Assembly: GCA_963783375.1 (NCBI GenBank)
Contig: CAWANH010000028.1
Span: forward strand, 288,001 to 352,000
DNA from: Candidatus Eiseniibacteriota bacterium
GTDB lineage: Bacteria > Eisenbacteria > RBG-16-71-46 > JABDJR01
Reading direction: 5' to 3'
Length of the DNA: 64,000 bases
Shown here: positions 1-64,000 of the stretch, in pieces
Layout of the letters: each line of letters opens with the position of its first letter
Numbering within the stretch: the stretch's first letter is position 1
Made by a program: the position numbers and the translations under genes
Notes under the pieces: generated by a model
What the model saw: the letters and a program-made list of their open reading frames with translations, nothing else
Told to the model about the DNA's origin: nothing
Database searches by the model: none

Positions 1-1
1 C

Positions 2-676
2 CGCGACAAGATCGAATCGCAGTTCAAGGAGACCGGGTCCAGGCTCAAGCTCACCAAGTACGACGAACAGGTGACCGACGACGCCTACGTCTGGGACCTG
101 GCCATCTCCTTCCCGCACTACGACGACCTGAAGGACTTCGATATGGGGGACGGGGAGAGCGGCCATCACGACTCCGACGGCCCGGGGCAGTTCACCTATG
201 AGAAGCAGCCGGACGGGACCTGGCTCTACCGGCGCGGCATGGATGAGGGGGCCAAAGCGGACATCCCGGGATCCGGAGGGGCGATGGACCAGGGAGACTC
301 CGAGTCCGCCGAGGCCGGAGAATCCCCGGGGATGGACGAGGAAAACGCCGACGGCGGTGATTGGGAGCCCGTGGCCGACGAGGACTCCGAGCCCGCGGAT
401 GAAGAGTCCGCGGAAATGGGCGCCGGCGGGGATTCGGAAGATGTCGGGGAAGGCATGGAGGAGTTCGGGAAGGCCATGGAGCAGATGGGCCAGATGATGC
501 AGGCCATGACCGAGGCGGCGCAGAAGTCCTCGCTCACCTTCACCGTCACCTTCCCGGGGAAGATCGTGGAGTCCAACGCCACCCGGGTGGAGGGGAACAC
601 CGCGACCTGGGAATACAAGCTCGACGATCTCGAGGGGGAGCAGGAGCCGGTGATGACGGCGAGGATCAAGCCCTGA
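2..676 (+). CDS. Hypothetical protein, 5' truncated by the window edge; acidic low-complexity region and LppM-like C-terminal domain
   Basis: Frame is open from the window start. The C-terminus LTFTVTFPGKIVESNATRVEGNTATWEY resembles LppM-type lipoprotein domains; there is a D/E/G-rich insert. Confidence 0.6.
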   Translation, partial: RDKIESQFKETGSRLKLTKYDEQVTDDAYVWDLAISFPHYDDLKDFDMGDGESGHHDSDGPGQFTYEKQPDGTWLYRRGMDEGAKADIPGSGGAMDQGDSESAEAGESPGMDEENADGGDWEPVADEDSEPADEESAEMGAGGDSEDVGEGMEEFGKAMEQMGQMMQAMTEAAQKSSLTFTVTFPGKIVESNATRVEGNTATWEYKLDDLEGEQEPVMTARIKP

Positions 677-1356
677 GCGAGGAGCGCCACCCGTTCATTC
701 CCCTCGAGTTCGAGCGGCTCGCCCCCCAGGAGCAGGAGGCCCGGTTGGCCGAGCTGGCGGAGCGCCTGGCCCGCCGCCGGTCCGTTCGGGCCTTCTCCCC
801 CGACCCCGTCCCCCGGCGGCTGGTGGAGGAGGCGATCCGGGTGGCCGGGCGGGCCCCCTCCGGGGCCAACCTTCAGCCCTGGCGCTTCGTCCTGGTCGAG
901 GACCCCGACGTGAAGCGCCGGATCCGGGAGGCGGCCGAGGAGGAGGAGCGGGAGAGCTACGCCCACCGCATGCCCTCGGAGTGGTTGGAGCGGCTGGCTC
1001 CCCTGGGGACCGACGAGCACAAGCCGTACCTCGAGATCGCCCCCTATCTGATCGTGGTGTTCAAGATCGACTACGGGGTCGAGACCGGTCCGGACGGGGC
1101 GGAGCGCAAGGTGAAGCATTACTACGTGAACGAGTCGGTGGGGCTGGCCTCCGGGTTCCTGCTCGCCGCGCTCACCGTGGCCGGGTTGGCCACCCTCACC
1201 CATACCCCGAGTCCGATGGGCTTCCTCACGCGGATCCTGGGGATGCCGGCCAACCATCGGCCCTATCTCCTCATTCCGGTGGGCTACCCCGCCGAGGGGG
1301 CGGAGGTCCCCGACATCGCGAAGAAGCCCCTGGAGGAGATCCTGACCCGGCGCTGA
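673..1356 (+). CDS. Iodotyrosine deiodinase-like flavoprotein (nitroreductase superfamily)
   Basis: Motifs RRSVRAFS, APSGANLQPWRF, EEEERESY..W...L..LGTDEHKPYL and TLTHTP. Start is probably CTG 673 (SD GAGGA 661-665); the ORF track start is 745. Confidence 0.85.
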   Translation: MSEERHPFIPLEFERLAPQEQEARLAELAERLARRRSVRAFSPDPVPRRLVEEAIRVAGRAPSGANLQPWRFVLVEDPDVKRRIREAAEEEERESYAHRMPSEWLERLAPLGTDEHKPYLEIAPYLIVVFKIDYGVETGPDGAERKVKHYYVNESVGLASGFLLAALTVAGLATLTHTPSPMGFLTRILGMPANHRPYLLIPVGYPAEGAEVPDIAKKPLEEILTRR

Positions 1357-1427
1357 ACCCGGGATTGGACGGTGCGGACCGGAGGCGGGATCGTGGAGAC
1401 AAGGCCCCCCACCCGAGGAGGACGAGG

Positions 1428-2006
1428 ATGATCATCAGGCATTGGGCGACGGTCGGGATCGCGGCGGCGGCGACGGTGCTCCTTCTCGGCGCCTGCGCCC
1501 GGGCCGACCGGGACACCGCCGGGAACCAGGAGAACACCATGACCGACCTGACCGTGAAGAGCGCGGCGTTCGACGCCGGTAGCGCCATCCCCACCGAGTA
1601 CACCTGCGACGGGAGCGATCTCTCCCCCGCCCTGAGCTGGAGCCGGGGTCCGGAGGGGACCGCCGCCTGGGCGCTGATCGTGGACGACCCCGACGCCCCG
1701 GGGCAGACCTGGGTGCACTGGGTGTTCTACAACCTTCCCCCCGACACCCTGGGCCTTCCGAGGGGAGTGGCGGCGGATTCCACCGCTCGGGGCGGCCTCC
1801 AGGGGACCACCGATTTCAAACGGGTCGGCTACGGCGGCCCCTGCCCGCCTCCCGGCCACGGCCCCCATCACTACCACTTCAAGCTCTACGCCCTGGACCG
1901 GAAGTTGGAACTCCAGGCGGGAGCGACCAAGCCCCAGGTGGAAGCGGCCATGGAGGGTCACATCCTGGCCCACGGGGAGCTGATCGGCACCTACGAGCGG
2001 AAGTAG
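1428..2006 (+). CDS. YbhB/YbcL family (PEBP/Raf kinase inhibitor-like) protein, probable lipoprotein
   Basis: Motifs DPDAP, WVHWV, GYGGPCPPPGHGPHHYHFKLYALD; lipobox LGAC; SD GAGG before ATG 1428. Confidence 0.9.
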   Translation: MIIRHWATVGIAAAATVLLLGACARADRDTAGNQENTMTDLTVKSAAFDAGSAIPTEYTCDGSDLSPALSWSRGPEGTAAWALIVDDPDAPGQTWVHWVFYNLPPDTLGLPRGVAADSTARGGLQGTTDFKRVGYGGPCPPPGHGPHHYHFKLYALDRKLELQAGATKPQVEAAMEGHILAHGELIGTYERK

Positions 2007-2143
2007 GCGCGGCACGCGGCCGGCGTCCTCCAACCGCCGGGAGCGACCGGTTTGAACATCGGCGGCGTGGTTCGCTATCATTGCGGCGACAATCATCCGC
2101 GCCCGCGGCGGCCTCGCTGCAAGCAATCGAAAGGAGCCTCGTC

Positions 2144-2758
2144 ATGCGAAACCACTGGTTTCGTGCCGTCATGCTTTGCCTGGCCCCCGCCTTCCTGCTT
2201 CTCCTCCCCTCCGGGGTCCGACCCGCCGAGGCCTCGGGGGGGTCGATCGGGGTCCATCTCGGGTACGCCAAGGCCCGGGACGCCAAGGACGGAAACGGGT
2301 TGGCCGGCGGCCAGCTGGAGTTCCGGCTCGCTTCCTGGCTCGGGATCCAGGGTGCGGTGGACTACCGCCTGGTGAACACCTACCGGATCGACGCCCTGGC
2401 CGCGAGCGGAGATCTCAAGGTCCGGAGCGTCCCCACCACGGTCTCCGCCAAGGTGTACGTTCCGCTCATGGTGGTGTCCCCCTTCGCCGAGGCCGGGGCC
2501 GGCTGGTACCACATGATCTACGACTACTCCTCGAGCCTCGAGTCGGCGGGGCTCGCCGACCGTTCCGAAACGACCTTCGGCTGGCACGTGGGCGGCGGGG
2601 TGGAGATCCCGGTCGCCCCCCGGGTCTCGTTCTACGGCGAGGGTCGGGCGGTGTTCGTGGATCCCGACCAAGCGCTGAACGACCAGCTCAAGAACCAGGT
2701 CAAGAACTTCAACTACGACTCCTCCTACTTCGCGGCGGGGCTGAACCTCCACTTCTGA
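2144..2758 (+). CDS. Outer-membrane beta-barrel protein (OmpA/OmpW-like 8-stranded)
   Basis: Signal peptide, amphipathic beta strands, PFAEAGAGWY, terminal Phe (GLNLHF); SD AAGGAG. Confidence 0.8.
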   Translation: MRNHWFRAVMLCLAPAFLLLLPSGVRPAEASGGSIGVHLGYAKARDAKDGNGLAGGQLEFRLASWLGIQGAVDYRLVNTYRIDALAASGDLKVRSVPTTVSAKVYVPLMVVSPFAEAGAGWYHMIYDYSSSLESAGLADRSETTFGWHVGGGVEIPVAPRVSFYGEGRAVFVDPDQALNDQLKNQVKNFNYDSSYFAAGLNLHF

Positions 2759-2805
2759 TCCCGCCGTCCTCCGGCGGTACGGCGCCTGGAGCCGCGACCT
2801 CGTGA

Positions 2806-2843
2806 GACCCCCGGAGGCGAAGCGGCCTCCGGGGGTCGTCTTT
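2806..2843 (+). terminator. Probable intrinsic terminator hairpin
   Basis: 13-bp stem GACCCCCGGAGGC / GCCTCCGGGGGTC followed by GTCTTT. Confidence 0.6.
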
Positions 2844-2934
2844 CGCCCGGCGGGCCCCCCGGGGCCGTCTTGCCCCTCCGTCCCCCACCGCCTAGGATCA
2901 TCGGAATGCGTTCCGAGAGGGGAGGGTCCATCGC

Positions 2935-4089
2935 GTGAATCGCTGGGTGAAACGCTTGCTGATCCTGGGTGGGGTGGTGGCGGTGATCGTCGTGCTCCGG
3001 CTCACCGTGTTCCGGCCGGCGCCGGTGCCGGTGACGGTATACACGCTGGTGCGGGGCCGGGTCGAGGACACGGTGGTGAACTCCCGGGCCGGCACCATCA
3101 AATCCCGGCGGCGGGCCCAGATGAGCCCCGGGATCGCCGGCCTGGTGAAGGCGATCCCCGCCAAGAAGGGCGAGACGGTGAAGAAGGGGCAGGTCCTCCT
3201 TCGCCTCGACGACGAGGAGTACCGGGCCCAGGTGGTCCTGGCCGAACGCTCGGTGGACGCGGCCCAGGCGGCGAGCGAGGAAGCAGGGCTCGCCGCGGAT
3301 CAGGCCCTCCGGGACCTGAAGCGGGCCCAGGGGCTGGCCCAGCAGAACCTCCTCTCGGAACAGGCCCTGGAGACCGCCCGCACCCGGTCCGAGTCGGCGG
3401 AGTCGTCCGGAAAGGCGGCCCGCGAGCAGGTGAAGCGGGCCAGGGCCCAGCTCGACGTGGCCCGCGCCACCCTGGACAAGACGATCATGATCGCGCCCTT
3501 CGACGGGGTGGTGCTGGACGTCACCACCGAGGTCGGGGAATGGATCAGCCCATCGCCTCCCGGGGTGTTCATTCCCCCGGTGGTGGACGTGATCGACCCC
3601 GACTCCCTGTACGTGAACGCCCCCCTGGACGAGGCCGACGTGGCCAAGGTGAAGGTCGGCCTCCCGGTTCGCGTCACCATGGACGCGTTCCGCGGGCAGT
3701 CGTTTCCGGGCACGGTGTCCTACGTCTCCTCCTACGTGGAGACCAAGCAGGAGCAGAACCGCACCCTCACCGTGGAGGCGACCTTCGACCGGCGGTCGGA
3801 ACTGCCGGCGAACGTCCTTCCCGGCCTCTCCGCCGACATCGAAGTCATTCTCGCCGAGCGGGACGACGTCCTGCGCATCCCCACCTATGCCCTCCTGGAG
3901 GGGAACAAGGTCCTGAAGGTGGAGAGCGGGACCCTGAAGGAAGTGAAGGTCCAGACCGGCCTCCACAACTGGGAATACACCGAGATCACGTCGGGGCTCG
4001 CGGCCGGCGACCGGGTGGTGGTTTCGCTGGACCGGAGCGACGTGAAGGACGGGGCCCGGGTCAAGGTGACCGGCGAGAGCGAAAAGTGA
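2935..4089 (+). CDS. Efflux periplasmic adaptor subunit (MacA/HlyD family)
   Basis: N-terminal TM anchor, lipoyl half-motifs (GETVKKGQVLLRLD; IAPFDGVV) and a coiled hairpin. Confidence 0.9.
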   Translation: MNRWVKRLLILGGVVAVIVVLRLTVFRPAPVPVTVYTLVRGRVEDTVVNSRAGTIKSRRRAQMSPGIAGLVKAIPAKKGETVKKGQVLLRLDDEEYRAQVVLAERSVDAAQAASEEAGLAADQALRDLKRAQGLAQQNLLSEQALETARTRSESAESSGKAAREQVKRARAQLDVARATLDKTIMIAPFDGVVLDVTTEVGEWISPSPPGVFIPPVVDVIDPDSLYVNAPLDEADVAKVKVGLPVRVTMDAFRGQSFPGTVSYVSSYVETKQEQNRTLTVEATFDRRSELPANVLPGLSADIEVILAERDDVLRIPTYALLEGNKVLKVESGTLKEVKVQTGLHNWEYTEITSGLAAGDRVVVSLDRSDVKDGARVKVTGESEK

Positions 4090-4799
4090 TCGAGCTGGCG
4101 GGGATCACGCGCACCTACGAGGTCGGAGGGCGCCCGGTGCGGGCGCTCAAGGGCCTCGACCTGGTGGTGGGCGACGGCGAGTACGTCTCCATCATGGGGC
4201 CCTCGGGGTCGGGAAAGTCGACGCTCCTGAACATTCTCGGCTGCCTCGACCGTCCCACCGCCGGATCCTACAAGCTGGACGGGCAGGAGACCGCCCGCAT
4301 GGCCGAGACCGAACTCTCCCGGATCCGCCGCCACAAGATCGGCTTCGTGTTCCAGTTCTTCCATCTGGTGGCCCGGCTCACCGCGGCGGAGAACGTGGAG
4401 CTGCCCATGATCTTCGCCGGCCTGGATCCGGCCGAGCGACGGCGGCGGATCGAGCGGGCGCTCGGCTCGGTGGGTCTGGCCGAACGCGTGGACCACCGCC
4501 CCGACCAGCTCTCCGGGGGCGAGCGCCAGCGGGTGGCCATCGCCCGGGCGGTGGTGATGGAACCGTCGATCCTCCTCGCCGACGAACCCACCGGGAACCT
4601 GGACTCGGCCTCGGGGAACGAGATCGTGGAGCTGATCGAGGAGATGAACGCCGGGGGGCTCACCCTGGTGGTGGTGACCCACGACCCGTCGATCGGAGGG
4701 CGGGCCCACCGCCGGGTCCGGCTGAAGGACGGGGATCTGGTCTCCGACGATCGCGGCGCGCCGGAGCCCGCGCCCGAGGGTGCAGGAGACCGGCGGTGA
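4086..4799 (+). CDS. ABC transporter ATP-binding protein (MacB/LolD family)
   Basis: Walker A GPSGSGKST, signature LSGGERQR, Walker B LLADEPTGNLD, VTHD; GTG start overlaps the upstream stop. Confidence 0.95.
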   Translation: MIELAGITRTYEVGGRPVRALKGLDLVVGDGEYVSIMGPSGSGKSTLLNILGCLDRPTAGSYKLDGQETARMAETELSRIRRHKIGFVFQFFHLVARLTAAENVELPMIFAGLDPAERRRRIERALGSVGLAERVDHRPDQLSGGERQRVAIARAVVMEPSILLADEPTGNLDSASGNEIVELIEEMNAGGLTLVVVTHDPSIGGRAHRRVRLKDGDLVSDDRGAPEPAPEGAGDRR

Positions 4800-4818
4800 C
4801 CGGCGGTGGAGGCCGGCC

Positions 4819-6024
4819 GTGAAGAGCGCCGATCTCTTGCGCTTCTCCGCGGGAGGGCTTCGCGGTCACCGTCTCCGCACGTTCCTCTCGCTCCTGGGGG
4901 TGGCCATCGGGGTGGCCTCGGTGGTCATGCTCACCAGCCTCGGCGAGGGGGCGAAGCTCTACGTCACCGGGGAGTTCACCTCCCTCGGCACGAACCTCCT
5001 CATCGTGCTCCCCGGAAAGACCGAAACCCAGGGCACCACCCCCTTCGTGAACACCGCCCCTCACGATCTCACCGTGGCCGACGCCGAAGCCCTCAAGCGC
5101 CGCATCCCCCAGATCCGCCGGGTAGCCCCGCTGGCCCTCGGCACCGGCCCCGCCGGGTACGGCGATCGGACCCGCGACGTCACCGTGGTCGGGACCACCA
5201 ACGAGGTCATGGCCATCCGGAAGCTCCAGATGGGGATCGGCCGGTTCATCCCGCCGGGAATCACCGACGCCCCGGTTGCGGTCCTGGGCGCCAAGGTGCA
5301 GACCGAGCTCTTCGGATCGAAGAACCCGCTGGGGGAGATGATCCGGGTGGGAAACTACCGATTCCGGGTGATCGGGGTGATCGCCCCCCGGGGCACCTCC
5401 ATCGGGATGAACCTGGACGAGGTGGTGGAGATCCCGGTGGACACCGCCATGCGGATGTTCAACCGCACGACCCTGTTCCGGGTCATGGCCGAGGTGCGAA
5501 GCCACCAGGAGATCGACCAGGCCCGCAAGGAAGCGGTCCAGGTGCTGAAGGAGCGTCACGGGGGTGAGGAGGACGTGACCGTTCTGACCCAGGACGCGGT
5601 GCTCTCCACCTTCAACCAGATCCTCAACATCCTGACCGCGGCCCTGGCCGGGATCGCGGCGATCTCCCTGAGCGTGGCCGGGATCGGCATCATGAACGTG
5701 ATGCTGGTCTCGATCTCGGAGCGGACCCGGGAGGTGGGGCTCCTGAAGGCGCTCGGCGTCACCTCCGGCCAGATCGTGAGCGTGTTCCTGATCGAGGCGG
5801 CGATCATCTCCACCGCGGGCGGAGCGCTGGGGCTCCTGGCCGGGGTGGGTGCGGGACGCCTGCTCCACCACATCTATCCCGATTTCCCGGTCCAGGCTCC
5901 CATCTGGGCGGTGGCGGCGGCACTGGTGGTCTCGATCTCGGTGGGGCTGTTGTTCGGGAGCCTCCCCGCCCGCCGCGCGGCCCGGCTCGACCCGGTGGAA
6001 GCGCTCATGCGGAGGCGGGGATGA
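4819..6024 (+). CDS. ABC transporter permease (MacB/FtsX family)
   Basis: Motifs LSLLGVAIGVASVV, GIGIMNVMLVSISERTREVGLLKALG and ARLDPVEAL. Confidence 0.92.
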   Translation: MKSADLLRFSAGGLRGHRLRTFLSLLGVAIGVASVVMLTSLGEGAKLYVTGEFTSLGTNLLIVLPGKTETQGTTPFVNTAPHDLTVADAEALKRRIPQIRRVAPLALGTGPAGYGDRTRDVTVVGTTNEVMAIRKLQMGIGRFIPPGITDAPVAVLGAKVQTELFGSKNPLGEMIRVGNYRFRVIGVIAPRGTSIGMNLDEVVEIPVDTAMRMFNRTTLFRVMAEVRSHQEIDQARKEAVQVLKERHGGEEDVTVLTQDAVLSTFNQILNILTAALAGIAAISLSVAGIGIMNVMLVSISERTREVGLLKALGVTSGQIVSVFLIEAAIISTAGGALGLLAGVGAGRLLHHIYPDFPVQAPIWAVAAALVVSISVGLLFGSLPARRAARLDPVEALMRRRG

Positions 6025-6109
6025 GGGGCCGGGCGGTCCGGCGCCGGCGTCGCGGATCGGGGCGCGGCCGAACTTCGGCGCGAGCGCCGAGGCCTCGGAG
6101 CGTGACGCG

Positions 6110-7312
6110 ATGACCTTCGAGGACGTCCTCCGCCAGTCCTACCGCGCCATTCTCGGCCACCGCCAGCGATCGCTCCTCACCATGCTCGGGATCTCGATCG
6201 GGATCGCTTCGGTGATCCTGTTGACCTCGATCGGCGAGGGAACGCGCCTCTACATCCTCACCCAGTTCACCCAGTTCGGGACCAACCTGGTGGCGGTGAA
6301 CCCCGGGAAGACCGAGACCACCGGCGTGCCCGGCGCCCTGGGAGGGACCATCCACCCCCTGAGCCTGGCCGACACCGAGGCCCTGGGGCGGGTGCGCGGG
6401 GTGGGGGGAGCGGTGCCGGTGACCATGGGCACCGCCCCGGTGGAGTACGCCGGGCTGACCCGGAACGTCTTCGTCTACGGCACCACCTCCGGCGCGCCCG
6501 AGGTGTGGCGGATGGGGGTCCGGGTGGGGCGCTTCCTCCCCGCCGGCGATCCGCGGTACGGATCGTCGGTGACCGTGCTCGGCCCCAAGCTCAAGCGCGA
6601 ACTCTTCGGTGACGCCAACGCCCTGGGCGAGCACGTGCGGGTCGGGGGCGAGCGGTTCCTGGTGGTGGGGATCATGGCGCCCAAGGGACAGTTCCTGGGC
6701 TTCGATCTCGACGACTCGGCCTACATTCCCGTGGCCTCCGCCATGGCGCTCTTCAACCTGGACGGGCTCCAGGAGATCGATCTCCTGGTGGACAACTCCT
6801 CCCTGGTGGATTCGGTGGTGGTGCGGATGACCGACCTCCTGACCGCGCGGCACGGCGGCGACGACGACTTCACCGTCACCACCCAGACCGGGATGCTCGA
6901 CACCCTGAGCCGCATCATCGGCATCGTGAGCATGGCGGTGGCGGGGATCGGCGGCATCTCGCTCCTGGTGGGGGCGATCGGCATTCTCACCATGATGTGG
7001 ATCTCGGTGAACGAGCGGACGGGGGAGATCGGTCTGGCCAAGGCCATCGGGGCCACGCCCCGCCAGATCCTCGTGCTCTACCTGGCCGAGGCGGCGGCGC
7101 TCTCCACCACCGGCGGCCTGGCCGGTTTGGCGGTGGGGTTCGGACTCGCCCAGCTCATCCACATGTTCGTCCCCGCGCTTCCCGTCCACACTCCGATGGC
7201 CTACGTGGTGATGGCGGTGGCGGTGAGCCTGATCGTGGGGCTCCTGAGCGGGATTCTTCCCGCGCGGCGGGCGGCGGCCCTGGACCCGGTGGAAGCGCTG
7301 GCCGCGGAGTAG
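6110..7312 (+). CDS. ABC transporter permease (MacB/FtsX family), second paralog
   Basis: Motifs LTMLGISIGIASVI, SVNERTGEIGLAKAIGA and AALDPVEAL. Confidence 0.92.
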   Translation: MTFEDVLRQSYRAILGHRQRSLLTMLGISIGIASVILLTSIGEGTRLYILTQFTQFGTNLVAVNPGKTETTGVPGALGGTIHPLSLADTEALGRVRGVGGAVPVTMGTAPVEYAGLTRNVFVYGTTSGAPEVWRMGVRVGRFLPAGDPRYGSSVTVLGPKLKRELFGDANALGEHVRVGGERFLVVGIMAPKGQFLGFDLDDSAYIPVASAMALFNLDGLQEIDLLVDNSSLVDSVVVRMTDLLTARHGGDDDFTVTTQTGMLDTLSRIIGIVSMAVAGIGGISLLVGAIGILTMMWISVNERTGEIGLAKAIGATPRQILVLYLAEAAALSTTGGLAGLAVGFGLAQLIHMFVPALPVHTPMAYVVMAVAVSLIVGLLSGILPARRAAALDPVEALAAE

Positions 7313-7443
7313 GTGGAGAGCCGGGGCGGTGTGGGCCCCGGCCCCGGGTTTGCGGGGGGCGCGCGGTGGGCGGCGGAGTTCCGGGGTGAGCGGCGGCCGG
7401 GGAACGGGCGCGGGCGGCGCCGCGGACCGCAGGAAGATCGGTT

Positions 7444-7887
7444 CTACCGAATCCCGGTGTCGTAGGAAAGGTTCGCCTCCGCCCAGCCGGTCGGGGGCAC
7501 GGTCACGTCCACCGGCGCGGGAGGATGGGGGAACGGCGAGGAGCCGACCCCGCTCCCGGAGTCCAAGTCGACCGCGGGCATGGGCACCACACGGTACTTC
7601 CCGGGATCCAGCGCCACCATGTAGCGGCCGTCGGCGTCCGAGGTCGCCTCCGCGGCCACGCTCCCGTCCAGGTTCTCGATCCGGATGGGCGCGGCATAGG
7701 GGGAGTCGGGACAGGGGTTCCTGGCGCTCACCGGCCCGGGGCACATGGGCCCCAGGGTGATCTCACCGCCGATGCCCGTTCCCTCGAGGTTGGTGAGCCA
7801 GCTGGTTTCGCGGGACGCGACGGGATTGTCCCGCTGGCAGCCCGCCACGGCGAACACGGCGACGAGCGCGATGATGAGCTTTCGCAT
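7444..7887 (-). CDS. Lipoprotein with carboxypeptidase-regulatory/transthyretin-like domain
   Basis: Lipobox VAGC; GPMCPGP..PCPD; TSDADGRYMVALDPGKYRV; SD AAGGAG. Confidence 0.75.
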   Translation of the reverse strand: MRKLIIALVAVFAVAGCQRDNPVASRETSWLTNLEGTGIGGEITLGPMCPGPVSARNPCPDSPYAAPIRIENLDGSVAAEATSDADGRYMVALDPGKYRVVPMPAVDLDSGSGVGSSPFPHPPAPVDVTVPPTGWAEANLSYDTGIR

Positions 7888-8045
7888 GAGCGCTCTCCTT
7901 TCCGGCCGGAATCCAAGGTCCCCGTGACTCTCAGGACACTATACCCCAAGAACCGGGGAAAAGATCCGACGGGCGATACTGCTCATCCGTTCCGTGGTGG
8001 AACGGTTCGCGGTGGGTCGGTGCCCTCCACCCCCCGGGACCCGGC

Positions 8046-8855
8046 TCAGGCCCCCGCAGACCCCGCGGCCCGGGTGATGAGCAGCACCTCGTCCAGCACC
8101 GCGCCGTTGGTGCCCAACCCTTCGCCGCCGTGGATGGTGGGCTCCCCCTTCCAATCGGTGAAGGTGCCCCCCGCCTCTTCGAGCACCGGCTGGAGGGCGG
8201 CGGCGTCCCAGACGCTCATCTTCGGATCCACCATGACCTCGGCCCGGCCGGTGGCGACCAGGGCGTAGCCGTAGCAATCCCCCCAGCCCCGGGTGAGCCG
8301 GGCGGCGGCGATGAGCGCATCGAAGGCCCGTCGGCGGGGGCCGTCCCCGTAGGCGGTGATCGAGTTGGTGAGAAAGAGCCCTTCGGCAAGTGAGGGAACG
8401 GCGGATACCCGCGCCGGGCAGGGGTCCTCATTCCCCTGCACCCAGTGCGCGCCGAGGCCTCGGGCGGCGAACACGGTTTCGCGGAGGGCGGGGAGATGGA
8501 TGACTCCGACCACGCCGCGGCCCTCCCGCTCCACCGCAACCAGGGTGCCGTAGAGGGGGACCCCCTGAATGAAGCTCTTGGTGCCGTCGATCGGGTCGAG
8601 GATCCAGCGGTAGCCGGATCCGCCCGGAGTTTCGCCGAACTCCTCGCCCAGGATCGCGTCACGGGGGTAGGCGGCGGCGATCACCCGGCGGAGTTCCCGT
8701 TCCGCCGCACGATCGGCGGCGGTGACCGGGGTGAGGTCGGCCTTGCGGTCGACCTCGAGGTCGGCGCGACCGAAGTACTCCAGGGTGACGCGGCCGGCGG
8801 CCAGCGCGGCGTCGTAGGCCAGGAGCAATCGGTCCTTGAGCTCGCTCTTGGGCAT
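8046..8855 (-). CDS. hisN: Histidinol-phosphatase / inositol monophosphatase family protein
   Basis: Motifs TPVTAADRAAE, ILGEEFG, WILDPIDGTKSF, RGWGDCYGY and WDAAAL. Confidence 0.85.
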   Translation of the reverse strand: MPKSELKDRLLLAYDAALAAGRVTLEYFGRADLEVDRKADLTPVTAADRAAERELRRVIAAAYPRDAILGEEFGETPGGSGYRWILDPIDGTKSFIQGVPLYGTLVAVEREGRGVVGVIHLPALRETVFAARGLGAHWVQGNEDPCPARVSAVPSLAEGLFLTNSITAYGDGPRRRAFDALIAAARLTRGWGDCYGYALVATGRAEVMVDPKMSVWDAAALQPVLEEAGGTFTDWKGEPTIHGGEGLGTNGAVLDEVLLITRAAGSAGA

Positions 8856-9149
8856 GGTCGGCCTCCGGCGGGGAGTGTAGCGCACGGTGGGGGTGGGGTG
8901 GGTGCGGGGGGTGGGCGGCGCTCGGCGGGGGCGGTGGCGGGTCGGGCCTGCTTGGGTGCGGCGCTCCCCGTGCGGCGACCCGCCGCCAAACCGGTCGTCG
9001 ACCCCGGTCCGCCTGAACGGCATGTTCGCACAAGAGTCCTTATTGCGAACGATGTTCCCCCGGGGACACACGAATACAACCGCACGGCTTGTAGGCGGCC
9101 TGGAGGGCAGCTCATTGCGCCGATCCGGGACCGCGGCGCCGCCCCCGGG

Positions 9150-9953
9150 TCACAGAAGCCGCAGGAGGAACCGGGCCTTCTCCATCCGGCTTTCCAGGAT
9201 CCCCACCCGCCGCCGGTAGGCCTTGCTCGGGCTCCCCGGGTGCCAGGCGGACGGTTTGGGGAGCCCCGCGGCCAGAGCCGCCGCCTCGGGAGGGGCGAGC
9301 TCGGCGGCGGTGAGACCAAAGTAGTGTTCGGCTGCCGCTTCCGCCCCGAAGATCCCCGGCCCGAACTCCACCACGTTCAGGTAGAGCTCCAGGATGCGCC
9401 GCTTCCCCAGGTCATGTTCGAGCTGGCGGGTGAGGAGGGCCTCCTTGAGCTTCCGGAGCGGATTCCTGGACGGCGAGAGCCAGAGGTTCTTGGCCAGCTG
9501 CTGGGTGACGGTCGACGCGCCGCGGGGGGCTTCCTTCTCCTCCCACGCCTCCTCCACCGCCTTCCGGATCTCCGCGGTATCGAAGCCGTGGTGGGAGAAG
9601 AAGCTGATGTCCTCGCCAACCAGGACCGCCTGCTTCAACGGCGGCGCGATCGCGTCGTAGCCCACCCAGCGGTGCTCCACCCGCGCGCCGGGATGTGCCC
9701 GACGGTAGCGCTCGATGAACGCGGTGGTGCGTGGGTCGTGGGCCTTCAGCGCCGCCACGTCGGGCCAGGTGGCCAGCTCGTAGCCCGCCGTCGCGGCGAG
9801 CGCGAGGATCGCGAGCCCCGCCGCGAAGAGGCACCCCCAGGCGAGCCGGCGGCGCCGATGCGGCGTGGCCGAGGCCTCGGACGGCGCGAGCACCGCGTCT
9901 TCACCGGGCGCCGCGCCCGGGGATTCCTCCGGCGGCCGCCCCTCCCCGGTCAT
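9150..9953 (-). CDS. mtgA: Monofunctional biosynthetic peptidoglycan transglycosylase
   Basis: GT51 motifs EDISFFSHHGFD, RGASTVTQQLAKNLWL, RKLKE and KRRILELYLNVVEFG. Confidence 0.92.
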   Translation of the reverse strand: MTGEGRPPEESPGAAPGEDAVLAPSEASATPHRRRRLAWGCLFAAGLAILALAATAGYELATWPDVAALKAHDPRTTAFIERYRRAHPGARVEHRWVGYDAIAPPLKQAVLVGEDISFFSHHGFDTAEIRKAVEEAWEEKEAPRGASTVTQQLAKNLWLSPSRNPLRKLKEALLTRQLEHDLGKRRILELYLNVVEFGPGIFGAEAAAEHYFGLTAAELAPPEAAALAAGLPKPSAWHPGSPSKAYRRRVGILESRMEKARFLLRLL

Positions 9954-11335
9954 GCCGTCGGGAGGCGGATCTCGAACACCGTGCGCCCGGGGGCCGAGTC
10001 CACCCTGACCTCGCCGCCGTGGCGCTGGGTCACGATCCGCTGCACGATGTCGAGGCCGAGGCCCGTTCCCTCCCCCACGTCCTTGGTGGTGAAGAAGGGC
10101 TCCCAGATCCGTCCCTGCGCCTCGTCGGGAATGCCGGGTCCGTCGTCCTCGATCTCCACCCGCACCGCGCCCTCGCTGCGCATGGTGCGAACCTGGAGGC
10201 GCCCCCCCTTCCCCACCGCATCCACCGCGTTCTCCAACAGGTTCATCCACACCTGGTTCAGCTCGCCGGGATACGCGTTGACGGGGGCCACGCCGTCGGC
10301 ATAGCTCCGCGTCACCGTGATCCCCATCGCCCGGAACCGCGACGCCAGCACGGTGATGGTGGCGTCGATCCCGTCGTGGATGTCGGTGGGGCGCTTCTCC
10401 GGAGCCTCGTCCATGCGGGAGTAGGACTTGACCGCGGCCACCAGCTCGGAGATGTGCAACGCCGACGCCTCCGCCTCCTCGAGCATCCCGTGCACGGAGA
10501 GGTCGGCGGCGAGCCAGGCGAAGGCGACCCCGAGGTGATCGGGATCGATCCCTTCCAGGGCGCCCTCCGCCGTTTCCGGGCCCAGGCCGGCGGAGACGAA
10601 GGCTTCGGAGGCCACCCAGGGTTCGGGCACGCCGTGCCGGATCAGGACGGCGCCCCAGGCTTCCTCCTGCTCGCTCCGGGCCAGCGGGTCCAGGCCGGCC
10701 GCGGCGGTCCGGTCCACCCGGGCGCGAATTCCGGTCAGGATCCGCATCCGCTCCGGGTCCGTCCCCAGGGCGGCCAGGTCCAGGGTCAAGCCCTCCAGCT
10801 CTTCCATCCTCCGCCGGAGCTCCCCCACCGAGCGGCGGAGAGCGGCGGCCGGGTTGTTGAGCTCATGGGCCAACCCGGCGGAGAGCTTCCCCAGGGCCAT
10901 GAGTTTCTCGCGTTGCTGGTCGGAACGGGCGGTCTCGCGCACGCGGTCGGCAATGGCGGCCACCAGCCGCGGCTCCAGCTCCGGAATCAACCGGAGCATC
11001 TCCGGGAAATCGGTGACGGGGAGGAGAAGCACCCGGCTCGGCACCACCGCCCGACCGGTGACCGGGATCCGCTTCATGCGGGAGTGGGGGAGCATTCCCG
11101 TCAGCTCTCCCTGCTTCCGCACGTAGAGCCGGCCGTCGGAGGGGCCGCGTTCCACCCGGGCGTGCACCTCCCCCTCCAGAACCACGACCATCGTTTCGGG
11201 GAGGTCGCCCTCTCTGAACACGATCCCGCCGGTGTCGAGCGACATCTCCTGCGAGTGGTCCGCGATCCAGTCGAGCTGAGGCGGGGTCAATCCAGCGAAG
11301 ACCGGGATTCCCTCGATCTCTTCGCGGAGGGTCAT
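9950..11335 (-). CDS. Sensor histidine kinase with N-terminal cNMP-binding domain
   Basis: N-terminal cNMP-like domain; H-box LAHELNNP; NQVWMNLLENA, DDGPGI, FFTTK and GTGLGL. Confidence 0.9.
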   Translation of the reverse strand: MTLREEIEGIPVFAGLTPPQLDWIADHSQEMSLDTGGIVFREGDLPETMVVVLEGEVHARVERGPSDGRLYVRKQGELTGMLPHSRMKRIPVTGRAVVPSRVLLLPVTDFPEMLRLIPELEPRLVAAIADRVRETARSDQQREKLMALGKLSAGLAHELNNPAAALRRSVGELRRRMEELEGLTLDLAALGTDPERMRILTGIRARVDRTAAAGLDPLARSEQEEAWGAVLIRHGVPEPWVASEAFVSAGLGPETAEGALEGIDPDHLGVAFAWLAADLSVHGMLEEAEASALHISELVAAVKSYSRMDEAPEKRPTDIHDGIDATITVLASRFRAMGITVTRSYADGVAPVNAYPGELNQVWMNLLENAVDAVGKGGRLQVRTMRSEGAVRVEIEDDGPGIPDEAQGRIWEPFFTTKDVGEGTGLGLDIVQRIVTQRHGGEVRVDSAPGRTVFEIRLPTA

Positions 11336-12992
11336 AGCGTGCTCAGGTGGCGGTGGACGAAGCTCACCACGGTGGACCCTTCCCCCACGCCCGAGGCCAC
11401 CCGCTTCATGGAGCCCTTGCGGACGTCTCCGGCCGCGAACACCCCGGGTACGCTGGTCTCGAGCAGGAACGGGTCGCGGTCCAGAGGCCAGCCGCGCGGG
11501 CGGCCCCCCTCCGGCACCAGCTCGGGGCCGGTGAGGATGAACCCCGCGGGATCGCGCGCCACCGCGCCATCCAACCAGTCGGTACGGGGTACCGCGCCGA
11601 TGAAGATGAAGAGGCCGGCGGCGGGAACGGTTTCGACGCCGCCGGACTCCACGTCCTTGAGCTCCAGGGACGTGAGCGACCGATCCCCCGAGGCACCGGC
11701 GATCTCGGTTCGGGTGCGGACGCCAATGTTGGCGGTGGTCTCGATCCGGTCCACCAGGTAGCTGGACATCTTGGCCCGCAGGTCGTCGCCCCGGATGACC
11801 ACGGTGACCCGGGAAGCGAACTGCGCGAAGTGGAGCGCGGCCTGGCCGGCGGAGTTCCCCCCCCGACCACGTACACTTGCTGGTCGCCATAGGCGGCGGC
11901 CTCGGCCATGGAGGCTCCGTAGTACACACCCGCTCCCGAGAACTCCTCCAACCCGTGCGCCTCGAGCAGGCGGTAGGAGACTCCGGTGGCGATGAGGAGC
12001 GCGTGACAGGACACTTCGCTCCCGTTCCCCAGGCGAAGCCGCCGGTAGGGGCCGTCCATCACCAGCCGCGACACTTCCTGGGGGGCGAGGATCTCCGTCC
12101 CGAACCGGCGGGCCTGGGCGGTGGCGCGTCGGGCCAGGTCGGAGCCGCTCAAGCCGGCCGGAAAACCGAGGTAGTTCTCGATCCGGGAGCTTTGCCCCGC
12201 CTGCCCTCCCGGCGCCTCCTTCTCCACCAGCATCGTGCGAAGCCCCTCGCAGGACCCGTAAACCGCGGCGGCCAGTCCCGCCGGTCCGCCGCCCACGATG
12301 ATGAAGTCGTAGAAGGGGCGCTCGGCGCGCGTCTTCAAGCCCAGGCGCTCGGCGAGCACGGCGATGGTGGCCTCCTCCACCGCATCGCCGTCCGGGCACA
12401 GCGCGAGGGGGAGGCCGGCCCCGGTCAGCCCCAGCTCCTTCAGGAGGCGGCCGGCCAGCGGGTTGGCCTCGATGTCGAACCACTGGTAGGGGATGTTGTT
12501 CCGGGCCAGGAAGTCCTTCAGCCGATGCGTCTCCGGCGACCAGCGGTTCCCGATCAGCCGAACGCCGCCGAAGGTGGGGCGGAAGTCGGCCCTCCAGTCA
12601 TCCAGGAGATCGTCCAGGATCGGGTAGAGCCGCTCTTCCGGAGGGTTCCAGGGCTTCAATAGATAGAAATCGATCTGGGCCCGGTTGATGGCGCGGATCG
12701 CCGCCTCGGTATCGGCATAGGCGGTCAGGAGCACCCGCTTGGCCTCGGGAAAGAGATCGACCGCCTGCTCGAGAAACTCCACCCCGGTCATCTGCGGCAT
12801 GCGCTGATCCACCAGGAAGAGCGCCACCGGATCGTTCCGGCGCTTCAGGGTCTGGATCGCCTCCAGGCCCTGGGATCCGGATGCCGCTTCCACTACCCGG
12901 TAATGCTCGCCGTACCTGATACGCAGGTCGCGGGCCACGGCTTTCAGAACCTCGAGGTTGTCATCGATCGCGAGAAGAGCGGGCTTGGACAT
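11332..12992 (-). CDS. Response-regulator receiver / thioredoxin-reductase-like fusion protein (frameshifted at 11857-11864)
   Basis: REC domain (IDDN, LVDQRMP, KPW), GGGPAG and IENYLGFP. The reading VVGGG|NSAGQAA switches frame in a G8 run and continues to GVFAAGDVR..KRVASGVGEG. Confidence 0.85.
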
Positions 12993-13090
12993 GTGGGGAC
13001 TCCGGGATGTGGGAAGCCAGGATTATAGACCTCCGCTTCCGGGAAACAATCCTGGAGTGCGCCGGGAATCCCGTCGCTGCCGGGCCCCGC

Positions 13091-14359
13091 TCAGACCTCG
13101 TCCCGCACCAGGGGGTGGCTCAGGCAGTGCGGCCCGCCCCGGGCGCGGGAGATCTCGTGGCTGGGGAGGAGGATGCACACGCGCTTCCCTTCGTCGAGGT
13201 CCACCTCCTCCCGGCCCAGGAGCAGATCCTCGGCGTCGATCACCCGGAAGCCCCGGCGTCCCAGTTCCTCGGCGGTCCCCTCGTTCCGGTCGTAGAGGGT
13301 GATCACCCCGGGGGCGACGGCGAGGGCGTTGGCCCCGTCGGTCCACTGTTCCCGTTGTTGGCGAACGGCATCACCGCCCCCGCAGGGGATCGGCTCCAGA
13401 TCGAGGCCCCGACGGGCGAGCGCGGCCAGGAGGTCCCCCGCGTCCACCGGGACCGGGTCCTCGGCGTGGAGATCGATCTCACCCACCGAGGCCGATTCGC
13501 GGCGGCCGGGGAGGAGCACCGGCGGGTAGATCAGCGCCGCGTCGCGGTCCACCGGGGTGATGAGGGTGTCGAGGTGCATGTAGGCCCGGCGCCGGGGGAT
13601 CTCGACCAGGAGCATCCAGCGGGGGCCGGTCTCGAGCTGGGCTAGGTTCCGGGCCAGAGCGGCGGTGGCGGTGGCGTTGGTGCGCTCGGAATGGCCGACC
13701 ACCACGACCTCCGGGGAGAGCACCAGGAAGTCGCCCCCCTCGAAGCACGGGCGGTGAACGTCGAGGAAGAGCGCATCCTCGGCGGAGAACTTGAGCGGAT
13801 CGTGGAGCACCGAGGCCGCGGCAAGATCGGGATGGAACCGGAAGATGGCCCGGGCCAGGAGCGCCTCGCGGTGGCGGGCCGGAGCGGCCATGGCCCCGAA
13901 GATGACCCCGTCCCCCAGGACGACCTGGGGATCGCGTTGGAAGCACCAGTTGGGAATGGGGGGAACCTCGAACAGGTCCTCCGCCTCCACCCCGGGGGTC
14001 GCGGTTCCGGACCGCACCCCCGCCACCAGCATCTCGGCCAGGTCCGTCCCCGCCGCCTCCTGCATGCGGCGCCGGAGGCCCGGGGAGAGATCCCGCAGCA
14101 ACACGTTCAGCACCCAGGCCCGGGCCACCGGATCGTCGAGAACCTCGGCCAGGGCGTCCTGGGCGTCCACCGTCTCCACCCCCAGGAGCTGGAGCACGCG
14201 ACGGAAGAGCGCATGCTCCTCGCGCGCGCGGTTCCCGAACAGGACGTCGTCGAAGAGAAGGTCGTCCATCATGGCCGGAACCATGTGGTCCACTTCAAGA
14301 CCGGGTTCGTGAAGGAGAACTTTCTTCAGGCGACCGATTTCCGAGGTGACGCGAACCAT
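13091..14359 (-). CDS. arcA: Arginine deiminase
   Basis: Motifs SEIGRLKKVLLHEPG, LLFDD, FQRD, EGGD, MHLDT, EQWTDGAN and RGGPHC (catalytic Cys). Confidence 0.9.
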   Translation of the reverse strand: MVRVTSEIGRLKKVLLHEPGLEVDHMVPAMMDDLLFDDVLFGNRAREEHALFRRVLQLLGVETVDAQDALAEVLDDPVARAWVLNVLLRDLSPGLRRRMQEAAGTDLAEMLVAGVRSGTATPGVEAEDLFEVPPIPNWCFQRDPQVVLGDGVIFGAMAAPARHREALLARAIFRFHPDLAAASVLHDPLKFSAEDALFLDVHRPCFEGGDFLVLSPEVVVVGHSERTNATATAALARNLAQLETGPRWMLLVEIPRRRAYMHLDTLITPVDRDAALIYPPVLLPGRRESASVGEIDLHAEDPVPVDAGDLLAALARRGLDLEPIPCGGGDAVRQQREQWTDGANALAVAPGVITLYDRNEGTAEELGRRGFRVIDAEDLLLGREEVDLDEGKRVCILLPSHEISRARGGPHCLSHPLVRDEV

Positions 14360-14408
14360 GCTCTGCCTGTCGGTTGGGGGTGAACGGAAGCGACCGGCCG
14401 ACGGCGCC

Positions 14409-14738
14409 TCAGCGCTTCTTCTTGGCGTTGTTCGGCTGCTCGCGCACTTCGGCCATGAGCACCAGGAACTCATCGTAGGGAACGGCGGGCCAGCTCTCGG
14501 CGGTGAGGGCGCCCTCGGTCCGGGAGATGAGAGACACCTGATGCGCGGTCTCCACGTCGGGGGCATCGTAGATGTCCATGAAGTCGTAGGGGCCTAGCAG
14601 GGCGTAGTGGCCGTGCCACCTCACCTGGGGACAGACCTCCTTCACCTTCTTCATCCACTCCTTCCCGGTGCTCCGCCGCTTGGCGGCGTCATGCATGGAC
14701 TCGGGCGAGAGCTTGGTCATGAGCACGAACGTCGGCAT
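14409..14738 (-). CDS. GYD domain protein
   Basis: MPTFVLMTKL...YALLGPYDFMDIYDAPD; SD GGAGG. Confidence 0.85.
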   Translation of the reverse strand: MPTFVLMTKLSPESMHDAAKRRSTGKEWMKKVKEVCPQVRWHGHYALLGPYDFMDIYDAPDVETAHQVSLISRTEGALTAESWPAVPYDEFLVLMAEVREQPNNAKKKR

Positions 14739-14883
14739 GGAAACCTCCTTCCAGATGGATCCAGACAGGTCCCGACGCTCTGATGGTACACCGGATGGGG
14801 CGGGCGCACCGGGGTCCGGACCATGAATCATGACCGATCAAGTAGCCGAAGCCGCCGGGGACGATCCACCGGGCCCGGTGCGG

Positions 14884-15495
14884 CTAGTCGATCTCGGGGG
14901 GGCGGGCGGCCGCGCGGGCGGCGGCCAGGGTGAGGTCCAGGTATCCGGCCGCCCAGACGAACGGCGTCTCCCCCGCCTTCTTCGCGGCCCGGGGAAGCCA
15001 GGATAGCAGATGCCGCTCCACGAACTCGTGCCGGGCCCGGAGAACCTGCTCCTGAACCCCTCCCTCGCTTTCCGAATCCATCCGGCAGAGATGCGCGGTG
15101 AACTCGAGTTGATGGCGCAGATGGTCGGCGGTTTCGTTGGCTTCGCCCCGGAGCCGGAGACCGAAGCTCTTGTGGAAGAGAACGTTCTCATGGAGAACCC
15201 GAGGAACGGGGTCGCGCTTGTTGTAATGGGATTCCAGGAGCGGGACCGGGGGATGGGGAGCGCCGGCGTCGAACGCGGCGATGTACTGGGCCTCGTACTC
15301 CCCGGGAGCGTCCGGCAGGGCCGGTCCACCGGGAAGCGAAGGGTTGGCCAGGGCGCCGGTCAACCGCCGCCAGAACTCAGCGGTCTCCGGCGCGGTGAGC
15401 CAGGCCCACTGTCCGGGCCCGGGAACCCGGTAGAGATCGTGGAGGAAGAGGAACGCCGCGGCGAGATCCCCGGCTTCCAGGACGGTTCGGATCAC
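14884..15495 (-). CDS. Molybdoenzyme-specific chaperone (TorD/NarJ/DMSO reductase type II delta family)
   Basis: Motifs PLLESHY, ETADHLRHQLEF and FVERHLLSWLP; GTG start overlaps the stop of the gamma gene (GTGA). Confidence 0.85.
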   Translation of the reverse strand: MIRTVLEAGDLAAAFLFLHDLYRVPGPGQWAWLTAPETAEFWRRLTGALANPSLPGGPALPDAPGEYEAQYIAAFDAGAPHPPVPLLESHYNKRDPVPRVLHENVLFHKSFGLRLRGEANETADHLRHQLEFTAHLCRMDSESEGGVQEQVLRARHEFVERHLLSWLPRAAKKAGETPFVWAAGYLDLTLAAARAAARPPEID

Positions 15496-16226
15496 GGGGT
15501 CACCTCGTACCAGAGGCTGTAGAACTTGAGCCCCGAACGCTGGTCGCGGTCCCCGTCCCAGACCGCGAAGGCCACGGGGGTGCCGGGGGCCGGAACGGGG
15601 AGCTCGAACACGACTTCCCATCCTTCTCCGGTCCGCCTCATCGTCCCGGGAAAGGAAGCCCCGGTTCCCTCCACTGTTCCCCGCCCCGCCCCGCCAAGAA
15701 CCTCGAAGCCCCGGGCGCGGTTCCAGTAGTACAGGTCCACCGGGTTGTCCCGGTCTCCCATCATGACCGCCGGAAAGCTTCCCGTGGGGCCCTGGGACCG
15801 CGGCACCATGACGCAGGCCGCGTCGGCGAACCGCTCGATGTCCCGGGAGTGCTCCTTGTAGATGTGCGTTTCCCCGCCGTCGGGATACCGGGCGGGGGGG
15901 CGAGGATCGCTGTCGGTGGCGTCGGTCCAGCGGAGCCGGACGAAGAGCGAATCCCCGCTCTGGATCAGGGCGACCCCGGCGGTGGGACGGTACCCGTCGT
16001 CGGTCGGGTCGCCCTCGTAGATGGGTGGGGTCCGGTTCATGTGGATCGGGATCTCGCCGGCCCGCGCCCATTCCGGGCCCTCTCCGGCCCGAAGGACCGA
16101 GGGCGCGGCGGAAACCACCGCCACCGGGAGAGGGAGCCCTCCGTCTTTCCCCACCCCCGGCCCCGCGCCCGCGACGCCGGCGGCGATAACCAGGACTCCC
16201 ACGGTCAGGATGATCACGCGCTTCAT
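15492..16226 (-). CDS. DMSO reductase type II gamma subunit (ethylbenzene-dehydrogenase-type heme b, DOMON-like), periplasmic
   Basis: Sec signal peptide; LFVRLRWTDAT, FADAACVM, VMMGD (Met ligand), AFAVWDG...RSGLK (Lys ligand). Confidence 0.85.
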   Translation of the reverse strand: MKRVIILTVGVLVIAAGVAGAGPGVGKDGGLPLPVAVVSAAPSVLRAGEGPEWARAGEIPIHMNRTPPIYEGDPTDDGYRPTAGVALIQSGDSLFVRLRWTDATDSDPRPPARYPDGGETHIYKEHSRDIERFADAACVMVPRSQGPTGSFPAVMMGDRDNPVDLYYWNRARGFEVLGGAGRGTVEGTGASFPGTMRRTGEGWEVVFELPVPAPGTPVAFAVWDGDRDQRSGLKFYSLWYEVTP

Positions 16227-16239
16227 GGACGACCTCCGT

Positions 16240-17607
16240 TCAGCACCAGTCGTCGCCTCCATCGGAAGGAGCGGGAGGAGCGGCCGCCGTGCACTCGGGC
16301 GCCAGGGAACAGCTCGAGCAGGCTTCATCGGGCGGGGCGGGAACCGGGGGTGACGGGTTCCCCGCGCGACGCCGGCGCGACGCCCCCACACCGGTCGCGA
16401 GCCCGAATGCGGCCCGAACCGGGCCTGGAATGCCCCCCCGACCGCGCCGGTCGCGCTTTCCCCCGTCGCCACCGGGCGCCGGGCTCTCGCCCTCCGCATC
16501 GCGGAGCGCGGCATGTTCGCCTGCCGTCTTCGCGCCGGGGGTCCCCAATTCGGTGAGCCCCGGACCCGGCTCGTATCCTTCCACGCGTCTCTTCACGTCC
16601 TCGGGAGCGTCCTTCAGCACCTCGCGAGGGGCCACGCGGAAACGCACCGAGGCGTCGCGCCCGATCAGGAGCTGGAGCAACTCACTCTTCTCCCCGGACT
16701 GCGCCCGCTTCAGCTCCCCTTCCAGCCGGTGGATCACCGTCACCACCTCGGGGCCGAAGAGGTACTTCAGGTAGTCAAGAGGCAGCCGCGGATCCTCCAG
16801 AACGCTGTTACCCGCGTTCCCCGACTTGGGAGGATTGAACGGGGGCACGTAGTACACGTTGGGAGAGGTGCCCTTCTCGGGGAAGAGGCCGAGAGCCACC
16901 TTGTACTTGATCACCAGTTTGTGCACCGGGGACTCTGGGTCGTCGAGAAGGCCCAGGAAGCGGATCCGGCCCGGACACTGGGCGGCGCAGGCGTTCACCT
17001 GCCCCTTCTCCAGACGCGGGTAGCAGAAGATGCACTTCTCGCTCTTTCCCTTGACCTCGTTGAAATAGATCTTCTTGTAGGGACAGGCCTTCACGCAGTA
17101 GCGATAGCCGCGGCAGCGCTCCTGATCGATGAGAACGATCCCGTCCTCCTCGCGCTTGTAGATCGCCTTCCGCGGACAGGCCTCGAGGCACGCCGGGTGG
17201 GTGCAGTGGTTGCAGATCCGGGGAAGGTAGAAGAAGTAGGGGTTGGCGGTGTCCCATCCTCCGACGTCCTCGTCCCAGTTCGGCGTGTAGGTGGGCTCGA
17301 CGTTGGGCATCACCGGCTTCCGCTTCCCCTCGAAGAGCCGCTGAGCGTAGTCGTACTCGAAGGCCTCGCCGTAGTCCTCCTTGGAGGGGAGGGCCGATGG
17401 GCGAAGATGGCGTTGCTCGTCGAACCCGCCCCCCAGGGTGTGCCACCCCCGGGGATAGCCGGCGCCGGGATGGGTCTCCACGTTGTTCCAGTACATGTAG
17501 TCCATGCCGTCGCCGTCGGTCCATTGCTTCTTGCAGGCCAGGGTGCAGGTCTGACACCCGATGCACTTGTTCAGGTCCATGACCATGGCGTACTGATGCT
17601 TGGACAC
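16240..17607 (-). CDS. narH: DMSO reductase type II beta (Fe-S) subunit, NarH-like
   Basis: Motifs MDLNKCIGCQTC, WNNVET, PRICNHCTHPACLEACP, CRGYRYCVKACPY and KCIFCYPR..CAAQCPGR. Confidence 0.9.
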   Translation of the reverse strand: MSKHQYAMVMDLNKCIGCQTCTLACKKQWTDGDGMDYMYWNNVETHPGAGYPRGWHTLGGGFDEQRHLRPSALPSKEDYGEAFEYDYAQRLFEGKRKPVMPNVEPTYTPNWDEDVGGWDTANPYFFYLPRICNHCTHPACLEACPRKAIYKREEDGIVLIDQERCRGYRYCVKACPYKKIYFNEVKGKSEKCIFCYPRLEKGQVNACAAQCPGRIRFLGLLDDPESPVHKLVIKYKVALGLFPEKGTSPNVYYVPPFNPPKSGNAGNSVLEDPRLPLDYLKYLFGPEVVTVIHRLEGELKRAQSGEKSELLQLLIGRDASVRFRVAPREVLKDAPEDVKRRVEGYEPGPGLTELGTPGAKTAGEHAALRDAEGESPAPGGDGGKRDRRGRGGIPGPVRAAFGLATGVGASRRRRAGNPSPPVPAPPDEACSSCSLAPECTAAAPPAPSDGGDDWC

Positions 17608-17609
17608 GG

Positions 17610-20582
17610 TCAGCTCCTCCCGTCGCGCTCGTAGCCGGCCACCGGTCCGTCGTACCGGGCGAAGTCCACCTTGATATCGCGGTTGTTCCCGGTCGGACCC
17701 CAGTAGTTGAGCCGGAAGTTCAGATGGCCGTAGCCGCCGATGAGCTGGGTGGGCTTGATCTTGATGTAGGTGAGGGACTGCCAGCCCCCTTCCTGGAATC
17801 CCAGGTACTTCTCCCATCCGTGGTACATGGTGAGCCGGCCTTGTTTCTCTCCCGGCAGGATCTTGGCCTTCACGACCGCCGATCCCTGTGCGTTGAAGAT
17901 CTTGACCCAGTCGTTGTCCTTGATCCCCCGGGACTTCGCGTCGCCGGGATGGATGTAGACGATGGGGAGCCCCCGCTGGAGCCGAAGGAGATAGCGGTTG
18001 TCCCGCCAGGTGGAGTGGATCGACCATCGTCCATGAGGGGTGTTCCAGAAGAACGGGTACTGGGGATCGTCCTGGGGGCCCTTGTGCACGGGGAGCGTCT
18101 CGCCGAGCGCCCGGTACCACTCGTGGTCCACGTAGAACTGCTGCCGGCCGGTCAGCGTCCGCCACGGCCGCTTCTTCTCCACCTGATGGGTGAAGGGCGT
18201 GTAGGCGCGGCCTTCCTCGATCTCGCTGTTCCAGACTTCGGGATCGATTCCCACGAAGCGCTGGGGGGACTCCTGGAGGCCGTGATAGGTCATCCCCCGG
18301 GTCTCGGCGGAGTTGGCCAGGATGAAGTTCGCCGCATCCTCGTCGGTGACGATCTTCCCTTTCCCCGACCAGTCGTCGTGGATATGGGTGAAATCCCGGC
18401 TCCAGCCCAGCTCCTTGTCCTCGAAAGGCTTCAAACCCCGTCGACGGGCCACTTCCTGGATCTTCGCGGCCAGGGCGCCGAACGCGTCCCAGTCGGTCTT
18501 GGATTCGAACAGCGGGTCGAGCACCTTGGAGAACGGGTGCATGTAGGAATGGCAATCGGTGGAGTTGAGATCGGTCTTCTCATAGTAGCTGGAGGCCGGG
18601 AGCACCACGTCGCTGTAGAGGGCGGTGGTGTCCATGCGATAGTTCACATCCACGATCAAGTCGAGGTCTTTCCAGAGGGAACGGATGATGGCTTCGTTTC
18701 CTTTGGCCTGGTTCAGGTAGTTGGCCCGCCACACGATCAGGGCGCGGGGCTTCCGCGGGAGATCGTGCATCTTCTCCGGGGTGAGCTTCTCCCAGTCGTT
18801 CCGGGGCCAGAGCGGCATCCAGCCCTTCCGGACCGATTCCAGGATGTAGTGTTCGATCGGCTTCCCGGCGATCCGGTGCGGATCCCGCATGGAGGAGTGG
18901 CAGTAGGTCCATAGGGTCGTGTTCTGGAACCGCTGCTTCTTCCCTCCCTCGGGAAAGGCCAGCATCTTGAACCCGTGCTCGGGCCACACCCGCTCCTGGC
19001 CCACGTAGTGGTTGAACCCGCCGCCGTTCTTCCCCACGTTCCCGGTGAGGGCCACGACGAGAATGAGCGCTCGGTTCAGGAGATCGTTGTGGTACCAGTG
19101 GTTGACCCCGGCGCCGTGAATGATCATGGCCGGTTTCCGGGTGAACCCGCGCGCGAACTGGATCAGGTCCTTCTCGGGAATGCCGCAGGCCGCCGCCGCC
19201 CGGGCCGGGGTGTAGAGGGGATCGGCCAGGGTTTCCTGGAGCATGGCGAAAACCGTGGTCACCTCCACCGGCTTCCCGTCGGCCAGGGTCACCTTCCAGC
19301 TCCCTTCGAGATCCGGATCCACGCTTCCGAAGCGCAGGGAACGGGCGGTGGAACCCATGGTTCCAGGGGCCTGGACCGGGCGGCCGGACGCGGCGTCGTG
19401 GACATAGAAGACGGATTCGGGGTCGATCGCGGCGGGTTCCCCGTCGCCCGAGTCTCCGGCGGTTCCCTGGTTCCAGGGGGAGACCCGCGGGGCCTCCCCC
19501 CGGTCCCCGGGGCGCAGGTGGGATGCGCGCAAGAACTCGCCGGTGTCGGTCCGCACCAGGAAGGGAAGATCGGTCTGCTCCTTGGCGTAGGGAACGTCCA
19601 TGTGGCCGTTCTCGATCAACCAGCGGCAGACCGCCAGGGCCAGGACGATGTCCATTCCCGGCTTGATCGGGACGTACTGGTCGGCATGGATGGAGCTGGT
19701 GTTGAAATCGGGGGACACGCAGGCCACGGTGGCGCCGTTGTAGCGGGCCTCCCAGGCGAAGTGGGCGTCGGGGATCCGGGTGGCGTTGATGTTGGAGCCC
19801 CAGAGCACGATGTGCTTCGCGTTGAACCAGTCCGCGCACTCGGAGGACTCGGTCTGAACTCCCCAGGTGATGGGTTCCCCGGGGGGGAGATCGCAGTACC
19901 AGTCGTAGAACGAGGCGACCACCCCGCCGAGGTAGTGGGCCACGCGGATGCCCGAACAGAAGCTCACCGGGCTCATGGCCGGGATGACCGAGAAGAACGT
20001 ATTGGTGTCGGGGCCGTGTTCGTAGACGTTGTCGAGGAGCTTCCCCGCGATGAGCTCGAGGGCCTCGTCCCAGGAGGCGCGGCGCCACTTGCCTTCGCCG
20101 CGTTCCCCCACCCGGATGAGGGGGTACTTGATCCGCTGGGCGCCGTAGACGTACTCCACGAAGCACGCGCCCTTCTGGCAGCCCCGAGGGTTGTAGTCGG
20201 GGAGATCGAAGGAGATGCGGGGGTAATCGGCCGCCTGCTCCTCCCGGAGCATGATGCCGTCCTTCACGTACACCTTCCACGAGCAGGAGCCGGTGCAGTT
20301 GGCGGAATGGGTGGAGCGCACCACCCGATCCCAGGAGAAGCGTTTCTGATAGAGATCCTCCCACCCACGGTAGGGATAGGTCCGGAGAGGATCAACGTCC
20401 AGGATCTCGAATTCCTCCAGATCCGCTCCCGCCGGGCGGACCAGGAGGGCGGCCAGGCCGAGCCCGGTTCCGGCTCCCACCTGAAGGAAACGCCGCCGGG
20501 AGAGGGGCTTCTTCCCCTCGACTCCATCGCGGTCTCCGGTTTCGCTCGCCGGTCGTTCGTCGTGGATGAGCTTGTCGGTCAT
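17610..20582 (-). CDS. narG: Tat-exported Mo-bisPGD DMSO reductase type II alpha subunit, periplasmic nitrate reductase (pNarG)-like
   Basis: Tat SRRRFLQ; FS0 motif HSANCTGSC...RGCQKG; Asp ligand FYDWYCDLP; TRIPDAHF; NHYVGQE; TPHGRWSIHS. Substrate is inferred. Confidence 0.85.
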   Translation of the reverse strand: MTDKLIHDERPASETGDRDGVEGKKPLSRRRFLQVGAGTGLGLAALLVRPAGADLEEFEILDVDPLRTYPYRGWEDLYQKRFSWDRVVRSTHSANCTGSCSWKVYVKDGIMLREEQAADYPRISFDLPDYNPRGCQKGACFVEYVYGAQRIKYPLIRVGERGEGKWRRASWDEALELIAGKLLDNVYEHGPDTNTFFSVIPAMSPVSFCSGIRVAHYLGGVVASFYDWYCDLPPGEPITWGVQTESSECADWFNAKHIVLWGSNINATRIPDAHFAWEARYNGATVACVSPDFNTSSIHADQYVPIKPGMDIVLALAVCRWLIENGHMDVPYAKEQTDLPFLVRTDTGEFLRASHLRPGDRGEAPRVSPWNQGTAGDSGDGEPAAIDPESVFYVHDAASGRPVQAPGTMGSTARSLRFGSVDPDLEGSWKVTLADGKPVEVTTVFAMLQETLADPLYTPARAAAACGIPEKDLIQFARGFTRKPAMIIHGAGVNHWYHNDLLNRALILVVALTGNVGKNGGGFNHYVGQERVWPEHGFKMLAFPEGGKKQRFQNTTLWTYCHSSMRDPHRIAGKPIEHYILESVRKGWMPLWPRNDWEKLTPEKMHDLPRKPRALIVWRANYLNQAKGNEAIIRSLWKDLDLIVDVNYRMDTTALYSDVVLPASSYYEKTDLNSTDCHSYMHPFSKVLDPLFESKTDWDAFGALAAKIQEVARRRGLKPFEDKELGWSRDFTHIHDDWSGKGKIVTDEDAANFILANSAETRGMTYHGLQESPQRFVGIDPEVWNSEIEEGRAYTPFTHQVEKKRPWRTLTGRQQFYVDHEWYRALGETLPVHKGPQDDPQYPFFWNTPHGRWSIHSTWRDNRYLLRLQRGLPIVYIHPGDAKSRGIKDNDWVKIFNAQGSAVVKAKILPGEKQGRLTMYHGWEKYLGFQEGGWQSLTYIKIKPTQLIGGYGHLNFRLNYWGPTGNNRDIKVDFARYDGPVAGYERDGRS

Positions 20583-20592
20583 GTTCCGTTCC

Positions 20593-22170
20593 TCACCGGG
20601 GGTCCGCCGCGGCCCGGTCCGGAGACTCCGGCGCGGGCCCGACGGAGGCCGAAGCGGTGGTTCCCGCCGCCGGCGTCCCCAGGGATTTGACGTAGGCCAC
20701 CAGGTCGTTGATGTCGGTTCGGTCCAGGCCCCCCCAGCCGGGGGCGAGGAAGGCGGGCATGGCGGTGTCGGTCCGGCCGTAGGCCACCGTCCGGAACACG
20801 AGTTCCCGGCTCGCGTTGTGCTGGAAGGTGGAGTTGGCGAGGCTCGGTCCCAGAACGCCCAGGCCGGTCGGGCCGTGGCAACCGGCGCAGTTCTTCAGGA
20901 AGAGCACGGAGCCGCGTTCCGGATCGCCCGGCCCGGGGTCGGCGATCAGGGCGGAATCGGCCCCGGCGGCGGTCTCGGAGACGGTGACCGGTCGCCCCAG
21001 CACGTACCCGGTCAACCGGGCGATATCGTCCTCGGAGAGCCCCCCCGCCTCGGGGCCCCAGGCCGGCATGAGGGTGCCGGGGCGCCCGTCCCGGATCATG
21101 GCGGCCACGAAGGCGGGGTCGGCGATCTCGCGAAAGGTTTTCCCGCGAACGGCGGGGATGAAGCGGGCGAAGAACTTGTCGTACCGGCCGCTGGATCCGG
21201 TGTCGTGGCACTTGGCGCAAAGCTCGGTGTAAAGGGCTTCGGCCGGCCTCGGCTCGGGCCGCGACCGATGGTATATCTCCAGGTGCTTCTCCGGGCTCAC
21301 GTAGGAACCGGGGAAATCGCGTTCCTGGAGCGACAGCACGAAGGAGGTGAGGGCGACGGTCTCCCGGCGGTTCAGGCCGGGGTTGGGCATCCGGCTCCCC
21401 GCCACCACCGCCTGGGGATCCGCGAAGTGCTCGATCAACCACTCCGGCACGGTGTGGGGGCCCTGGATGGCCGCGAAGGGGAGCTGACCCTTCACCTTCA
21501 GCCCCTCGTTGTCCAGGGCGGGGCCCAGGGCCCCCCCCAACCGGTTCAGTTTGTGGCAGCTCCGGCACCCCTTGGTCTCGAACAGCGCCGCTCCGCGTGC
21601 GTACACCTCGCCCCCCCGGTCCGCGACCTCGGCCGGCGTGTGGCAGAGCCCGCAGGCGGACTGGGTGAGGTCGAGGGGAAGGAGGGGATAATCCCAGTGA
21701 CGGTCCTCGGCCTTGGCGTCGGCGAAATCCGTGGCCCGTCCCTGGCCCCGGTGGCAGACGGTGCAACCGAATCGGGCGTCCTCGTGCCAGGAAAGGTACC
21801 GTCCGGGATGTGTGCGGTAGGGATTCGGCTCCTTCACCATTCGGGGGTCGTCGTAGCCGGTATGACAGCTCACGCACCGATCCACCGTCCCGAGATCGGG
21901 AACCACGATCTGGCGCATCTGAACCTCGAAGTTCTCGGCCAGCTTCTTCCCCCAGGGGTCCGTGGCCTTCTCCCTCAGGATCTTCCCGTATCGGATCTGG
22001 TAGAGACGCCAAGGAGCGGCGTAGTTCTCCTTGATCGCCGCCCCGGCCAGGACGGCGAGGGTGGCCAGGCTGACCGCGAGGAGCCAGATCTTGACCCGGC
22101 GGTCGGTGCGGGCCGCCTCCTCGCGGACCTCGGGAGTGAGCCGTTCATCCTGTGGGTTGTGACTAGTCAT
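20593..22170 (-). CDS. Membrane-anchored hexaheme cytochrome c
   Basis: N-terminal TM helix; six CxxCH motifs: CVSCH, CTVCH, CGLCH, CRSCH, CAKCH, CAGCH. Confidence 0.9.
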   Translation of the reverse strand: MTSHNPQDERLTPEVREEAARTDRRVKIWLLAVSLATLAVLAGAAIKENYAAPWRLYQIRYGKILREKATDPWGKKLAENFEVQMRQIVVPDLGTVDRCVSCHTGYDDPRMVKEPNPYRTHPGRYLSWHEDARFGCTVCHRGQGRATDFADAKAEDRHWDYPLLPLDLTQSACGLCHTPAEVADRGGEVYARGAALFETKGCRSCHKLNRLGGALGPALDNEGLKVKGQLPFAAIQGPHTVPEWLIEHFADPQAVVAGSRMPNPGLNRRETVALTSFVLSLQERDFPGSYVSPEKHLEIYHRSRPEPRPAEALYTELCAKCHDTGSSGRYDKFFARFIPAVRGKTFREIADPAFVAAMIRDGRPGTLMPAWGPEAGGLSEDDIARLTGYVLGRPVTVSETAAGADSALIADPGPGDPERGSVLFLKNCAGCHGPTGLGVLGPSLANSTFQHNASRELVFRTVAYGRTDTAMPAFLAPGWGGLDRTDINDLVAYVKSLGTPAAGTTASASVGPAPESPDRAAADPR

Positions 22171-22179
22171 CGCCGGACC

Positions 22180-23727
22180 TCAATGCAAGGGCCACTGGGA
22201 CTTGCTCCAGTAGAACCCCCAGTTGGGACCCCTGAGCTCGGAGCCCACGTAGGTCAGGATCACGAAACCGACCAGGAAGCAGGTGAAGAGCGCGATCGCC
22301 GACATGCGGGTGGAGTTCGTCCGCTTCAGGACCCCCAAAGACCAGAGAACATAGGCCGCGGTGAGGAGCGTCCCCGGGTTCACCGCGATAATGAGCAGCT
22401 GGGGAACGTGGGGGAACCAGTTCCGGATCCAGCCGAAGGTGACGGGGACCGCCACCGCCAGGATCGCGGTCAGCGCCGCGAAGATCAGGCTCTGGAGCGC
22501 CACCCGCTTCCCCCGGGATCCGCTCAGGTAGACCCCGGCGTCTTCGGGCTCCCGGTCGAGATAGGGGATCAGAGCCAGGCCCAGAACCGCCACCGCGGGG
22601 ATCACGAGCCCCCCCATGAAGGCGGAGTAGGACACCAGCTCCTGAAGCCCCAGGAAGTACCACGGCGCCTTGGCCGGATTCTCGGGAACGCTGGCGTTGG
22701 CCAGCTCCTTCAGGGGGGCGTCGAAGAAGATTCCAAGGAGAACCACCACCAGCATGCAGGCCATGAAGACCAGGAGTTCGGCCCGGAGCAGGTAGGGAAA
22801 GCTCGGCACGGTCTCGGAGGGATCGAGGTTGGCGGCGGGACGACGGTCCCGAACCAGGCACATGAGCCCGAAGGTCTTCCGGGTGGCCTCGGCGGGGGCC
22901 CGCGCCGGCGTGCCGGAGGGAGGCGCTCCCTTCCCCGCCGGCGTGGACGCCGTCCCCGGCCGGCCCAGTCCCCCATCCTTGCGGATCCGCCAGAAGTGGA
23001 CGCTCAGAAGCGCGGCCACCGCCAGGGGGAGCACCATCACGTGGAGCAGGTAGAACCGGATCAACGCTTCCGGGCCCACGCCGGTCGCCCCGAGCAGGAG
23101 TTCCTTCTGGAATCCACCGGGATCGAAGAAGCGGGTGACGCCCAGGGCGTCGGTCAGCTCACGCGGCGATCCCGCGATGTTGCTCCCGATGGTGATGGCC
23201 CAGTAGGCGAGCTGGTCCCAGGGAAGAAGGTAGCCGGTGAAGGAGAGCCCCAGGGTGAGGATGAAGAGCCCCATCCCCATCAGCCAGTTGAACTCCCGCG
23301 GCTTCTTGTAACTCGCGGTATAGAACACCCGCACCATATGGAGAATCACCGTCACCACCATGAGGTGGGCGGACCAGCGGTGGATGTTCCGGATGAAGCG
23401 TCCGGTGGGAACGGCGTAGTGGATGTCCTTCATGCTCTGATACGCCTGATCCACCGAGGGTTTGTAGTAGACCATGAGGAGCACCCCGGTCACGACCAGG
23501 ATGAGGAAGAAGCTCAGGGTGGCGATCCCCATGGCCATGGTGGTCGAGAACCGGAGCGTGCGGATGTGGGTCCGCGTCGAGTGGAGGTGGAGGTACACGT
23601 TGGAGAACACGGTCTGGGAGCGGCTGCGGTCGGTGACCGGCGGGCCGTGACGCACCAGGGACTCCTTGAAGTTCCGGGGCAGGCGTCGCAGGTTTTCCTT
23701 GAAGGCGTCCAGACCGATGCTGCTCAT
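22180..23727 (-). CDS. Cytochrome b of a Rieske/cytb complex (b6 and subunit IV fused)
   Basis: Heme ligands in RNIHRWSAHLM..LHMVRVF and RFYLLH..SVHFWRI; TGYLLPWDQLAYWA; NPAKAPWYF. Confidence 0.92.
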   Translation of the reverse strand: MSSIGLDAFKENLRRLPRNFKESLVRHGPPVTDRSRSQTVFSNVYLHLHSTRTHIRTLRFSTTMAMGIATLSFFLILVVTGVLLMVYYKPSVDQAYQSMKDIHYAVPTGRFIRNIHRWSAHLMVVTVILHMVRVFYTASYKKPREFNWLMGMGLFILTLGLSFTGYLLPWDQLAYWAITIGSNIAGSPRELTDALGVTRFFDPGGFQKELLLGATGVGPEALIRFYLLHVMVLPLAVAALLSVHFWRIRKDGGLGRPGTASTPAGKGAPPSGTPARAPAEATRKTFGLMCLVRDRRPAANLDPSETVPSFPYLLRAELLVFMACMLVVVLLGIFFDAPLKELANASVPENPAKAPWYFLGLQELVSYSAFMGGLVIPAVAVLGLALIPYLDREPEDAGVYLSGSRGKRVALQSLIFAALTAILAVAVPVTFGWIRNWFPHVPQLLIIAVNPGTLLTAAYVLWSLGVLKRTNSTRMSAIALFTCFLVGFVILTYVGSELRGPNWGFYWSKSQWPLH

Positions 23728-23791
23728 GACCGCTTTCTTCCCCGCGGGTCGGGCTCGGATCGGGTGGGTGGGTCGACGGGTTCGTGCACGG

Positions 23792-24259
23792 TTAGGCCCG
23801 ATAGAACGTGCCCTGGGGCACTTCCCGCTTGGCGTCCACCACCAGGCTGCCGTCGGCGGCCCGCGAAACCTCGAGCCATCGGAGGGGCCTCGGAGCGGGC
23901 CCCCCCAGGACGTCGCCGACGGGGTCGAACCGCGAGCCGTGGCAGGGGCATTTGAACCCCTCCGCACTCTCCCCCACGATGCAACCCAGGTGGGTACAGA
24001 CCATGGACATGGCCGCCACTCCCCGGGGGGTGGCCATCACCCGCACGTTCCGCTCGGCGAGGATGCGGGTGGTTCCGGGGGGAAACTCCTCGGGGCGGCC
24101 GATCCGAAAACGGCTTCCCGCCTCGGGGAGGACCCGCGGCATGGGCAGGCGGACCATCCCCACGATGGAACCCAGAACCGCGGCCCCCGCCGCGGCCAGG
24201 CCGGCCAGGCTCAGGAAGTCGCGTCGGGGGAGAGGATCGGGAGTCAGTCGATCCGACAT
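23792..24259 (-). CDS. Rieske [2Fe-2S] subunit of a Rieske/cytb complex
   Basis: Tat-like PRRDFL plus TM helix; CTHLGC and CPCHGSRF; GPAPRPL. Confidence 0.93.
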   Translation of the reverse strand: MSDRLTPDPLPRRDFLSLAGLAAAGAAVLGSIVGMVRLPMPRVLPEAGSRFRIGRPEEFPPGTTRILAERNVRVMATPRGVAAMSMVCTHLGCIVGESAEGFKCPCHGSRFDPVGDVLGGPAPRPLRWLEVSRAADGSLVVDAKREVPQGTFYRA

Positions 24260-26196
24260 GCGGGCACCTCCTCGAATCGGAACCGTTCCATGGTGATGGC
24301 GCCGGTGGGGCAGCGCTCGGCGCAGAGACCGCAGCGAATGCAGAGGGTCTCGTCCTTGAGGATGGCCGAGGCCTCGACCGGATCCAGGCCGGCGAGCCGG
24401 TTGGCCACGAGCCCGGCGAGATCGTCCAGGGCCGGGTCGCCCGAAGCGGTCAGGCGGTCGGCGGAGACGATGCGGAGGCAGAGTTCGGGACAGACGTCCA
24501 CGCATCCCCCGCAGAGGATGCACCGGTCGCCGTCGAAGATGGTGTTCACCCCGCAGTCCAGACAGCGCGAGGCCTCCCGCCGGGCCTGCGCCCCGGAGTA
24601 GCCGGTCTCGACCTGGGCGCGGGGGTCCCCCATCCGGCTCTCGGGCGACGCGGTGGGGATCGGAACCCGGGAGATCCGCTCGTAGTCCGGTTCCCGCCGG
24701 TAGTCGGGAATGGCGAGATGGAGCTGGACATCCCGGTGGGTGACGGCGCGTCCGGTGAAGTCGCCGTAGATCTCCCGGGCCACCTGTTTTCCCGAGGCCA
24801 CGGCGTGGATCAGGAGTTTCGGCCCGTAGGCCAGGTCCCCGGCGACAAAGACGTCGGATGCGGAGGTGCGCCCGGTGACCCCGTCGCAGGCCAGGTATCC
24901 CCGTCCGGTCACCTCGAGCCCGTCGCGCCCGGCGTCCACGAAGGAAAGGTCCACCGCCTGGCCGACGGCGAGGAGCACGTTGTCGCAGCGGATGGTCTCC
25001 CGAACCGAGTCGTCGAACACCGGGTTGAAACGACGGTTCTCGTCGAAGACGCGCAGGCAGCGACGGAACGCCACGCCGCGTACCCGGCCCGATTGGGTGG
25101 TCAGCACCTCCACCGGGCCCAGGCTGTTCCGGCGGATGATGCCCTCTTCGTCCCCCTCGATGATTTCGGCGTCGTCCGCGGGCATCTCGTCCAGGGACTC
25201 GAGGGAGCAGAGATGGACCTCCCCCACCCCATGCTCCCGGAGCGCGGTGCGCGCGGTATCAAGGGAGATCTGCCGAAGAACCGAACGACCCACGTCGTAG
25301 GCCACGTTCCCACCTCCGATCACCACCACGCTCTTTCCGAGGGCCGGCGGACGGCCGAGCGCCACGTCGCGCAGGAATTCCACCCCACCCAGGACACCCT
25401 GGGCGTCGGCCCCGGGGAGCGGGAGAATACGGGAGCGCTTGGCCCCCACCGCGATCACCACCGCGTCGTGGCGGGCGCGGAGTTCGGAGAGCGAGACGTC
25501 TCGACCCACCTCGCAGTTCAGGACCGCCTTCACGCCCATGGCCAGGATGACCTCGACCTCCGCGTCGATCTCCTCTCGGGGCAACCGGTAGCCGGGAACC
25601 CCCAAGGCGAGCATCCCGGCGAGGACCGGCTCCATCTCGTAGATCGTGACCTCCACCCCGAGAAGGGCCAGGTCGTGGGCGGCGGCCAGTCCGGCAGGCC
25701 CACTCCCCACGATCCCCACCGAGCGCCCGACCACCGGAGAGAGGTCGCCGGTCAGAAGCGATCGGAGAATGGGGAGGAGTTCGTCCGTGTCTTCACAAGC
25801 TCGGGGAGCGTGGCGTCGGGCCGCATCCTTGAGGAACTCGATCAGGTCCCGGCCGCCGGCGGGGCGGGCCTCGGGTCCGAACGATTCGCAGACGAAGCGC
25901 TTGAGGGCCCGGATGGCGATGGGCCGGTCGATGTCGCCGCGACGGCAGGCGGCCTCGCAGGGCGCGCCGCAGATCCGTCCGCAGATCGAGGCCAACGGGT
26001 TGGGTCCCCGGGCGATGAGGTAGGCCAGCTCATCGTCGCCGGCGGCGATGGCCCGCACGTAGCCCCGGGCGTCGGTGTGAACCGGGCACGCGGCCTGACA
26101 CTTAATCTGGCTCTTCCAGTAGAAGCGGTCAGGCACGCGGACGAAGACCGGATCGATACCGTCGCTGCCTGTCGGGGGGGCTACCCGATCCACCAT
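24244..26196 (-). CDS. Cytoplasmic FAD/NAD(P)-dependent oxidoreductase with N-terminal Fe-S domain and C-terminal 2x[4Fe-4S] ferredoxin (GltD/NfnB/DsrL-like)
   Basis: CQAACP..CGRICGAPCEAAC; GSGPAG; GGGNVAYD; VFVAGD; RCLDC, CILCGGCVDVCP and CIRCGLCAERCP; no signal peptide; SD GGAGG. Confidence 0.9.
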   Translation of the reverse strand: MVDRVAPPTGSDGIDPVFVRVPDRFYWKSQIKCQAACPVHTDARGYVRAIAAGDDELAYLIARGPNPLASICGRICGAPCEAACRRGDIDRPIAIRALKRFVCESFGPEARPAGGRDLIEFLKDAARRHAPRACEDTDELLPILRSLLTGDLSPVVGRSVGIVGSGPAGLAAAHDLALLGVEVTIYEMEPVLAGMLALGVPGYRLPREEIDAEVEVILAMGVKAVLNCEVGRDVSLSELRARHDAVVIAVGAKRSRILPLPGADAQGVLGGVEFLRDVALGRPPALGKSVVVIGGGNVAYDVGRSVLRQISLDTARTALREHGVGEVHLCSLESLDEMPADDAEIIEGDEEGIIRRNSLGPVEVLTTQSGRVRGVAFRRCLRVFDENRRFNPVFDDSVRETIRCDNVLLAVGQAVDLSFVDAGRDGLEVTGRGYLACDGVTGRTSASDVFVAGDLAYGPKLLIHAVASGKQVAREIYGDFTGRAVTHRDVQLHLAIPDYRREPDYERISRVPIPTASPESRMGDPRAQVETGYSGAQARREASRCLDCGVNTIFDGDRCILCGGCVDVCPELCLRIVSADRLTASGDPALDDLAGLVANRLAGLDPVEASAILKDETLCIRCGLCAERCPTGAITMERFRFEEVPACRID

Positions 26197-26237
26197 GGAA
26201 CCTCCATCCCGGGTTCGCGATCCAATTCCGGTAGAAT

Positions 26238-26266
26238 AGGACTTGCAGGTCCTGATATCCATTTTA
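26238..26266 (-). promoter_or_regulatory. Putative promoter of the oxidoreductase-bc-nar operon (-10 TAAAAT) with a near-palindromic operator
   Basis: AT-rich island; TAAAAT at 26266-26261; AGGACTTGCAGGTCCT (26238-26253) has 14/16 dyad symmetry and lies just downstream. Confidence 0.45.
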
Positions 26267-26334
26267 TTCCTGAAAAATGACTTATCCAGAAAATCAATGA
26301 CATCTAAGCGCTTATTTAGTTGGGGTTTAGAAGG

Positions 26335-26682
26335 TTATCCACGCGTTTTCGACACGTCCCGGACCCAGCAGTACGCGGCCACCGTAGCCGGCATTCCCAG
26401 GGTTCCCGCGGCCAGGGCCACCACCTGCTCCAGCTCCTCAGGAGTGATCCCGAGCGCCAGAGCCTTCCGCACGCTGGAATGGACCGCGCCTTCCTGGCGA
26501 GCTCCGATGGCAATGCCGAGCTTCACCAGCCGCCGGGTCTTCTCGTCGAGAGGTCCGGCGTTCTTTCCTCCGGCGTTCACGAATTCCCAGGCCTTTCCCA
26601 GCTCCGGGAATCGCTCCACGAACTCGTCGTGGATACGCGGCGGCTTGGGAAGTTTGGTCTTGGCGGGTTTCCTGGTGGCCAT
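26335..26682 (-). CDS. Carboxymuconolactone decarboxylase (CMD/AhpD) family protein
   Basis: GPLDEKTRRLVKLGIAIGARQEGAVHSSVRKALALGITPEEL. Confidence 0.85.
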   Translation of the reverse strand: MATRKPAKTKLPKPPRIHDEFVERFPELGKAWEFVNAGGKNAGPLDEKTRRLVKLGIAIGARQEGAVHSSVRKALALGITPEELEQVVALAAGTLGMPATVAAYCWVRDVSKTRG

Positions 26683-26686
26683 CGTG

Positions 26687-27106
26687 TCACTCTCCCATGA
26701 TCTGCGCGGTGATTCTCCGCTCCCGAGCGCGGGTGTCGAAGTCGCACAGGATGATCTGCTGCCAGGTCCCCAGCGTCAACCGCCCACCCACGAACGGCAC
26801 GGTGAGGCTCGGTCCGAGGAGCGCCGCGCGCACGTGGGCATGGCCGTTGTCGTCCCCCCAGCGCAGGTGATGGCGGTACTCCCGGCCCGCCGGAGCCACC
26901 TCGTCGAAGAGGCGCTGGAAATCCGAGACCGCCCCCGGCTCGAACTCGATGGTGGTGAGGCCCGCAGTGGAGCCGGGCACGAACAGGGTGAGCAACCCGT
27001 CGGTTAGCCCGCTCTCCCGCACCGCCTGCTCGGCGTCCGCGGTGAGATCCCGGGTGTCGCCGTTCCCCCGGGTCCGGCAGGTGATGCTCGCGGTTCGAAC
27101 CGCCAT
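26687..27106 (-). CDS. yjbQ: YjbQ/UPF0047 family protein
   Basis: Motifs GSTAGLTTIEFEPG, DDNGHAHVRAALLG and LGTWQQIILCDFD. Confidence 0.9.
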   Translation of the reverse strand: MAVRTASITCRTRGNGDTRDLTADAEQAVRESGLTDGLLTLFVPGSTAGLTTIEFEPGAVSDFQRLFDEVAPAGREYRHHLRWGDDNGHAHVRAALLGPSLTVPFVGGRLTLGTWQQIILCDFDTRARERRITAQIMGE

Positions 27107-27122
27107 CGCGCGCTCCTCCCTT

Positions 27123-28130
27123 TCATCTTGAATCGCGGCCGGTTCGAGGAGGGTCCGACGGGCCCGTATCCCCCGCTCCGGTCAGTAGATCATGGGTCTT
27201 CATCCAACCCAGAACCGCCTCGATCAACCGGGGCATCATCTCGTTCTCGTCGATCACCTTGTGTCCGGTCTCGAGCCAGAGCAGTTCCTTCGGCTCCCCT
27301 GCCGCATCGTAGAGAGCGAGCACCGACGCACGGGGGATGATCCTGTCACCGGATCCGTTCACCATCAAGAGCGGTCGCGGGGAGATCCGCGCCGCGTAGC
27401 GGGAGGGCTCGAGTCGATCGAGCCACGGGTTCATGGCCAGCGCAACCCCCGCCCGGAACCAGCGCGGCCCCCAGGGGAGGTTCTCCGCCACCACCCGCCG
27501 GACGTCGCCGCCGCCGTAGAGGACGGCCACCCCGGCGAAGCCGGGATCCGCCGAACCGGCGATCACCGCGGCGAACGCTCCCAGGCTCGCGCCGGCCACG
27601 GTGATCCGGCGGGGATCCACGTCCGGGCGCGTGCGGAGATACTCCAGGGCGAGAAGCAGCCCGCTCACCGAGGCCTCGGCCCCGCGCGCCGCCCGGGGGA
27701 GCGCGCGAAAGAACCCCACCGGTCCGGGAAACCGCGTGGGGGGGACGTAGGGATAGTCGAAGGAGAGGCGCACCAGCGCGAGGTCGGGGGAGGGCAGATG
27801 ATCGAGGGCCCGCCGCCCGGCCTGGATCCCCCCCAGAACGAGGAGCCCGGGGAGTCGGCCGCCGATGCCGGCCGGCCGTTCCACCCGGCAGATCAGTATC
27901 TGCCCGGCGCCTCCCGCCAGTCGGATCTCCTCCCGCAAGAGTCCCGGGACGGGCGAGGAACGGTCGATCGTATCGACACGCGACGAGATCCCCCCCAGGC
28001 TTCGAACCCGCGCCTCGGACCAGGGACTCCGCGGAAGAATCACCCAAAGGAGCACGGCGAGGACCGCCGCCGGCGGGAGCACCCGGACCAGGCGGGGCCC
28101 AAGGCGAGGAAACGGGCGGGCTTCACGCAT
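27123..28130 (-). CDS. Alpha/beta hydrolase with N-terminal membrane anchor
   Basis: Nucleophile elbow GASLG; NGSGDRIIP (Asp); ETGH (His). Confidence 0.8.
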   Translation of the reverse strand: MREARPFPRLGPRLVRVLPPAAVLAVLLWVILPRSPWSEARVRSLGGISSRVDTIDRSSPVPGLLREEIRLAGGAGQILICRVERPAGIGGRLPGLLVLGGIQAGRRALDHLPSPDLALVRLSFDYPYVPPTRFPGPVGFFRALPRAARGAEASVSGLLLALEYLRTRPDVDPRRITVAGASLGAFAAVIAGSADPGFAGVAVLYGGGDVRRVVAENLPWGPRWFRAGVALAMNPWLDRLEPSRYAARISPRPLLMVNGSGDRIIPRASVLALYDAAGEPKELLWLETGHKVIDENEMMPRLIEAVLGWMKTHDLLTGAGDTGPSDPPRTGRDSR

Positions 28131-28374
28131 GGACGGCTCCAGGGCTCGAGGATCCGGACTCCGGGGAGACCCTCAGGGCTCCTTGTACCACGACCGGCTT
28201 CCGACCGCCAGGCGAGGGCGCCGCGGGATCCCCTCCACGGTCAATTCGTTGGAGGATAAGGAGTTGAGGCATTGCCGCGCGAACCCCTCAAGACTCATAC
28301 CGAATAGGAGCGATGCCGATAACCCGAGCACGGGCCGAAGACTGGCGGCCCGGATCCAAAGGGGGCCCACAGCT

Positions 28375-29943
28375 TTGTCGCACAAGAACAACCCCGTCCA
28401 GCATGAGGTGGAACGCCGCGGGTGGTACCTGTGGTTCGCCGCGTTCTCGCTCATCCTTGCATTCGCCGCCACCGTCCATGTTCTCCACCTCCGTCTCCTC
28501 GCCGTCCTGCGCGACTCGGGAGACGCCGGGGTGTGGCTTCGGAACGGGTACTTCACCGGCATCGGCCTCACCGGCCTGGTCTTCCTCTTCATCCTCTACA
28601 CCGCGCTGAAGCAGGTCCAGCTGCACCGGCTCCACGTCACGCTCAGCACGGAGGAGAGCGAGCTCGAGGATCTCCGCGCCCGGCTCTCCGAGCTCACCAC
28701 CCTGTTTCAGCTCGCCACCGCCCTGAACCTCGAGCTTACGGTGGACGCCATCCTGGGAATCATCGTGAGGCGGGTGGTGGCCGCGCTCAAGGCCCAGCAG
28801 GCCTCGATCATGCTCTACAACCCGAAAACCGAGCTCCTGGAGACCCGCGCCTACTACGGGGTCGGAGGGGAGTTCGCTTCGGACGGGAAGCGCCGCCTGG
28901 GGGAAGGCATCGCCGGATGGGTGGCCGAGCGCCAGGAGGCGATCCTCCTGAACGACGACGACCGGCATTCCGAGATGAAGCGCCACTACAAGCCGGAGCG
29001 CCAGATCACGTCCGCTCTGTCCGTTCCCCTCCGGGTGGACAGCGAGTGCGTGGGCGTGCTCAACGTCAACCGGATCAGCCACCCCGCCCAGTTCAACGAC
29101 CGCCAGCGCGACATCCTGCGGATCTTCGCCGAGCACGTCGGGGTGGCGATCCAGCGGGCCCTCACCCTCGGTGAGCTCCAGCGGAAGACGGTGGAGCTGG
29201 AGCGGGCCAACGTCCGGCTTCAGGAAGTCAACCGGATGAAGGATGTCTTCCTCTCCACCGCGAGCCACGAGCTCAAGACCCCGCTGACCTCGGTGATCGC
29301 CTACGCCGAGGTCCTGAACGATCACTCCGGAAAGCTCTCCGAGGAGCAGAACCGGGAGTTCCTGGGCCGTCTGCGCGGCGAGGCCGACCGCCTGCTGGGC
29401 CTCATCGAGGACATCCTGGACCTCACCCGGCTGGAGACCGGCAAGATCGAGCTCAAGCGCCAGACCATGCTCCTGAACCAGGTCATCCGGACCGCGGTGG
29501 AGACCGTGCGCCCCACCGCGGAGAAGCAAGAGGTTCTCCTCGAGGAGGACTACGACGACGCGGTGGACCTGGTCGAGGTGGACGAAGTCAAGCTCCGCCA
29601 GGCGGTGGTGAACCTCCTGGTGAACGCGGTCAAGTTCAGCCCGGAGGACGGCTGCGTGGTCGTCCGCACCCGGTGCGACGGCGGGGAGCTGGTGGTCGAG
29701 GTCCAGGACCAGGGGCCGGGGGTCTCGCCCGGCGAGGTCGCCCAGATCTTCTCCCTGTTCGGCCAGGGCGCGCGAGGCACGCCGCGCGGTTCGGGCGGGC
29801 TGGGAATCGGTCTCCACCTGGTGAAGGCGGTGGTGGAGCTCCACGGGGGTCACGTGGGGGTGAAGAGCTCGGCGGGCTCGGGAAGCACCTTCTGGATCCG
29901 CCTTCCCCGGAAGGGAACGTCGGAGATCACCGAGGCCGCCTGA
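28375..29943 (+). CDS. Membrane-bound GAF-domain sensor histidine kinase
   Basis: Two TM helices; GAF (GEGIAGWVA..SALSVPL); H-box ASHELKTPL; NLLVNAVKF, DQGPG and GLGIGL. TTG start is inferred. Confidence 0.9.
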   Translation: MSHKNNPVQHEVERRGWYLWFAAFSLILAFAATVHVLHLRLLAVLRDSGDAGVWLRNGYFTGIGLTGLVFLFILYTALKQVQLHRLHVTLSTEESELEDLRARLSELTTLFQLATALNLELTVDAILGIIVRRVVAALKAQQASIMLYNPKTELLETRAYYGVGGEFASDGKRRLGEGIAGWVAERQEAILLNDDDRHSEMKRHYKPERQITSALSVPLRVDSECVGVLNVNRISHPAQFNDRQRDILRIFAEHVGVAIQRALTLGELQRKTVELERANVRLQEVNRMKDVFLSTASHELKTPLTSVIAYAEVLNDHSGKLSEEQNREFLGRLRGEADRLLGLIEDILDLTRLETGKIELKRQTMLLNQVIRTAVETVRPTAEKQEVLLEEDYDDAVDLVEVDEVKLRQAVVNLLVNAVKFSPEDGCVVVRTRCDGGELVVEVQDQGPGVSPGEVAQIFSLFGQGARGTPRGSGGLGIGLHLVKAVVELHGGHVGVKSSAGSGSTFWIRLPRKGTSEITEAA

Positions 29944-30007
29944 CCCGTCCGGCCGGAAATTTCCAGGGGACCGCGCTCCGATCGCGCCCCGGCCGGCGGA
30001 CGTGGCG

Positions 30008-31216
30008 TCAGTAGGCCTCGCCGATGCTCAGATAGAAGCCGCTCTGGTCTTCCCCGTAACCCTGATCCAGCCGGAGCACCAGGGAGTCCTCCCGGCTCAG
30101 GACCATCCGCGCTCCCCAACCCCAGGCGAGATGGAACCGATCGGCCCGAAAGCGGGAAACGGTTCCCGCGACCTGGCCGGCCCCGACGAAGAGCGCGGCC
30201 CCAAATCGTCCCGCCACCGGAATCCGGTCCTCCGCCTGGAACGCCGTAAGCTGGCGGTCGCGGAAACGACCCTCGTAGTAGCCCCGGAGCAGCCCGGCGC
30301 CGCCCAGGACCGGCATCCGGTGGAAGGGAACGGTGCCGCCGGAGAGCCGGGTGATTCCCCGGAGCGCGATCACCTGGGAGGCGAACCCGGGGACATAGCC
30401 TCGGGCGTCGACCAGGTAGCTTTGAAACGCATAGTCGCTCCCCAAGACACGGCCCGCCCCCCCGACCTCGGCCTGGAGGAAGACCCCCCGGGAGGGGCCG
30501 GTACGCCGGTCCCGGGTGTCGAACCGGGCCAGGGCCGCGGCGGTCCGGGTCCACCCCCCGCTGATCCCCGGGATCCCCCCCGCGGCGAGACGTCCACCCG
30601 CCTCGGTCCGCGCCAGGCGGAGATGGTCGGCGTTCACCCGCCCCCCGAGCCGGAATCCGGCCCCGACGTCGCGGATTCCCTGCAGGTTCGCGGTGAACTC
30701 CTCCGGCGTGTACTCCTCCTCCGCCCCGACCCGGGTGTCGTTTCCCATCCCGTAGAACGACGTCGGGAACTTCTGGTAGGAAAACCCGGCCTGGATCTCG
30801 ACCGCCCCCTCTTTCCCGTACAGCTCGGTCCCCGCCGAGAGGAGGCTCTGGCGGTTCTGGGTATGGATCCCGACCCCGAAGATCGAGGATCGGGGATCCT
30901 CCTGGTTCCGCCCGGCCCGGGGCCCGAAGAGATAGAGGGCCGCCGCGCCGCCCGCGAACCGGGTCTCCGGCGAGTAGTAGAGAAAGGGGATGGGGATGAG
31001 CCGGGGGGAACCCTGGCTGTCCGACGGGGCCGCGTCCGCGGGGTTCGGATCGGGGATCGCTTCCATCACCGCCGGGGCGGACTCCCCGGCCATGGGGTCC
31101 GCCGGCTCCGAGGCCTCGGCGCCGAACGCGCCGGCGGCGGAGGCCAGTACCGCGGCAGCCCCCACGATCAGGGCCCTCAGCGATTTCCCGGGGAGCGCCC
31201 GACTCCGAAGACTCAT
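30008..31216 (-). CDS. Omp85/BamA-TamA family outer-membrane barrel protein without POTRA domains
   Basis: Signal peptide; YSPETR, FDTRD, LLRGYYEGRFRD and terminal YLSIGEAY. Confidence 0.85.
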   Translation of the reverse strand: MSLRSRALPGKSLRALIVGAAAVLASAAGAFGAEASEPADPMAGESAPAVMEAIPDPNPADAAPSDSQGSPRLIPIPFLYYSPETRFAGGAAALYLFGPRAGRNQEDPRSSIFGVGIHTQNRQSLLSAGTELYGKEGAVEIQAGFSYQKFPTSFYGMGNDTRVGAEEEYTPEEFTANLQGIRDVGAGFRLGGRVNADHLRLARTEAGGRLAAGGIPGISGGWTRTAAALARFDTRDRRTGPSRGVFLQAEVGGAGRVLGSDYAFQSYLVDARGYVPGFASQVIALRGITRLSGGTVPFHRMPVLGGAGLLRGYYEGRFRDRQLTAFQAEDRIPVAGRFGAALFVGAGQVAGTVSRFRADRFHLAWGWGARMVLSREDSLVLRLDQGYGEDQSGFYLSIGEAY

Positions 31217-31269
31217 GGGATCCCTTCCGATCCTGGACCGAGGCGGACTTGGGTCCTCCCCGGCGCCGG

Positions 31270-32130
31270 TCACTCGCCGTGCTTCTTGGAGAGGCGCTCC
31301 AAGAGCTCCCGTTCCGCCGGGGTGAGACCCTCGATCCCTCTCTCCGAAACCTTCTCCAGCAGGATATCGATCACCGCCTGGTCGCCGGACCGCTCCCCCT
31401 TGGGGAAGGGTACGACCTTCGGACGGGAAGGGTTGCGCGTGAACCGCCCGCTCGTCCGGGGTTGAGGACGGGGGATCCCCGAGGGGAACCGGGCCAGGAA
31501 GACGAAGAATCCGACGGTGATCCCCAGAATCAGGAGGAAGAGCCAGAGACTGTGACCCACCACCTGCGGGAAGAGGAGCGCGGTGAGGAGGAGCCCGACC
31601 AGGGCGCCGCCGAGGTGGGCGTCGTGACCGATGTTCCCGTGGCGGGTCCGGATCCCGTAGATCGAGGTCAGGACGAAGAAGATGGCGTAGATCCAGGCGG
31701 GGATCGGGAAGTCGAGGGGGAAGATCCGGACGCCGCCGCCGGGAAAGAGGAAGATGGCCGCGAAGACCACCCCGCTCACCCCGCCCGAGGCGCCCAGGGC
31801 GCGGTAGTTCTCCCGGCGGTGGAGGGCCAGGGAAAGGAGATCCCCCCCGACGATGCTGGCGAAGTAGATGAGAAGAAAGACCGGAGCGCCGGCGGTCAGC
31901 TCGATCGCGCTCCCGAAGGCGAAAAGACTGAACATGTTGAAGCCGAAATGGCCCCAGTCGGCGTGCAGAAAGGCCGAGGTGAGGACCCGGTGATACTCCC
32001 GCCCACGGAGCACCGCCTGGGCGTCCATGATCATGCGGTCCCGGAACCCGGGGTCGCTGAACCCGCGCATCGTCACCAGGAGGGTGACGGCGATCACCGC
32101 CAGGTTGGCCACGGCTTGGAGTTGGATCAC
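31270..32130 (-). CDS. Rhomboid family intramembrane serine protease
   Basis: Motifs FLHADWGHFGFNM, GASGG (Ser) and HDAHLGG (His); C-terminal IDILLEKVSERGIEGLT..E helix. Confidence 0.9.
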   Translation of the reverse strand: MIQLQAVANLAVIAVTLLVTMRGFSDPGFRDRMIMDAQAVLRGREYHRVLTSAFLHADWGHFGFNMFSLFAFGSAIELTAGAPVFLLIYFASIVGGDLLSLALHRRENYRALGASGGVSGVVFAAIFLFPGGGVRIFPLDFPIPAWIYAIFFVLTSIYGIRTRHGNIGHDAHLGGALVGLLLTALLFPQVVGHSLWLFLLILGITVGFFVFLARFPSGIPRPQPRTSGRFTRNPSRPKVVPFPKGERSGDQAVIDILLEKVSERGIEGLTPAERELLERLSKKHGE

Positions 32131-32285
32131 GCTCAATCCAGGCTGGAGAACACGCGGGGGCCCCGCGCGCGATGGGATGGCCGGCCGGGTCCGGTGACGC
32201 ACCGGCCGGGCGGCGGGAACCGCTCCGGGTAGCTTACCCCAGGCGTCCCCGTTCCGGGTACCCGGAGGAGGGGCCGGGACCGGAG

Positions 32286-33767
32286 CTACATCCCCGCGGC
32301 GGCGGTCCCCATGAAGGTGCGCATCCCGGCCACTGCGTTGTGGACGGTGTCGTAGAGCGGCCCCGGGTAGACCCCCAGGAAGAGGATACCCACCACGGCC
32401 AGACCCAGGGCCAAAGCGATGGCCGCGTTGGCCGGGATCAGGAAGGGGGCCTCGGAGGCGGCGGGCCGCATGTACATGAGGACCACCACCCGCAGGTAGT
32501 AGTACACGGACACCAGCGACGCCATCACGCCGATCACCGCCAGCCAGACGTGGCCCTGCTGGATCGCCGCCCCGAAGATATAGAACTTCCCGATGAAGCC
32601 CGCGGTGGGGGGAATCCCGGCCAGGGAGAACATGAACACCGCCATGGCCAGCCCCAGCCAGGGGCGCGACCAACCGAGGCCGGCGAAGTTCTCGATGGCG
32701 GTGCCGCCGTCGTCCTCGCCCTTCGCCAGCGCCACCACCCCGAAGGAGCCGAGGGTGGTGAGGGAGTAGACCACGAGGTAGAAGAGGACGCCGACCCCTC
32801 CCAGATCCGCCCCCGCCACCAGGGCCACCAGGACGTAGCCGGCGTGGGCGATGGCCGAGTAGGCCAGGAGACGCTTCATGTCCTTCTGGACCAGGGCCAG
32901 GATGTTCCCGATCACCATGGTGAGGACGGCCAGCCACCAGACCAGCGCCGTCCAATCCGGCCGGGCCGCGTCGAATCCGAATCCCAGAATGCGCAGGAGC
33001 GCGACGAAGACCGCCACCTTGGGGCCGGCGGCCATGAAGGCGGTGACCGCGGTGGGCGCGCCCTCGTACACATCGGGGGTCCACATGTGGAAGGGGACCG
33101 CCGAGACCTTGAAACCAAGTCCCACCAGGATGAGGCCGATCCCGGCGATGAGGAGCGGGTTCCCCGCCACTCCCGTCGTCTTGAGCGCGGCGGCGATCTC
33201 GACCAGGTGGGTGCTCCCGGTGGCGCCGTAGGTGAGCGCGATCCCGTAAAGGAGGAAGGCGCTGGCGAAGGCCCCCAGGAGCAGGTACTTCACGCTGGCC
33301 TCGTTGCTCCGGGCCGCGTGCCAGCGGAAGGAGGCCAGGATGTACTGGGAGATGGAGGCCACTTCCAGGCCGATGAAGATGGTGACGAGGTCGAGCCCGG
33401 ACGCCATGGCCATCATGCCCGCGGTGGCGAAGAGAATGAGCGCGAAGTACTCGCCGCTCTCCACCTCCCACCGCCCCGCGTAGCCCGCGGTGATGAGGAG
33501 GGTCATGAAGGCGGAGAAGGCCAGGAGCGCCAGGGTGATCCGGCTGATGCCGTCCACCGCCACCGAGCCGGAGAACGCCGGGGCGCCGGTCTTCATGGTC
33601 GCCGCGGCGACCATGGCCGCGAGCGCGCCCAGGGCGCAGAGGGCCAGGATCCCTCCCCCGGCGCGCCCCCGCCGGCCGGCGGTCAGGAGCAGGGCCAGGG
33701 AACCGACCACGGCCAGGATCACTTCGGGGAGGATGGCCATCCAGTTGACGGATACCGCGGGCATCAC
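32286..33767 (-). CDS. nuoN: NADH-quinone oxidoreductase subunit N
   Basis: Motifs EASVKYLLLG, FKVSAVPFHMWTPDVYEGAP, KRLLAYSAIAHAGY and GIPPTAGFIGK. Confidence 0.96.
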   Translation of the reverse strand: MMPAVSVNWMAILPEVILAVVGSLALLLTAGRRGRAGGGILALCALGALAAMVAAATMKTGAPAFSGSVAVDGISRITLALLAFSAFMTLLITAGYAGRWEVESGEYFALILFATAGMMAMASGLDLVTIFIGLEVASISQYILASFRWHAARSNEASVKYLLLGAFASAFLLYGIALTYGATGSTHLVEIAAALKTTGVAGNPLLIAGIGLILVGLGFKVSAVPFHMWTPDVYEGAPTAVTAFMAAGPKVAVFVALLRILGFGFDAARPDWTALVWWLAVLTMVIGNILALVQKDMKRLLAYSAIAHAGYVLVALVAGADLGGVGVLFYLVVYSLTTLGSFGVVALAKGEDDGGTAIENFAGLGWSRPWLGLAMAVFMFSLAGIPPTAGFIGKFYIFGAAIQQGHVWLAVIGVMASLVSVYYYLRVVVLMYMRPAASEAPFLIPANAAIALALGLAVVGILFLGVYPGPLYDTVHNAVAGMRTFMGTAAAGM

Positions 33768-35464
33768 TCTGTCCCCCCCCCGGCGTCGGTTCGGCTCGGC
33801 GCCGGATCCGCGCTCTCGCCCGCCCGCGCCGAGGCTTCGGCGCCGGCCGGCAACTGGTCCTCAAGGGCGGCGGCGGCGCCCTCCCCCATCCGGACCGATC
33901 CCCCCTCGGCGAGCACCCGGGCCCGGGCCGGAGCCTGGGGGGTGCCGACGTTGAACCATCCCGGGTGCGCGGTCTGGGCCGAGGTCTCCGCGGAGTTCCC
34001 GGTCTGGTCGAGCACGTGGAGCACCGAGGCGCTCATGGTGTCCAGGAAGGGTTTGGGATAGATCCCGATCCAGAAGATCAGGACCAGAAGCGGCAACAGG
34101 GTCGCGAACTCGCGCCCGTTCATGTCCTTGAGCTTCTCGTTCTCCGCGTGGGTCACCTTGCCGAACATGACCCGCTGGAACATCCAGAGCATGTAGACCG
34201 CGGCCAGGATGACCCCACTGGCCGCGATCACCCCGTAGACCTTGCTGTGGGCGAACGCTCCCAGGAGGATCAGGAACTCGCCCACGAAGCCGTTGGTCCC
34301 GGGGAGCCCCACCGAGGCCAGGGTCACGATCATGAAACAGGCGGCGAAGAGCGGCATGACCGCGGTGAGGCCGCCGAACTGCTCGATGAGCCGGGTGTGG
34401 CGCCGCTCGTAGATGATCCCCACCAGAAGGAAGAGCGCGCCGGTGGAGAGCCCGTGGTTCACCATCTGGAGGAGCCCGCCCTGAAGCCCCTGCACGTTGA
34501 GCGCGAAGATCCCCAGCATCACGAAGCCCAGATGGCTCACCGAGCTGTAGGCCACCAGCTTCTTGAGATCCGGCTGGACCATGGCCACCAGGGCCCCGTA
34601 GATGATCCCGATCACCGCCAGGGCCATGATCCAGGGAACCGCGGCCTGGGTGGCGTGCGGAAAGAGCGGCAAGCAGAAGCGGATGTAGCCGTAGGTCCCC
34701 ATCTTGAGCAGGACGCCGGCCAGAATGACCGAGCCCGCGGTGGGGGCCTCCACGTGGGCGTCGGGGAGCCAGGTGTGGAACGGAAACAGGGGCACCTTGA
34801 TGGCGAAGGCCAGGGCGTAGGCCGAGAAGAGCAGAAGCTCCTGGATGCGGCTCAGATGGGTGCCGTAGAGCTCCAGGAGATTGAAGGTCAGGACTCCGGT
34901 CTCCGCCTTGTGGGCCAGGGCCAGGAAGATGATGGCCACCAGCATCAACAGGCTACCGAACATCGTGTAGAGGAAGAACTTCACCGCGGCGTAGATCCGC
35001 CGCTGGCCGCCCCACACCCCGATCAGGAAGTACATGGGGATGAGCATGGCCTCCCAGAACACGTAGAAGAAGAAGAGGTCCAGGGCCACGAACACCCCCA
35101 GCATCCCGGTCTCCAGGACGAGGAGGAAGGCGTAGTAGCTCCGGGTCTTCTCGGTGATCGCGCTGAACGAGGCCAGGATGGCGATCGTGCTCAGGAGGGT
35201 GGTCAGGAGCACCAGGAGGAGGCTGATCCCGTCCACCCCCAGGTGATAGCTGATCCCGAACTGAGGGATCCAGCGGGCGATCTCCACGAACTGGAAGTCG
35301 TGCTGCGTCCGGTCGAACCCGAACCAGAGGGTGAGGGAGACCAGGAAGTTGGCCAGCGCGAAGAGGAGCGCGGTCATCCGCTGGGCCTTGGCCGGCATGG
35401 GCACGAGCCAGAGGAAGAGCGCCCCCAGAAGCGGCAGGAAGACGATGATGGATAGGATGGGCAT
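33764..35464 (-). CDS. nuoM: NADH-quinone oxidoreductase subunit M
   Basis: Motifs GVDGISL, FWEAMLIP, HTWLPDAHVEAPTAGS, LKMGTYG and LPGTNGFVGEF. Confidence 0.96.
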   Translation of the reverse strand: MPILSIIVFLPLLGALFLWLVPMPAKAQRMTALLFALANFLVSLTLWFGFDRTQHDFQFVEIARWIPQFGISYHLGVDGISLLLVLLTTLLSTIAILASFSAITEKTRSYYAFLLVLETGMLGVFVALDLFFFYVFWEAMLIPMYFLIGVWGGQRRIYAAVKFFLYTMFGSLLMLVAIIFLALAHKAETGVLTFNLLELYGTHLSRIQELLLFSAYALAFAIKVPLFPFHTWLPDAHVEAPTAGSVILAGVLLKMGTYGYIRFCLPLFPHATQAAVPWIMALAVIGIIYGALVAMVQPDLKKLVAYSSVSHLGFVMLGIFALNVQGLQGGLLQMVNHGLSTGALFLLVGIIYERRHTRLIEQFGGLTAVMPLFAACFMIVTLASVGLPGTNGFVGEFLILLGAFAHSKVYGVIAASGVILAAVYMLWMFQRVMFGKVTHAENEKLKDMNGREFATLLPLLVLIFWIGIYPKPFLDTMSASVLHVLDQTGNSAETSAQTAHPGWFNVGTPQAPARARVLAEGGSVRMGEGAAAALEDQLPAGAEASARAGESADPAPSRTDAGGGTE

Positions 35465-37443
35465 CAGCGGCCTCCCCCGAAGAGCACGTAGCTCATGATG
35501 AGGATGGCCCCCACCATGATGGCGGCCGCGTAGTTCCCGGTGAGCCCGGTCTGGATGGGCCGGAGGAATCCGCCGATCCCGCGCATCGCCTTCCCCGACC
35601 CGTTCACCAGGCCGTCGATGATCTCGACGTCGAAGATCTTCCACAGGAACCGGCTGATCGCCACCAGGGGCGTCACCACCGCCGCGTGGTAGATCTCGTC
35701 CACGTAGAACTTGTTCAGGAGAACCCGGTACATGCCGGCGAAGCGCGCCCCCATGGCCTTGGCCCGCTCCGGCTTGACCACGTAGTTCTGCCAGCCCCAC
35801 CACACCCCGATCACCGCGATGGCCACCGAGACCGCGAGCAGCACCAGCTCCAGCCCCATGCCGTGACCCGCGGCCTCGGCCGCGTGCCCGGCCGCCTCGG
35901 CGCCGTGGCCCGCCGCCGCTTCACCCGAAGCGGCGTGCGCCCCCACCACCGGTCCCAGCCAGCGGTGCATGACGTTCAGCTTCAGGGCGAAGGGGAGGCC
36001 GAGAAAGCCCCCCACGGTGGAGAGAACGGCCAGGAGCACCAGGGGAACGGTCATCACCGAGGGCGATTCCTTGGCGTTCTCGTGGATGTGGCGGTCGCGG
36101 GGCTTTCCGTAGAAGGTCATGGCCACCGCGCGGGTGATGTAGAACGCGGTCAACAGCGCCGCCGCCGCGCCCAGCACCCAGAGCACCTTCCCCAGGGGCC
36201 CCAGGAGCCCCGAGGTGAAGGTGTTGTAGAGGATCTCGTCCTTGGAGAAGAACCCGGCGAATATCGGCACGCCGGCCAGGGCCAGGGACCCGATCACGAA
36301 GGTGGTGCGGGTGACGGGCATCTTGGAGCCGAGCCCGCCCATCTTCCGCATGTCCTGCTCGTGGTGGCAGGCCTCGATCACGGATCCCGAGCCGAGGAAG
36401 AGGAGCGCCTTGAAGAAGGCGTGAGTCATGAGGTGGAAGATGGCGGCCACGAAGGCCCCCGCCCCCACCGCCATGAACATGTAGCCGAGCTGGGACACCG
36501 TGGAGTAAGCCAGGACGCGCTTGATGTCGTTCTGGACCAACCCGATCGAGGCGGCAAAGATCGCGGTGAGCGCGCCGACCACCCCGACCACCGCCAGCGC
36601 GGCGGGGGCCAGCATGAAGAGGCTCGAGGCCCGGACGAAGAGGTACACCCCCGCGGTCACCATGGTGGCGGCGTGGATCAGGGCCGAAACCGGGGTGGGG
36701 CCTTCCATGGCGTCGGGGAGCCAGACATAGAGGGGAAGCTGGGCCGACTTCCCGGTGGCGCCCAGGAAGAAGAGGAGCGCGATGACGGTGGGGAGCGCGG
36801 CCCCCACCGCGAAGACCTCGGGGGCCCGCTGGAAGACCTCGGTGAAGGTCAACGAGCCCAGGTTCCAGTACAGGAGGAACATCCCGATCAGCACCCCGAA
36901 GTCGCCGATCCGGTTCACGATGAAGGCCTTCTTGCCGGCGTTGGCGGCGGAGTCCTTGGTGTACCAGAAGCCGATCAGGAGATAGGAGCAGAGGCCCACC
37001 CCCTCCCAGCCCACGAAGAGCAGGAGGAAGTTGTCCGCCAGAACCAGGGTCAGCATGGCGAACATGAAGAGGTTCAGGTAGGTGAAGTAGCGCTTGTACC
37101 CCGGGTCGTGAGCCATGTAGCCGATGCTGTAGACGTGGATGAGGAAGCCCACCCCGGCCACCACCAGGGCCATGACCGCGGAGAGCTGGTCCCACTGGAA
37201 GGCCACGTCGACCCGGAAGGATCCGACGGCGATCCACGGGAAGAGGCTCTTCACCACCAGCCGCTCCCCCTCGGGAAGAGCGCGAAGCCCGAAGAAGGCC
37301 CCGGCGGCCAACAGGAAGGCCGCCCCCACCGTGGCGCAGGCCAGGTAGCCGGCCAGCTTGCGGGGCATCCACTTGAGCCCCAGGCCGTTCACCAGGAAGC
37401 CCGCCAGGGGCAACAAAGGAATGAGCCAGAATGCGTTCAACAC
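35464..37443 (-). CDS. nuoL: NADH-quinone oxidoreductase subunit L
   Basis: Motifs GWEGVGLCSYLLIGFW, NRIGD, GKSAQLPLYVWLPDAMEGPTPVSALIHAATM and HAFFKALLF. Confidence 0.96.
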   Translation of the reverse strand: MLNAFWLIPLLPLAGFLVNGLGLKWMPRKLAGYLACATVGAAFLLAAGAFFGLRALPEGERLVVKSLFPWIAVGSFRVDVAFQWDQLSAVMALVVAGVGFLIHVYSIGYMAHDPGYKRYFTYLNLFMFAMLTLVLADNFLLLFVGWEGVGLCSYLLIGFWYTKDSAANAGKKAFIVNRIGDFGVLIGMFLLYWNLGSLTFTEVFQRAPEVFAVGAALPTVIALLFFLGATGKSAQLPLYVWLPDAMEGPTPVSALIHAATMVTAGVYLFVRASSLFMLAPAALAVVGVVGALTAIFAASIGLVQNDIKRVLAYSTVSQLGYMFMAVGAGAFVAAIFHLMTHAFFKALLFLGSGSVIEACHHEQDMRKMGGLGSKMPVTRTTFVIGSLALAGVPIFAGFFSKDEILYNTFTSGLLGPLGKVLWVLGAAAALLTAFYITRAVAMTFYGKPRDRHIHENAKESPSVMTVPLVLLAVLSTVGGFLGLPFALKLNVMHRWLGPVVGAHAASGEAAAGHGAEAAGHAAEAAGHGMGLELVLLAVSVAIAVIGVWWGWQNYVVKPERAKAMGARFAGMYRVLLNKFYVDEIYHAAVVTPLVAISRFLWKIFDVEIIDGLVNGSGKAMRGIGGFLRPIQTGLTGNYAAAIMVGAILIMSYVLFGGGR

Positions 37444-37447
37444 CGCC

Positions 37448-37756
37448 CTACCCCTTCAGCAAGCTGACGTTGTTGATGTCCACCGTTCCCTTTTTGCGGA
37501 AGAGATCGATGATGATGGCCAGCCCGACCGAGACTTCGGCCGCCGCCACCGCCAGAACGAAGAAGACCAGCACCTGGCCGTCCATGGAACCCAGGGACCG
37601 CCCGAAGGCGACCAGGGAGATATTGGCCGCGTTGAGCATCAACTCGATGCACATGAAGATGACCAGGAGGTTCCGGCGGAAGAGCACCCCCATCACCCCG
37701 ATGGAGAAGAGCAGCCCGGCCAGGACCTGGAAGTAGCTCAACGGGACCGCCATCAC
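37448..37756 (-). CDS. nuoK: NADH-quinone oxidoreductase subunit K
   Basis: Motifs RRNLLVIFMCIELMLNA and VAAAEVSVGLA. Confidence 0.95.
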   Translation of the reverse strand: MMAVPLSYFQVLAGLLFSIGVMGVLFRRNLLVIFMCIELMLNAANISLVAFGRSLGSMDGQVLVFFVLAVAAAEVSVGLAIIIDLFRKKGTVDINNVSLLKG

Positions 37757-38298
37757 GAACCCTCCCCCGTTCCCACGTGTCCCTCGAGACCCCGTCCGTG
37801 ACGGCGGGTGATCGCCACCGCGCCCACGATCGCCACCAGGAGGAGGATCGAGGCCACCTCGAAGGGGAAAATGAACTTCTTGTAGAGCGTCAAGCCGACG
37901 TTCTGAACGCTGCCCATGTCCGCGCCGGCCGCCCCGTGGGTTCCGGTCAGGATCATGGTGACGGCCAGGAAGGCGGTCTCGGCGACCATCAGCCCGGCCA
38001 GGACCGCGGCCCCGATCCGCTTCCAGCCCGAGGGGATCCCCGCCCCCTCGCCCGACTCCTCGTACGACACGCTGAGAAGCATGATCACGAAGACGAAGAG
38101 CACCATGATCGCCCCGGCGTAGACGATGATCTGGAGCATGGCCAGAAACGGAGCCGAGAGCATGAGATAGAGCACGGCGGTGACGGCGAACACCCCCACC
38201 AGGCTCAGCGCGCTGTAGATGGCGCTCCGCTGGAGCACCACTGCCAGGGCGCCCGCGACCGCGAGAACGGCGAGCAGTATGAATGCGGCAATGGCCAC
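37753..38298 (-). CDS. nuoJ: NADH-quinone oxidoreductase subunit J
   Basis: Motifs QIIVYAGAIMVLFVFVIMLL and FEVASILLLVAIVGA. Confidence 0.95.
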   Translation of the reverse strand: MAIAAFILLAVLAVAGALAVVLQRSAIYSALSLVGVFAVTAVLYLMLSAPFLAMLQIIVYAGAIMVLFVFVIMLLSVSYEESGEGAGIPSGWKRIGAAVLAGLMVAETAFLAVTMILTGTHGAAGADMGSVQNVGLTLYKKFIFPFEVASILLLVAIVGAVAITRRHGRGLEGHVGTGEGS

Positions 38299-38402
38299 GT
38301 CGTTACCCCACCCGGCGGCCGGACGTCGCCGTCCGCCGCCTATTCCTCGGACCGGCCCCCCTCCCCCTCGCCCCATCGGGCGAAACCGGGGACGCGGCCG
38401 GT

Positions 38403-39404
38403 CTACCCTTTGAGAGCCAGAACCAGCGCCGTGGCGAAGATGTTGAGCAACGCCAACGGAAGCATGACCTTCCAGCCGAAACGCATGAGCTGATCGAAGC
38501 GGAAGCGGGGAAGGGTTCCCCGGGTCCACATCATGAAGAAGATGAGGATCCCCATCTTGGCCGCGAACCAGACCGGGGCCGTCCAGGCCGGAGCGGGCCA
38601 GGGCACGATCCAGCCCCCCAGGAAGAGCAGTGTGGCCATGGCGGTCACCGTGATCAGGTTCGCGTACTCGCCCAGGAAGTACATGGCGAAGCGCATGCCG
38701 CTGTACTCGGTGTGGTAGCCGGCCACCAGCTCCGGCTCCGCCTCGGGAAGGTCGAAGGGGATGCGGTTGATCTCCGCCATCGATCCGATCACGAACAGGA
38801 TGAACCCCACGGGCTGGTAGACCACCAGAGGCAGGTGCCGCTGGGCGTTCACGATGTCCACCAGGCTGAACGATCCGGTCAGCATCACCACCGAGACCAC
38901 CACCAGGCCCAGGGTGAGCTCGTAGGAGATCATCTGGGCCGAGGAGCGAAGCCCGCCCATCAGGGCGTACTTGTTGTTGGAGGACCAGCCGCCCAGGAAG
39001 ATCCCGTACACCCCGATGCTGGACAGGGCCAGAACGAAGAGAAGGGCCACGTTGATGTCGGTGATGTGGAGCGGCACCTCGCGCCCGAAAAGATGGATGG
39101 AATCCCCGAAGGGGATCACCGCGAAGGTGAGAAGCGCGGGAACCAGGGAGAAGATGGGGGCGAGCAGGAAGAGCAGCCGGTCCGCCGCCTCCGGGATCAC
39201 CGTCTCCTTGGTCATGAGCTTCAGGGCGTCGGCCGCGGGCTGGAAGACGCCCTGGGGCCCCACCCGGTTGGGACCGACGCGGGACTGCATGTGGGCCAGC
39301 ACCCGGCGCTCGATCAACACCATGTAGGCCACGGCGGTCAACACCACGAGGAAGACCACCACCGCCTTGACGACCACCTCAACCCACCAGTCGATCGTCA
39401 CCAC
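38403..39404 (-). CDS. nuoH: NADH-quinone oxidoreductase subunit H
   Basis: Motifs ERRVLAHMQSRVGPNRVG, GGLRSSAQMISYE, NRIPFDLPEAEPELVAGYHTEYSG and PRFRFDQLM. Confidence 0.96.
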   Translation of the reverse strand: MVTIDWWVEVVVKAVVVFLVVLTAVAYMVLIERRVLAHMQSRVGPNRVGPQGVFQPAADALKLMTKETVIPEAADRLLFLLAPIFSLVPALLTFAVIPFGDSIHLFGREVPLHITDINVALLFVLALSSIGVYGIFLGGWSSNNKYALMGGLRSSAQMISYELTLGLVVVSVVMLTGSFSLVDIVNAQRHLPLVVYQPVGFILFVIGSMAEINRIPFDLPEAEPELVAGYHTEYSGMRFAMYFLGEYANLITVTAMATLLFLGGWIVPWPAPAWTAPVWFAAKMGILIFFMMWTRGTLPRFRFDQLMRFGWKVMLPLALLNIFATALVLALKG

Positions 39405-40699
39405 GCCACCTCACAGAGCTGCGCCCCGTGGGGGCACCCGCTTTCCACGTGCGCCTCGTACTCGGCGCGGAACTTCCTGACGCTGCTGATCACCGGCCCC
39501 ACCGCCCCGTCGGCCAGGGCGCAGATGGTGCGGCCGCCCCCCATCTCGCTGGCGATATCCAGGAGGAGGTCGATCTCCTCCGGCTTGGCCCCTCCGTGCT
39601 CGAACCGGTGGAGGATCCGTTCGGTCCAGTGGGTCCCTTCCCGGCACGGCGTGCACTGCCCGCAGGATTCGTGGGCGAAGAACTGGGTGAGGACCAGGGC
39701 CACATGAACCAGGCAGGTGGAATCATCCATGACCACCACCGCGGTCGACCCCATGGCCGAGCCGGCCTTGGCGATGGAGTCGTAGTCCAGGGGGACGTCG
39801 ATCTCGTCCGCGGTGAGGATCGGGGTCGAAGCCCCGCCGGGGATGACCGCCTTCAGGGCCCGGCCGTTCAGCATCCCCCCGCAATGGTCGAAGATGAGCT
39901 CCCGCAGGGTCGTCTTTCCCATCTCCAGCTCGTAGGTCCCCGGCCGGGCCACGTGGCCGCTCACCGCGAAGATGCGGGGGCCGCTGGAATTGGGAGCGCC
40001 GGTCTCCGCGAACCACTTGCCGCCCTTCAGGATGATGGCGGGGACCGAGGCGAGGGTCTCCACGTTGTTGATCACGGTGGGGCCTCCGTAGAGCCCGACC
40101 ACCGCCGGGAAGGGGGGCTTGAGCCTCGGGTGGCCGCGCTTCCCTTCCAGGGAGTCCAGCAGCCCGGTTTCCTCCCCGCAGATGTAGGCCCCGGCCCCGG
40201 CATAGACCGCGAGGTCGCAGTCGTACCCGCTCCCCAGGATGTTCTTCCCCAGGTAGCCGGCCTCGTAGGCCTCGTGGACCGCCTCCGAGACCCGGCGGAT
40301 GGGGAGTCCGTACTCCCCGCGAATATAGATGTAGGCCTGGCGGCTGCGGATCGCGTAGGCGGCGAGGACGCACCCCTCGATCAGCAGGTGCGGATCGCGC
40401 TCCAGGATGACCCGGTCCTTGAAGGTGCCCGGCTCCGACTCGTCGGCGTTGCACACAACGTACTTGGGCTTGTCGATGTTCTGGGGAACGAAACCCCATT
40501 TCATGCCCGCGGGGAATCCGGCGCCACCCCGTCCACGGAGACCGGAGTCCTTGACCACCTGGATGACCTCGTCGGGCTTCATCCCGGCCACGACCTTGCG
40601 GAGCGCCTGATAGGCCCCGTTCTCCTCGGCCACCTTCAGGGTGAAGGAGCGGGGCTTGTCCGCGTTCGCGGTGGTGACCTGCATGAACCCGCCCATCAC
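39398..40699 (-). CDS. nuoF: NADH-quinone oxidoreductase subunit F (FMN, NADH, cluster N3)
   Basis: Motifs GLRGRGGAGF, NADESEPGTFKD, GAGAYICGEET, NNVET and ESCGQCTPCREG..TICAL. Confidence 0.96.
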   Translation of the reverse strand: MMGGFMQVTTANADKPRSFTLKVAEENGAYQALRKVVAGMKPDEVIQVVKDSGLRGRGGAGFPAGMKWGFVPQNIDKPKYVVCNADESEPGTFKDRVILERDPHLLIEGCVLAAYAIRSRQAYIYIRGEYGLPIRRVSEAVHEAYEAGYLGKNILGSGYDCDLAVYAGAGAYICGEETGLLDSLEGKRGHPRLKPPFPAVVGLYGGPTVINNVETLASVPAIILKGGKWFAETGAPNSSGPRIFAVSGHVARPGTYELEMGKTTLRELIFDHCGGMLNGRALKAVIPGGASTPILTADEIDVPLDYDSIAKAGSAMGSTAVVVMDDSTCLVHVALVLTQFFAHESCGQCTPCREGTHWTERILHRFEHGGAKPEEIDLLLDIASEMGGGRTICALADGAVGPVISSVRKFRAEYEAHVESGCPHGAQLCEVAW

Positions 40700-41373
40700 T
40701 TCCCCTCCTCGCTCTCATCGGTGGAGGCGGGCACCGCCGGGTCCCCGGGACCCTTCCCGTTCCCCCCGGGGGCGGGAGGCACGGCCAGGAACCGGGTGAT
40801 CGCCTCGCTGGCGGTGGGCACGGAGCGGCCGTCGCTTCCCCGCTCCCACTTCGCCCCATCCTTCTCGTAGTACCCGGCGGGGGCCACCGGGGGCTCCTGG
40901 TCCTTGGCCAGGGCATCCAGAATCCCATCCACCTGCTCGCGGGTCAGGTTCTCATAGAAATACGGCCCGATCTGCATCATGGGGGCGTAGCCGCAGGCCC
41001 CCAGGCACTCGGCCTCGAGGAGGGTGAACTTCCCGTCGGGGGTGGTCTCCCCGGCCTTGATCCCCAGCCGGTCCTCGATGTGGGCCAACATCTTCAGGGA
41101 GCCCCGAAGGGCGCAGGAGAGGTTCCGGCAGACCTCGAGCTTGTAGCGGCCGACCGGCTCCCGGTCGAACATGGTGTAGAAGCCGACCACCTCGGTGGTG
41201 GTGTTGCGCGGGAGCTCCAGGAGATCCGCGACCTCGATCAGGGTGTCGTCGTCGAGACACCCGCGATCGGCCTGGGCGTAGTGCAGGGCCGGCATGACCG
41301 CGGAGCGACGCTGGGGGAACCGGTCCCTGAGCTCGCGAATCCTGGCCTGGGTCGCCGCCGAAAGCTTTGCCAT
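40696..41373 (-). CDS. nuoE: NADH-quinone oxidoreductase subunit E (cluster N1a)
   Basis: Motifs VVGFYTMF, CRNLSC and ECLGACGYAP; C-terminal extension. Confidence 0.95.
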   Translation of the reverse strand: MAKLSAATQARIRELRDRFPQRRSAVMPALHYAQADRGCLDDDTLIEVADLLELPRNTTTEVVGFYTMFDREPVGRYKLEVCRNLSCALRGSLKMLAHIEDRLGIKAGETTPDGKFTLLEAECLGACGYAPMMQIGPYFYENLTREQVDGILDALAKDQEPPVAPAGYYEKDGAKWERGSDGRSVPTASEAITRFLAVPPAPGGNGKGPGDPAVPASTDESEEGK

Positions 41374-41476
41374 GTCGTCTCTTCCTCGAGGCCGGGGACC
41401 GCCCCGGCCTTCCCCCACCACCCGTCGGGCATGGCGCGGGATCCGATCGGGACCGCCCGTCCGGCGGCGCCGGTCG

Positions 41477-42106
41477 TCAGTCCTTGAGCGTGTCGATGCC
41501 GACCGGGAAACCGGTCAGCGGGAAATCCTTGCGCAGCGGGTGATGCTCGTAGTCGTCGGGCATAAGGATGCGGCGCAGGTCGGGGTGTCCGCGGAACCGG
41601 ATCCCCATGAGGTCGTAGACCTCGCGTTCAGCGTAGTCGGCCCCGGTCCAGATCCCCACCACCGAGTCGATCTCCGGCGCCTCGCCGGGGAGGGGGCACT
41701 TCACCCGGAAGCGCACCGCCTTGTCCAGGTTGAGGAGGTGGTACACCACCATGAACCGGGGCTCCGCGGGGTAGAGGTCGACCGAGGTGACGTCGTGGCA
41801 CATGCGGTAGTTCCAGGTGTCCCGCAGGAACTTCATGATCTCGAGGATCCGCTCGGGCTTCACGACCACGGTCCACTCGTCCCGGAAGACGATGATCTGG
41901 AGGAACTCCGGTCCGAACGCCTCGCGGATCGCCAAGGCGGTGCGCTCGGCGAAGGGAAGCTCGGCGTCGGTGGACACGTGGGGCGCGCCCGATTCCGGCA
42001 CGGGCTCGGCGCCGGGGACGGGCCCCACCCCGTAGGCCTCGAGCCCGGCCGGGGTCCCGTCCTTCATCCAACGCTTTCCTTGTGGATCCCTTGACTCAGG
42101 CTTCAC
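41477..42106 (-). CDS. nuoC: NADH-quinone oxidoreductase subunit C (stand-alone, not fused to D)
   Basis: Motifs DVTSVD, RFMVVYHL, EREVYDLMGIRFRGHPDLRRILMP and HPLRKDFP; SD AGGAG. Confidence 0.95.
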   Translation of the reverse strand: MKPESRDPQGKRWMKDGTPAGLEAYGVGPVPGAEPVPESGAPHVSTDAELPFAERTALAIREAFGPEFLQIIVFRDEWTVVVKPERILEIMKFLRDTWNYRMCHDVTSVDLYPAEPRFMVVYHLLNLDKAVRFRVKCPLPGEAPEIDSVVGIWTGADYAEREVYDLMGIRFRGHPDLRRILMPDDYEHHPLRKDFPLTGFPVGIDTLKD

Positions 42107-42494
42107 GGCGGGTCTCCTGCATCAGCTGGCCACGGCCCCGGTTCCAGTCCAGGGCGCCCATCCGCCAGACGTAGATGTACCCGACCAGGAGGAAACCCAG
42201 GAAGACCAGCATCTCCAGGAAGAAGAAAAGAGCCTGGGTCCTGAAGATCACCGCCCATGGAAAGAGAAAGACGGTCTCCAGATCGAAAACGATGAACAGC
42301 ATGGCCACCACGTAGAACCGGACGCTGAATCGCTCCCGGGCGTCCCCCACCGGAGGCATTCCACACTCGTAGGGACTGTCCTTGGACGCGTCGGGCTTGG
42401 TGGGGGCCAGAAGCCACGCGATGATGAGGGCCACGGCGGCGAACCCCCCGGCAATCACCATCATGATGAGGATGGGAATGTAGGCTTGTAGCAT
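42096..42494 (-). CDS. nuoA: NADH-quinone oxidoreductase subunit A
   Basis: Motifs PYECG, FSVRFYVVAMLFIVFDLETVFLFPW and GALDW. Confidence 0.96.
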   Translation of the reverse strand: MLQAYIPILIMMVIAGGFAAVALIIAWLLAPTKPDASKDSPYECGMPPVGDARERFSVRFYVVAMLFIVFDLETVFLFPWAVIFRTQALFFFLEMLVFLGFLLVGYIYVWRMGALDWNRGRGQLMQETRREA

Positions 42495-42561
42495 GGCGCG
42501 GTCCTTGGAGACACCCCCCGCCCGATGGGTCCCGGGGCGCGGGTAACTCGCTGTGACAGAC

Positions 42562-42587
42562 TCGCTTGTGAAACTTTGCACAAGCGA
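42562..42587. promoter_or_regulatory. Rex-type operator upstream of nuoA
   Basis: TTGTGAAACTTTGCACAA (42566-42583) differs from the Rex consensus TTGTGAAN4TTCACAA at one position; the dyad is extended by TCGC/GCGA flanks. Confidence 0.75.
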
Positions 42588-42593
42588 TGGAGG

Positions 42594-42622
42594 AGTCTAG
42601 GTCCATGACTTGGGAGTGTCAA
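42594..42622 (-). promoter_or_regulatory. Sigma70-type promoter of the nuo operon
   Basis: TTGACA (42622-42617), 17-nt spacer, TAGACT (42599-42594). Confidence 0.8.
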
Positions 42623-42844
42623 TCGGATTCTGGTTATCCATGTTCGCAATAACGGACGGGGCGCCCGCTGAAGACCGGATTCGCTTGGTTTTGTAAGGGT
42701 GTCCGACACTCGAGACAGCACCGCAATTGTGCGACTCAATCGATTTATTGTTTACAAACATGGCCTGAAATGCCATACTCCCGCAAGTATTCCGACACCA
42801 CGAGCGAGTCGCCCGCTTCCGGCATTGCATCTCAGGGAGGCCCC

Positions 42845-43459
42845 ATGCTTCGCACCATTGCTGCCAGTATCCTCGTGATCGTCTGCGCGCCGGCCCTGGC
42901 CACGCCGTCCTCCGCGTCGGATCTGATCCTACGCGCACGTTGCGCCGATCCCGCCGACTACACCGAGTCGGGCACGTGGATCGACTCCGACGCCAGCGCC
43001 ATGATCTCCGGCGGGCCGGGCTGCACCGTGGGATCCCGCTCTACGACCCAATCCGGCGCCTACGCCGAGTTCTCGCCTCACACGAACGAGCCGGGCGAGT
43101 ACATGGTCTACGTGTGCTGGGGAGCCTTCAACAAGACCGCGGGGACCAACAAGGGCCCCAACGCCGACAACGTCACCTTCTCCATCACCGACGAGAACGG
43201 CAGCCGGAGCGTGGTTCTGAACCAGCGCGGCGAGCACGGTTGCTCCAACCACAACGAAGACCAGTGGATTCAGATCGGGATCGGGACCTTCAAGCCGGAC
43301 GGCTCGGCCACGGTGCGGATGACCAACACCGCCACCGGCCAGTGCCATAACGGCGCCAACAAGCGCTATGCGAACATGGACGCGGTGGAACTGGTGTTCC
43401 TGACCCCGCTTCCCACCGAGCCCACCTCCTGGAGCCTCTTGAAGCAGCTCTATCGCTAG
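42845..43459 (+). CDS. Secreted protein with golvesin/Xly-CBD-like beta-sandwich and C-terminal SWxxxKxxY tail
   Basis: Signal peptide; GEYMVYVCW...VVLNQR..WIQIG.GTF...MDAVEL; ends PTEPTSWSLLKQLYR; SD GGAGG. Confidence 0.75.
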   Translation: MLRTIAASILVIVCAPALATPSSASDLILRARCADPADYTESGTWIDSDASAMISGGPGCTVGSRSTTQSGAYAEFSPHTNEPGEYMVYVCWGAFNKTAGTNKGPNADNVTFSITDENGSRSVVLNQRGEHGCSNHNEDQWIQIGIGTFKPDGSATVRMTNTATGQCHNGANKRYANMDAVELVFLTPLPTEPTSWSLLKQLYR

Positions 43460-43604
43460 TTCTCCCCCAGGAGACCCGGCCCAACCACGGTCGACCGAGA
43501 GGACCCCACCATCCGCGGGGGCCGGCCCCGATCCGGTGGCCGTTCCCCCACGCAGGTTCCTTCCCCGGGGGAGCGTCCCCGACCACCCCCCGCTCGGCTT
43601 CCCC

Positions 43605-44216
43605 CTACTTCCCAGGACCCCGGAAGGCGTCGAGATCTTCGGGGCGGTTCACGTTCCCGAGCCTCCACCCGGCGGCCCCACCCTCCACCGTTCCCCCGGT
43701 CTTCACCGTCCGGACCGAGGCCGCATCGAGGACGGCCATGAGGGCGGGGGCCGGACAGAGCCCCTCGATGTCCGCGGCCAGGGACCGGTGGTAGAGGCCG
43801 GGAAGAGGGTGACGGCGGCCCCCGGCCTCCTCGAAGCAGAACGCGCGGGGGCCTCCGCCGGCGGGAGGCGACCCGGCCCGTTCCAGAAGCGCCCGGAGGA
43901 GGGAGGCGTCCACCCCCGGCATGTCGGCGCCGAGCACCAGGGCCCAGGGCCGGGCCGAGGCGGCGAGCGCCGCCCGGAGCCCCCCGGCGGGGCCGCACCC
44001 CGCGTTCTCGGCCAACACGAAGGCCAGGGCATGGTCCCGGTAGGGAACGGGGTCGCGGGCCACCACGCGGGGGTTCAGGCCGAGGCCTCGGAGGGCGCGA
44101 AGGGCATGGGCGAGCAGGGGCCGCCCCCGATACGTCGCGAGCGCCTTGTTCGAGCCGAAGCGGGTGGAACCGCCTCCGGCCAGAACGAACCCCTCCAGCC
44201 ATTCCGAGATCATCAT
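43605..44216 (-). CDS. mobA: Molybdenum cofactor guanylyltransferase
   Basis: Motifs LAGGGSTRFGSNKA, GPAGGL, GADMP, HPLPGLY and NVNRPEDL. Confidence 0.9.
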   Translation of the reverse strand: MMISEWLEGFVLAGGGSTRFGSNKALATYRGRPLLAHALRALRGLGLNPRVVARDPVPYRDHALAFVLAENAGCGPAGGLRAALAASARPWALVLGADMPGVDASLLRALLERAGSPPAGGGPRAFCFEEAGGRRHPLPGLYHRSLAADIEGLCPAPALMAVLDAASVRTVKTGGTVEGGAAGWRLGNVNRPEDLDAFRGPGK

Positions 44217-44386
44217 GCTTCTCCCCGGGTGCGGGACGCCGTGCTCCCGCCGCCGCCGGCGGAGACCGGCCGCCGGGGCGCCCCGATGCGGCCGAGACCG
44301 CTGCCCGGCGGACTGGTAGACTACCAGCCCGTTGAATCACCGGGCCGCTCACGGGTGGTCCTGGCCCCGGGTGAGGAGGGTAGGCC

Positions 44387-46153
44387 GTGGCCGACGAGGA
44401 CCGCAAATCGGGAGAGCAGCCGTCACTCCCCTGGCGCATCCGACGGTCGTTGCAGCTCAGCCCGGGCCGGCTCCGGCGGCTGGATCGTTGGGCGGAGATC
44501 TCGGCCCTGGCGCTCCTGATCGCGCTGATCCTTCGACAGGGATACCAGCTCCACGCGCTGGCCCACACGCCGGTGGCCCTGGGGATGGGAAGCCTCCTTC
44601 TCCTCCTGGTGGGCGCGCGGGTGATCCTCGACGCCGTCGCCTCGGTCCGGGCCTCCCACCTCCTGAAGATTCACGGGCCGGACCTCGCCATCTTCGCCCT
44701 GCTTCTCCTCCCCCGGGTCGGAATCCGGGCCGTCGCGTTCCTCCTGGCCCTCAGGGTGCTGTTCCGGGCGGGTTCGCGCATGCTCACCTCCCCCGCGGGC
44801 CGGAACCTGGTGGTGGGAGTCCAGCGGCACCCGGCGCGCATCATCGCCTACACCTTCCTGGCCCTCATCGCGGGGGGGACGCTGTTCCTGACCTTTCCCG
44901 GGGCCAGCGCGGGTCCGGGCAACGCGCCGGTCCTGACCGCGCTCTTCACCTCGACCTCGGCGGTGTGCGTGACCGGGCTCATCGTGGTGGACACCCCCTC
45001 CTATTGGTCCTCGTTCGGGCAGTGGGTGATCCTGGTCCTCATGCAGGTGGGGGGACTGGGGATCATGACCTTGAGCGCCTCCGCCGCCCTCGCCCTGGGA
45101 CGGGCCCTGGGCGCGGGCTCCCGGGGCTTCCTGGAGGAGGTCCTGGAGGAAACCGCCAAGCGGGACGTCACGCGCCTCCTCCAGTTCATCGTGGGCTTCA
45201 CCATCGCCACCGAGGCGGCGGGAACGGTGATTCTCGGGCTCTACTGGAGCCGCGTCATGCCCTCGTCCGAGGCCTGGTTCAACGCGGTCTTTCACGCGGT
45301 ATCGGCCTTCTGCAACGCCGGCTTCTCCACCTTCTCCACCAGCCTCGAGCGATGGGTCGGAGACCCGGTGGTGAACATCGTGATCGCGCTCCTCATCATC
45401 GTGGGGGGAATCGGGTTCACGGTGGCGGGAAGCCTCTGGGGACTCTTCCGGCGGCCGCTCCACCCGGTGCTCTGGTGGCGCCACGAGCAGACCCACACCC
45501 GTCTCGTTCTCACCACCACCGCGGTCCTGATCGCGGTCGGGACCATGGCCTTCTTCTACTTCGACTACGAGGCCTCCCTGGCCGGACTCCCGATCGGAAA
45601 GAAGCTCCTGGGCGCCTTCTTCCAATCGGTGACCGCGCGCACCGCCGGCTTCGACACCGTCCCCATGAGTGCGGTGGCCCCGGTCACCGCCTCGGTGCTG
45701 ATGGTGCTGATGTTCATCGGCGGGTCCCCGGGCGGAACCGCGGGAGGGATCAAGACCACCACCATCGCCATCCTGGCCCTCACCTTCCGGAGTCTGAGCC
45801 GGGGGCGCCGGGACGTGGAGGTGTTCTCGCGACGGGTGCCCGACGAGACCCTGCTGAAGGCCATCGCGGTCACCCTCCTCGGCGGGGCGCTCCTGGCGGT
45901 GTGCTTCATGCTGCTCCTGGTGGTCCAGCCGGGGCAGAACTACCTGGACGTGATGTTCGAGGCGGTCTCCGCCTTCGGCACCGTCGGGCTCTCCCGGGGG
46001 GTGACCTCGGCGTTGACACCCCCGGGGAGGCTCCTCATCATCCTCCTCATGTTCGTGGGGCGTACCGGCCCCCTGACCCTCGCCTTCGCGGTGGGGAAGA
46101 GCGCGACGCGCACCTATTACCGCTACCCCGAGTCCAGGATCCTGGTGGGGTAG
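44387..46153 (+). CDS. ktrB: Trk/Ktr potassium transporter membrane subunit (TrkH/KtrB) with N-terminal TM extension
   Basis: Four pore motifs: SAVCVTGL, SAFCNAGF, ARTAGF, SAFGTVGLS; MFVGRTG. Confidence 0.9.
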   Translation: MADEDRKSGEQPSLPWRIRRSLQLSPGRLRRLDRWAEISALALLIALILRQGYQLHALAHTPVALGMGSLLLLLVGARVILDAVASVRASHLLKIHGPDLAIFALLLLPRVGIRAVAFLLALRVLFRAGSRMLTSPAGRNLVVGVQRHPARIIAYTFLALIAGGTLFLTFPGASAGPGNAPVLTALFTSTSAVCVTGLIVVDTPSYWSSFGQWVILVLMQVGGLGIMTLSASAALALGRALGAGSRGFLEEVLEETAKRDVTRLLQFIVGFTIATEAAGTVILGLYWSRVMPSSEAWFNAVFHAVSAFCNAGFSTFSTSLERWVGDPVVNIVIALLIIVGGIGFTVAGSLWGLFRRPLHPVLWWRHEQTHTRLVLTTTAVLIAVGTMAFFYFDYEASLAGLPIGKKLLGAFFQSVTARTAGFDTVPMSAVAPVTASVLMVLMFIGGSPGGTAGGIKTTTIAILALTFRSLSRGRRDVEVFSRRVPDETLLKAIAVTLLGGALLAVCFMLLLVVQPGQNYLDVMFEAVSAFGTVGLSRGVTSALTPPGRLLIILLMFVGRTGPLTLAFAVGKSATRTYYRYPESRILVG

Positions 46154-46247
46154 GAGAAGGGCGGCTCGAGCCGGCGTTTCGGGCGCGATCGGACGACCCC
46201 GGTACAGGTCGGTCGCGGCGCCCCGGCCGGACGTTCGCCTCACCGTC

Positions 46248-46943
46248 ATGGAACGATACGTCGTCATCGGATTGGGAGCGTTCGGCGGGCCGGTGGCCCG
46301 GCGCCTGGCCGAACGGGGCCAGGACGTGCTGGCCATCGACCGCAACGGACGGTTCGTGGACGAGATCAAGGACGATGTGGCCCGCGCGGTGGTGGCCGAC
46401 GCCACCGACCGGGACACCCTGGAAGCCCTGGGAGTGACCGAGTTCACCACCGGGGTGGTGGCCATCGGCGAGCATCGCGAGGCCAACATCCTGGTTTCGG
46501 CCCTCCTCCGCGAGCTGGGGATCCCCCGCATCGTGGCCCGCGCCACGAGCCCGCTCCACGCGCGCATTCTCACCGCGGTGGGGGTGCACAAGGTGGTCTC
46601 CCCCGAAGAGGACTACGGGGTGCAGCTGGCCGACAACCTGGTCTCGACCTTCGCGCTCGAGCGGTTTCCCCTGGCCGAGGGGATCCTGGTGGCCGAGGTC
46701 GCCACCCATCCCAACATGCGGGGAAAGACCCTCCGGGAGCTGAATCTCCGGGAGCGGTTCGGGGTGAACGTGGTGGCCATCCAGCACAAGCGCAAGTCGG
46801 TGGACGACGAGGGGCACATCCACGAGGTGGTGGACGTGGCCAGCTTCCCCGAGCCCGACCAGGCGCTGGACGAAGGCGACGTGCTGGTGGTGATCGGTTC
46901 CGAAGAAGCTCTGGACGCCCTCGGGCGGGAGTTCACCCAGTAG
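46248..46943 (+). CDS. ktrA: Trk/Ktr potassium transporter regulatory RCK subunit (TrkA/KtrA)
   Basis: VIGLGAFG; C-terminal RCK_C GKTLRELNLRERFGVNVVAI. Confidence 0.9.
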   Translation: MERYVVIGLGAFGGPVARRLAERGQDVLAIDRNGRFVDEIKDDVARAVVADATDRDTLEALGVTEFTTGVVAIGEHREANILVSALLRELGIPRIVARATSPLHARILTAVGVHKVVSPEEDYGVQLADNLVSTFALERFPLAEGILVAEVATHPNMRGKTLRELNLRERFGVNVVAIQHKRKSVDDEGHIHEVVDVASFPEPDQALDEGDVLVVIGSEEALDALGREFTQ

Positions 46944-46946
46944 GCC

Positions 46947-48320
46947 ATGTCGCGACGCCCGGGAACGCTCTGGCAGGACCGCGTGCTCCAGCGGCGACGG
47001 ATGTTCACCATCCGGGCCAAGCTGATGTGGACGCTCACCATCCTGGTCGTCCTGTCCCTGGTGCCGGTGGCCGGGTCGCTGCTCGCGATCCACCGCGCCC
47101 GAACCGAGATCGCCGGGATCCTCCGCACCGCCATCGATCCCTCCCTGCTGGTGGATGACGTCCAGTTGGCGATGGCCCAGTCCCGCCTGGCCCGCTTCGA
47201 CTACCTCTTCACCGGCGAGTCCATCCGGGGTCAGGACGCGGTGGCGGCGGCTTCGTTCGTCCGTTTCCTGATCGAAGGCGGGAGGAACCTCTGGCCGTAT
47301 TCCCCACGGGAGATGGAGGATCTTCAGAAGCTGGCCGCCCGTTACGAGACGGCCACCCGGGACCTGGTGGCCGAGGTCCCCGGCCCTCCCCCACGCCTGA
47401 AGCTCACCACGCCCCGGGACGCCGAGGCCGCGCGCCAACGGTTCCTGGTCCTGCGCGACGAGGCGGCCAAGGCCCCCACCGTCGCCGAACGCGAGCGCGT
47501 CCTTCGCCGGGCCCGCCAGGCCCTGTTGGACCTGGACGACGCGGTGACTTTCGAGCTCACCGGAAACGCGCGGGCCGATTCCCTGCTCCAGTCGGTCACC
47601 GTGGCCGAGAACGACCTGGAGAATCTCTTCCACGGGGTCTACGCCGAGGCCACCCGGAACCTCACCGCCGAGCGGCTCCAGGTCACCAAGGACCTATCCC
47701 TGGCCGTGCGCGATCTCTTCGCCATCATCGTGATCGCGCTCATCCTGGCCTTCGTGGTGGCGCTCACCGCCCCGCGCTGGATTCTCCGCCCCATCCGGAG
47801 GCTGACCGGCCTCATCCACTACGCCCGAACCGGCGCGATCGCCCACGACACCGGGCTCCCGGTCAGCAACGACGAGGTCGGCCGTCTCACCGTGTTCCTG
47901 GAGGAGCACCTCCGGCAGGACAAGGACGTGGAGACCGTGCGCCGCCAGATGCACCGGTCGTCGGTGCTCCGGCTCGAGGCGCTGCTGGAGTCCCAGGGGC
48001 TCCTGGCCGCGGGGGTGGCTCCGGGGGGACAGGTGGCGTTCATGGGGCGGCGGCTCAGGGAGGCGCTGGGGATCGGCGCCGAGACCTCGATGGCCTTCCC
48101 CCTGGAGCAGGTCTGGCCCGACGAGGCCCTCCAGACCGCGGTGCGCGATCTGCGCCACCTGAAGGAGTCCGAAGCGGAAGTGACGCTGACCGCGGAGCCG
48201 TTCGCCGGACGGCGGGCCACGTTGCTCCGCGCCCGGAGCGGCGACCCCGCCAACGCCGAGGTCATCGTGCTGGTGCCGCGGGAAGCGGCGGCGGGCCGGG
48301 CCGAGGGCCGCGCCGGCTAG
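46947..48320 (+). CDS. Membrane sensor-like protein (TM, periplasmic domain, TM, HAMP, PAS-like) without an output domain
   Basis: TIRAKL plus TM; second TM; ILRPIRRLT...NDEVGRL (HAMP); RLEALLES..PAS-like; no H-box or ATPase motifs. Confidence 0.65.
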   Translation: MSRRPGTLWQDRVLQRRRMFTIRAKLMWTLTILVVLSLVPVAGSLLAIHRARTEIAGILRTAIDPSLLVDDVQLAMAQSRLARFDYLFTGESIRGQDAVAAASFVRFLIEGGRNLWPYSPREMEDLQKLAARYETATRDLVAEVPGPPPRLKLTTPRDAEAARQRFLVLRDEAAKAPTVAERERVLRRARQALLDLDDAVTFELTGNARADSLLQSVTVAENDLENLFHGVYAEATRNLTAERLQVTKDLSLAVRDLFAIIVIALILAFVVALTAPRWILRPIRRLTGLIHYARTGAIAHDTGLPVSNDEVGRLTVFLEEHLRQDKDVETVRRQMHRSSVLRLEALLESQGLLAAGVAPGGQVAFMGRRLREALGIGAETSMAFPLEQVWPDEALQTAVRDLRHLKESEAEVTLTAEPFAGRRATLLRARSGDPANAEVIVLVPREAAAGRAEGRAG

Positions 48321-48712
48321 TCCTTTACCCGCCGCCAGATCTCCCGGATGTGGAACTTCCGCCCGCCGGCCTCGAAATCGCCGCTGTGGTACCAGCGGTC
48401 CCCATCGAGCCGGTAGGAGAACACCAGGGATTGCCCGACCAGGGAGGCCATCGAGTGGTACTCGACGATCTCGATGTACTTCCCGTCCTCGACCCGGTAG
48501 GTCCCGCCGCCCGCCCAGACCGAGCCGCCGGGCGTGGGGCCGCCGAACGCGAAGTGATCCGCGTCCAGGATCTTGGTGGACGGGGACGCCGGCTTTTCGC
48601 CGCCGTTGTCAATGAGCACCCAGGTGCCCTGAAGCGCCTTCGAGGACCCACCGCACCCGGCTACCGGGAGCATCAGGACAAAGAGAAACAACAAAAGCGC
48701 GGAACGTCTCAT
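48317..48712 (-). CDS. Lipocalin-like lipoprotein
   Basis: Lipobox VAGC; LQGTWVL, AGGGTYRV and EIWRRVK. Confidence 0.75.
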   Translation of the reverse strand: MRRSALLLFLFVLMLPVAGCGGSSKALQGTWVLIDNGGEKPASPSTKILDADHFAFGGPTPGGSVWAGGGTYRVEDGKYIEIVEYHSMASLVGQSLVFSYRLDGDRWYHSGDFEAGGRKFHIREIWRRVKD

Positions 48713-48753
48713 CTGAATCCTCCGTCGATGGCGAGCACCCGTTCCGAACCGGC

Positions 48754-49212
48754 TCACGCGTAGGCCGAAGCGGTCCGCCGACGAGCGAACCGGGCTCCCA
48801 ACAGCGCTCCGAACGCGCCGATGAAGGGGTTCAAGAGGGTCAGCCATTGGGGGGTCTGGGCCTTCGTCATCGCCTGCATGTTCCCCACGTCGCCGGTGCG
48901 CGGCCCGACCGCCGGCGGCTCACCGAGCACGCCGGGAAGGGCCATGGCGATCCCCAGCACCAGGATCAGGACGGCCAGGACGAGGGGGGCGGCATCGCTT
49001 CGGGCCACGGCCGCGCATACCCACCCCCCCACGATCGCCGCGACCAGACTGACCAGGACCATGACCACCATCCAGAGCGGGCTAACGTCGTAGCTCCCGG
49101 GGAGAAACGAGCGCTCCGCCCCCATGGCCAGGTATGCCGCGGTGAATGCGACGAACACCCCCACGAACATGACCAAGTAGCCGAGTATCACCGCGCCGAT
49201 CGATCGCATCAT
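48754..49212 (-). CDS. Hypothetical membrane protein (4 TM)
   Basis: MMRSIGAVILGY...; hydrophobic helices; TPQWL. Confidence 0.75.
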   Translation of the reverse strand: MMRSIGAVILGYLVMFVGVFVAFTAAYLAMGAERSFLPGSYDVSPLWMVVMVLVSLVAAIVGGWVCAAVARSDAAPLVLAVLILVLGIAMALPGVLGEPPAVGPRTGDVGNMQAMTKAQTPQWLTLLNPFIGAFGALLGARFARRRTASAYA

Positions 49213-49427
49213 GCCGGACACCTCCCCTTTCGGAACCGGAGACAGCACTCTCTCACACCCCCCCCCACGGACGTCAACGAAATGGAATCATACACGATCC
49301 GGCGGGCGGCGGCAGGCGCGGGATTCACCCGGGCGGGACGAACGGCGTCGCGCGGTCACGCGTCCCGAGGGAGGAGCCGGGGAATTCACCGGGGCAGCCG
49401 GCCCGACCGCCGCGGCGCGTGGAGGAT

Positions 49428-50663
49428 CTACCGCCGCGTCTTCACCGACCGGGAGAGGATCTCCCGAAGCTCCGCCCCCACCCGGGCGGGGTCGGTGACC
49501 GGCGGAGAGCGGAAGGAGTCGAACCGGATGAAGAGCGCGGGGGACGGAGTCGCCGGAAGGGAAAGAGCGTGGATCCGGCTCGCGTCGGCGGAAGGGTCGA
49601 GGCCGAGCAGCACCTTTCGCGGTTCGAAGATGAAGAAGGCGGCCTGGCGGAGTGCGGTCGCGGCGGGATCGCGCGACGGACCCATCACCACCATCCGCAC
49701 CGGGGGCGTGTCCATGGCCAGAGCGGCCAGGGCCGCGGCCGGGGCGGCGACCGGGGACGCGAGGGCATCGTCCAGAACCGACTGGAGCGCCCGCCTCCCC
49801 CGTCCGGTGAGGAGCGGATCGCCGGTCAACTCCCCCATCCGCCATAGGGCCAGGGCCGCGCGCGCGTTCAGGAGCGGCTCCACCGAGGCGGGACGGTCCA
49901 CCCGGTCGGTGGCGGGAACCCGAAAGCGGGTGGTCTTTTCGTCCCAGAACCGGCGGATGAGTCCCCGGGCGAGTCCTGCCGCGTCCGCGCGCAACGACTC
50001 GGAGCCCGAGGCCTCGACGGCCGCCCCGCACAGCCGGACGGCCTCGGTGTAGTCCGAAAGCGAGGCCTCACTGGCCGCTCCCCCTCCGGGGAGCAGGGAC
50101 AGGCCGCCCGCCTCCCGCCGGGTGCGCGCCTCGAGGAAGCTCCCGGCGGCCCGGTACGCATTCGCCAGGGCCGCGGTGTCGCCGAGCGCCTGGGCTCGAA
50201 GGAAGAGGTCCTGAACGAACCCGGCATAGGTGTCGGTGGTGGCCCGCCCCGCCATCCGCATCAGCTCCTGCCGCGCCTCGAAGAGGTCCTCCCCTTCGGC
50301 CAGGGTCGGTCCTCCGGCCCGGGCAATGCGATAGAACTCCTGGGGTGAAGCCAGGCTCGGGTTCTCATCCCGCATCCGGCGGGCCAGGGCGAGCGCCCGA
50401 TCGAGGTCCGCCGGCTTCCGGCCCTCCGCGTAGACCCGGAGAAGGAGCTCCACCGCCTCGGGAGTCGGGGGGTACTCGGGCTGGGATCGCAGTGCGGCCA
50501 CCACCCCGGCGGCCGCCCTCTCGAGTCGATCGACCCGGGGAGGAACCAGGTCGGGATCGGGCCGGGGAGAGGCGCCGGCCGCCGTCCCCCCGATCAGCGC
50601 CAGAAAGACCAAGGCCGGAGCGAGGTATCTCGCTCCGGCCCCGGGCCCTCGACTCACTTCCAA
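49428..50663 (-). CDS. Secreted protein with YyaL/SPATA20-like six-hairpin (alpha/alpha) C-terminal region
   Basis: Signal-like N-terminus; ASLSDY..., RRFWDEKTTRF, PLLNARAALALWRMGELTGD; co-oriented with tlpA and dsbD. Confidence 0.55.
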   Translation of the reverse strand: MEVSRGPGAGARYLAPALVFLALIGGTAAGASPRPDPDLVPPRVDRLERAAAGVVAALRSQPEYPPTPEAVELLLRVYAEGRKPADLDRALALARRMRDENPSLASPQEFYRIARAGGPTLAEGEDLFEARQELMRMAGRATTDTYAGFVQDLFLRAQALGDTAALANAYRAAGSFLEARTRREAGGLSLLPGGGAASEASLSDYTEAVRLCGAAVEASGSESLRADAAGLARGLIRRFWDEKTTRFRVPATDRVDRPASVEPLLNARAALALWRMGELTGDPLLTGRGRRALQSVLDDALASPVAAPAAALAALAMDTPPVRMVVMGPSRDPAATALRQAAFFIFEPRKVLLGLDPSADASRIHALSLPATPSPALFIRFDSFRSPPVTDPARVGAELREILSRSVKTRR

Positions 50664-50672
50664 CCCGCTCCG

Positions 50673-51461
50673 CTAGCTGGTGAGGCCCAGCAGAGCGCGA
50701 ATGTCCTTCTCGTAGACCTGCTTCGGGACGAGCCCGACGTACTTCTTGTAGATCTTGCCGTCCTGGCTGATCACGAACGCGGTGGGAATGCCCCGGATAC
50801 CGCCGAAGTCCTGGGTGATCTGGAGGTTCCCCATCACGATCGGATAAGCGATCTGCTGCTGGCTGACGAAGGGACGAACCACCGCCGGTCCCTGCTGGTC
50901 CAGGGAGATCCCGACCACGGCCAGTCCCTGATCCTTGTATTCCGCATAGAGGTCCTTCAGGTGCGGAATGCTCATGCGGCAGGGGCCACACCAGGTGGCC
51001 CAGAAGTCGAGGAGCACCACCTGTCCCCTGAAGTCGGCCAGGGCGACCTGGTTCCCCTCCAGGTCGGGGAGCTGCCAGCCCGGCGCGTCCTGGAGCTGGC
51101 TCGTGTCCACGGCGGGCTTGGTGTGCTTGCCGGTCGCCCCCGCGCGCTGGCGGGCCTCCGCCTCGGCCATCTCCTGATCCGCCGATGCGGTCTTGATCGG
51201 GGGGGTTGCGGTTTCCGCCGCCGGCTTTGCGCTCGCCGGGCTTTCCTGGAGGGCGACTTCCTGGCCCTGTTCCTTGGGAGACTGGGCCCCGGCCGTGGCG
51301 GCCGGACCCGGTGCGGGAGAGGTCTGGATCTCGGTCTCGGCCACGGCGGCGCCGTCATCCGACCCGGCGGATTTCACCGCCCGCCCGTTGCCGCCCCCGT
51401 CGTTCGCGCACCCGGCGGCGCCGAGGACGAGGATCGCGGTCAGGAAAAGCTTTTGAAACAT
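50673..51461 (-). CDS. TlpA/ResA-family thiol-disulfide oxidoreductase, lipoprotein
   Basis: Lipobox AAGC; DFWATWCGPCR; IRGIPT. Confidence 0.92.
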   Translation of the reverse strand: MFQKLFLTAILVLGAAGCANDGGGNGRAVKSAGSDDGAAVAETEIQTSPAPGPAATAGAQSPKEQGQEVALQESPASAKPAAETATPPIKTASADQEMAEAEARQRAGATGKHTKPAVDTSQLQDAPGWQLPDLEGNQVALADFRGQVVLLDFWATWCGPCRMSIPHLKDLYAEYKDQGLAVVGISLDQQGPAVVRPFVSQQQIAYPIVMGNLQITQDFGGIRGIPTAFVISQDGKIYKKYVGLVPKQVYEKDIRALLGLTS

Positions 51462-51557
51462 CGTTCCTCCGTTGTCTTGGGACCCTGGCCTGGACCGGGG
51501 GCCCGATCCCAGATCATACCATTTGTGTCGACTTTTTCGGCCGCGGCGGGGGTCATC

Positions 51558-53480
51558 CTACCGGGGTGTCCCCCTGGCTTCGTTGACCGCCCGCAGAACC
51601 TCATCGGCGGTGTAGAAATCGCTCTTGAACACTTCCCGCCCGTCGGGGGCGTAGACCACGAGAAGCGGGATGGTGAGCCGCCCCACCTCCTTGAGCTTGG
51701 CTTTACCCGGTGGGTTGTTGCCGGTGATGTCCACCTTGATCGGGACCACGTCCCCGTCCGAGAACAGGGACGTCACCTTGGAGCCGTTCAACACCCCGTG
51801 CTCCAGGCTCTTGCAGTTCAGGCACCACTCGGCGGTGAAATCCATCACCACCACCTTGCCGTCCCGGATGGCCCGGTCGAACCGCTCGGGGGTGTAGTGG
51901 ACCCACGGAATCGGCCCCTCGTTGGTGAGACGGGCCGCTCCGAAGGCGGAGCCGGCCAGGAGCAGCACCCCCAGCCCCGCGAACCCGATGCGTTTCGCCG
52001 GCCCCGAAGCGATCCGGATCGTGCGAACCGCGAGCCACCCCCCCGCCGCGGCCACGAAGAGCATGACCGCCCACCAGTAGAGACGGCTGGGCGGATCGGG
52101 AGGCGTGTTGAGGATCGCGCTCAAACCCACCCCGACAAAGTAAGCCGCGGCCGCCAGCATGAGGAGCCCCATCACCTGCTTGATGAGCTCGCTGGCCGGC
52201 CCGCTCCGGGGCATCCGCTTCACCAGGGCGGGGGAGGCCGAGAGCGCGAGGTAGGGCAAGGCCATCCCGGCTCCGATGGCGGCGAAAGTGACGAGGGTGG
52301 TCCCGGCGCTCTGGGTCGCCGCCCACGCCGCCGCCGCCCCCATGAAGGGGGCGGTGCAGGGCGTGGAGAGAACCGCGGTCATGATCCCGAAGCCGAAGGA
52401 TCCGTGGAGGCTCTCCTGGCCGGGGTTCATGGCGTAGACGAAGTTCGGTAGCCGGATCACGAACACGCCGGTCATGGCCACGGCCATGAAGGCGATGACC
52501 AGCCCGACCCCGATGGTGAACGCCGGGTACTGGAAGAGCTGGTTGGTGGCGGTGAAGGAGCTCGCCGCGGCGATCAGTCCCCCCAGCCCCAGCCAGAATC
52601 CCACCACCCCCAGAGACATGGCGACGCCCAGGGTGAGCATGCGGCCACGGCTCCCGGCCACGTTGGACAGGCTGATGATCTTGATGGGGATGACCGGCAG
52701 GACGCAGGGGGTGAAGTTCAGGAGCATCCCCCCCACCAGGGCCACCACCAGGAGCAGCAGGAACCCCAGGCCCGAGCCCGCATTGACCGAGAAGCTCCAC
52801 CCGAACAGATCGAACTTCACCGGACCCCCGCCGCCGCCGGAAGGCGCGTCGGTGAACCCGGCGAAGAGCGCCTGGTTGGCCGGCTGCACGGGAACATCGT
52901 CCCCGGCCACGAAGAGGGTGTCGTCGAAGGTCTCGGTGCGGGGCGGGAGGCATACGGTGGCGTCGCAGGCCTGGTACTCGACTTCGAGGCTCACGTGGAG
53001 GGGTCCGGGGCGCGCGCTTTCCGCCACCTTCATCGGCAGGTAGAAGACCTGCCGCCCGCTGAAGGCGTGGAGATCCCCGTCGGCGTACTCCACGTGCACC
53101 GGCTCCGGCTCGGGGAATCGCACCGTCTCCAGGCCCAAGGCGTCGGAGGCGCCGGTGATCCGGACGCTGGTGGGCCACGGCGCAAAGTCTCCCACCGGCA
53201 CGACCTGGGCCGCGTCGGGATTGATGTGATAGCCGGGTTCCATGTCCACCACGATGGCCAGGACCGGGCGGTCTCCGGCCGCCGCGCCGTCGACCGACCA
53301 CGCGGTCCAGACGTGGACCGGCGGAGCCGAGGAGATCCCGCCCCCACCCAGGAGTGAATCGTCCTGGGGAAGAATCGCGAACGCGGCGGGGACCGCGCCG
53401 AGGAGAGCCAGAATCACCACCACAAGGGCCACGCGCCCCATGCCCGCGCGGGTCCGCTTTCTCTCTGCCCTGGATTCCAT
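51558..53480 (-). CDS. dsbD: Thiol:disulfide interchange protein DsbD
   Basis: N-domain YQACDATVCLPP; TM domain FTPCVLP and TPCTAP; Trx domain TAEWCLNC. Confidence 0.9.
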   Translation of the reverse strand: MESRAERKRTRAGMGRVALVVVILALLGAVPAAFAILPQDDSLLGGGGISSAPPVHVWTAWSVDGAAAGDRPVLAIVVDMEPGYHINPDAAQVVPVGDFAPWPTSVRITGASDALGLETVRFPEPEPVHVEYADGDLHAFSGRQVFYLPMKVAESARPGPLHVSLEVEYQACDATVCLPPRTETFDDTLFVAGDDVPVQPANQALFAGFTDAPSGGGGGPVKFDLFGWSFSVNAGSGLGFLLLLVVALVGGMLLNFTPCVLPVIPIKIISLSNVAGSRGRMLTLGVAMSLGVVGFWLGLGGLIAAASSFTATNQLFQYPAFTIGVGLVIAFMAVAMTGVFVIRLPNFVYAMNPGQESLHGSFGFGIMTAVLSTPCTAPFMGAAAAWAATQSAGTTLVTFAAIGAGMALPYLALSASPALVKRMPRSGPASELIKQVMGLLMLAAAAYFVGVGLSAILNTPPDPPSRLYWWAVMLFVAAAGGWLAVRTIRIASGPAKRIGFAGLGVLLLAGSAFGAARLTNEGPIPWVHYTPERFDRAIRDGKVVVMDFTAEWCLNCKSLEHGVLNGSKVTSLFSDGDVVPIKVDITGNNPPGKAKLKEVGRLTIPLLVVYAPDGREVFKSDFYTADEVLRAVNEARGTPR

Positions 53481-53805
53481 GGCTGCGGTGTTCGCCCTTC
53501 CTGGTGGAGTGTCCGGTGGATGACGCGACGGCCGGCCGCCTCGACTCCCGGCGCTCCCTGGGGAGACGCACGGCCCGGAAAAAGGTGACAGGCGGCCCGG
53601 TCGCGGCCGGAAATCGGGCGGCCATCCCGGGGGGGCCGCTCCGCGGCCCATCCCCGGCCGCCCTTCGCGTGAACCCGATCCGGAGGAGACCGGTTCCTGG
53701 ACGGGCTGATATCTTATACTCCGAACCGGGTCCCGGATTCCGGTAAGTTCGCTCAATCAGGCTGGAGTCAATACGTTAGCCGAGCGGAAAGGGCGGTTTG
53801 ACCCC

Positions 53806-54324
53806 ATGAAGAAGCTCTCGCACCTGGATCCCAAGGGCCGGGCCCGCATGGTGGACGTGGGCCCCAAGCCGGTCACCGCCCGCCGCGCGGTGGCCTCGGG
53901 CCTGGTGGCCATGAACGCGGAGACGATCGCCCTGATCACCGAGGGCCGGCTCCCCAAGGGAGACGCCCTCGCGGTGGCTCGGATCGCCGGGATCCAGGGC
54001 GCCAAGCAGACCGCCGCCCTCATCCCCCTCTGCCACCCCCTCCCCCTCGACCAGGTCCGGGTGGAGGCGCGCCCCGAGCCCCGGGGGCTCCGGCTCTTTG
54101 CCGAAGCCCGGACCCAGGCCCGGACCGGGGTCGAGATGGAGGCCTTGACCGCGGTGGCGGTGGCCGGGCTGGCGCTCATCGACATGGTGAAGGGGGTGGA
54201 CCGGGGGACGACCCTGAACGAGGTGCGGCTCGAGCTCAAGGAGGGGGGAAAGAGCGGCCGGTGGTCGCGCGAGGGGTACGAGGACGTGTTCGCCGAGGCC
54301 TCGAACGGGGAAGCCGGCCGATGA
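53806..54324 (+). CDS. moaC: Cyclic pyranopterin monophosphate synthase
   Basis: Motifs [27 protein letters not shown] and DMVKGVD. Confidence 0.96.
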
Positions 54325-54863
54325 GCGTGCCCGAGCCGCCCTCCCCCATCCGCGCCGTCGTGCTCACCGTCTCCGACCGCGTGGCCGCGGGAAGCCACCG
54401 GGACGAGAGCGGCCCCGAGGCCGAGCGGATCCTCCAATCCTGGGGCGCGGACGTCGTCGAGCGCGCGGCGCTCCCCGACGAAGCGGACCGGGTGGCCGAC
54501 GCCCTCCGCCGGCTCGCCGATCGGGACGGGGTGGAGCTGGTGATCACCACCGGAGGCACCGGCTTCGCCCCCCGGGACGTGACTCCGGAGGCCACCCGAT
54601 CGGTGATCGAGCGCGAGGCGCCCGGGCTGTCCGAGCTCCTCCGGCGGGAAACCGCGGCGAACACCCCCTTCGCCGCCCTGAGCCGCGGGGTGGCGGGGAT
54701 CCGCGGGGCGACCCTGATCGTGAACCTGCCCGGCAGCCCCAGGGCGGTGGCCGAGTGCCTGGAGGCGCTGAAGCCGGTGCTCCCCCACGCGCTCCGGCTC
54801 CTTCGGGGGGAGAAGGCCGGCCACCCGGGGTGGCCCGGCGCGGTCGGACCCGCCGATTCCTGA
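54321..54863 (+). CDS. mog: Molybdopterin adenylyltransferase (MogA/MoaB family)
   Basis: Motifs [28 protein letters not shown] and NLPGSP. Confidence 0.92.
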
Positions 54864-54908
54864 GCCCTTCCGGGCCCGGCAGCCGGTAGAGACACGGGGA
54901 GGAAGTTC

Positions 54909-56174
54909 ATGAGCCGACATCTGGACTGGAAGGAAGCGCGGGCGCGGGTGGTGGACGGGTTGAGCCCGCTCCCCCCGGTGGCGGTCCCCACCGCCAACTC
55001 CCGTGGGTTGGCCCTGGCCATCGCCGTCCTCGCTCCCGAGTCGATGCCCCCCTTCGACAACTCGGGGATGGACGGCTTCGCGGTGCGGGGGGAAGACGTC
55101 GCCGAGGCCTCGGAGTCCGTTCCACGGCGGTTGGAGGTGCTGGGGAGCCTGCCCGCCGGATCCGCGGAGCGATTCCGGGTGGGGCCCGGCCAGGCGGTTC
55201 GCATCATGACCGGCGCGCCCATCCCCGAGGGGGCCGACGCGGTGGTGCCGGTGGAGGCCACCAACTTCTGGGACGAGGCGGCGGAGCGGGGCCGCCTCCC
55301 CTCCGGCCCCGACGAGGCGAAGGCGGTGCGGGTGCGCGCCCCGATTCCTCCCGGCGGAAACGTGCGCCGCGCCGGGAAGAGCGTGCGGAGGGGAGAGACG
55401 TTTCTCGAGCCGGGACAGCGGCTGGGAGGGCCGGAGATGGCGCTCCTTCTCTCGGTAGGGGTGCGCGAGGTCCGGGTCCATCCCCGTCCGGTGGTGGGGG
55501 TGCTCTCCACCGGCGACGAGCTGGTATCCCCCGAGGCCGATCCCGGACCGGGGCAGATCCGCGACTCGAACCGGGTGGGCATTCTCGGCGCGCTCGCCGA
55601 TCACGGCTTCCCCACCGTGGATCTGGGGCTGGTCGGGGACGACGAGGAGGCGCTCACCCGGGCGATCCTCGAGGGCGCGGAGCGCGTGGACTTTCTCCTC
55701 ACCACCGGCGGGGTGAGCGTGGGCGACTACGACCTCACCCGGCGGGTCCTGGACCGCGTGGGCGACGTCGAGGCCTACCGGGTGGCGGTGAAGCCGGGAA
55801 AGCCCCAGCTCTTCGGCCGGGTGGGGCCGACCCCGGTGTTCGGCCTCCCCGGAAATCCGGTCTCCTCCCTGGTGGTGCTCGATCAGTTCGTGCTGCCGGG
55901 GCTCAGGAAGCTGGCCGGGAGGGCGGATCTCTACCGCCCGTTCTTCATCGCCCGCCTCGCCGAGACGGTGAAGCGGCGCCCGGGGCGGACCGAATTCCTG
56001 CGGGTCCGCCTGGAGGCCGAAAACGGGGAATGGATCGCGGGCAGCACGGGACCCCAGGGTTCAGGTATCCTCACCTCGATGACCCGGGCCAACGGCTACG
56101 CGCTGCTTCCCCCCGAGGCGGAGACGCTCCCCGCCGGGACCCAGGTCCTCTGTCAGCTCATGTCCCGGGACTAG
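54909..56174 (+). CDS. moeA: Molybdopterin molybdenumtransferase
   Basis: Motifs PPFDNSGMDGFA, IMTGAPIP, STGDEL, TTGGVSVGDYD, KPGKP and LPGNPVS. Confidence 0.96.
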   Translation: MSRHLDWKEARARVVDGLSPLPPVAVPTANSRGLALAIAVLAPESMPPFDNSGMDGFAVRGEDVAEASESVPRRLEVLGSLPAGSAERFRVGPGQAVRIMTGAPIPEGADAVVPVEATNFWDEAAERGRLPSGPDEAKAVRVRAPIPPGGNVRRAGKSVRRGETFLEPGQRLGGPEMALLLSVGVREVRVHPRPVVGVLSTGDELVSPEADPGPGQIRDSNRVGILGALADHGFPTVDLGLVGDDEEALTRAILEGAERVDFLLTTGGVSVGDYDLTRRVLDRVGDVEAYRVAVKPGKPQLFGRVGPTPVFGLPGNPVSSLVVLDQFVLPGLRKLAGRADLYRPFFIARLAETVKRRPGRTEFLRVRLEAENGEWIAGSTGPQGSGILTSMTRANGYALLPPEAETLPAGTQVLCQLMSRD

Positions 56175-56237
56175 CGGGATCTGGGGAACCCCCCCCTTCG
56201 ACCGGCTGACCGCGCCCTTTTCGTGGCAAAGGGAGAC

Positions 56238-58763
56238 ATGACGGTGAAGATCACACGACCGGCGACCCTGGCCTCGTCCCTGATTCTCCTGCTCCTGGGA
56301 GGTGCGGGGTCGCCTCCCAACACCCTGTCCCCCTACGTGCGGATGGCGGTACGGAACCTGGCCGAGATCCAGGCCGCGCGCCCCGGCGCCGCCACCGCCC
56401 TCTCCCCGCTCTTCCGCGCGGCGGTGGTGAACCCCCCGGCTCCCGGGGCGGTCGCTCCCGCGACCCCGGGGGCGCAAACGGAGTTCCGATTGCTGGTCAC
56501 CACCGACCGGGCCTCGGAGCTGCGCGGCGGCGGGATTCACCGTGGGCACGGTGGCCGGGGACGTGGCCACCGTCACCGCCCCCCTATCCCGGATCGACGA
56601 GCTGGGGAAGTTACCCGGGGTCCGCCGGGTGGAGCTGGGGCTCCCGCTGAAGCCGCTCCTGAATCTGAGCGCGGCGGAGATCCGCGCGGTCGAGGCCCAT
56701 GGGAGCGCCAAGCCTCCCTATCCGGTCGGGGGAGCCACCGGAAAGGGCGCGGTGATCGGGATCATCGACACCGGGATCGACCTCACCCACCCCGACTTCA
56801 AGAACGACGACGGAACCACCCGGGTGAAGGCGCTGTGGGACCAGAACGACTCCGGCGGTCCCCGGCCCGACGGATACAACTACGGGACGGAGTGGTCCGA
56901 GGCGGCGATCAACGCCGGTCCCACCCGGGAAAGGGACGACGTGGGCCACGGCACCCACGTGGCGGGCATCGCGGCGGGGAACGGTCGCGCCTCCAACAAC
57001 GTGGCCACCCGGTACACCTACGTGGGAATCGCCCCGGAGGCGGACATCCTGGTGGTCAACAGCCGCTTCGACACCCCCTCGGTGGTGGATGCCGCCAACT
57101 GGATCTTCAACCGCGCCGCCGCCATGGGGGAACCCGCGGTGGTCAACCTCTCCCTGGGAGCCCAGTACGGAGGTCATGACGGAACCTACGATCTGGACCG
57201 CGCCCTGGCCGCGCTCTCGGGTCCGGGGAGGATCGTGGTGGCCGCGGCCGGGAACGAGGGAGGAACCGGCATCCATGCCAAGGCCGTGATCCCGGCGGGC
57301 GGTACCGTCCAGGTCCCCTTCTCGATCGGGAACTACACGCCCGGTCCCGTCGCGAACGACGATCAGGTCTACACCGAGGCCTGGTTCCCCACCGCCAACC
57401 TGACCTTCAAGATGACCAGCCCGAGGAACCATTCGGTGGGGCCGGTGGGGCCCAACAGCGAAGCCGGACTGAACACCGAGGACGGACTCGTCTACGTCCA
57501 GAACGGGACCTCGTCCGAGGCGCCGACCCGCTACTGCTACCTGGACATCCGGGATCAGTCGGCGACGAGTCCCCCCGCGCCGGAATCTGGACGGTGGAGG
57601 TCAGGAACAACGGCGTATCGGCGGTCACGGTGGACTTCTGGATCCCCTACACCACGCTGGACTTCTCCGCCGGGCAGACCGCGGCCTGGACCACCTATGT
57701 CGAGAACACCACCCTGGTCGGCTCCCCGGCCAGCTCGGACTCGGTGATCGCGGTGGGCGCTTACGTCACCAAGACCCAGTGGGCGTCCGCGGACGGCCAC
57801 ACCTACGAGTACACTTCCGCGCCCGCTCTGGGGAGCGCTCCGTCCTGGAGCAGCCCCGGCCCGAGGCGGGACGGGGTATTGAAACCCGAGATCGCCGCCC
57901 CGGGCATGGGCATCGTCTCCGCCCGCTCCGCCACCGCAGTGGGGGAGTTCTCCGAACCGGTGCTCATCGCCACCGACGGGTTGCACGTGATCAGCCAGGG
58001 GACGAGCCAGGCCTCGCCCCATGTGGCCGGGGTCATCGCCCTGATCCTCCAGAAGCACCCGGCCGATGCCCGGCGCGAGATCCTGGGCCGGCTCGAGCAC
58101 TCCGCCCGCGCCGATGCCCTGACCGGGACCGTGCCCAACACGCTCTACGGTTACGGCAAGCTGGACGCCAAGAACGCCCTGGACGCTCCGGTGCCGGTGG
58201 AGCTGGCCGCCCTGGAGGCGACGTGGTCCGGCGGTTTTCCGGTCATCCGCTGGACCCTGGCCGAGGCGGATCCGAACGCCCGCTTCGTGGTGAAGCGGGG
58301 GTCGGGGGAACTCGGGCCCTTCAAGGCGGTGAGCGAGCCCGACCAGATCACCACCGAAGGTGAATCGACGTTCAGCTGGACCGATCCCGAGCCGGTTGCG
58401 GCCGAGTCATGGTATCTGGTGGAGGCCAGAGGGAGCGCCGGAACAGCCGATACCTACGGTCCGATACGGGTCACACCCCTGTCCGCGCGCACCGTTCTCT
58501 GGCAGAATGCCCCGAACCCCTTCGGGAGTTCCACCACGCTGGCGTTCGCCCTGGAGCGGGCCCAGACCGCCACGCTGGAAATTCTCGACCTGAACGGGAG
58601 GCGGGTGGCCGTGGCCGCTTCGGGCTTCCTCGCTCAGGGGCGCCACGAGATGACCTGGAACGGAAACGACTCCAACCACCGGCCGGTGGCCGCGGGCATC
58701 TACTTCTACCGGCTGATCACCGAGGATGCGACGTACACCCGCCGGATGGTGCTGATGCACTGA
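56238..58763 (+). CDS. Secreted S8 (subtilisin-family) serine protease with C-terminal FlgD/T9SS-like domain; two frameshifts (about 56526 and 57581)
   Basis: Signal peptide and prodomain (ORF 56223); IIDTGID, HGTHVAG and AAGNEG (ORF 56542); GTSQASPHVAG and QNAPNPF..YFYRL (ORF 57594). Confidence 0.8.
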
Positions 58764-58805
58764 ATAACGGCCCACCTGAGGTCGGGATAAGGACCACAAA
58801 CGGCT

Positions 58806-60341
58806 TTGAACGCCTCGACTCCGACCTGGGTCATCGCTTTTCTCGGGATGTACTTCGCGATCGCCCTGGTTCTGTTCCTCTACGGGATGCACGCCTATCT
58901 CATGGCCTGGCTCTACCGCCGCTCCATGCGGGACGCTCCGGCGCCCCCCGAGTGCGGGAGCCTTCCCACGGTCACGGTCCAGCTCCCCATCTATAACGAA
59001 CGCTACGTGGTGGAGCGTTTGCTCGACGCGGTGGCGGCGATGGATTATCCCCGGGAGAAACTCCAGGTCCAGGTCCTCGACGACTCCACCGACGACACGG
59101 TGGAGCGGGTCGAGGAGCTGGTCCGGATCTGGAAGGAGCAGGGCCTTGACGTCGTCCATCGGCACCGATCGGTGCGGACGGGGTACAAGGGCGGGGCGCT
59201 CCGCGAGGGCCTGGCCGAGGCCAAGGGTGAGCTGGTGGCGGTGTTCGACGCCGATTTCGTTCCCCCGCCGGATTTCCTGGCCGCGTGCGTCCCCTGGTTC
59301 GGCGATCCCGGCCTGGGCATGGTCCAGACCCGCTGGACCCACCTGAACGAAGCCTATTCGATTCTCACCCGGGCCCAGGCCGTCGCCCTGGACGGCCACT
59401 TCCTGATCGAACACACGGTGCGGAACCGGAACGGGGCCTTCATCAACTTCAACGGCACCGGGGGGGTGTGGCGGAAGCAGGCGATCCTCGACGCCGGCAA
59501 CTGGCAGGACGACACGCTGACCGAGGACCTCGATCTGTCCTACCGGGCCCAGCTCGCCGGATGGCGGTTCCTGTTCCTTCCCGAGGTGCTGTGTCCGGCC
59601 GAGCTTCCCGCCGAGGTGAACGGGCTCAAGGGACAGCAGTTCCGTTGGGCCAAGGGTTCGGTGCAGAGCGCGCGAAAGCTCCTGGGCAGGATCATGCGCG
59701 CGCCCCTCCCCCGCTTCACCCGCTTCCAGGCCTTCATCCATCTCACCAGCCACTTCGTCTATCCCCTGCTCCTCCTCCTGGGGCTCTCCGGGCTCCCCGC
59801 GCTCATGATTCTCGACCGGCACCCCGAGACCGGGTGGGCGTTCAAGTGGGCGACGGTGCTGGTGATCGCCTCCTTCGGCCATCCCTGGCTCTATTTCGTG
59901 GCCGAGCGCGCGCGGGGAAAATCCTGGGGAGAGAGCCTGGCCATGCTGCCGGTGGTGGTGGCCGGGAACATGGGGATCGCCATCAACAACACCCGAGCCC
60001 TGGTCGAGGCCCTGATCGGCCGGCCGAGCGCATTCAACCGCACCCCCAAGTACGCGCTCCGCACGCGTTCCGATCACTGGCGCGGCAAGCGCTACCGGGT
60101 GGCGGCGACCGCCTGGCCCTGGGTGGAACTCTCCCTGTCCGCCTACGCGACGGCCGTGGTGATCTACGCCCTGGCTCACGGGCATTACCTGGCGGTGCCG
60201 TTCCTCCTTCTATACGTGTTCGGCGCGGGCTACATCGGGGGGATATCCATCCTGAACGGCTGGCGGACCGGGTTGGAGGCGCGCCGCGCCCGCCGTTTCC
60301 ACCCCTTGACCGGGGCCGCGGCTCCGGGGAGTACACGATGA
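58806..60341 (+). CDS. GT2 processive glycosyltransferase (cellulose-synthase-like)
   Basis: Motifs QLPIYNE, DDSTD, FDADF, TEDLD and QQFRW; multiple TM helices. Confidence 0.92.
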   Translation: MNASTPTWVIAFLGMYFAIALVLFLYGMHAYLMAWLYRRSMRDAPAPPECGSLPTVTVQLPIYNERYVVERLLDAVAAMDYPREKLQVQVLDDSTDDTVERVEELVRIWKEQGLDVVHRHRSVRTGYKGGALREGLAEAKGELVAVFDADFVPPPDFLAACVPWFGDPGLGMVQTRWTHLNEAYSILTRAQAVALDGHFLIEHTVRNRNGAFINFNGTGGVWRKQAILDAGNWQDDTLTEDLDLSYRAQLAGWRFLFLPEVLCPAELPAEVNGLKGQQFRWAKGSVQSARKLLGRIMRAPLPRFTRFQAFIHLTSHFVYPLLLLLGLSGLPALMILDRHPETGWAFKWATVLVIASFGHPWLYFVAERARGKSWGESLAMLPVVVAGNMGIAINNTRALVEALIGRPSAFNRTPKYALRTRSDHWRGKRYRVAATAWPWVELSLSAYATAVVIYALAHGHYLAVPFLLLYVFGAGYIGGISILNGWRTGLEARRARRFHPLTGAAAPGSTR

Positions 60342-60829
60342 AACTCGATGGACAGGAACTTCACCTGATCGTGAATCACGTGCCGGTGATCGGCGCGCTC
60401 TGGGTCCTTCTCCTCGGGCTCGCCGCCTGGCTCAAGCCGACCCCGGTCCTCACCCGGACCGCGCTCCTCTTCACCGTGCTCCTGGGCATCTCCGTCGTAC
60501 CGGCGTTTCTCACCGGCGACGGGGCGGAGGAGGTCGTGGAGCACCTTCCCGGGGTCTCCGAACCGGCCATCGGCCGGCACGAGGAGATGGCGGACAAGGC
60601 CCTGTGGACCACGGTCGCCGCCGGGGTGATCGCCCTGATCACCCTGGGGCTCCGCAGGCGACAGCCACCGACGCGGCGCGCCATCCTTCCCACCCTCATC
60701 GTGCTCGCGGTGGCGGCGGGGATCCTCGCCTGGACCGCCCATCTCGGCGGGATGATCCATCGACCCGAGCTCCGCCAGGCCGCCGGCGCCGTCTCTCCCG
60801 AGGCCGGAGAGCCGGACGGAGGGAGCTAA
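60338..60829 (+). CDS. DUF2231-like His-containing membrane protein
   Basis: LHLIVNHVP, TGDGAEE, RHEEMA and AHLGGMIHRPE; ATG overlaps the GT2 stop. Confidence 0.75.
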   Translation: MKLDGQELHLIVNHVPVIGALWVLLLGLAAWLKPTPVLTRTALLFTVLLGISVVPAFLTGDGAEEVVEHLPGVSEPAIGRHEEMADKALWTTVAAGVIALITLGLRRRQPPTRRAILPTLIVLAVAAGILAWTAHLGGMIHRPELRQAAGAVSPEAGEPDGGS

Positions 60830-60831
60830 CG

Positions 60832-61224
60832 ATGCCCGATCCGGCCCATCCGATCATCGTCCTTCACGCCCGGAACGAGTTCGAAGCCCAGATGGCTCGG
60901 GACGTCCTGGAGTCGGCGATGATCCCCGTGCTTCACCTTCCGAGCCTGTCCACCGGGATCTTCGGCGTGCCGCAGACCACGCGGATCGCCGTTCCCGAGG
61001 ACTATGTGGACGATGCGATCGAGGCCCTGGGTGAGGCGGGCCTGAGCCCGAAGGTGGAGGACACGCCCCGGGGACTCGCCGCCTTCCGGGATACCGTCCA
61101 CGATCAGTTTCCACTGGGCCGGGGACCGGCCTCCCCGCGGGAGAGCGTGCTCAGCCGGGTGATCATCGCGGTGGCGGTGGCGGTGCTGGCGATCGCGGTC
61201 TACGCCGCCCTGCGCAGTCGGTAA
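60832..61224 (+). CDS. DUF2007-like putative signal-transducing protein with C-terminal TM helix
   Basis: NEFEAQMARDVLESAMIP...RIAVPEDYVDDAIEAL. Confidence 0.7.
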   Translation: MPDPAHPIIVLHARNEFEAQMARDVLESAMIPVLHLPSLSTGIFGVPQTTRIAVPEDYVDDAIEALGEAGLSPKVEDTPRGLAAFRDTVHDQFPLGRGPASPRESVLSRVIIAVAVAVLAIAVYAALRSR

Positions 61225-61362
61225 CCTTAGTAATTACAGCTAGTTAAGACCCAGTGGATTTTTCTTGCCGGATTTGTCTACAGCTGTAGTAGTATCCGGG
61301 TGCGGGCCGCTCGGCCCGTCCCCTCGTCCGAAAACACCTGCCGATCCGAGCAGGAGGACAAC

Positions 61363-63057
61363 ATGCGATCCACCATCCATATCAAGCTGGTCGTGGGAGC
61401 CGTCCTGGCCGTGGCCGGGCTCCTCGTCGCTTACCCCTATCTTCGCGGCGAGCTCTTCCCCCCGTCCGCCGAAGCCTCGGACCGGGACCCGGCATGGCTG
61501 GGGGTGAACCTCCAGAACCTGACCCCCAGCCTGCGCGACGCGATCCACGTCGATCGCCGGGTTCGGGGAGCGCTGGTGACCAGCGTGACCGCGGACAGCC
61601 CGGCTGACCGGGCCGGCCTCCGCAGCGAGGACGTGATCACCGAGCTCGACGGACACCGGGTGGAATCGGTGAACGACGTGGTCTCGGCGGTGCGCGCGCT
61701 GGGGCCCGGAGAGAAGGCTCTGGTGGTGGTGAACCGGAACGGCTCGAGTCGCGGCCTCTCCGTCGAACTCGCCGGCCGGGGCGAACGGTGGATGGAATCG
61801 GGGGAAGCACCGCGCGGCTCGGACCGCGAGGTTCGCCGCTACTTCTCCGGCGACGACGCCAAGGGCCGGGACTGGAAGAAGCCGCGGGTCTACTTCGAAC
61901 GCGCCCCGCGCGCGGATGAGCCTGACTCCGGGGACCGCGAGGACGAAGACGCGCCGGAAGCCCCGTCCCACCGCTGGCATGCGCGGGGGGACGACGAGTA
62001 CGGGGAGGCCCCCGAGATCGTCTGGCACGACAAGGACGGGGGGGACCACGTTCTACGGTTCCGCGCCAAGGACGGGGGACACCGGGTGATCGTTCTCGGT
62101 GACGACGATGACGACGCCGTGAGCGTCCCCAAGGCCGACCGGGACCGCCGGGTGATCATCCTGGGGGACGACGATGACGACGCGCCGGAGGCCCCGCGGG
62201 CCCCCCGGGCCCCGCGAGCCGAAGGCCCGCCCCGGCCCCGGGTCCACGTGTTCCGCGGCGAGGGCGAACGGAGCGAGCGGGGTTTCCTGGGGGTCAGCAC
62301 CCTGGCGCTGAGCGATCAGCTGGCCGACTACTTCAAGGCCCCCCGGGATCGCGGGGTCCTGGTGACCGGGGTGGAGCACGACTCTCCCGCCGACCGGGCG
62401 GGGATCGAGGCGGGCGACGTCATCCTGTCGGTGGAGGACGACCCGATATCCGACCCCGGTGAGCTTCGCCGGGCGATCCGCGATCGCCGCCCCGAGGCCA
62501 CGGTGGAGATCGGGATCATCCGCCGGGGCGAGCGGCGCACGCTGCGGGCGACCCTCGACGAGGCCCCGGATTTCGGCTCCCTCGACCGGGAGGGGACCGG
62601 ACCCGGACGGTTCCGGGTGGAGATCCCCCGCATCCACCTCGAAGGACTCCGGAACCTGGGGATCCCGGAGCTGGAGAACTTCGAGCTGCCGGACATCGAC
62701 ATCCCCGACATCGAGATCGATGGGAGCGACTTCAATCAAGAGGACCTGGACGAGCTGCGCGACCAGCTGCGGGAGCAGGGCCACCAGCTCCGGGACCAGC
62801 TCCGGAAGATGGGGCGGGACATCGGCCGGGAGATGCGCGAGGACCACTCCACGCTTCAGGAACGGCGGGAAGCCCACCGGGCGGCCATGCGCGAGGCCAT
62901 GCGGGCGGCCGAAGGGGCGCTGCAGGACGCCGGGGAGACCCGCCACCGGGCGCTGGAACTCTCCCGTGAGGCCATGGAGCGCGCCCGCGAGGCCGCCCGC
63001 GAGGCCAAGGATGCCGATCGTCGAGCCCGGAGCCGCGGTTCCGCCGGGACCATCTGA
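61363..63057 (+). CDS. Membrane-anchored tandem-PDZ protein with C-terminal coiled coil (no protease domain)
   Basis: TM anchor; WLGVNLQ..SPADRAGL..DVI; GFLGVS..SPADRAGIEAGDVI; SD AGGAGG. Confidence 0.85.
   Translation: MRSTIHIKLVVGAVLAVAGLLVAYPYLRGELFPPSAEASDRDPAWLGVNLQNLTPSLRDAIHVDRRVRGALVTSVTADSPADRAGLRSEDVITELDGHRVESVNDVVSAVRALGPGEKALVVVNRNGSSRGLSVELAGRGERWMESGEAPRGSDREVRRYFSGDDAKGRDWKKPRVYFERAPRADEPDSGDREDEDAPEAPSHRWHARGDDEYGEAPEIVWHDKDGGDHVLRFRAKDGGHRVIVLGDDDDDAVSVPKADRDRRVIILGDDDDDAPEAPRAPRAPRAEGPPRPRVHVFRGEGERSERGFLGVSTLALSDQLADYFKAPRDRGVLVTGVEHDSPADRAGIEAGDVILSVEDDPISDPGELRRAIRDRRPEATVEIGIIRRGERRTLRATLDEAPDFGSLDREGTGPGRFRVEIPRIHLEGLRNLGIPELENFELPDIDIPDIEIDGSDFNQEDLDELRDQLREQGHQLRDQLRKMGRDIGREMREDHSTLQERREAHRAAMREAMRAAEGALQDAGETRHRALELSREAMERAREAAREAKDADRRARSRGSAGTI
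62081..62183 (+). repeat. Intragenic direct repeat encoding RVI[VI]LGDDDDDA twice
   Basis: CCGGGTGATCGTTCTCGGTGACGACGATGACGACGC (62082-62117) and CCGGGTGATCATCCTGGGGGACGACGATGACGACGC (62148-62183). Confidence 0.7.
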
Positions 63058-63111
63058 GCCGTCGATCCTCCGGAATTCACGGAACGGTCTCCGGAGACGA
63101 TGACGTTGGAG

Positions 63112-63141
63112 GAACGGAGAGACCACGTGGTCTCTCCGTTC
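63112..63141. terminator. Perfect 30-bp palindrome between convergent genes (probable bidirectional terminator)
   Basis: GAACGGAGAGACCACGTGGTCTCTCCGTTC equals its own reverse complement. Confidence 0.6.
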
Positions 63142-63157
63142 TCCGTTCCGGACGGTT

Positions 63158-63745
63158 CTACTCGTACCGCGACTTCAGGAGCCCCCAGCTGGTCGATTCC
63201 ACCGGGGTCTGGGGACAGACGCCGGGATCGGAGCTCACCCGGGTGCCGGTGGTGGCGACGTTGACGCACTGATCGGGGATCCCGTCGCAAGCCCCGGTGA
63301 AGACGAAGCTGTAGTTCCCGCTGGCGGTGTAGCTGCCGCTCCCGATCGTGCCGGAGTACTCCTGGTGATAGGTGACGGAGCAGGAGTCGCTCTCCGGGTA
63401 GGTGCCGTCGCACACCAGGCTGAAGCTGTCGGAAGTGAACTGGGTGGTGCAACTAACCGGGAAGTCCGCGGTCGAATCGGGCTCGATGCTGGTATCCGCG
63501 CACAGGGTGTCGTTCACGGTTTCATCGAAGATGAGCAGGTTGGTCGTGCAATCGCGCAAGGTGGTGTGAATGGTCCAGATGCCGATCCAGTTGGACGGCA
63601 CGGCGTCGTTGGCGCTCAGGATGTCGAGGACCGGGATCCGCGGCGCCTCGATCTTCCCCGCGGCCAGGGCGGGCCTCGGGAGGATGGACGATCCCAGGGT
63701 CAGGGTGATGATCAGTGCGGCAGGTAGGAAGTAGCGAGTTCTCAC
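63158..63745 (-). CDS. Secreted Cys-rich hypothetical protein with C-terminal SWGxxKxxY tail
   Basis: Signal peptide (FLPAALIITLTLG..ALA); 8 Cys; ends TPVESTSWGLLKSRYE. Start position is uncertain. Confidence 0.7.
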   Translation of the reverse strand: MRTRYFLPAALIITLTLGSSILPRPALAAGKIEAPRIPVLDILSANDAVPSNWIGIWTIHTTLRDCTTNLLIFDETVNDTLCADTSIEPDSTADFPVSCTTQFTSDSFSLVCDGTYPESDSCSVTYHQEYSGTIGSGSYTASGNYSFVFTGACDGIPDQCVNVATTGTRVSSDPGVCPQTPVESTSWGLLKSRYE

Positions 63746-64000
63746 GTTGGCGTTTACGGCGCGGGGCCGTCTCCTTTCAGGAAGTTGGAGATTCTTGTCC
63801 GGGTGAGGCCCGGGCATCGACCGTCTCCCCGATTGGGCCGGGAACGGACGCACCCTCCCCACCCGCAAACACGACATCGACCGTAGCATTTCGGCCGGCT
63901 CAAATCGATAACGAATTCACGGGAGACATTACCCTGGTGCGGCGGACGCCGGGAGCCGCCGGCGGATCAGCGGGGGGCGGAGGGCGCCGGGTCTCCGTGG

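Follow-up and report, generated by a model that had tools for sequence, protein, structure and literature searches.

Operon organisation and control region

Eight genes of one direction were located on the minus strand of the window, the whole stretch of 64,000 nucleotides that was analysed. The first encodes a cytoplasmic FAD/NAD(P) Fe-S flavoprotein of 650 aa (24244..26196; Pfam Fer4_20, Pyr_redox_2 and Fer4). It is followed by a Tat-anchored Rieske [2Fe-2S] protein of the S-x-F type (155 aa, 23792..24259; Pfam Rieske and PDB matches), a fused cytochrome b (515 aa, 22180..23727), assigned by alignments and by Pfam and NCBIfam ExtP/ExtQ-like matches under the cut-off, and a membrane-anchored hexaheme cytochrome c (525 aa, 20593..22170) having six CxxCH motifs, one transmembrane helix and matches to Pfam Cytochrom_C, CBB3 and C7. 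The remaining genes encode a Tat-exported Mo-bisPGD alpha subunit of the periplasmic Nar type (990 aa, 17610..20582; TIGR03479, 1112 bits against a cut-off of 985), a NarH-like Fe-S beta subunit (455 aa, 16240..17607; TIGR03478, 506 bits, cut-off 481), an EbdC-like periplasmic heme-b gamma subunit (244 aa, 15492..16226; Pfam EB_dh above cut-off, TIGR03477 at 86 bits below its cut-off of 170) and a NarJ/TorD-family chaperone (203 aa, 14884..15495; Pfam Nitrate_red_del above cut-off, TIGR03482 at 85 bits below its cut-off of 152). The successive junctions measure -16, 64, 9, 10, 2, 13 and -4 nt, the first being a 16-nt overlap of the flavoprotein and Rieske genes. The coordinates thus bear out the initial annotation, which had described eight co-oriented genes with overlaps or gaps of 2-64 nt; NarI and NrfD, which it had stated to be absent, gave no family match among the eight genes in profile searches. 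Together these genes make up a single, conserved operon.

Twin-arginine motifs were present on the Rieske protein and on alpha, and the hydrophobic residues 4-22 near the N-terminus of gamma represent a signal or an anchor. Inspection of the flavoprotein and beta sequences revealed no export signal. The GC-poor gap ahead of the flavoprotein gene (26197..26334, minus strand; 42% GC over the 144 bases measured against 69% for the genome) is likely, from its sequence, to be the promoter region of the operon. It was searched for FNR, CRP and NsrR boxes and none was recognisable; a weak sigma70-like site was located at 26288-26261 (9/12 matches), three such sites occurring in the region against 1.0 expected.

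The Rieske/cytochrome b module and its flavoprotein

The Rieske protein retained both ligand boxes and the Tat anchor, and its best PDB matches are both from Kuenenia (9rk4, E 1.4e-20; 9rk3, E 2.7e-15), Kuste4569 and Kustd1480 being its nearest counterparts. The S-x-F motif was found in 68 of 71 close relatives, and the predicted potential is mid-high to high. The cytochrome b consists of a b6 part fused to a five-helix subunit IV, its predicted model showing nine long helices (pLDDT 69.8). The heme ligands are H116, H130, H229 and H244 and the quinol-oxidation motif APWY occupies residues 354-357; the four histidines and APWY were found in 37/37 relatives. The CxGG of heme cN is replaced by AMGI, the cysteine being missing in the same number of relatives (37/37), which would weaken the case for an inner quinone site. 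Residue E317 is kept in 36 of 37 relatives, so that an inner quinone site may nevertheless exist. This residue presumably aligns with the inner-site Asp of bc1, and Arg appears to stand where bc1 has His in that site, on the bc1 numbering that we assume. The hexaheme cytochrome combines three closely spaced hemes with three class I c domains; six hemes were counted in all 15 homologues checked, 14 of which adjoin a Nar of the same type.

The flavoprotein has a GltD/NfnA-like core followed by a C-terminal 2x[4Fe-4S] domain, with 9bov and 9bp5 (E 3e-85) as the closest PDB entries and a pLDDT of 86.7 for the predicted structure. It carries four Fe-S clusters, one of which lacks a Cys and has Lys instead; this Lys99, at the fourth ligand position, is kept in 37/37 relatives, and the Fe-S, FAD and nucleotide motifs are all invariant among relatives. 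An acidic S/C-L-E motif (E333 in 36/37 relatives) replaces the NADP-type Y-R-R, which is present in the flavoproteins of loci L115 and L105, and NAD is favoured over NADP on this single motif. The initial annotation had offered NAD(H) or ferredoxin as the cytoplasmic partner; because the nucleotide-binding domain is complete, NAD(H) is the likelier of the two and ferredoxin the less likely. The flavoprotein is very probably a subunit of the bc module, and there is a slight leaning towards a role in NAD+ reduction.

By their sequences, the first four genes are an anammox-type Rieske/cytochrome b module. The complexes Kuste4569-4574 and Kustd1480-1485 of Kuenenia stuttgartiensis likewise contain a Rieske protein, a b6-type cytochrome b, a five-helix subunit IV, a multiheme c and a cytoplasmic NfnA-like flavoprotein with Lys at one Fe-S ligand position (Hauser 2025, PMC12954380; see also Kartal 2013 and de Almeida 2016, as cited therein). 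They also share the S-x-F Rieske type and a candidate His plus Arg/Lys heme site of the dimer. In the present cytochrome b, H47 and R249/K250 are invariant and form a candidate dimer-interface heme site, with a spacing close to that of the novel heme site modelled in Hauser 2025. The H47/RKDG motif was also found in loci L109 and L110, both lacking an adjoining flavoprotein, and is therefore not specific to a wire through the flavoprotein. The Kuenenia complexes differ in that their cytochrome b is split and binds heme cN covalently, whereas the present chain is fused and has lost the cysteine. They also lack a Mo nitrate reductase as acceptor in the same operon, Kustd1480-1485 having no proposed acceptor and Kuste4569-4574 an HAO-like protein. 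The cytochrome b can provisionally be placed with subfamily G (Dibrova 2017), or the APWY clade (Kao and Hunte 2014), by its motifs, by the Rieske PDB match and by a helix C segment nearly identical to KKU19708.1 in the alignment of Dibrova 2017. Since long, Cys-less members are listed inside subfamily G (Dibrova 2017), the fused chain and the lost CxGG would mark a different branch and not an exclusion.

The molybdenum enzyme and its exchange among relatives

The alpha subunit carries the His/Cys FS0 motif and the Asp Mo ligand, and its Asp-ligand motif YDWYCD and YVGQE are common to NarG and haloarchaeal pNar. In a FastTree phylogeny of 42 sequences (no PcrA included) it formed its own clade (support 1.0) inside a larger group that also takes in the cytoplasmic and the haloarchaeal NarG, and the NXR-like clade was separate. 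As judged from these motifs, the last four genes are a Tat-exported periplasmic Nar with a NarG-type active site, and nitrate can be named as the probable substrate with good confidence. That the true substrate is a different oxyanion, such as perchlorate, chlorate or selenate, would fit the closest PDB entries, 5e7o and 4ydd, which scored 894 and 889 bits against 530 for NarG and which we take to be perchlorate reductase PcrA (labelled in the files simply as a DMSO reductase of type II), and it would fit the TIGR03479 score above cut-off where the narG model stayed below. This reading is very improbable, as alpha has Glu (GQE) in place of the gating Trp (GQW) of 4ydd, its motifs differ from those of ClrA (36% identity), and the host genome gave no match to the chlorite dismutase family (PF06778), a gene of which occurs in 4 of 13 carrier genomes but never beside the operon. 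Membership in PcrABCD was rejected on the Glu and the PF06778 result. A Nitrospira/anammox-type NXR was also rejected, on the length of 990 aa against about 1150 aa for NxrA, the separate clade and the low score to 7b04 (224 bits, where the NXR-like partner of L103 reached 864).

Among known systems, PcrAB (4ydd/5e7o, on our assumption) and ClrABDC (NC_014908.1) share the periplasmic type II DMSO reductase alpha and beta, and ClrABDC also the heme-b gamma and chaperone; the Clr cluster is without Rieske/cytochrome b and flavoprotein. The operon of Haloferax mediterranei (NC_017943.1; narB-narC-orf-narG-narH-gamma-narJ) holds Rieske, cytochrome b, alpha, beta, gamma and chaperone in the same order, is also without NarI, and exports by Tat an alpha that is 46-47% identical to the present one and shares its active-site motifs (Baymann 2012 PMC3509893; Bonete 2008 PMC2483277). 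It has neither flavoprotein nor cytochrome c, an ordinary Q-cycle is proposed for it, and its Rieske protein is of the low-potential G-F type (Baymann 2012 PMC3509893). Its cytochrome b belongs to another, PDWF-type lineage (27% identity); given the 27-29% identity to haloarchaeal cytochromes b and the APWY and S-x-F motifs of the present locus, the likeness in gene order is convergent for the bc half. The proposal in the initial annotation that haloarchaeal and anammox designs are joined here thus stands for an anammox-type, flavoprotein-bearing Rieske/cytochrome b module joined to a periplasmic Nar, and falls for a haloarchaeal origin of the bc part. For the Nap cluster with Rieske/cytochrome b of Caldithrix abyssi (PMC5317091) and the Rieske/cytochrome b with Nar of Methanoperedens (PMC4683180), electrons are likewise proposed to pass from Rieske/cytochrome b over multiheme c to a nitrate reductase in the periplasm; the passages on these clusters mention no NAD(P) flavoprotein, and the reductase is Nap or a separately encoded Nar.

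The complete gene order was found again in loci L001, L002, L004, L005, L208 and L210 and in six metagenome loci, so the arrangement is not due to chance. It is kept in several groups of uncultured bacteria; no cultured host of this exact version was found. Among 67 close cytochrome b relatives, the flavoprotein adjoins Rieske in all 54 loci with enough upstream DNA, and the adjacency on which the initial annotation had mainly staked its reading therefore held. A nitrate-type Mo enzyme lies downstream in 36/36 loci with informative downstream DNA: 23 are NXR-like, with Kuenenia NxrA as the nearest solved structure, 11 are of the same type as the query and 2 are NapA-like. NapA-like partners with NapGH occur on the same module, among them that of the relative whose cytochrome b is most similar to the query (75%); a cbb3 oxidase is encoded with a related module. 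The comparison shows a constant front module with interchangeable reductases, which makes it a general plug-in front end and no anammox speciality. The NXR-like pairing in 23/36 loci cautions against inferring nitrite oxidation from such genes. Of 10 informative loci with more remote cytochromes b (<55% identity), 5 have no adjoining flavoprotein. Genes for qNor, Ric and Rrf2 flank some relatives. The drawing in Fig. S1 of Dibrova 2017 may include this cluster; our literature search found no functional description of the eight-gene arrangement.

Direction of electron flow

The host has futalosine menaquinone genes, two complex I gene sets, an ACIII-like complex with aa3 and a plain bc complex with aa3, so neither a further NADH dehydrogenase nor a generic quinol oxidase is needed. 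It looks like a facultative aerobe, and the host genes examined showed no sign of an anammox type metabolism. The bc module is, with high probability, the electron source of Nar. The most likely reading, held tentatively, is that menaquinol oxidation splits its electrons between nitrate and NAD+. Menaquinol would be oxidised at the outer site of the anammox-type complex; the first electron would likely pass over Rieske, the hexaheme cytochrome, gamma and beta to the periplasmic nitrate reductase, and the second would move inward over the b hemes and the flavoprotein Fe-S chain to NAD+, which would replace a second quinone. NapA-like and cbb3 enzymes are one-way electron acceptors, and their presence as partners (NapA-like with NapGH) argues that the outer branch runs toward the acceptor. 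At standard potentials the bifurcation leaves a surplus of 136-256 meV at a proton-motive force of 180-120 mV. The Rieske protein of Kustd1480, also S-x-F, was measured at +335 mV (Hauser 2025, PMC12954380), and our own arithmetic from the symmetry rule in that paper would place heme bP at about -410 to -480 mV, low enough to reduce NAD+.

Several points speak against bifurcation. To our knowledge, NAD(P)+ reduction has been demonstrated for no member of this enzyme type, anammox included. NADH is usually in excess in heterotrophs, NXR-like enzymes are the commonest partner, the solved structure nearest to alpha is not NarG, and other NrfD-type quinol modules of the host could feed Nar. Bifurcation also requires that quinone reduction at the inner site be blocked, a difficulty noted as unsolved (Hauser 2025, PMC12954380), and APWY has been argued to mark reverse-running complexes (Kao and Hunte 2014).

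The main rival, less likely but to be taken seriously, leaves the outer branch unchanged and casts the flavoprotein as an NAD(P)H dehydrogenase integrated in the complex and supplying the second electron to the inner quinone site, similar to the role ascribed to ferredoxin-NADP reductase on b6f. The resulting self-contained NADH-to-nitrate Q-cycle, of low yield (2 charges per NADH), would be steeply downhill (surplus 1120-1240 meV), would explain the retained E317, would suit a heterotroph getting rid of NADH and agrees with the view that oxidoreductases of this kind are modular dehydrogenases attached to cytochrome b (Dibrova 2017). It would, however, lose energy compared to complex I plus Q-cycle, and two complex I sets are present in the host, with NuoF-family genes in 13/13 carrier genomes (a common gene and weak evidence); the heme-cN cysteine is lost, a high-potential-type Rieske is unneeded for such a mode, and the mode is held unlikely for the anammox homologues (Hauser 2025, PMC12954380). 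Considerably less probable is an ordinary Q-cycle feeding Nar in the way suggested for haloarchaea, with the flavoprotein as a low-flux accessory valve, sensor or poising device: the haloarchaeal operons and half of the distant loci do without a flavoprotein, yet its retention in 54/54 loci of the close clade, its invariant motifs and the lost cysteine are hard to reconcile with an accessory role.

The initial annotation had also offered reverse running and a direct NADH-to-nitrate wire. Periplasmic nitrite oxidation, with electrons pushed uphill to menaquinone and NAD+, would accord with the chemical reversibility of Nar-type enzymes, with the frequent, NxrA-related NXR-like partners and with APWY as a proposed sign of reverse complexes (Kao and Hunte 2014). 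It is improbable, as NapA-like and cbb3 partners sit on the same or related modules, alpha clusters with Nar enzymes apart from the NXR-like clade, no RuBisCO was found in the 97% complete host genome, and driving nitrite plus NADH to 2 menaquinol would cost 136-256 meV. A quinone-free wire, for which the one operon encodes all carriers, is the least likely of all, since the quinol-oxidation motif is invariant and outward electron flow discharges the membrane potential.

Quinol-based bifurcation to NAD(P)+ has been proposed for the anammox Rieske/cytochrome b complexes from Rieske potentials and models (Hauser 2025, PMC12954380). In the present operon the transcription unit also includes what Kustd1480-1485 lacks, the enzyme for a defined high-potential acceptor, nitrate, that is simple to assay; with menaquinol, nitrate and NAD+ a clean test of bifurcation thus becomes available. 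A bolder and rather doubtful extension is an 'NAD-cycle' in place of the Q-cycle, in which complex I would return the NADH formed by bifurcation to menaquinol, the same module, with heme cN lost, serving nitrate-type Mo enzymes of three unrelated kinds in many phyla. If this is true, many 'nxrA' genes of non-nitrifiers would be nitrate reductases of this machine. Such a cycle was computed to move six charges per net menaquinol-to-nitrate turnover against two, with a surplus of +268 meV at 120 mV, +88 meV at 150 mV and -92 meV at 180 mV.

Gene order and distribution of the operon

The eight co-oriented genes of the initial annotation were recovered in the same order on the minus strand, running from 26196 to 14884 with junctions of -16, 64, 9, 10, 2, 13 and -4 nt. 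Family scans gave gene 1 as a flavoprotein of GltD/NfnA-like type whose C terminus carries a ferredoxin domain, genes 2-4 as Rieske protein, fused cytochrome b and a cytochrome c with six CxxCH motifs, and genes 5-8 as the alpha, beta and gamma subunits of a type II DMSO reductase with its chaperone. Alpha and beta scored above the NCBIfam cut-offs; gamma and the chaperone scored above the Pfam cut-offs but below those of NCBIfam. Twin-arginine motifs were found on the Rieske protein and on alpha, and no export signal was found on the flavoprotein sequence. A GC-poor gap lies upstream of the flavoprotein gene, which is therefore probably the first of the transcript. Upstream of the operon, comparison with FNR, CRP and NsrR-like consensus boxes gave nothing closer than 4 mismatches and hence no such box; no palindrome was shared among the 8 upstream regions compared, and the promoter and terminator scan gave a result at or near chance. 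No sequencing run was listed for the operon, which bears neither way on its expression. Elsewhere in the window, a response-regulator/thioredoxin-reductase-like gene (11335-12992, minus strand) is read in two frames, broken at an eight-G run near 11860 that is probably a homopolymer read error.

The alpha search covered 4 of the 64 parts of the genome collection; 79 loci were kept, 12 of them mapped. Alpha identity was 63-74% in five of the 79, with all eight genes in order in four of these five; in the fifth, contig ends fall inside the flavoprotein and alpha genes. The five are labelled as Ignavibacteria, Acidobacteriota, Terriglobia and unassigned bacteria, and the named close alpha proteins come from Zixibacteria, Hinthialibacter, Omnitrophota, Eisenbacteria, Acidoferrales and Armatimonadetes. 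Phylum searches yielded five further loci: two complete, one starting within the Rieske gene, one on a contig too short, and one with a distant enzyme in a different gene order. The operon is real and conserved, and the CMD gene upstream and the GYD gene 145 nt downstream lie outside the conserved unit. Within the host's phylum, alpha was present in 3 of 206 genomes and in 0 of the 7 that belong to the host's family; in the phylum of L004, a locus with relatives of the operon genes, it was present in 4 of 401. The operon is therefore considered patchily distributed and probably moves horizontally.

Both halves were known separately: flavoprotein-bearing subfamily G complexes appear in the available text of Dibrova 2017, and Rieske/cytb-fed pNar in that on haloarchaea (e.g. 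Baymann 2012, PMC3509893). The joined operon is functionally undescribed, in agreement with the earlier statement that no characterised system was known with the complete arrangement. No description was found in the literature searched; subscription papers and bioRxiv supplements lie outside that scope and may bear on novelty. It is not described in the accessible sections of PMC5317091, PMC3903129, PMC3578206, PMC6050957, PMC12823411, PMC4683180, PMC6896113, PMC6094997 and PMC8906906. The available text of Dibrova 2017 reports that long cytochromes b of subfamily G occur in 'large conserved operons' whose function is unknown; the accessible main text has no match to 'molybd'. The cluster may be drawn in Fig. 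S1 of that paper, since the neighbours in the legend include PF07992, PF14691, PF09459, PF02613 and PF00384, and KKU19708.1 in its alignment resembles the cytochrome b clade of the query. What is new here is that a single operon is predicted to couple an anammox-type Rieske/cytb module with periplasmic Nar.

The bc half and the reductase half

Judged by sequence, the bc half is anammox-type. The two best PDB matches of the Rieske protein were Kuenenia Kuste4569 and Kustd1480, and an S-x-F pair was present in the query and in 68 of 71 close relatives. The S-F Rieske class lies near +260 mV in the consulted part of Kao and Hunte, and +335 mV was measured for Kustd1480 in that of Hauser 2025 (PMC12954380). 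In cytochrome b (22183-23727, minus strand), the four heme histidines and APWY were found in 37/37 sequences. The model has nine long helices, of which the subunit IV part accounts for five, matching the anammox models; the fold search with it returned the cytochrome b fold only. H47 and R249/K250 are invariant, with a spacing similar to that at the extra dimer-interface heme modelled for the Kuenenia complexes in the available text of Hauser 2025; the motif also occurs in L109 and L110, two related loci with no adjoining flavoprotein. In contrast to the Kuenenia complexes, the query has a single fused chain, with AMGI in place of the heme-cN CxGG; the Cys is absent in 37/37, while E317 is kept in 36/37. 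C483 in the last helix is near-invariant (36/37), as is the C-terminal H515 (36/37); either could possibly serve as an alternative heme attachment or ligand.

The best PDB match of the flavoprotein was 9bov/9bp5, the template named in the available text of Hauser 2025 (PMC12954380). Lys occupies the fourth ligand position in 37/37 sequences. An acidic S/C-L-E replaces the Y-R-R of NADP enzymes (Glu in 36/37, the locus L115 being the exception), which by the general Rossmann rule suggests NAD(H) as partner. Unnamed ESM Atlas clusters share the architecture of the cytochrome c.

The best PDB match of alpha was 5e7o/4ydd, which we take to be perchlorate reductase; Glu stands at the position of the 4ydd gating Trp. 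Its FS0, channel and Asp-ligand motifs are the same as in cytoplasmic and haloarchaeal NarG, unlike ClrA, and alpha formed its own clade inside the Nar group in a tree of 42 sequences built without PcrA. In the 50%-representative search with cluster naming (10 of 150 named), characterised enzymes outside the query's cluster came no closer than 41-47% identity. Haloferax NarG is 46-47% identical to alpha and is followed by the same genes in the same order, but Haloferax cytochrome b is just 27% identical to the query's, and its operon lacks flavoprotein and cytochrome c. The haloarchaeal Rieske protein is of low potential and the cytochrome b of actinobacterial origin in the consulted part of Baymann 2012 (PMC3509893). 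The proposal that the locus joins both designs thus stood for the anammox-type Rieske/cytb with a periplasmic Nar, and did not for a haloarchaeal bc half. Two other candidates were rejected: the Nitrotoga-type NXR, since Kitzinger 2018 places it sister to the Nitrospira/anammox clade, and Methylomirabilis DAMO_0768 near a Nar cluster, which is a Nitrobacter-like NarGHI.

Partners of the module

A metagenome scan with the cytochrome b alignment covered 8 of 64 parts, and the best 80 of 534 relatives were kept. The close set comprised 67 of these with at least 55% cytochrome b identity, a threshold set after the list was seen. The flavoprotein, claimed earlier to belong with the bc genes, adjoins the Rieske gene in 54/54 loci with at least 900 bp upstream (13 of the 67 had too little upstream DNA). 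A Mo enzyme lies downstream in 36/36 informative loci (31 of the 67 were too short); it is NXR-like in 23, of the query's type in 11 and NapA-like, with NapGH, in 2. Among the 13 more distant loci, the flavoprotein was found in 5 of 10 informative ones and a Mo enzyme in 0 of 7. The nearest match of the NXR-like partner was Kuenenia NxrA. The NapA-like partner is nearest to solved NapA structures and keeps NARxCMxSA, with a score under the NCBIfam NapA cut-off. A cytochrome b tree was built from 51 sequences (44 clusters at 90%, without Kuenenia cytochrome b). Partners within the query's subclade (support 1.0) were mixed, with pNar in five cases, Nap-like in three and NXR-like in one, and the sequence nearest to the query was Nap-linked. 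One acidobacterial genome has the flavoprotein-Rieske/cytb module three times: once as in the query, once with a cbb3-type oxidase and once with octaheme c only.

Several variants were observed besides. L101, L102, L103 and 23 metagenome loci have the four-gene module before NXR-like alpha-beta-gamma-chaperone, the commonest version in the sample examined. L100:2392-14232, L113 and L114 have it with decaheme c, NapA-like enzyme and NapG/NapH, hence two quinol-oxidising devices within one operon. L204:1951-15046 (genome G063) holds an oxygen-coupled version, in which Rieske, cytochrome b and heptaheme c are strung together with cbb3-type CcoN/CcoO, a flavoprotein of the same type, CcoG and a copper ATPase. 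A distant flavoprotein-Rieske/cytb module lies in L104:2271-15008 and L105:565-10180, accompanied by hexaheme and heptaheme c and a Tat-type Nas/Nap/Fdh-like Mo enzyme; Y-R-R of the NADP type is present in the flavoprotein of L105. L106, L107, L108, L111 and L205 carry a split-cytochrome-b module with octaheme c and no Mo enzyme, mostly preceded by a monoheme protein of 440-570 aa and a cupredoxin-like gene. At L007:2892-10419 (labelled Syntrophus), a Rieske protein is accompanied by a split cytochrome b that has CxGG, by octaheme c and by the alpha subunit of a type II DMSO reductase at 35% identity, with no flavoprotein seen there.

Electron flow and the host genome

The value of the operon is that it allows a standing bioenergetic proposal to be tested. 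The outer branch would most likely run from menaquinol through Rieske, hexaheme c, gamma, beta and Mo to nitrate; the outward direction is fixed for the module family by the occurrence of Nap-like and cbb3 partners. For the inner branch, reduction of NAD+ via the flavoprotein is favoured, because a Rieske of high-potential type with menaquinone would, under the symmetry rule given in the available text of Hauser 2025 (PMC12954380), place heme bP very low. The loss of the heme-cN anchor argues likewise, as does complex I, which already oxidises NADH more efficiently. Standard potentials are -320 mV for NAD, -74 mV for MK and +420 mV for nitrate. At standard potentials, the bifurcating reaction was computed to leave 136-256 meV at a proton-motive force of 180-120 mV, and the full cycle via complex I, moving six charges, to be feasible at 120-150 mV and not at 180 mV. 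Against NAD+ reduction, we know of no such complex for which NAD(P)+ reduction has been demonstrated, heterotrophs usually hold spare NADH, and an inner quinone site may still exist. APWY is also tied to reverse flow in the consulted part of Kao and Hunte. Because of these points, the division of menaquinol electrons between nitrate and NAD+ is put forward tentatively, at a confidence somewhat short of even, and input from NADH to the inner branch instead is regarded as the main, though less likely, alternative. The reverse reaction was computed to be uphill at standard potentials.

The host genome is 97% complete, and its gene content gives the picture of a facultatively aerobic heterotroph. 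Futalosine menaquinone genes and two complex I gene sets are present. The window holds nuoA-C-E-F-H-J-K-L-M-N (32289-42581, minus strand), a complex I operon without nuoB, D, G and I; NuoD and NuoG-like genes lie on contig C29 at 224-227 kb and the second set on C17 at 125-130 kb. Of two aa3-type oxidases, one adjoins ACIII-like genes and the other plain bc; the subunit I gene on C28 (355580-358251) is broken into two frames, and a plain Rieske/cytb-c fusion adjoins it just past the window end. A qNor with Ric and Rrf2 was found, as were MoCo genes (mobA-like, moaC, mogA/moaB, moeA) at 43608-44216 and 53806-56171 of the window. The host genome showed no chlorite dismutase, NirS, NirK, NosZ or RuBisCO and no convincing NrfA; a candidate for nitrite removal is L195, an octaheme protein of HAO-like type. 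The operon is the only Nar-type enzyme among the host's seven molybdopterin-family matches. At least 3 heme motifs were found in 36 host ORFs, and very large multiheme cytochromes with 51, 23 and 42 CxxCH lie at C28:1119317-1127190 and C29:1462915-1466112.
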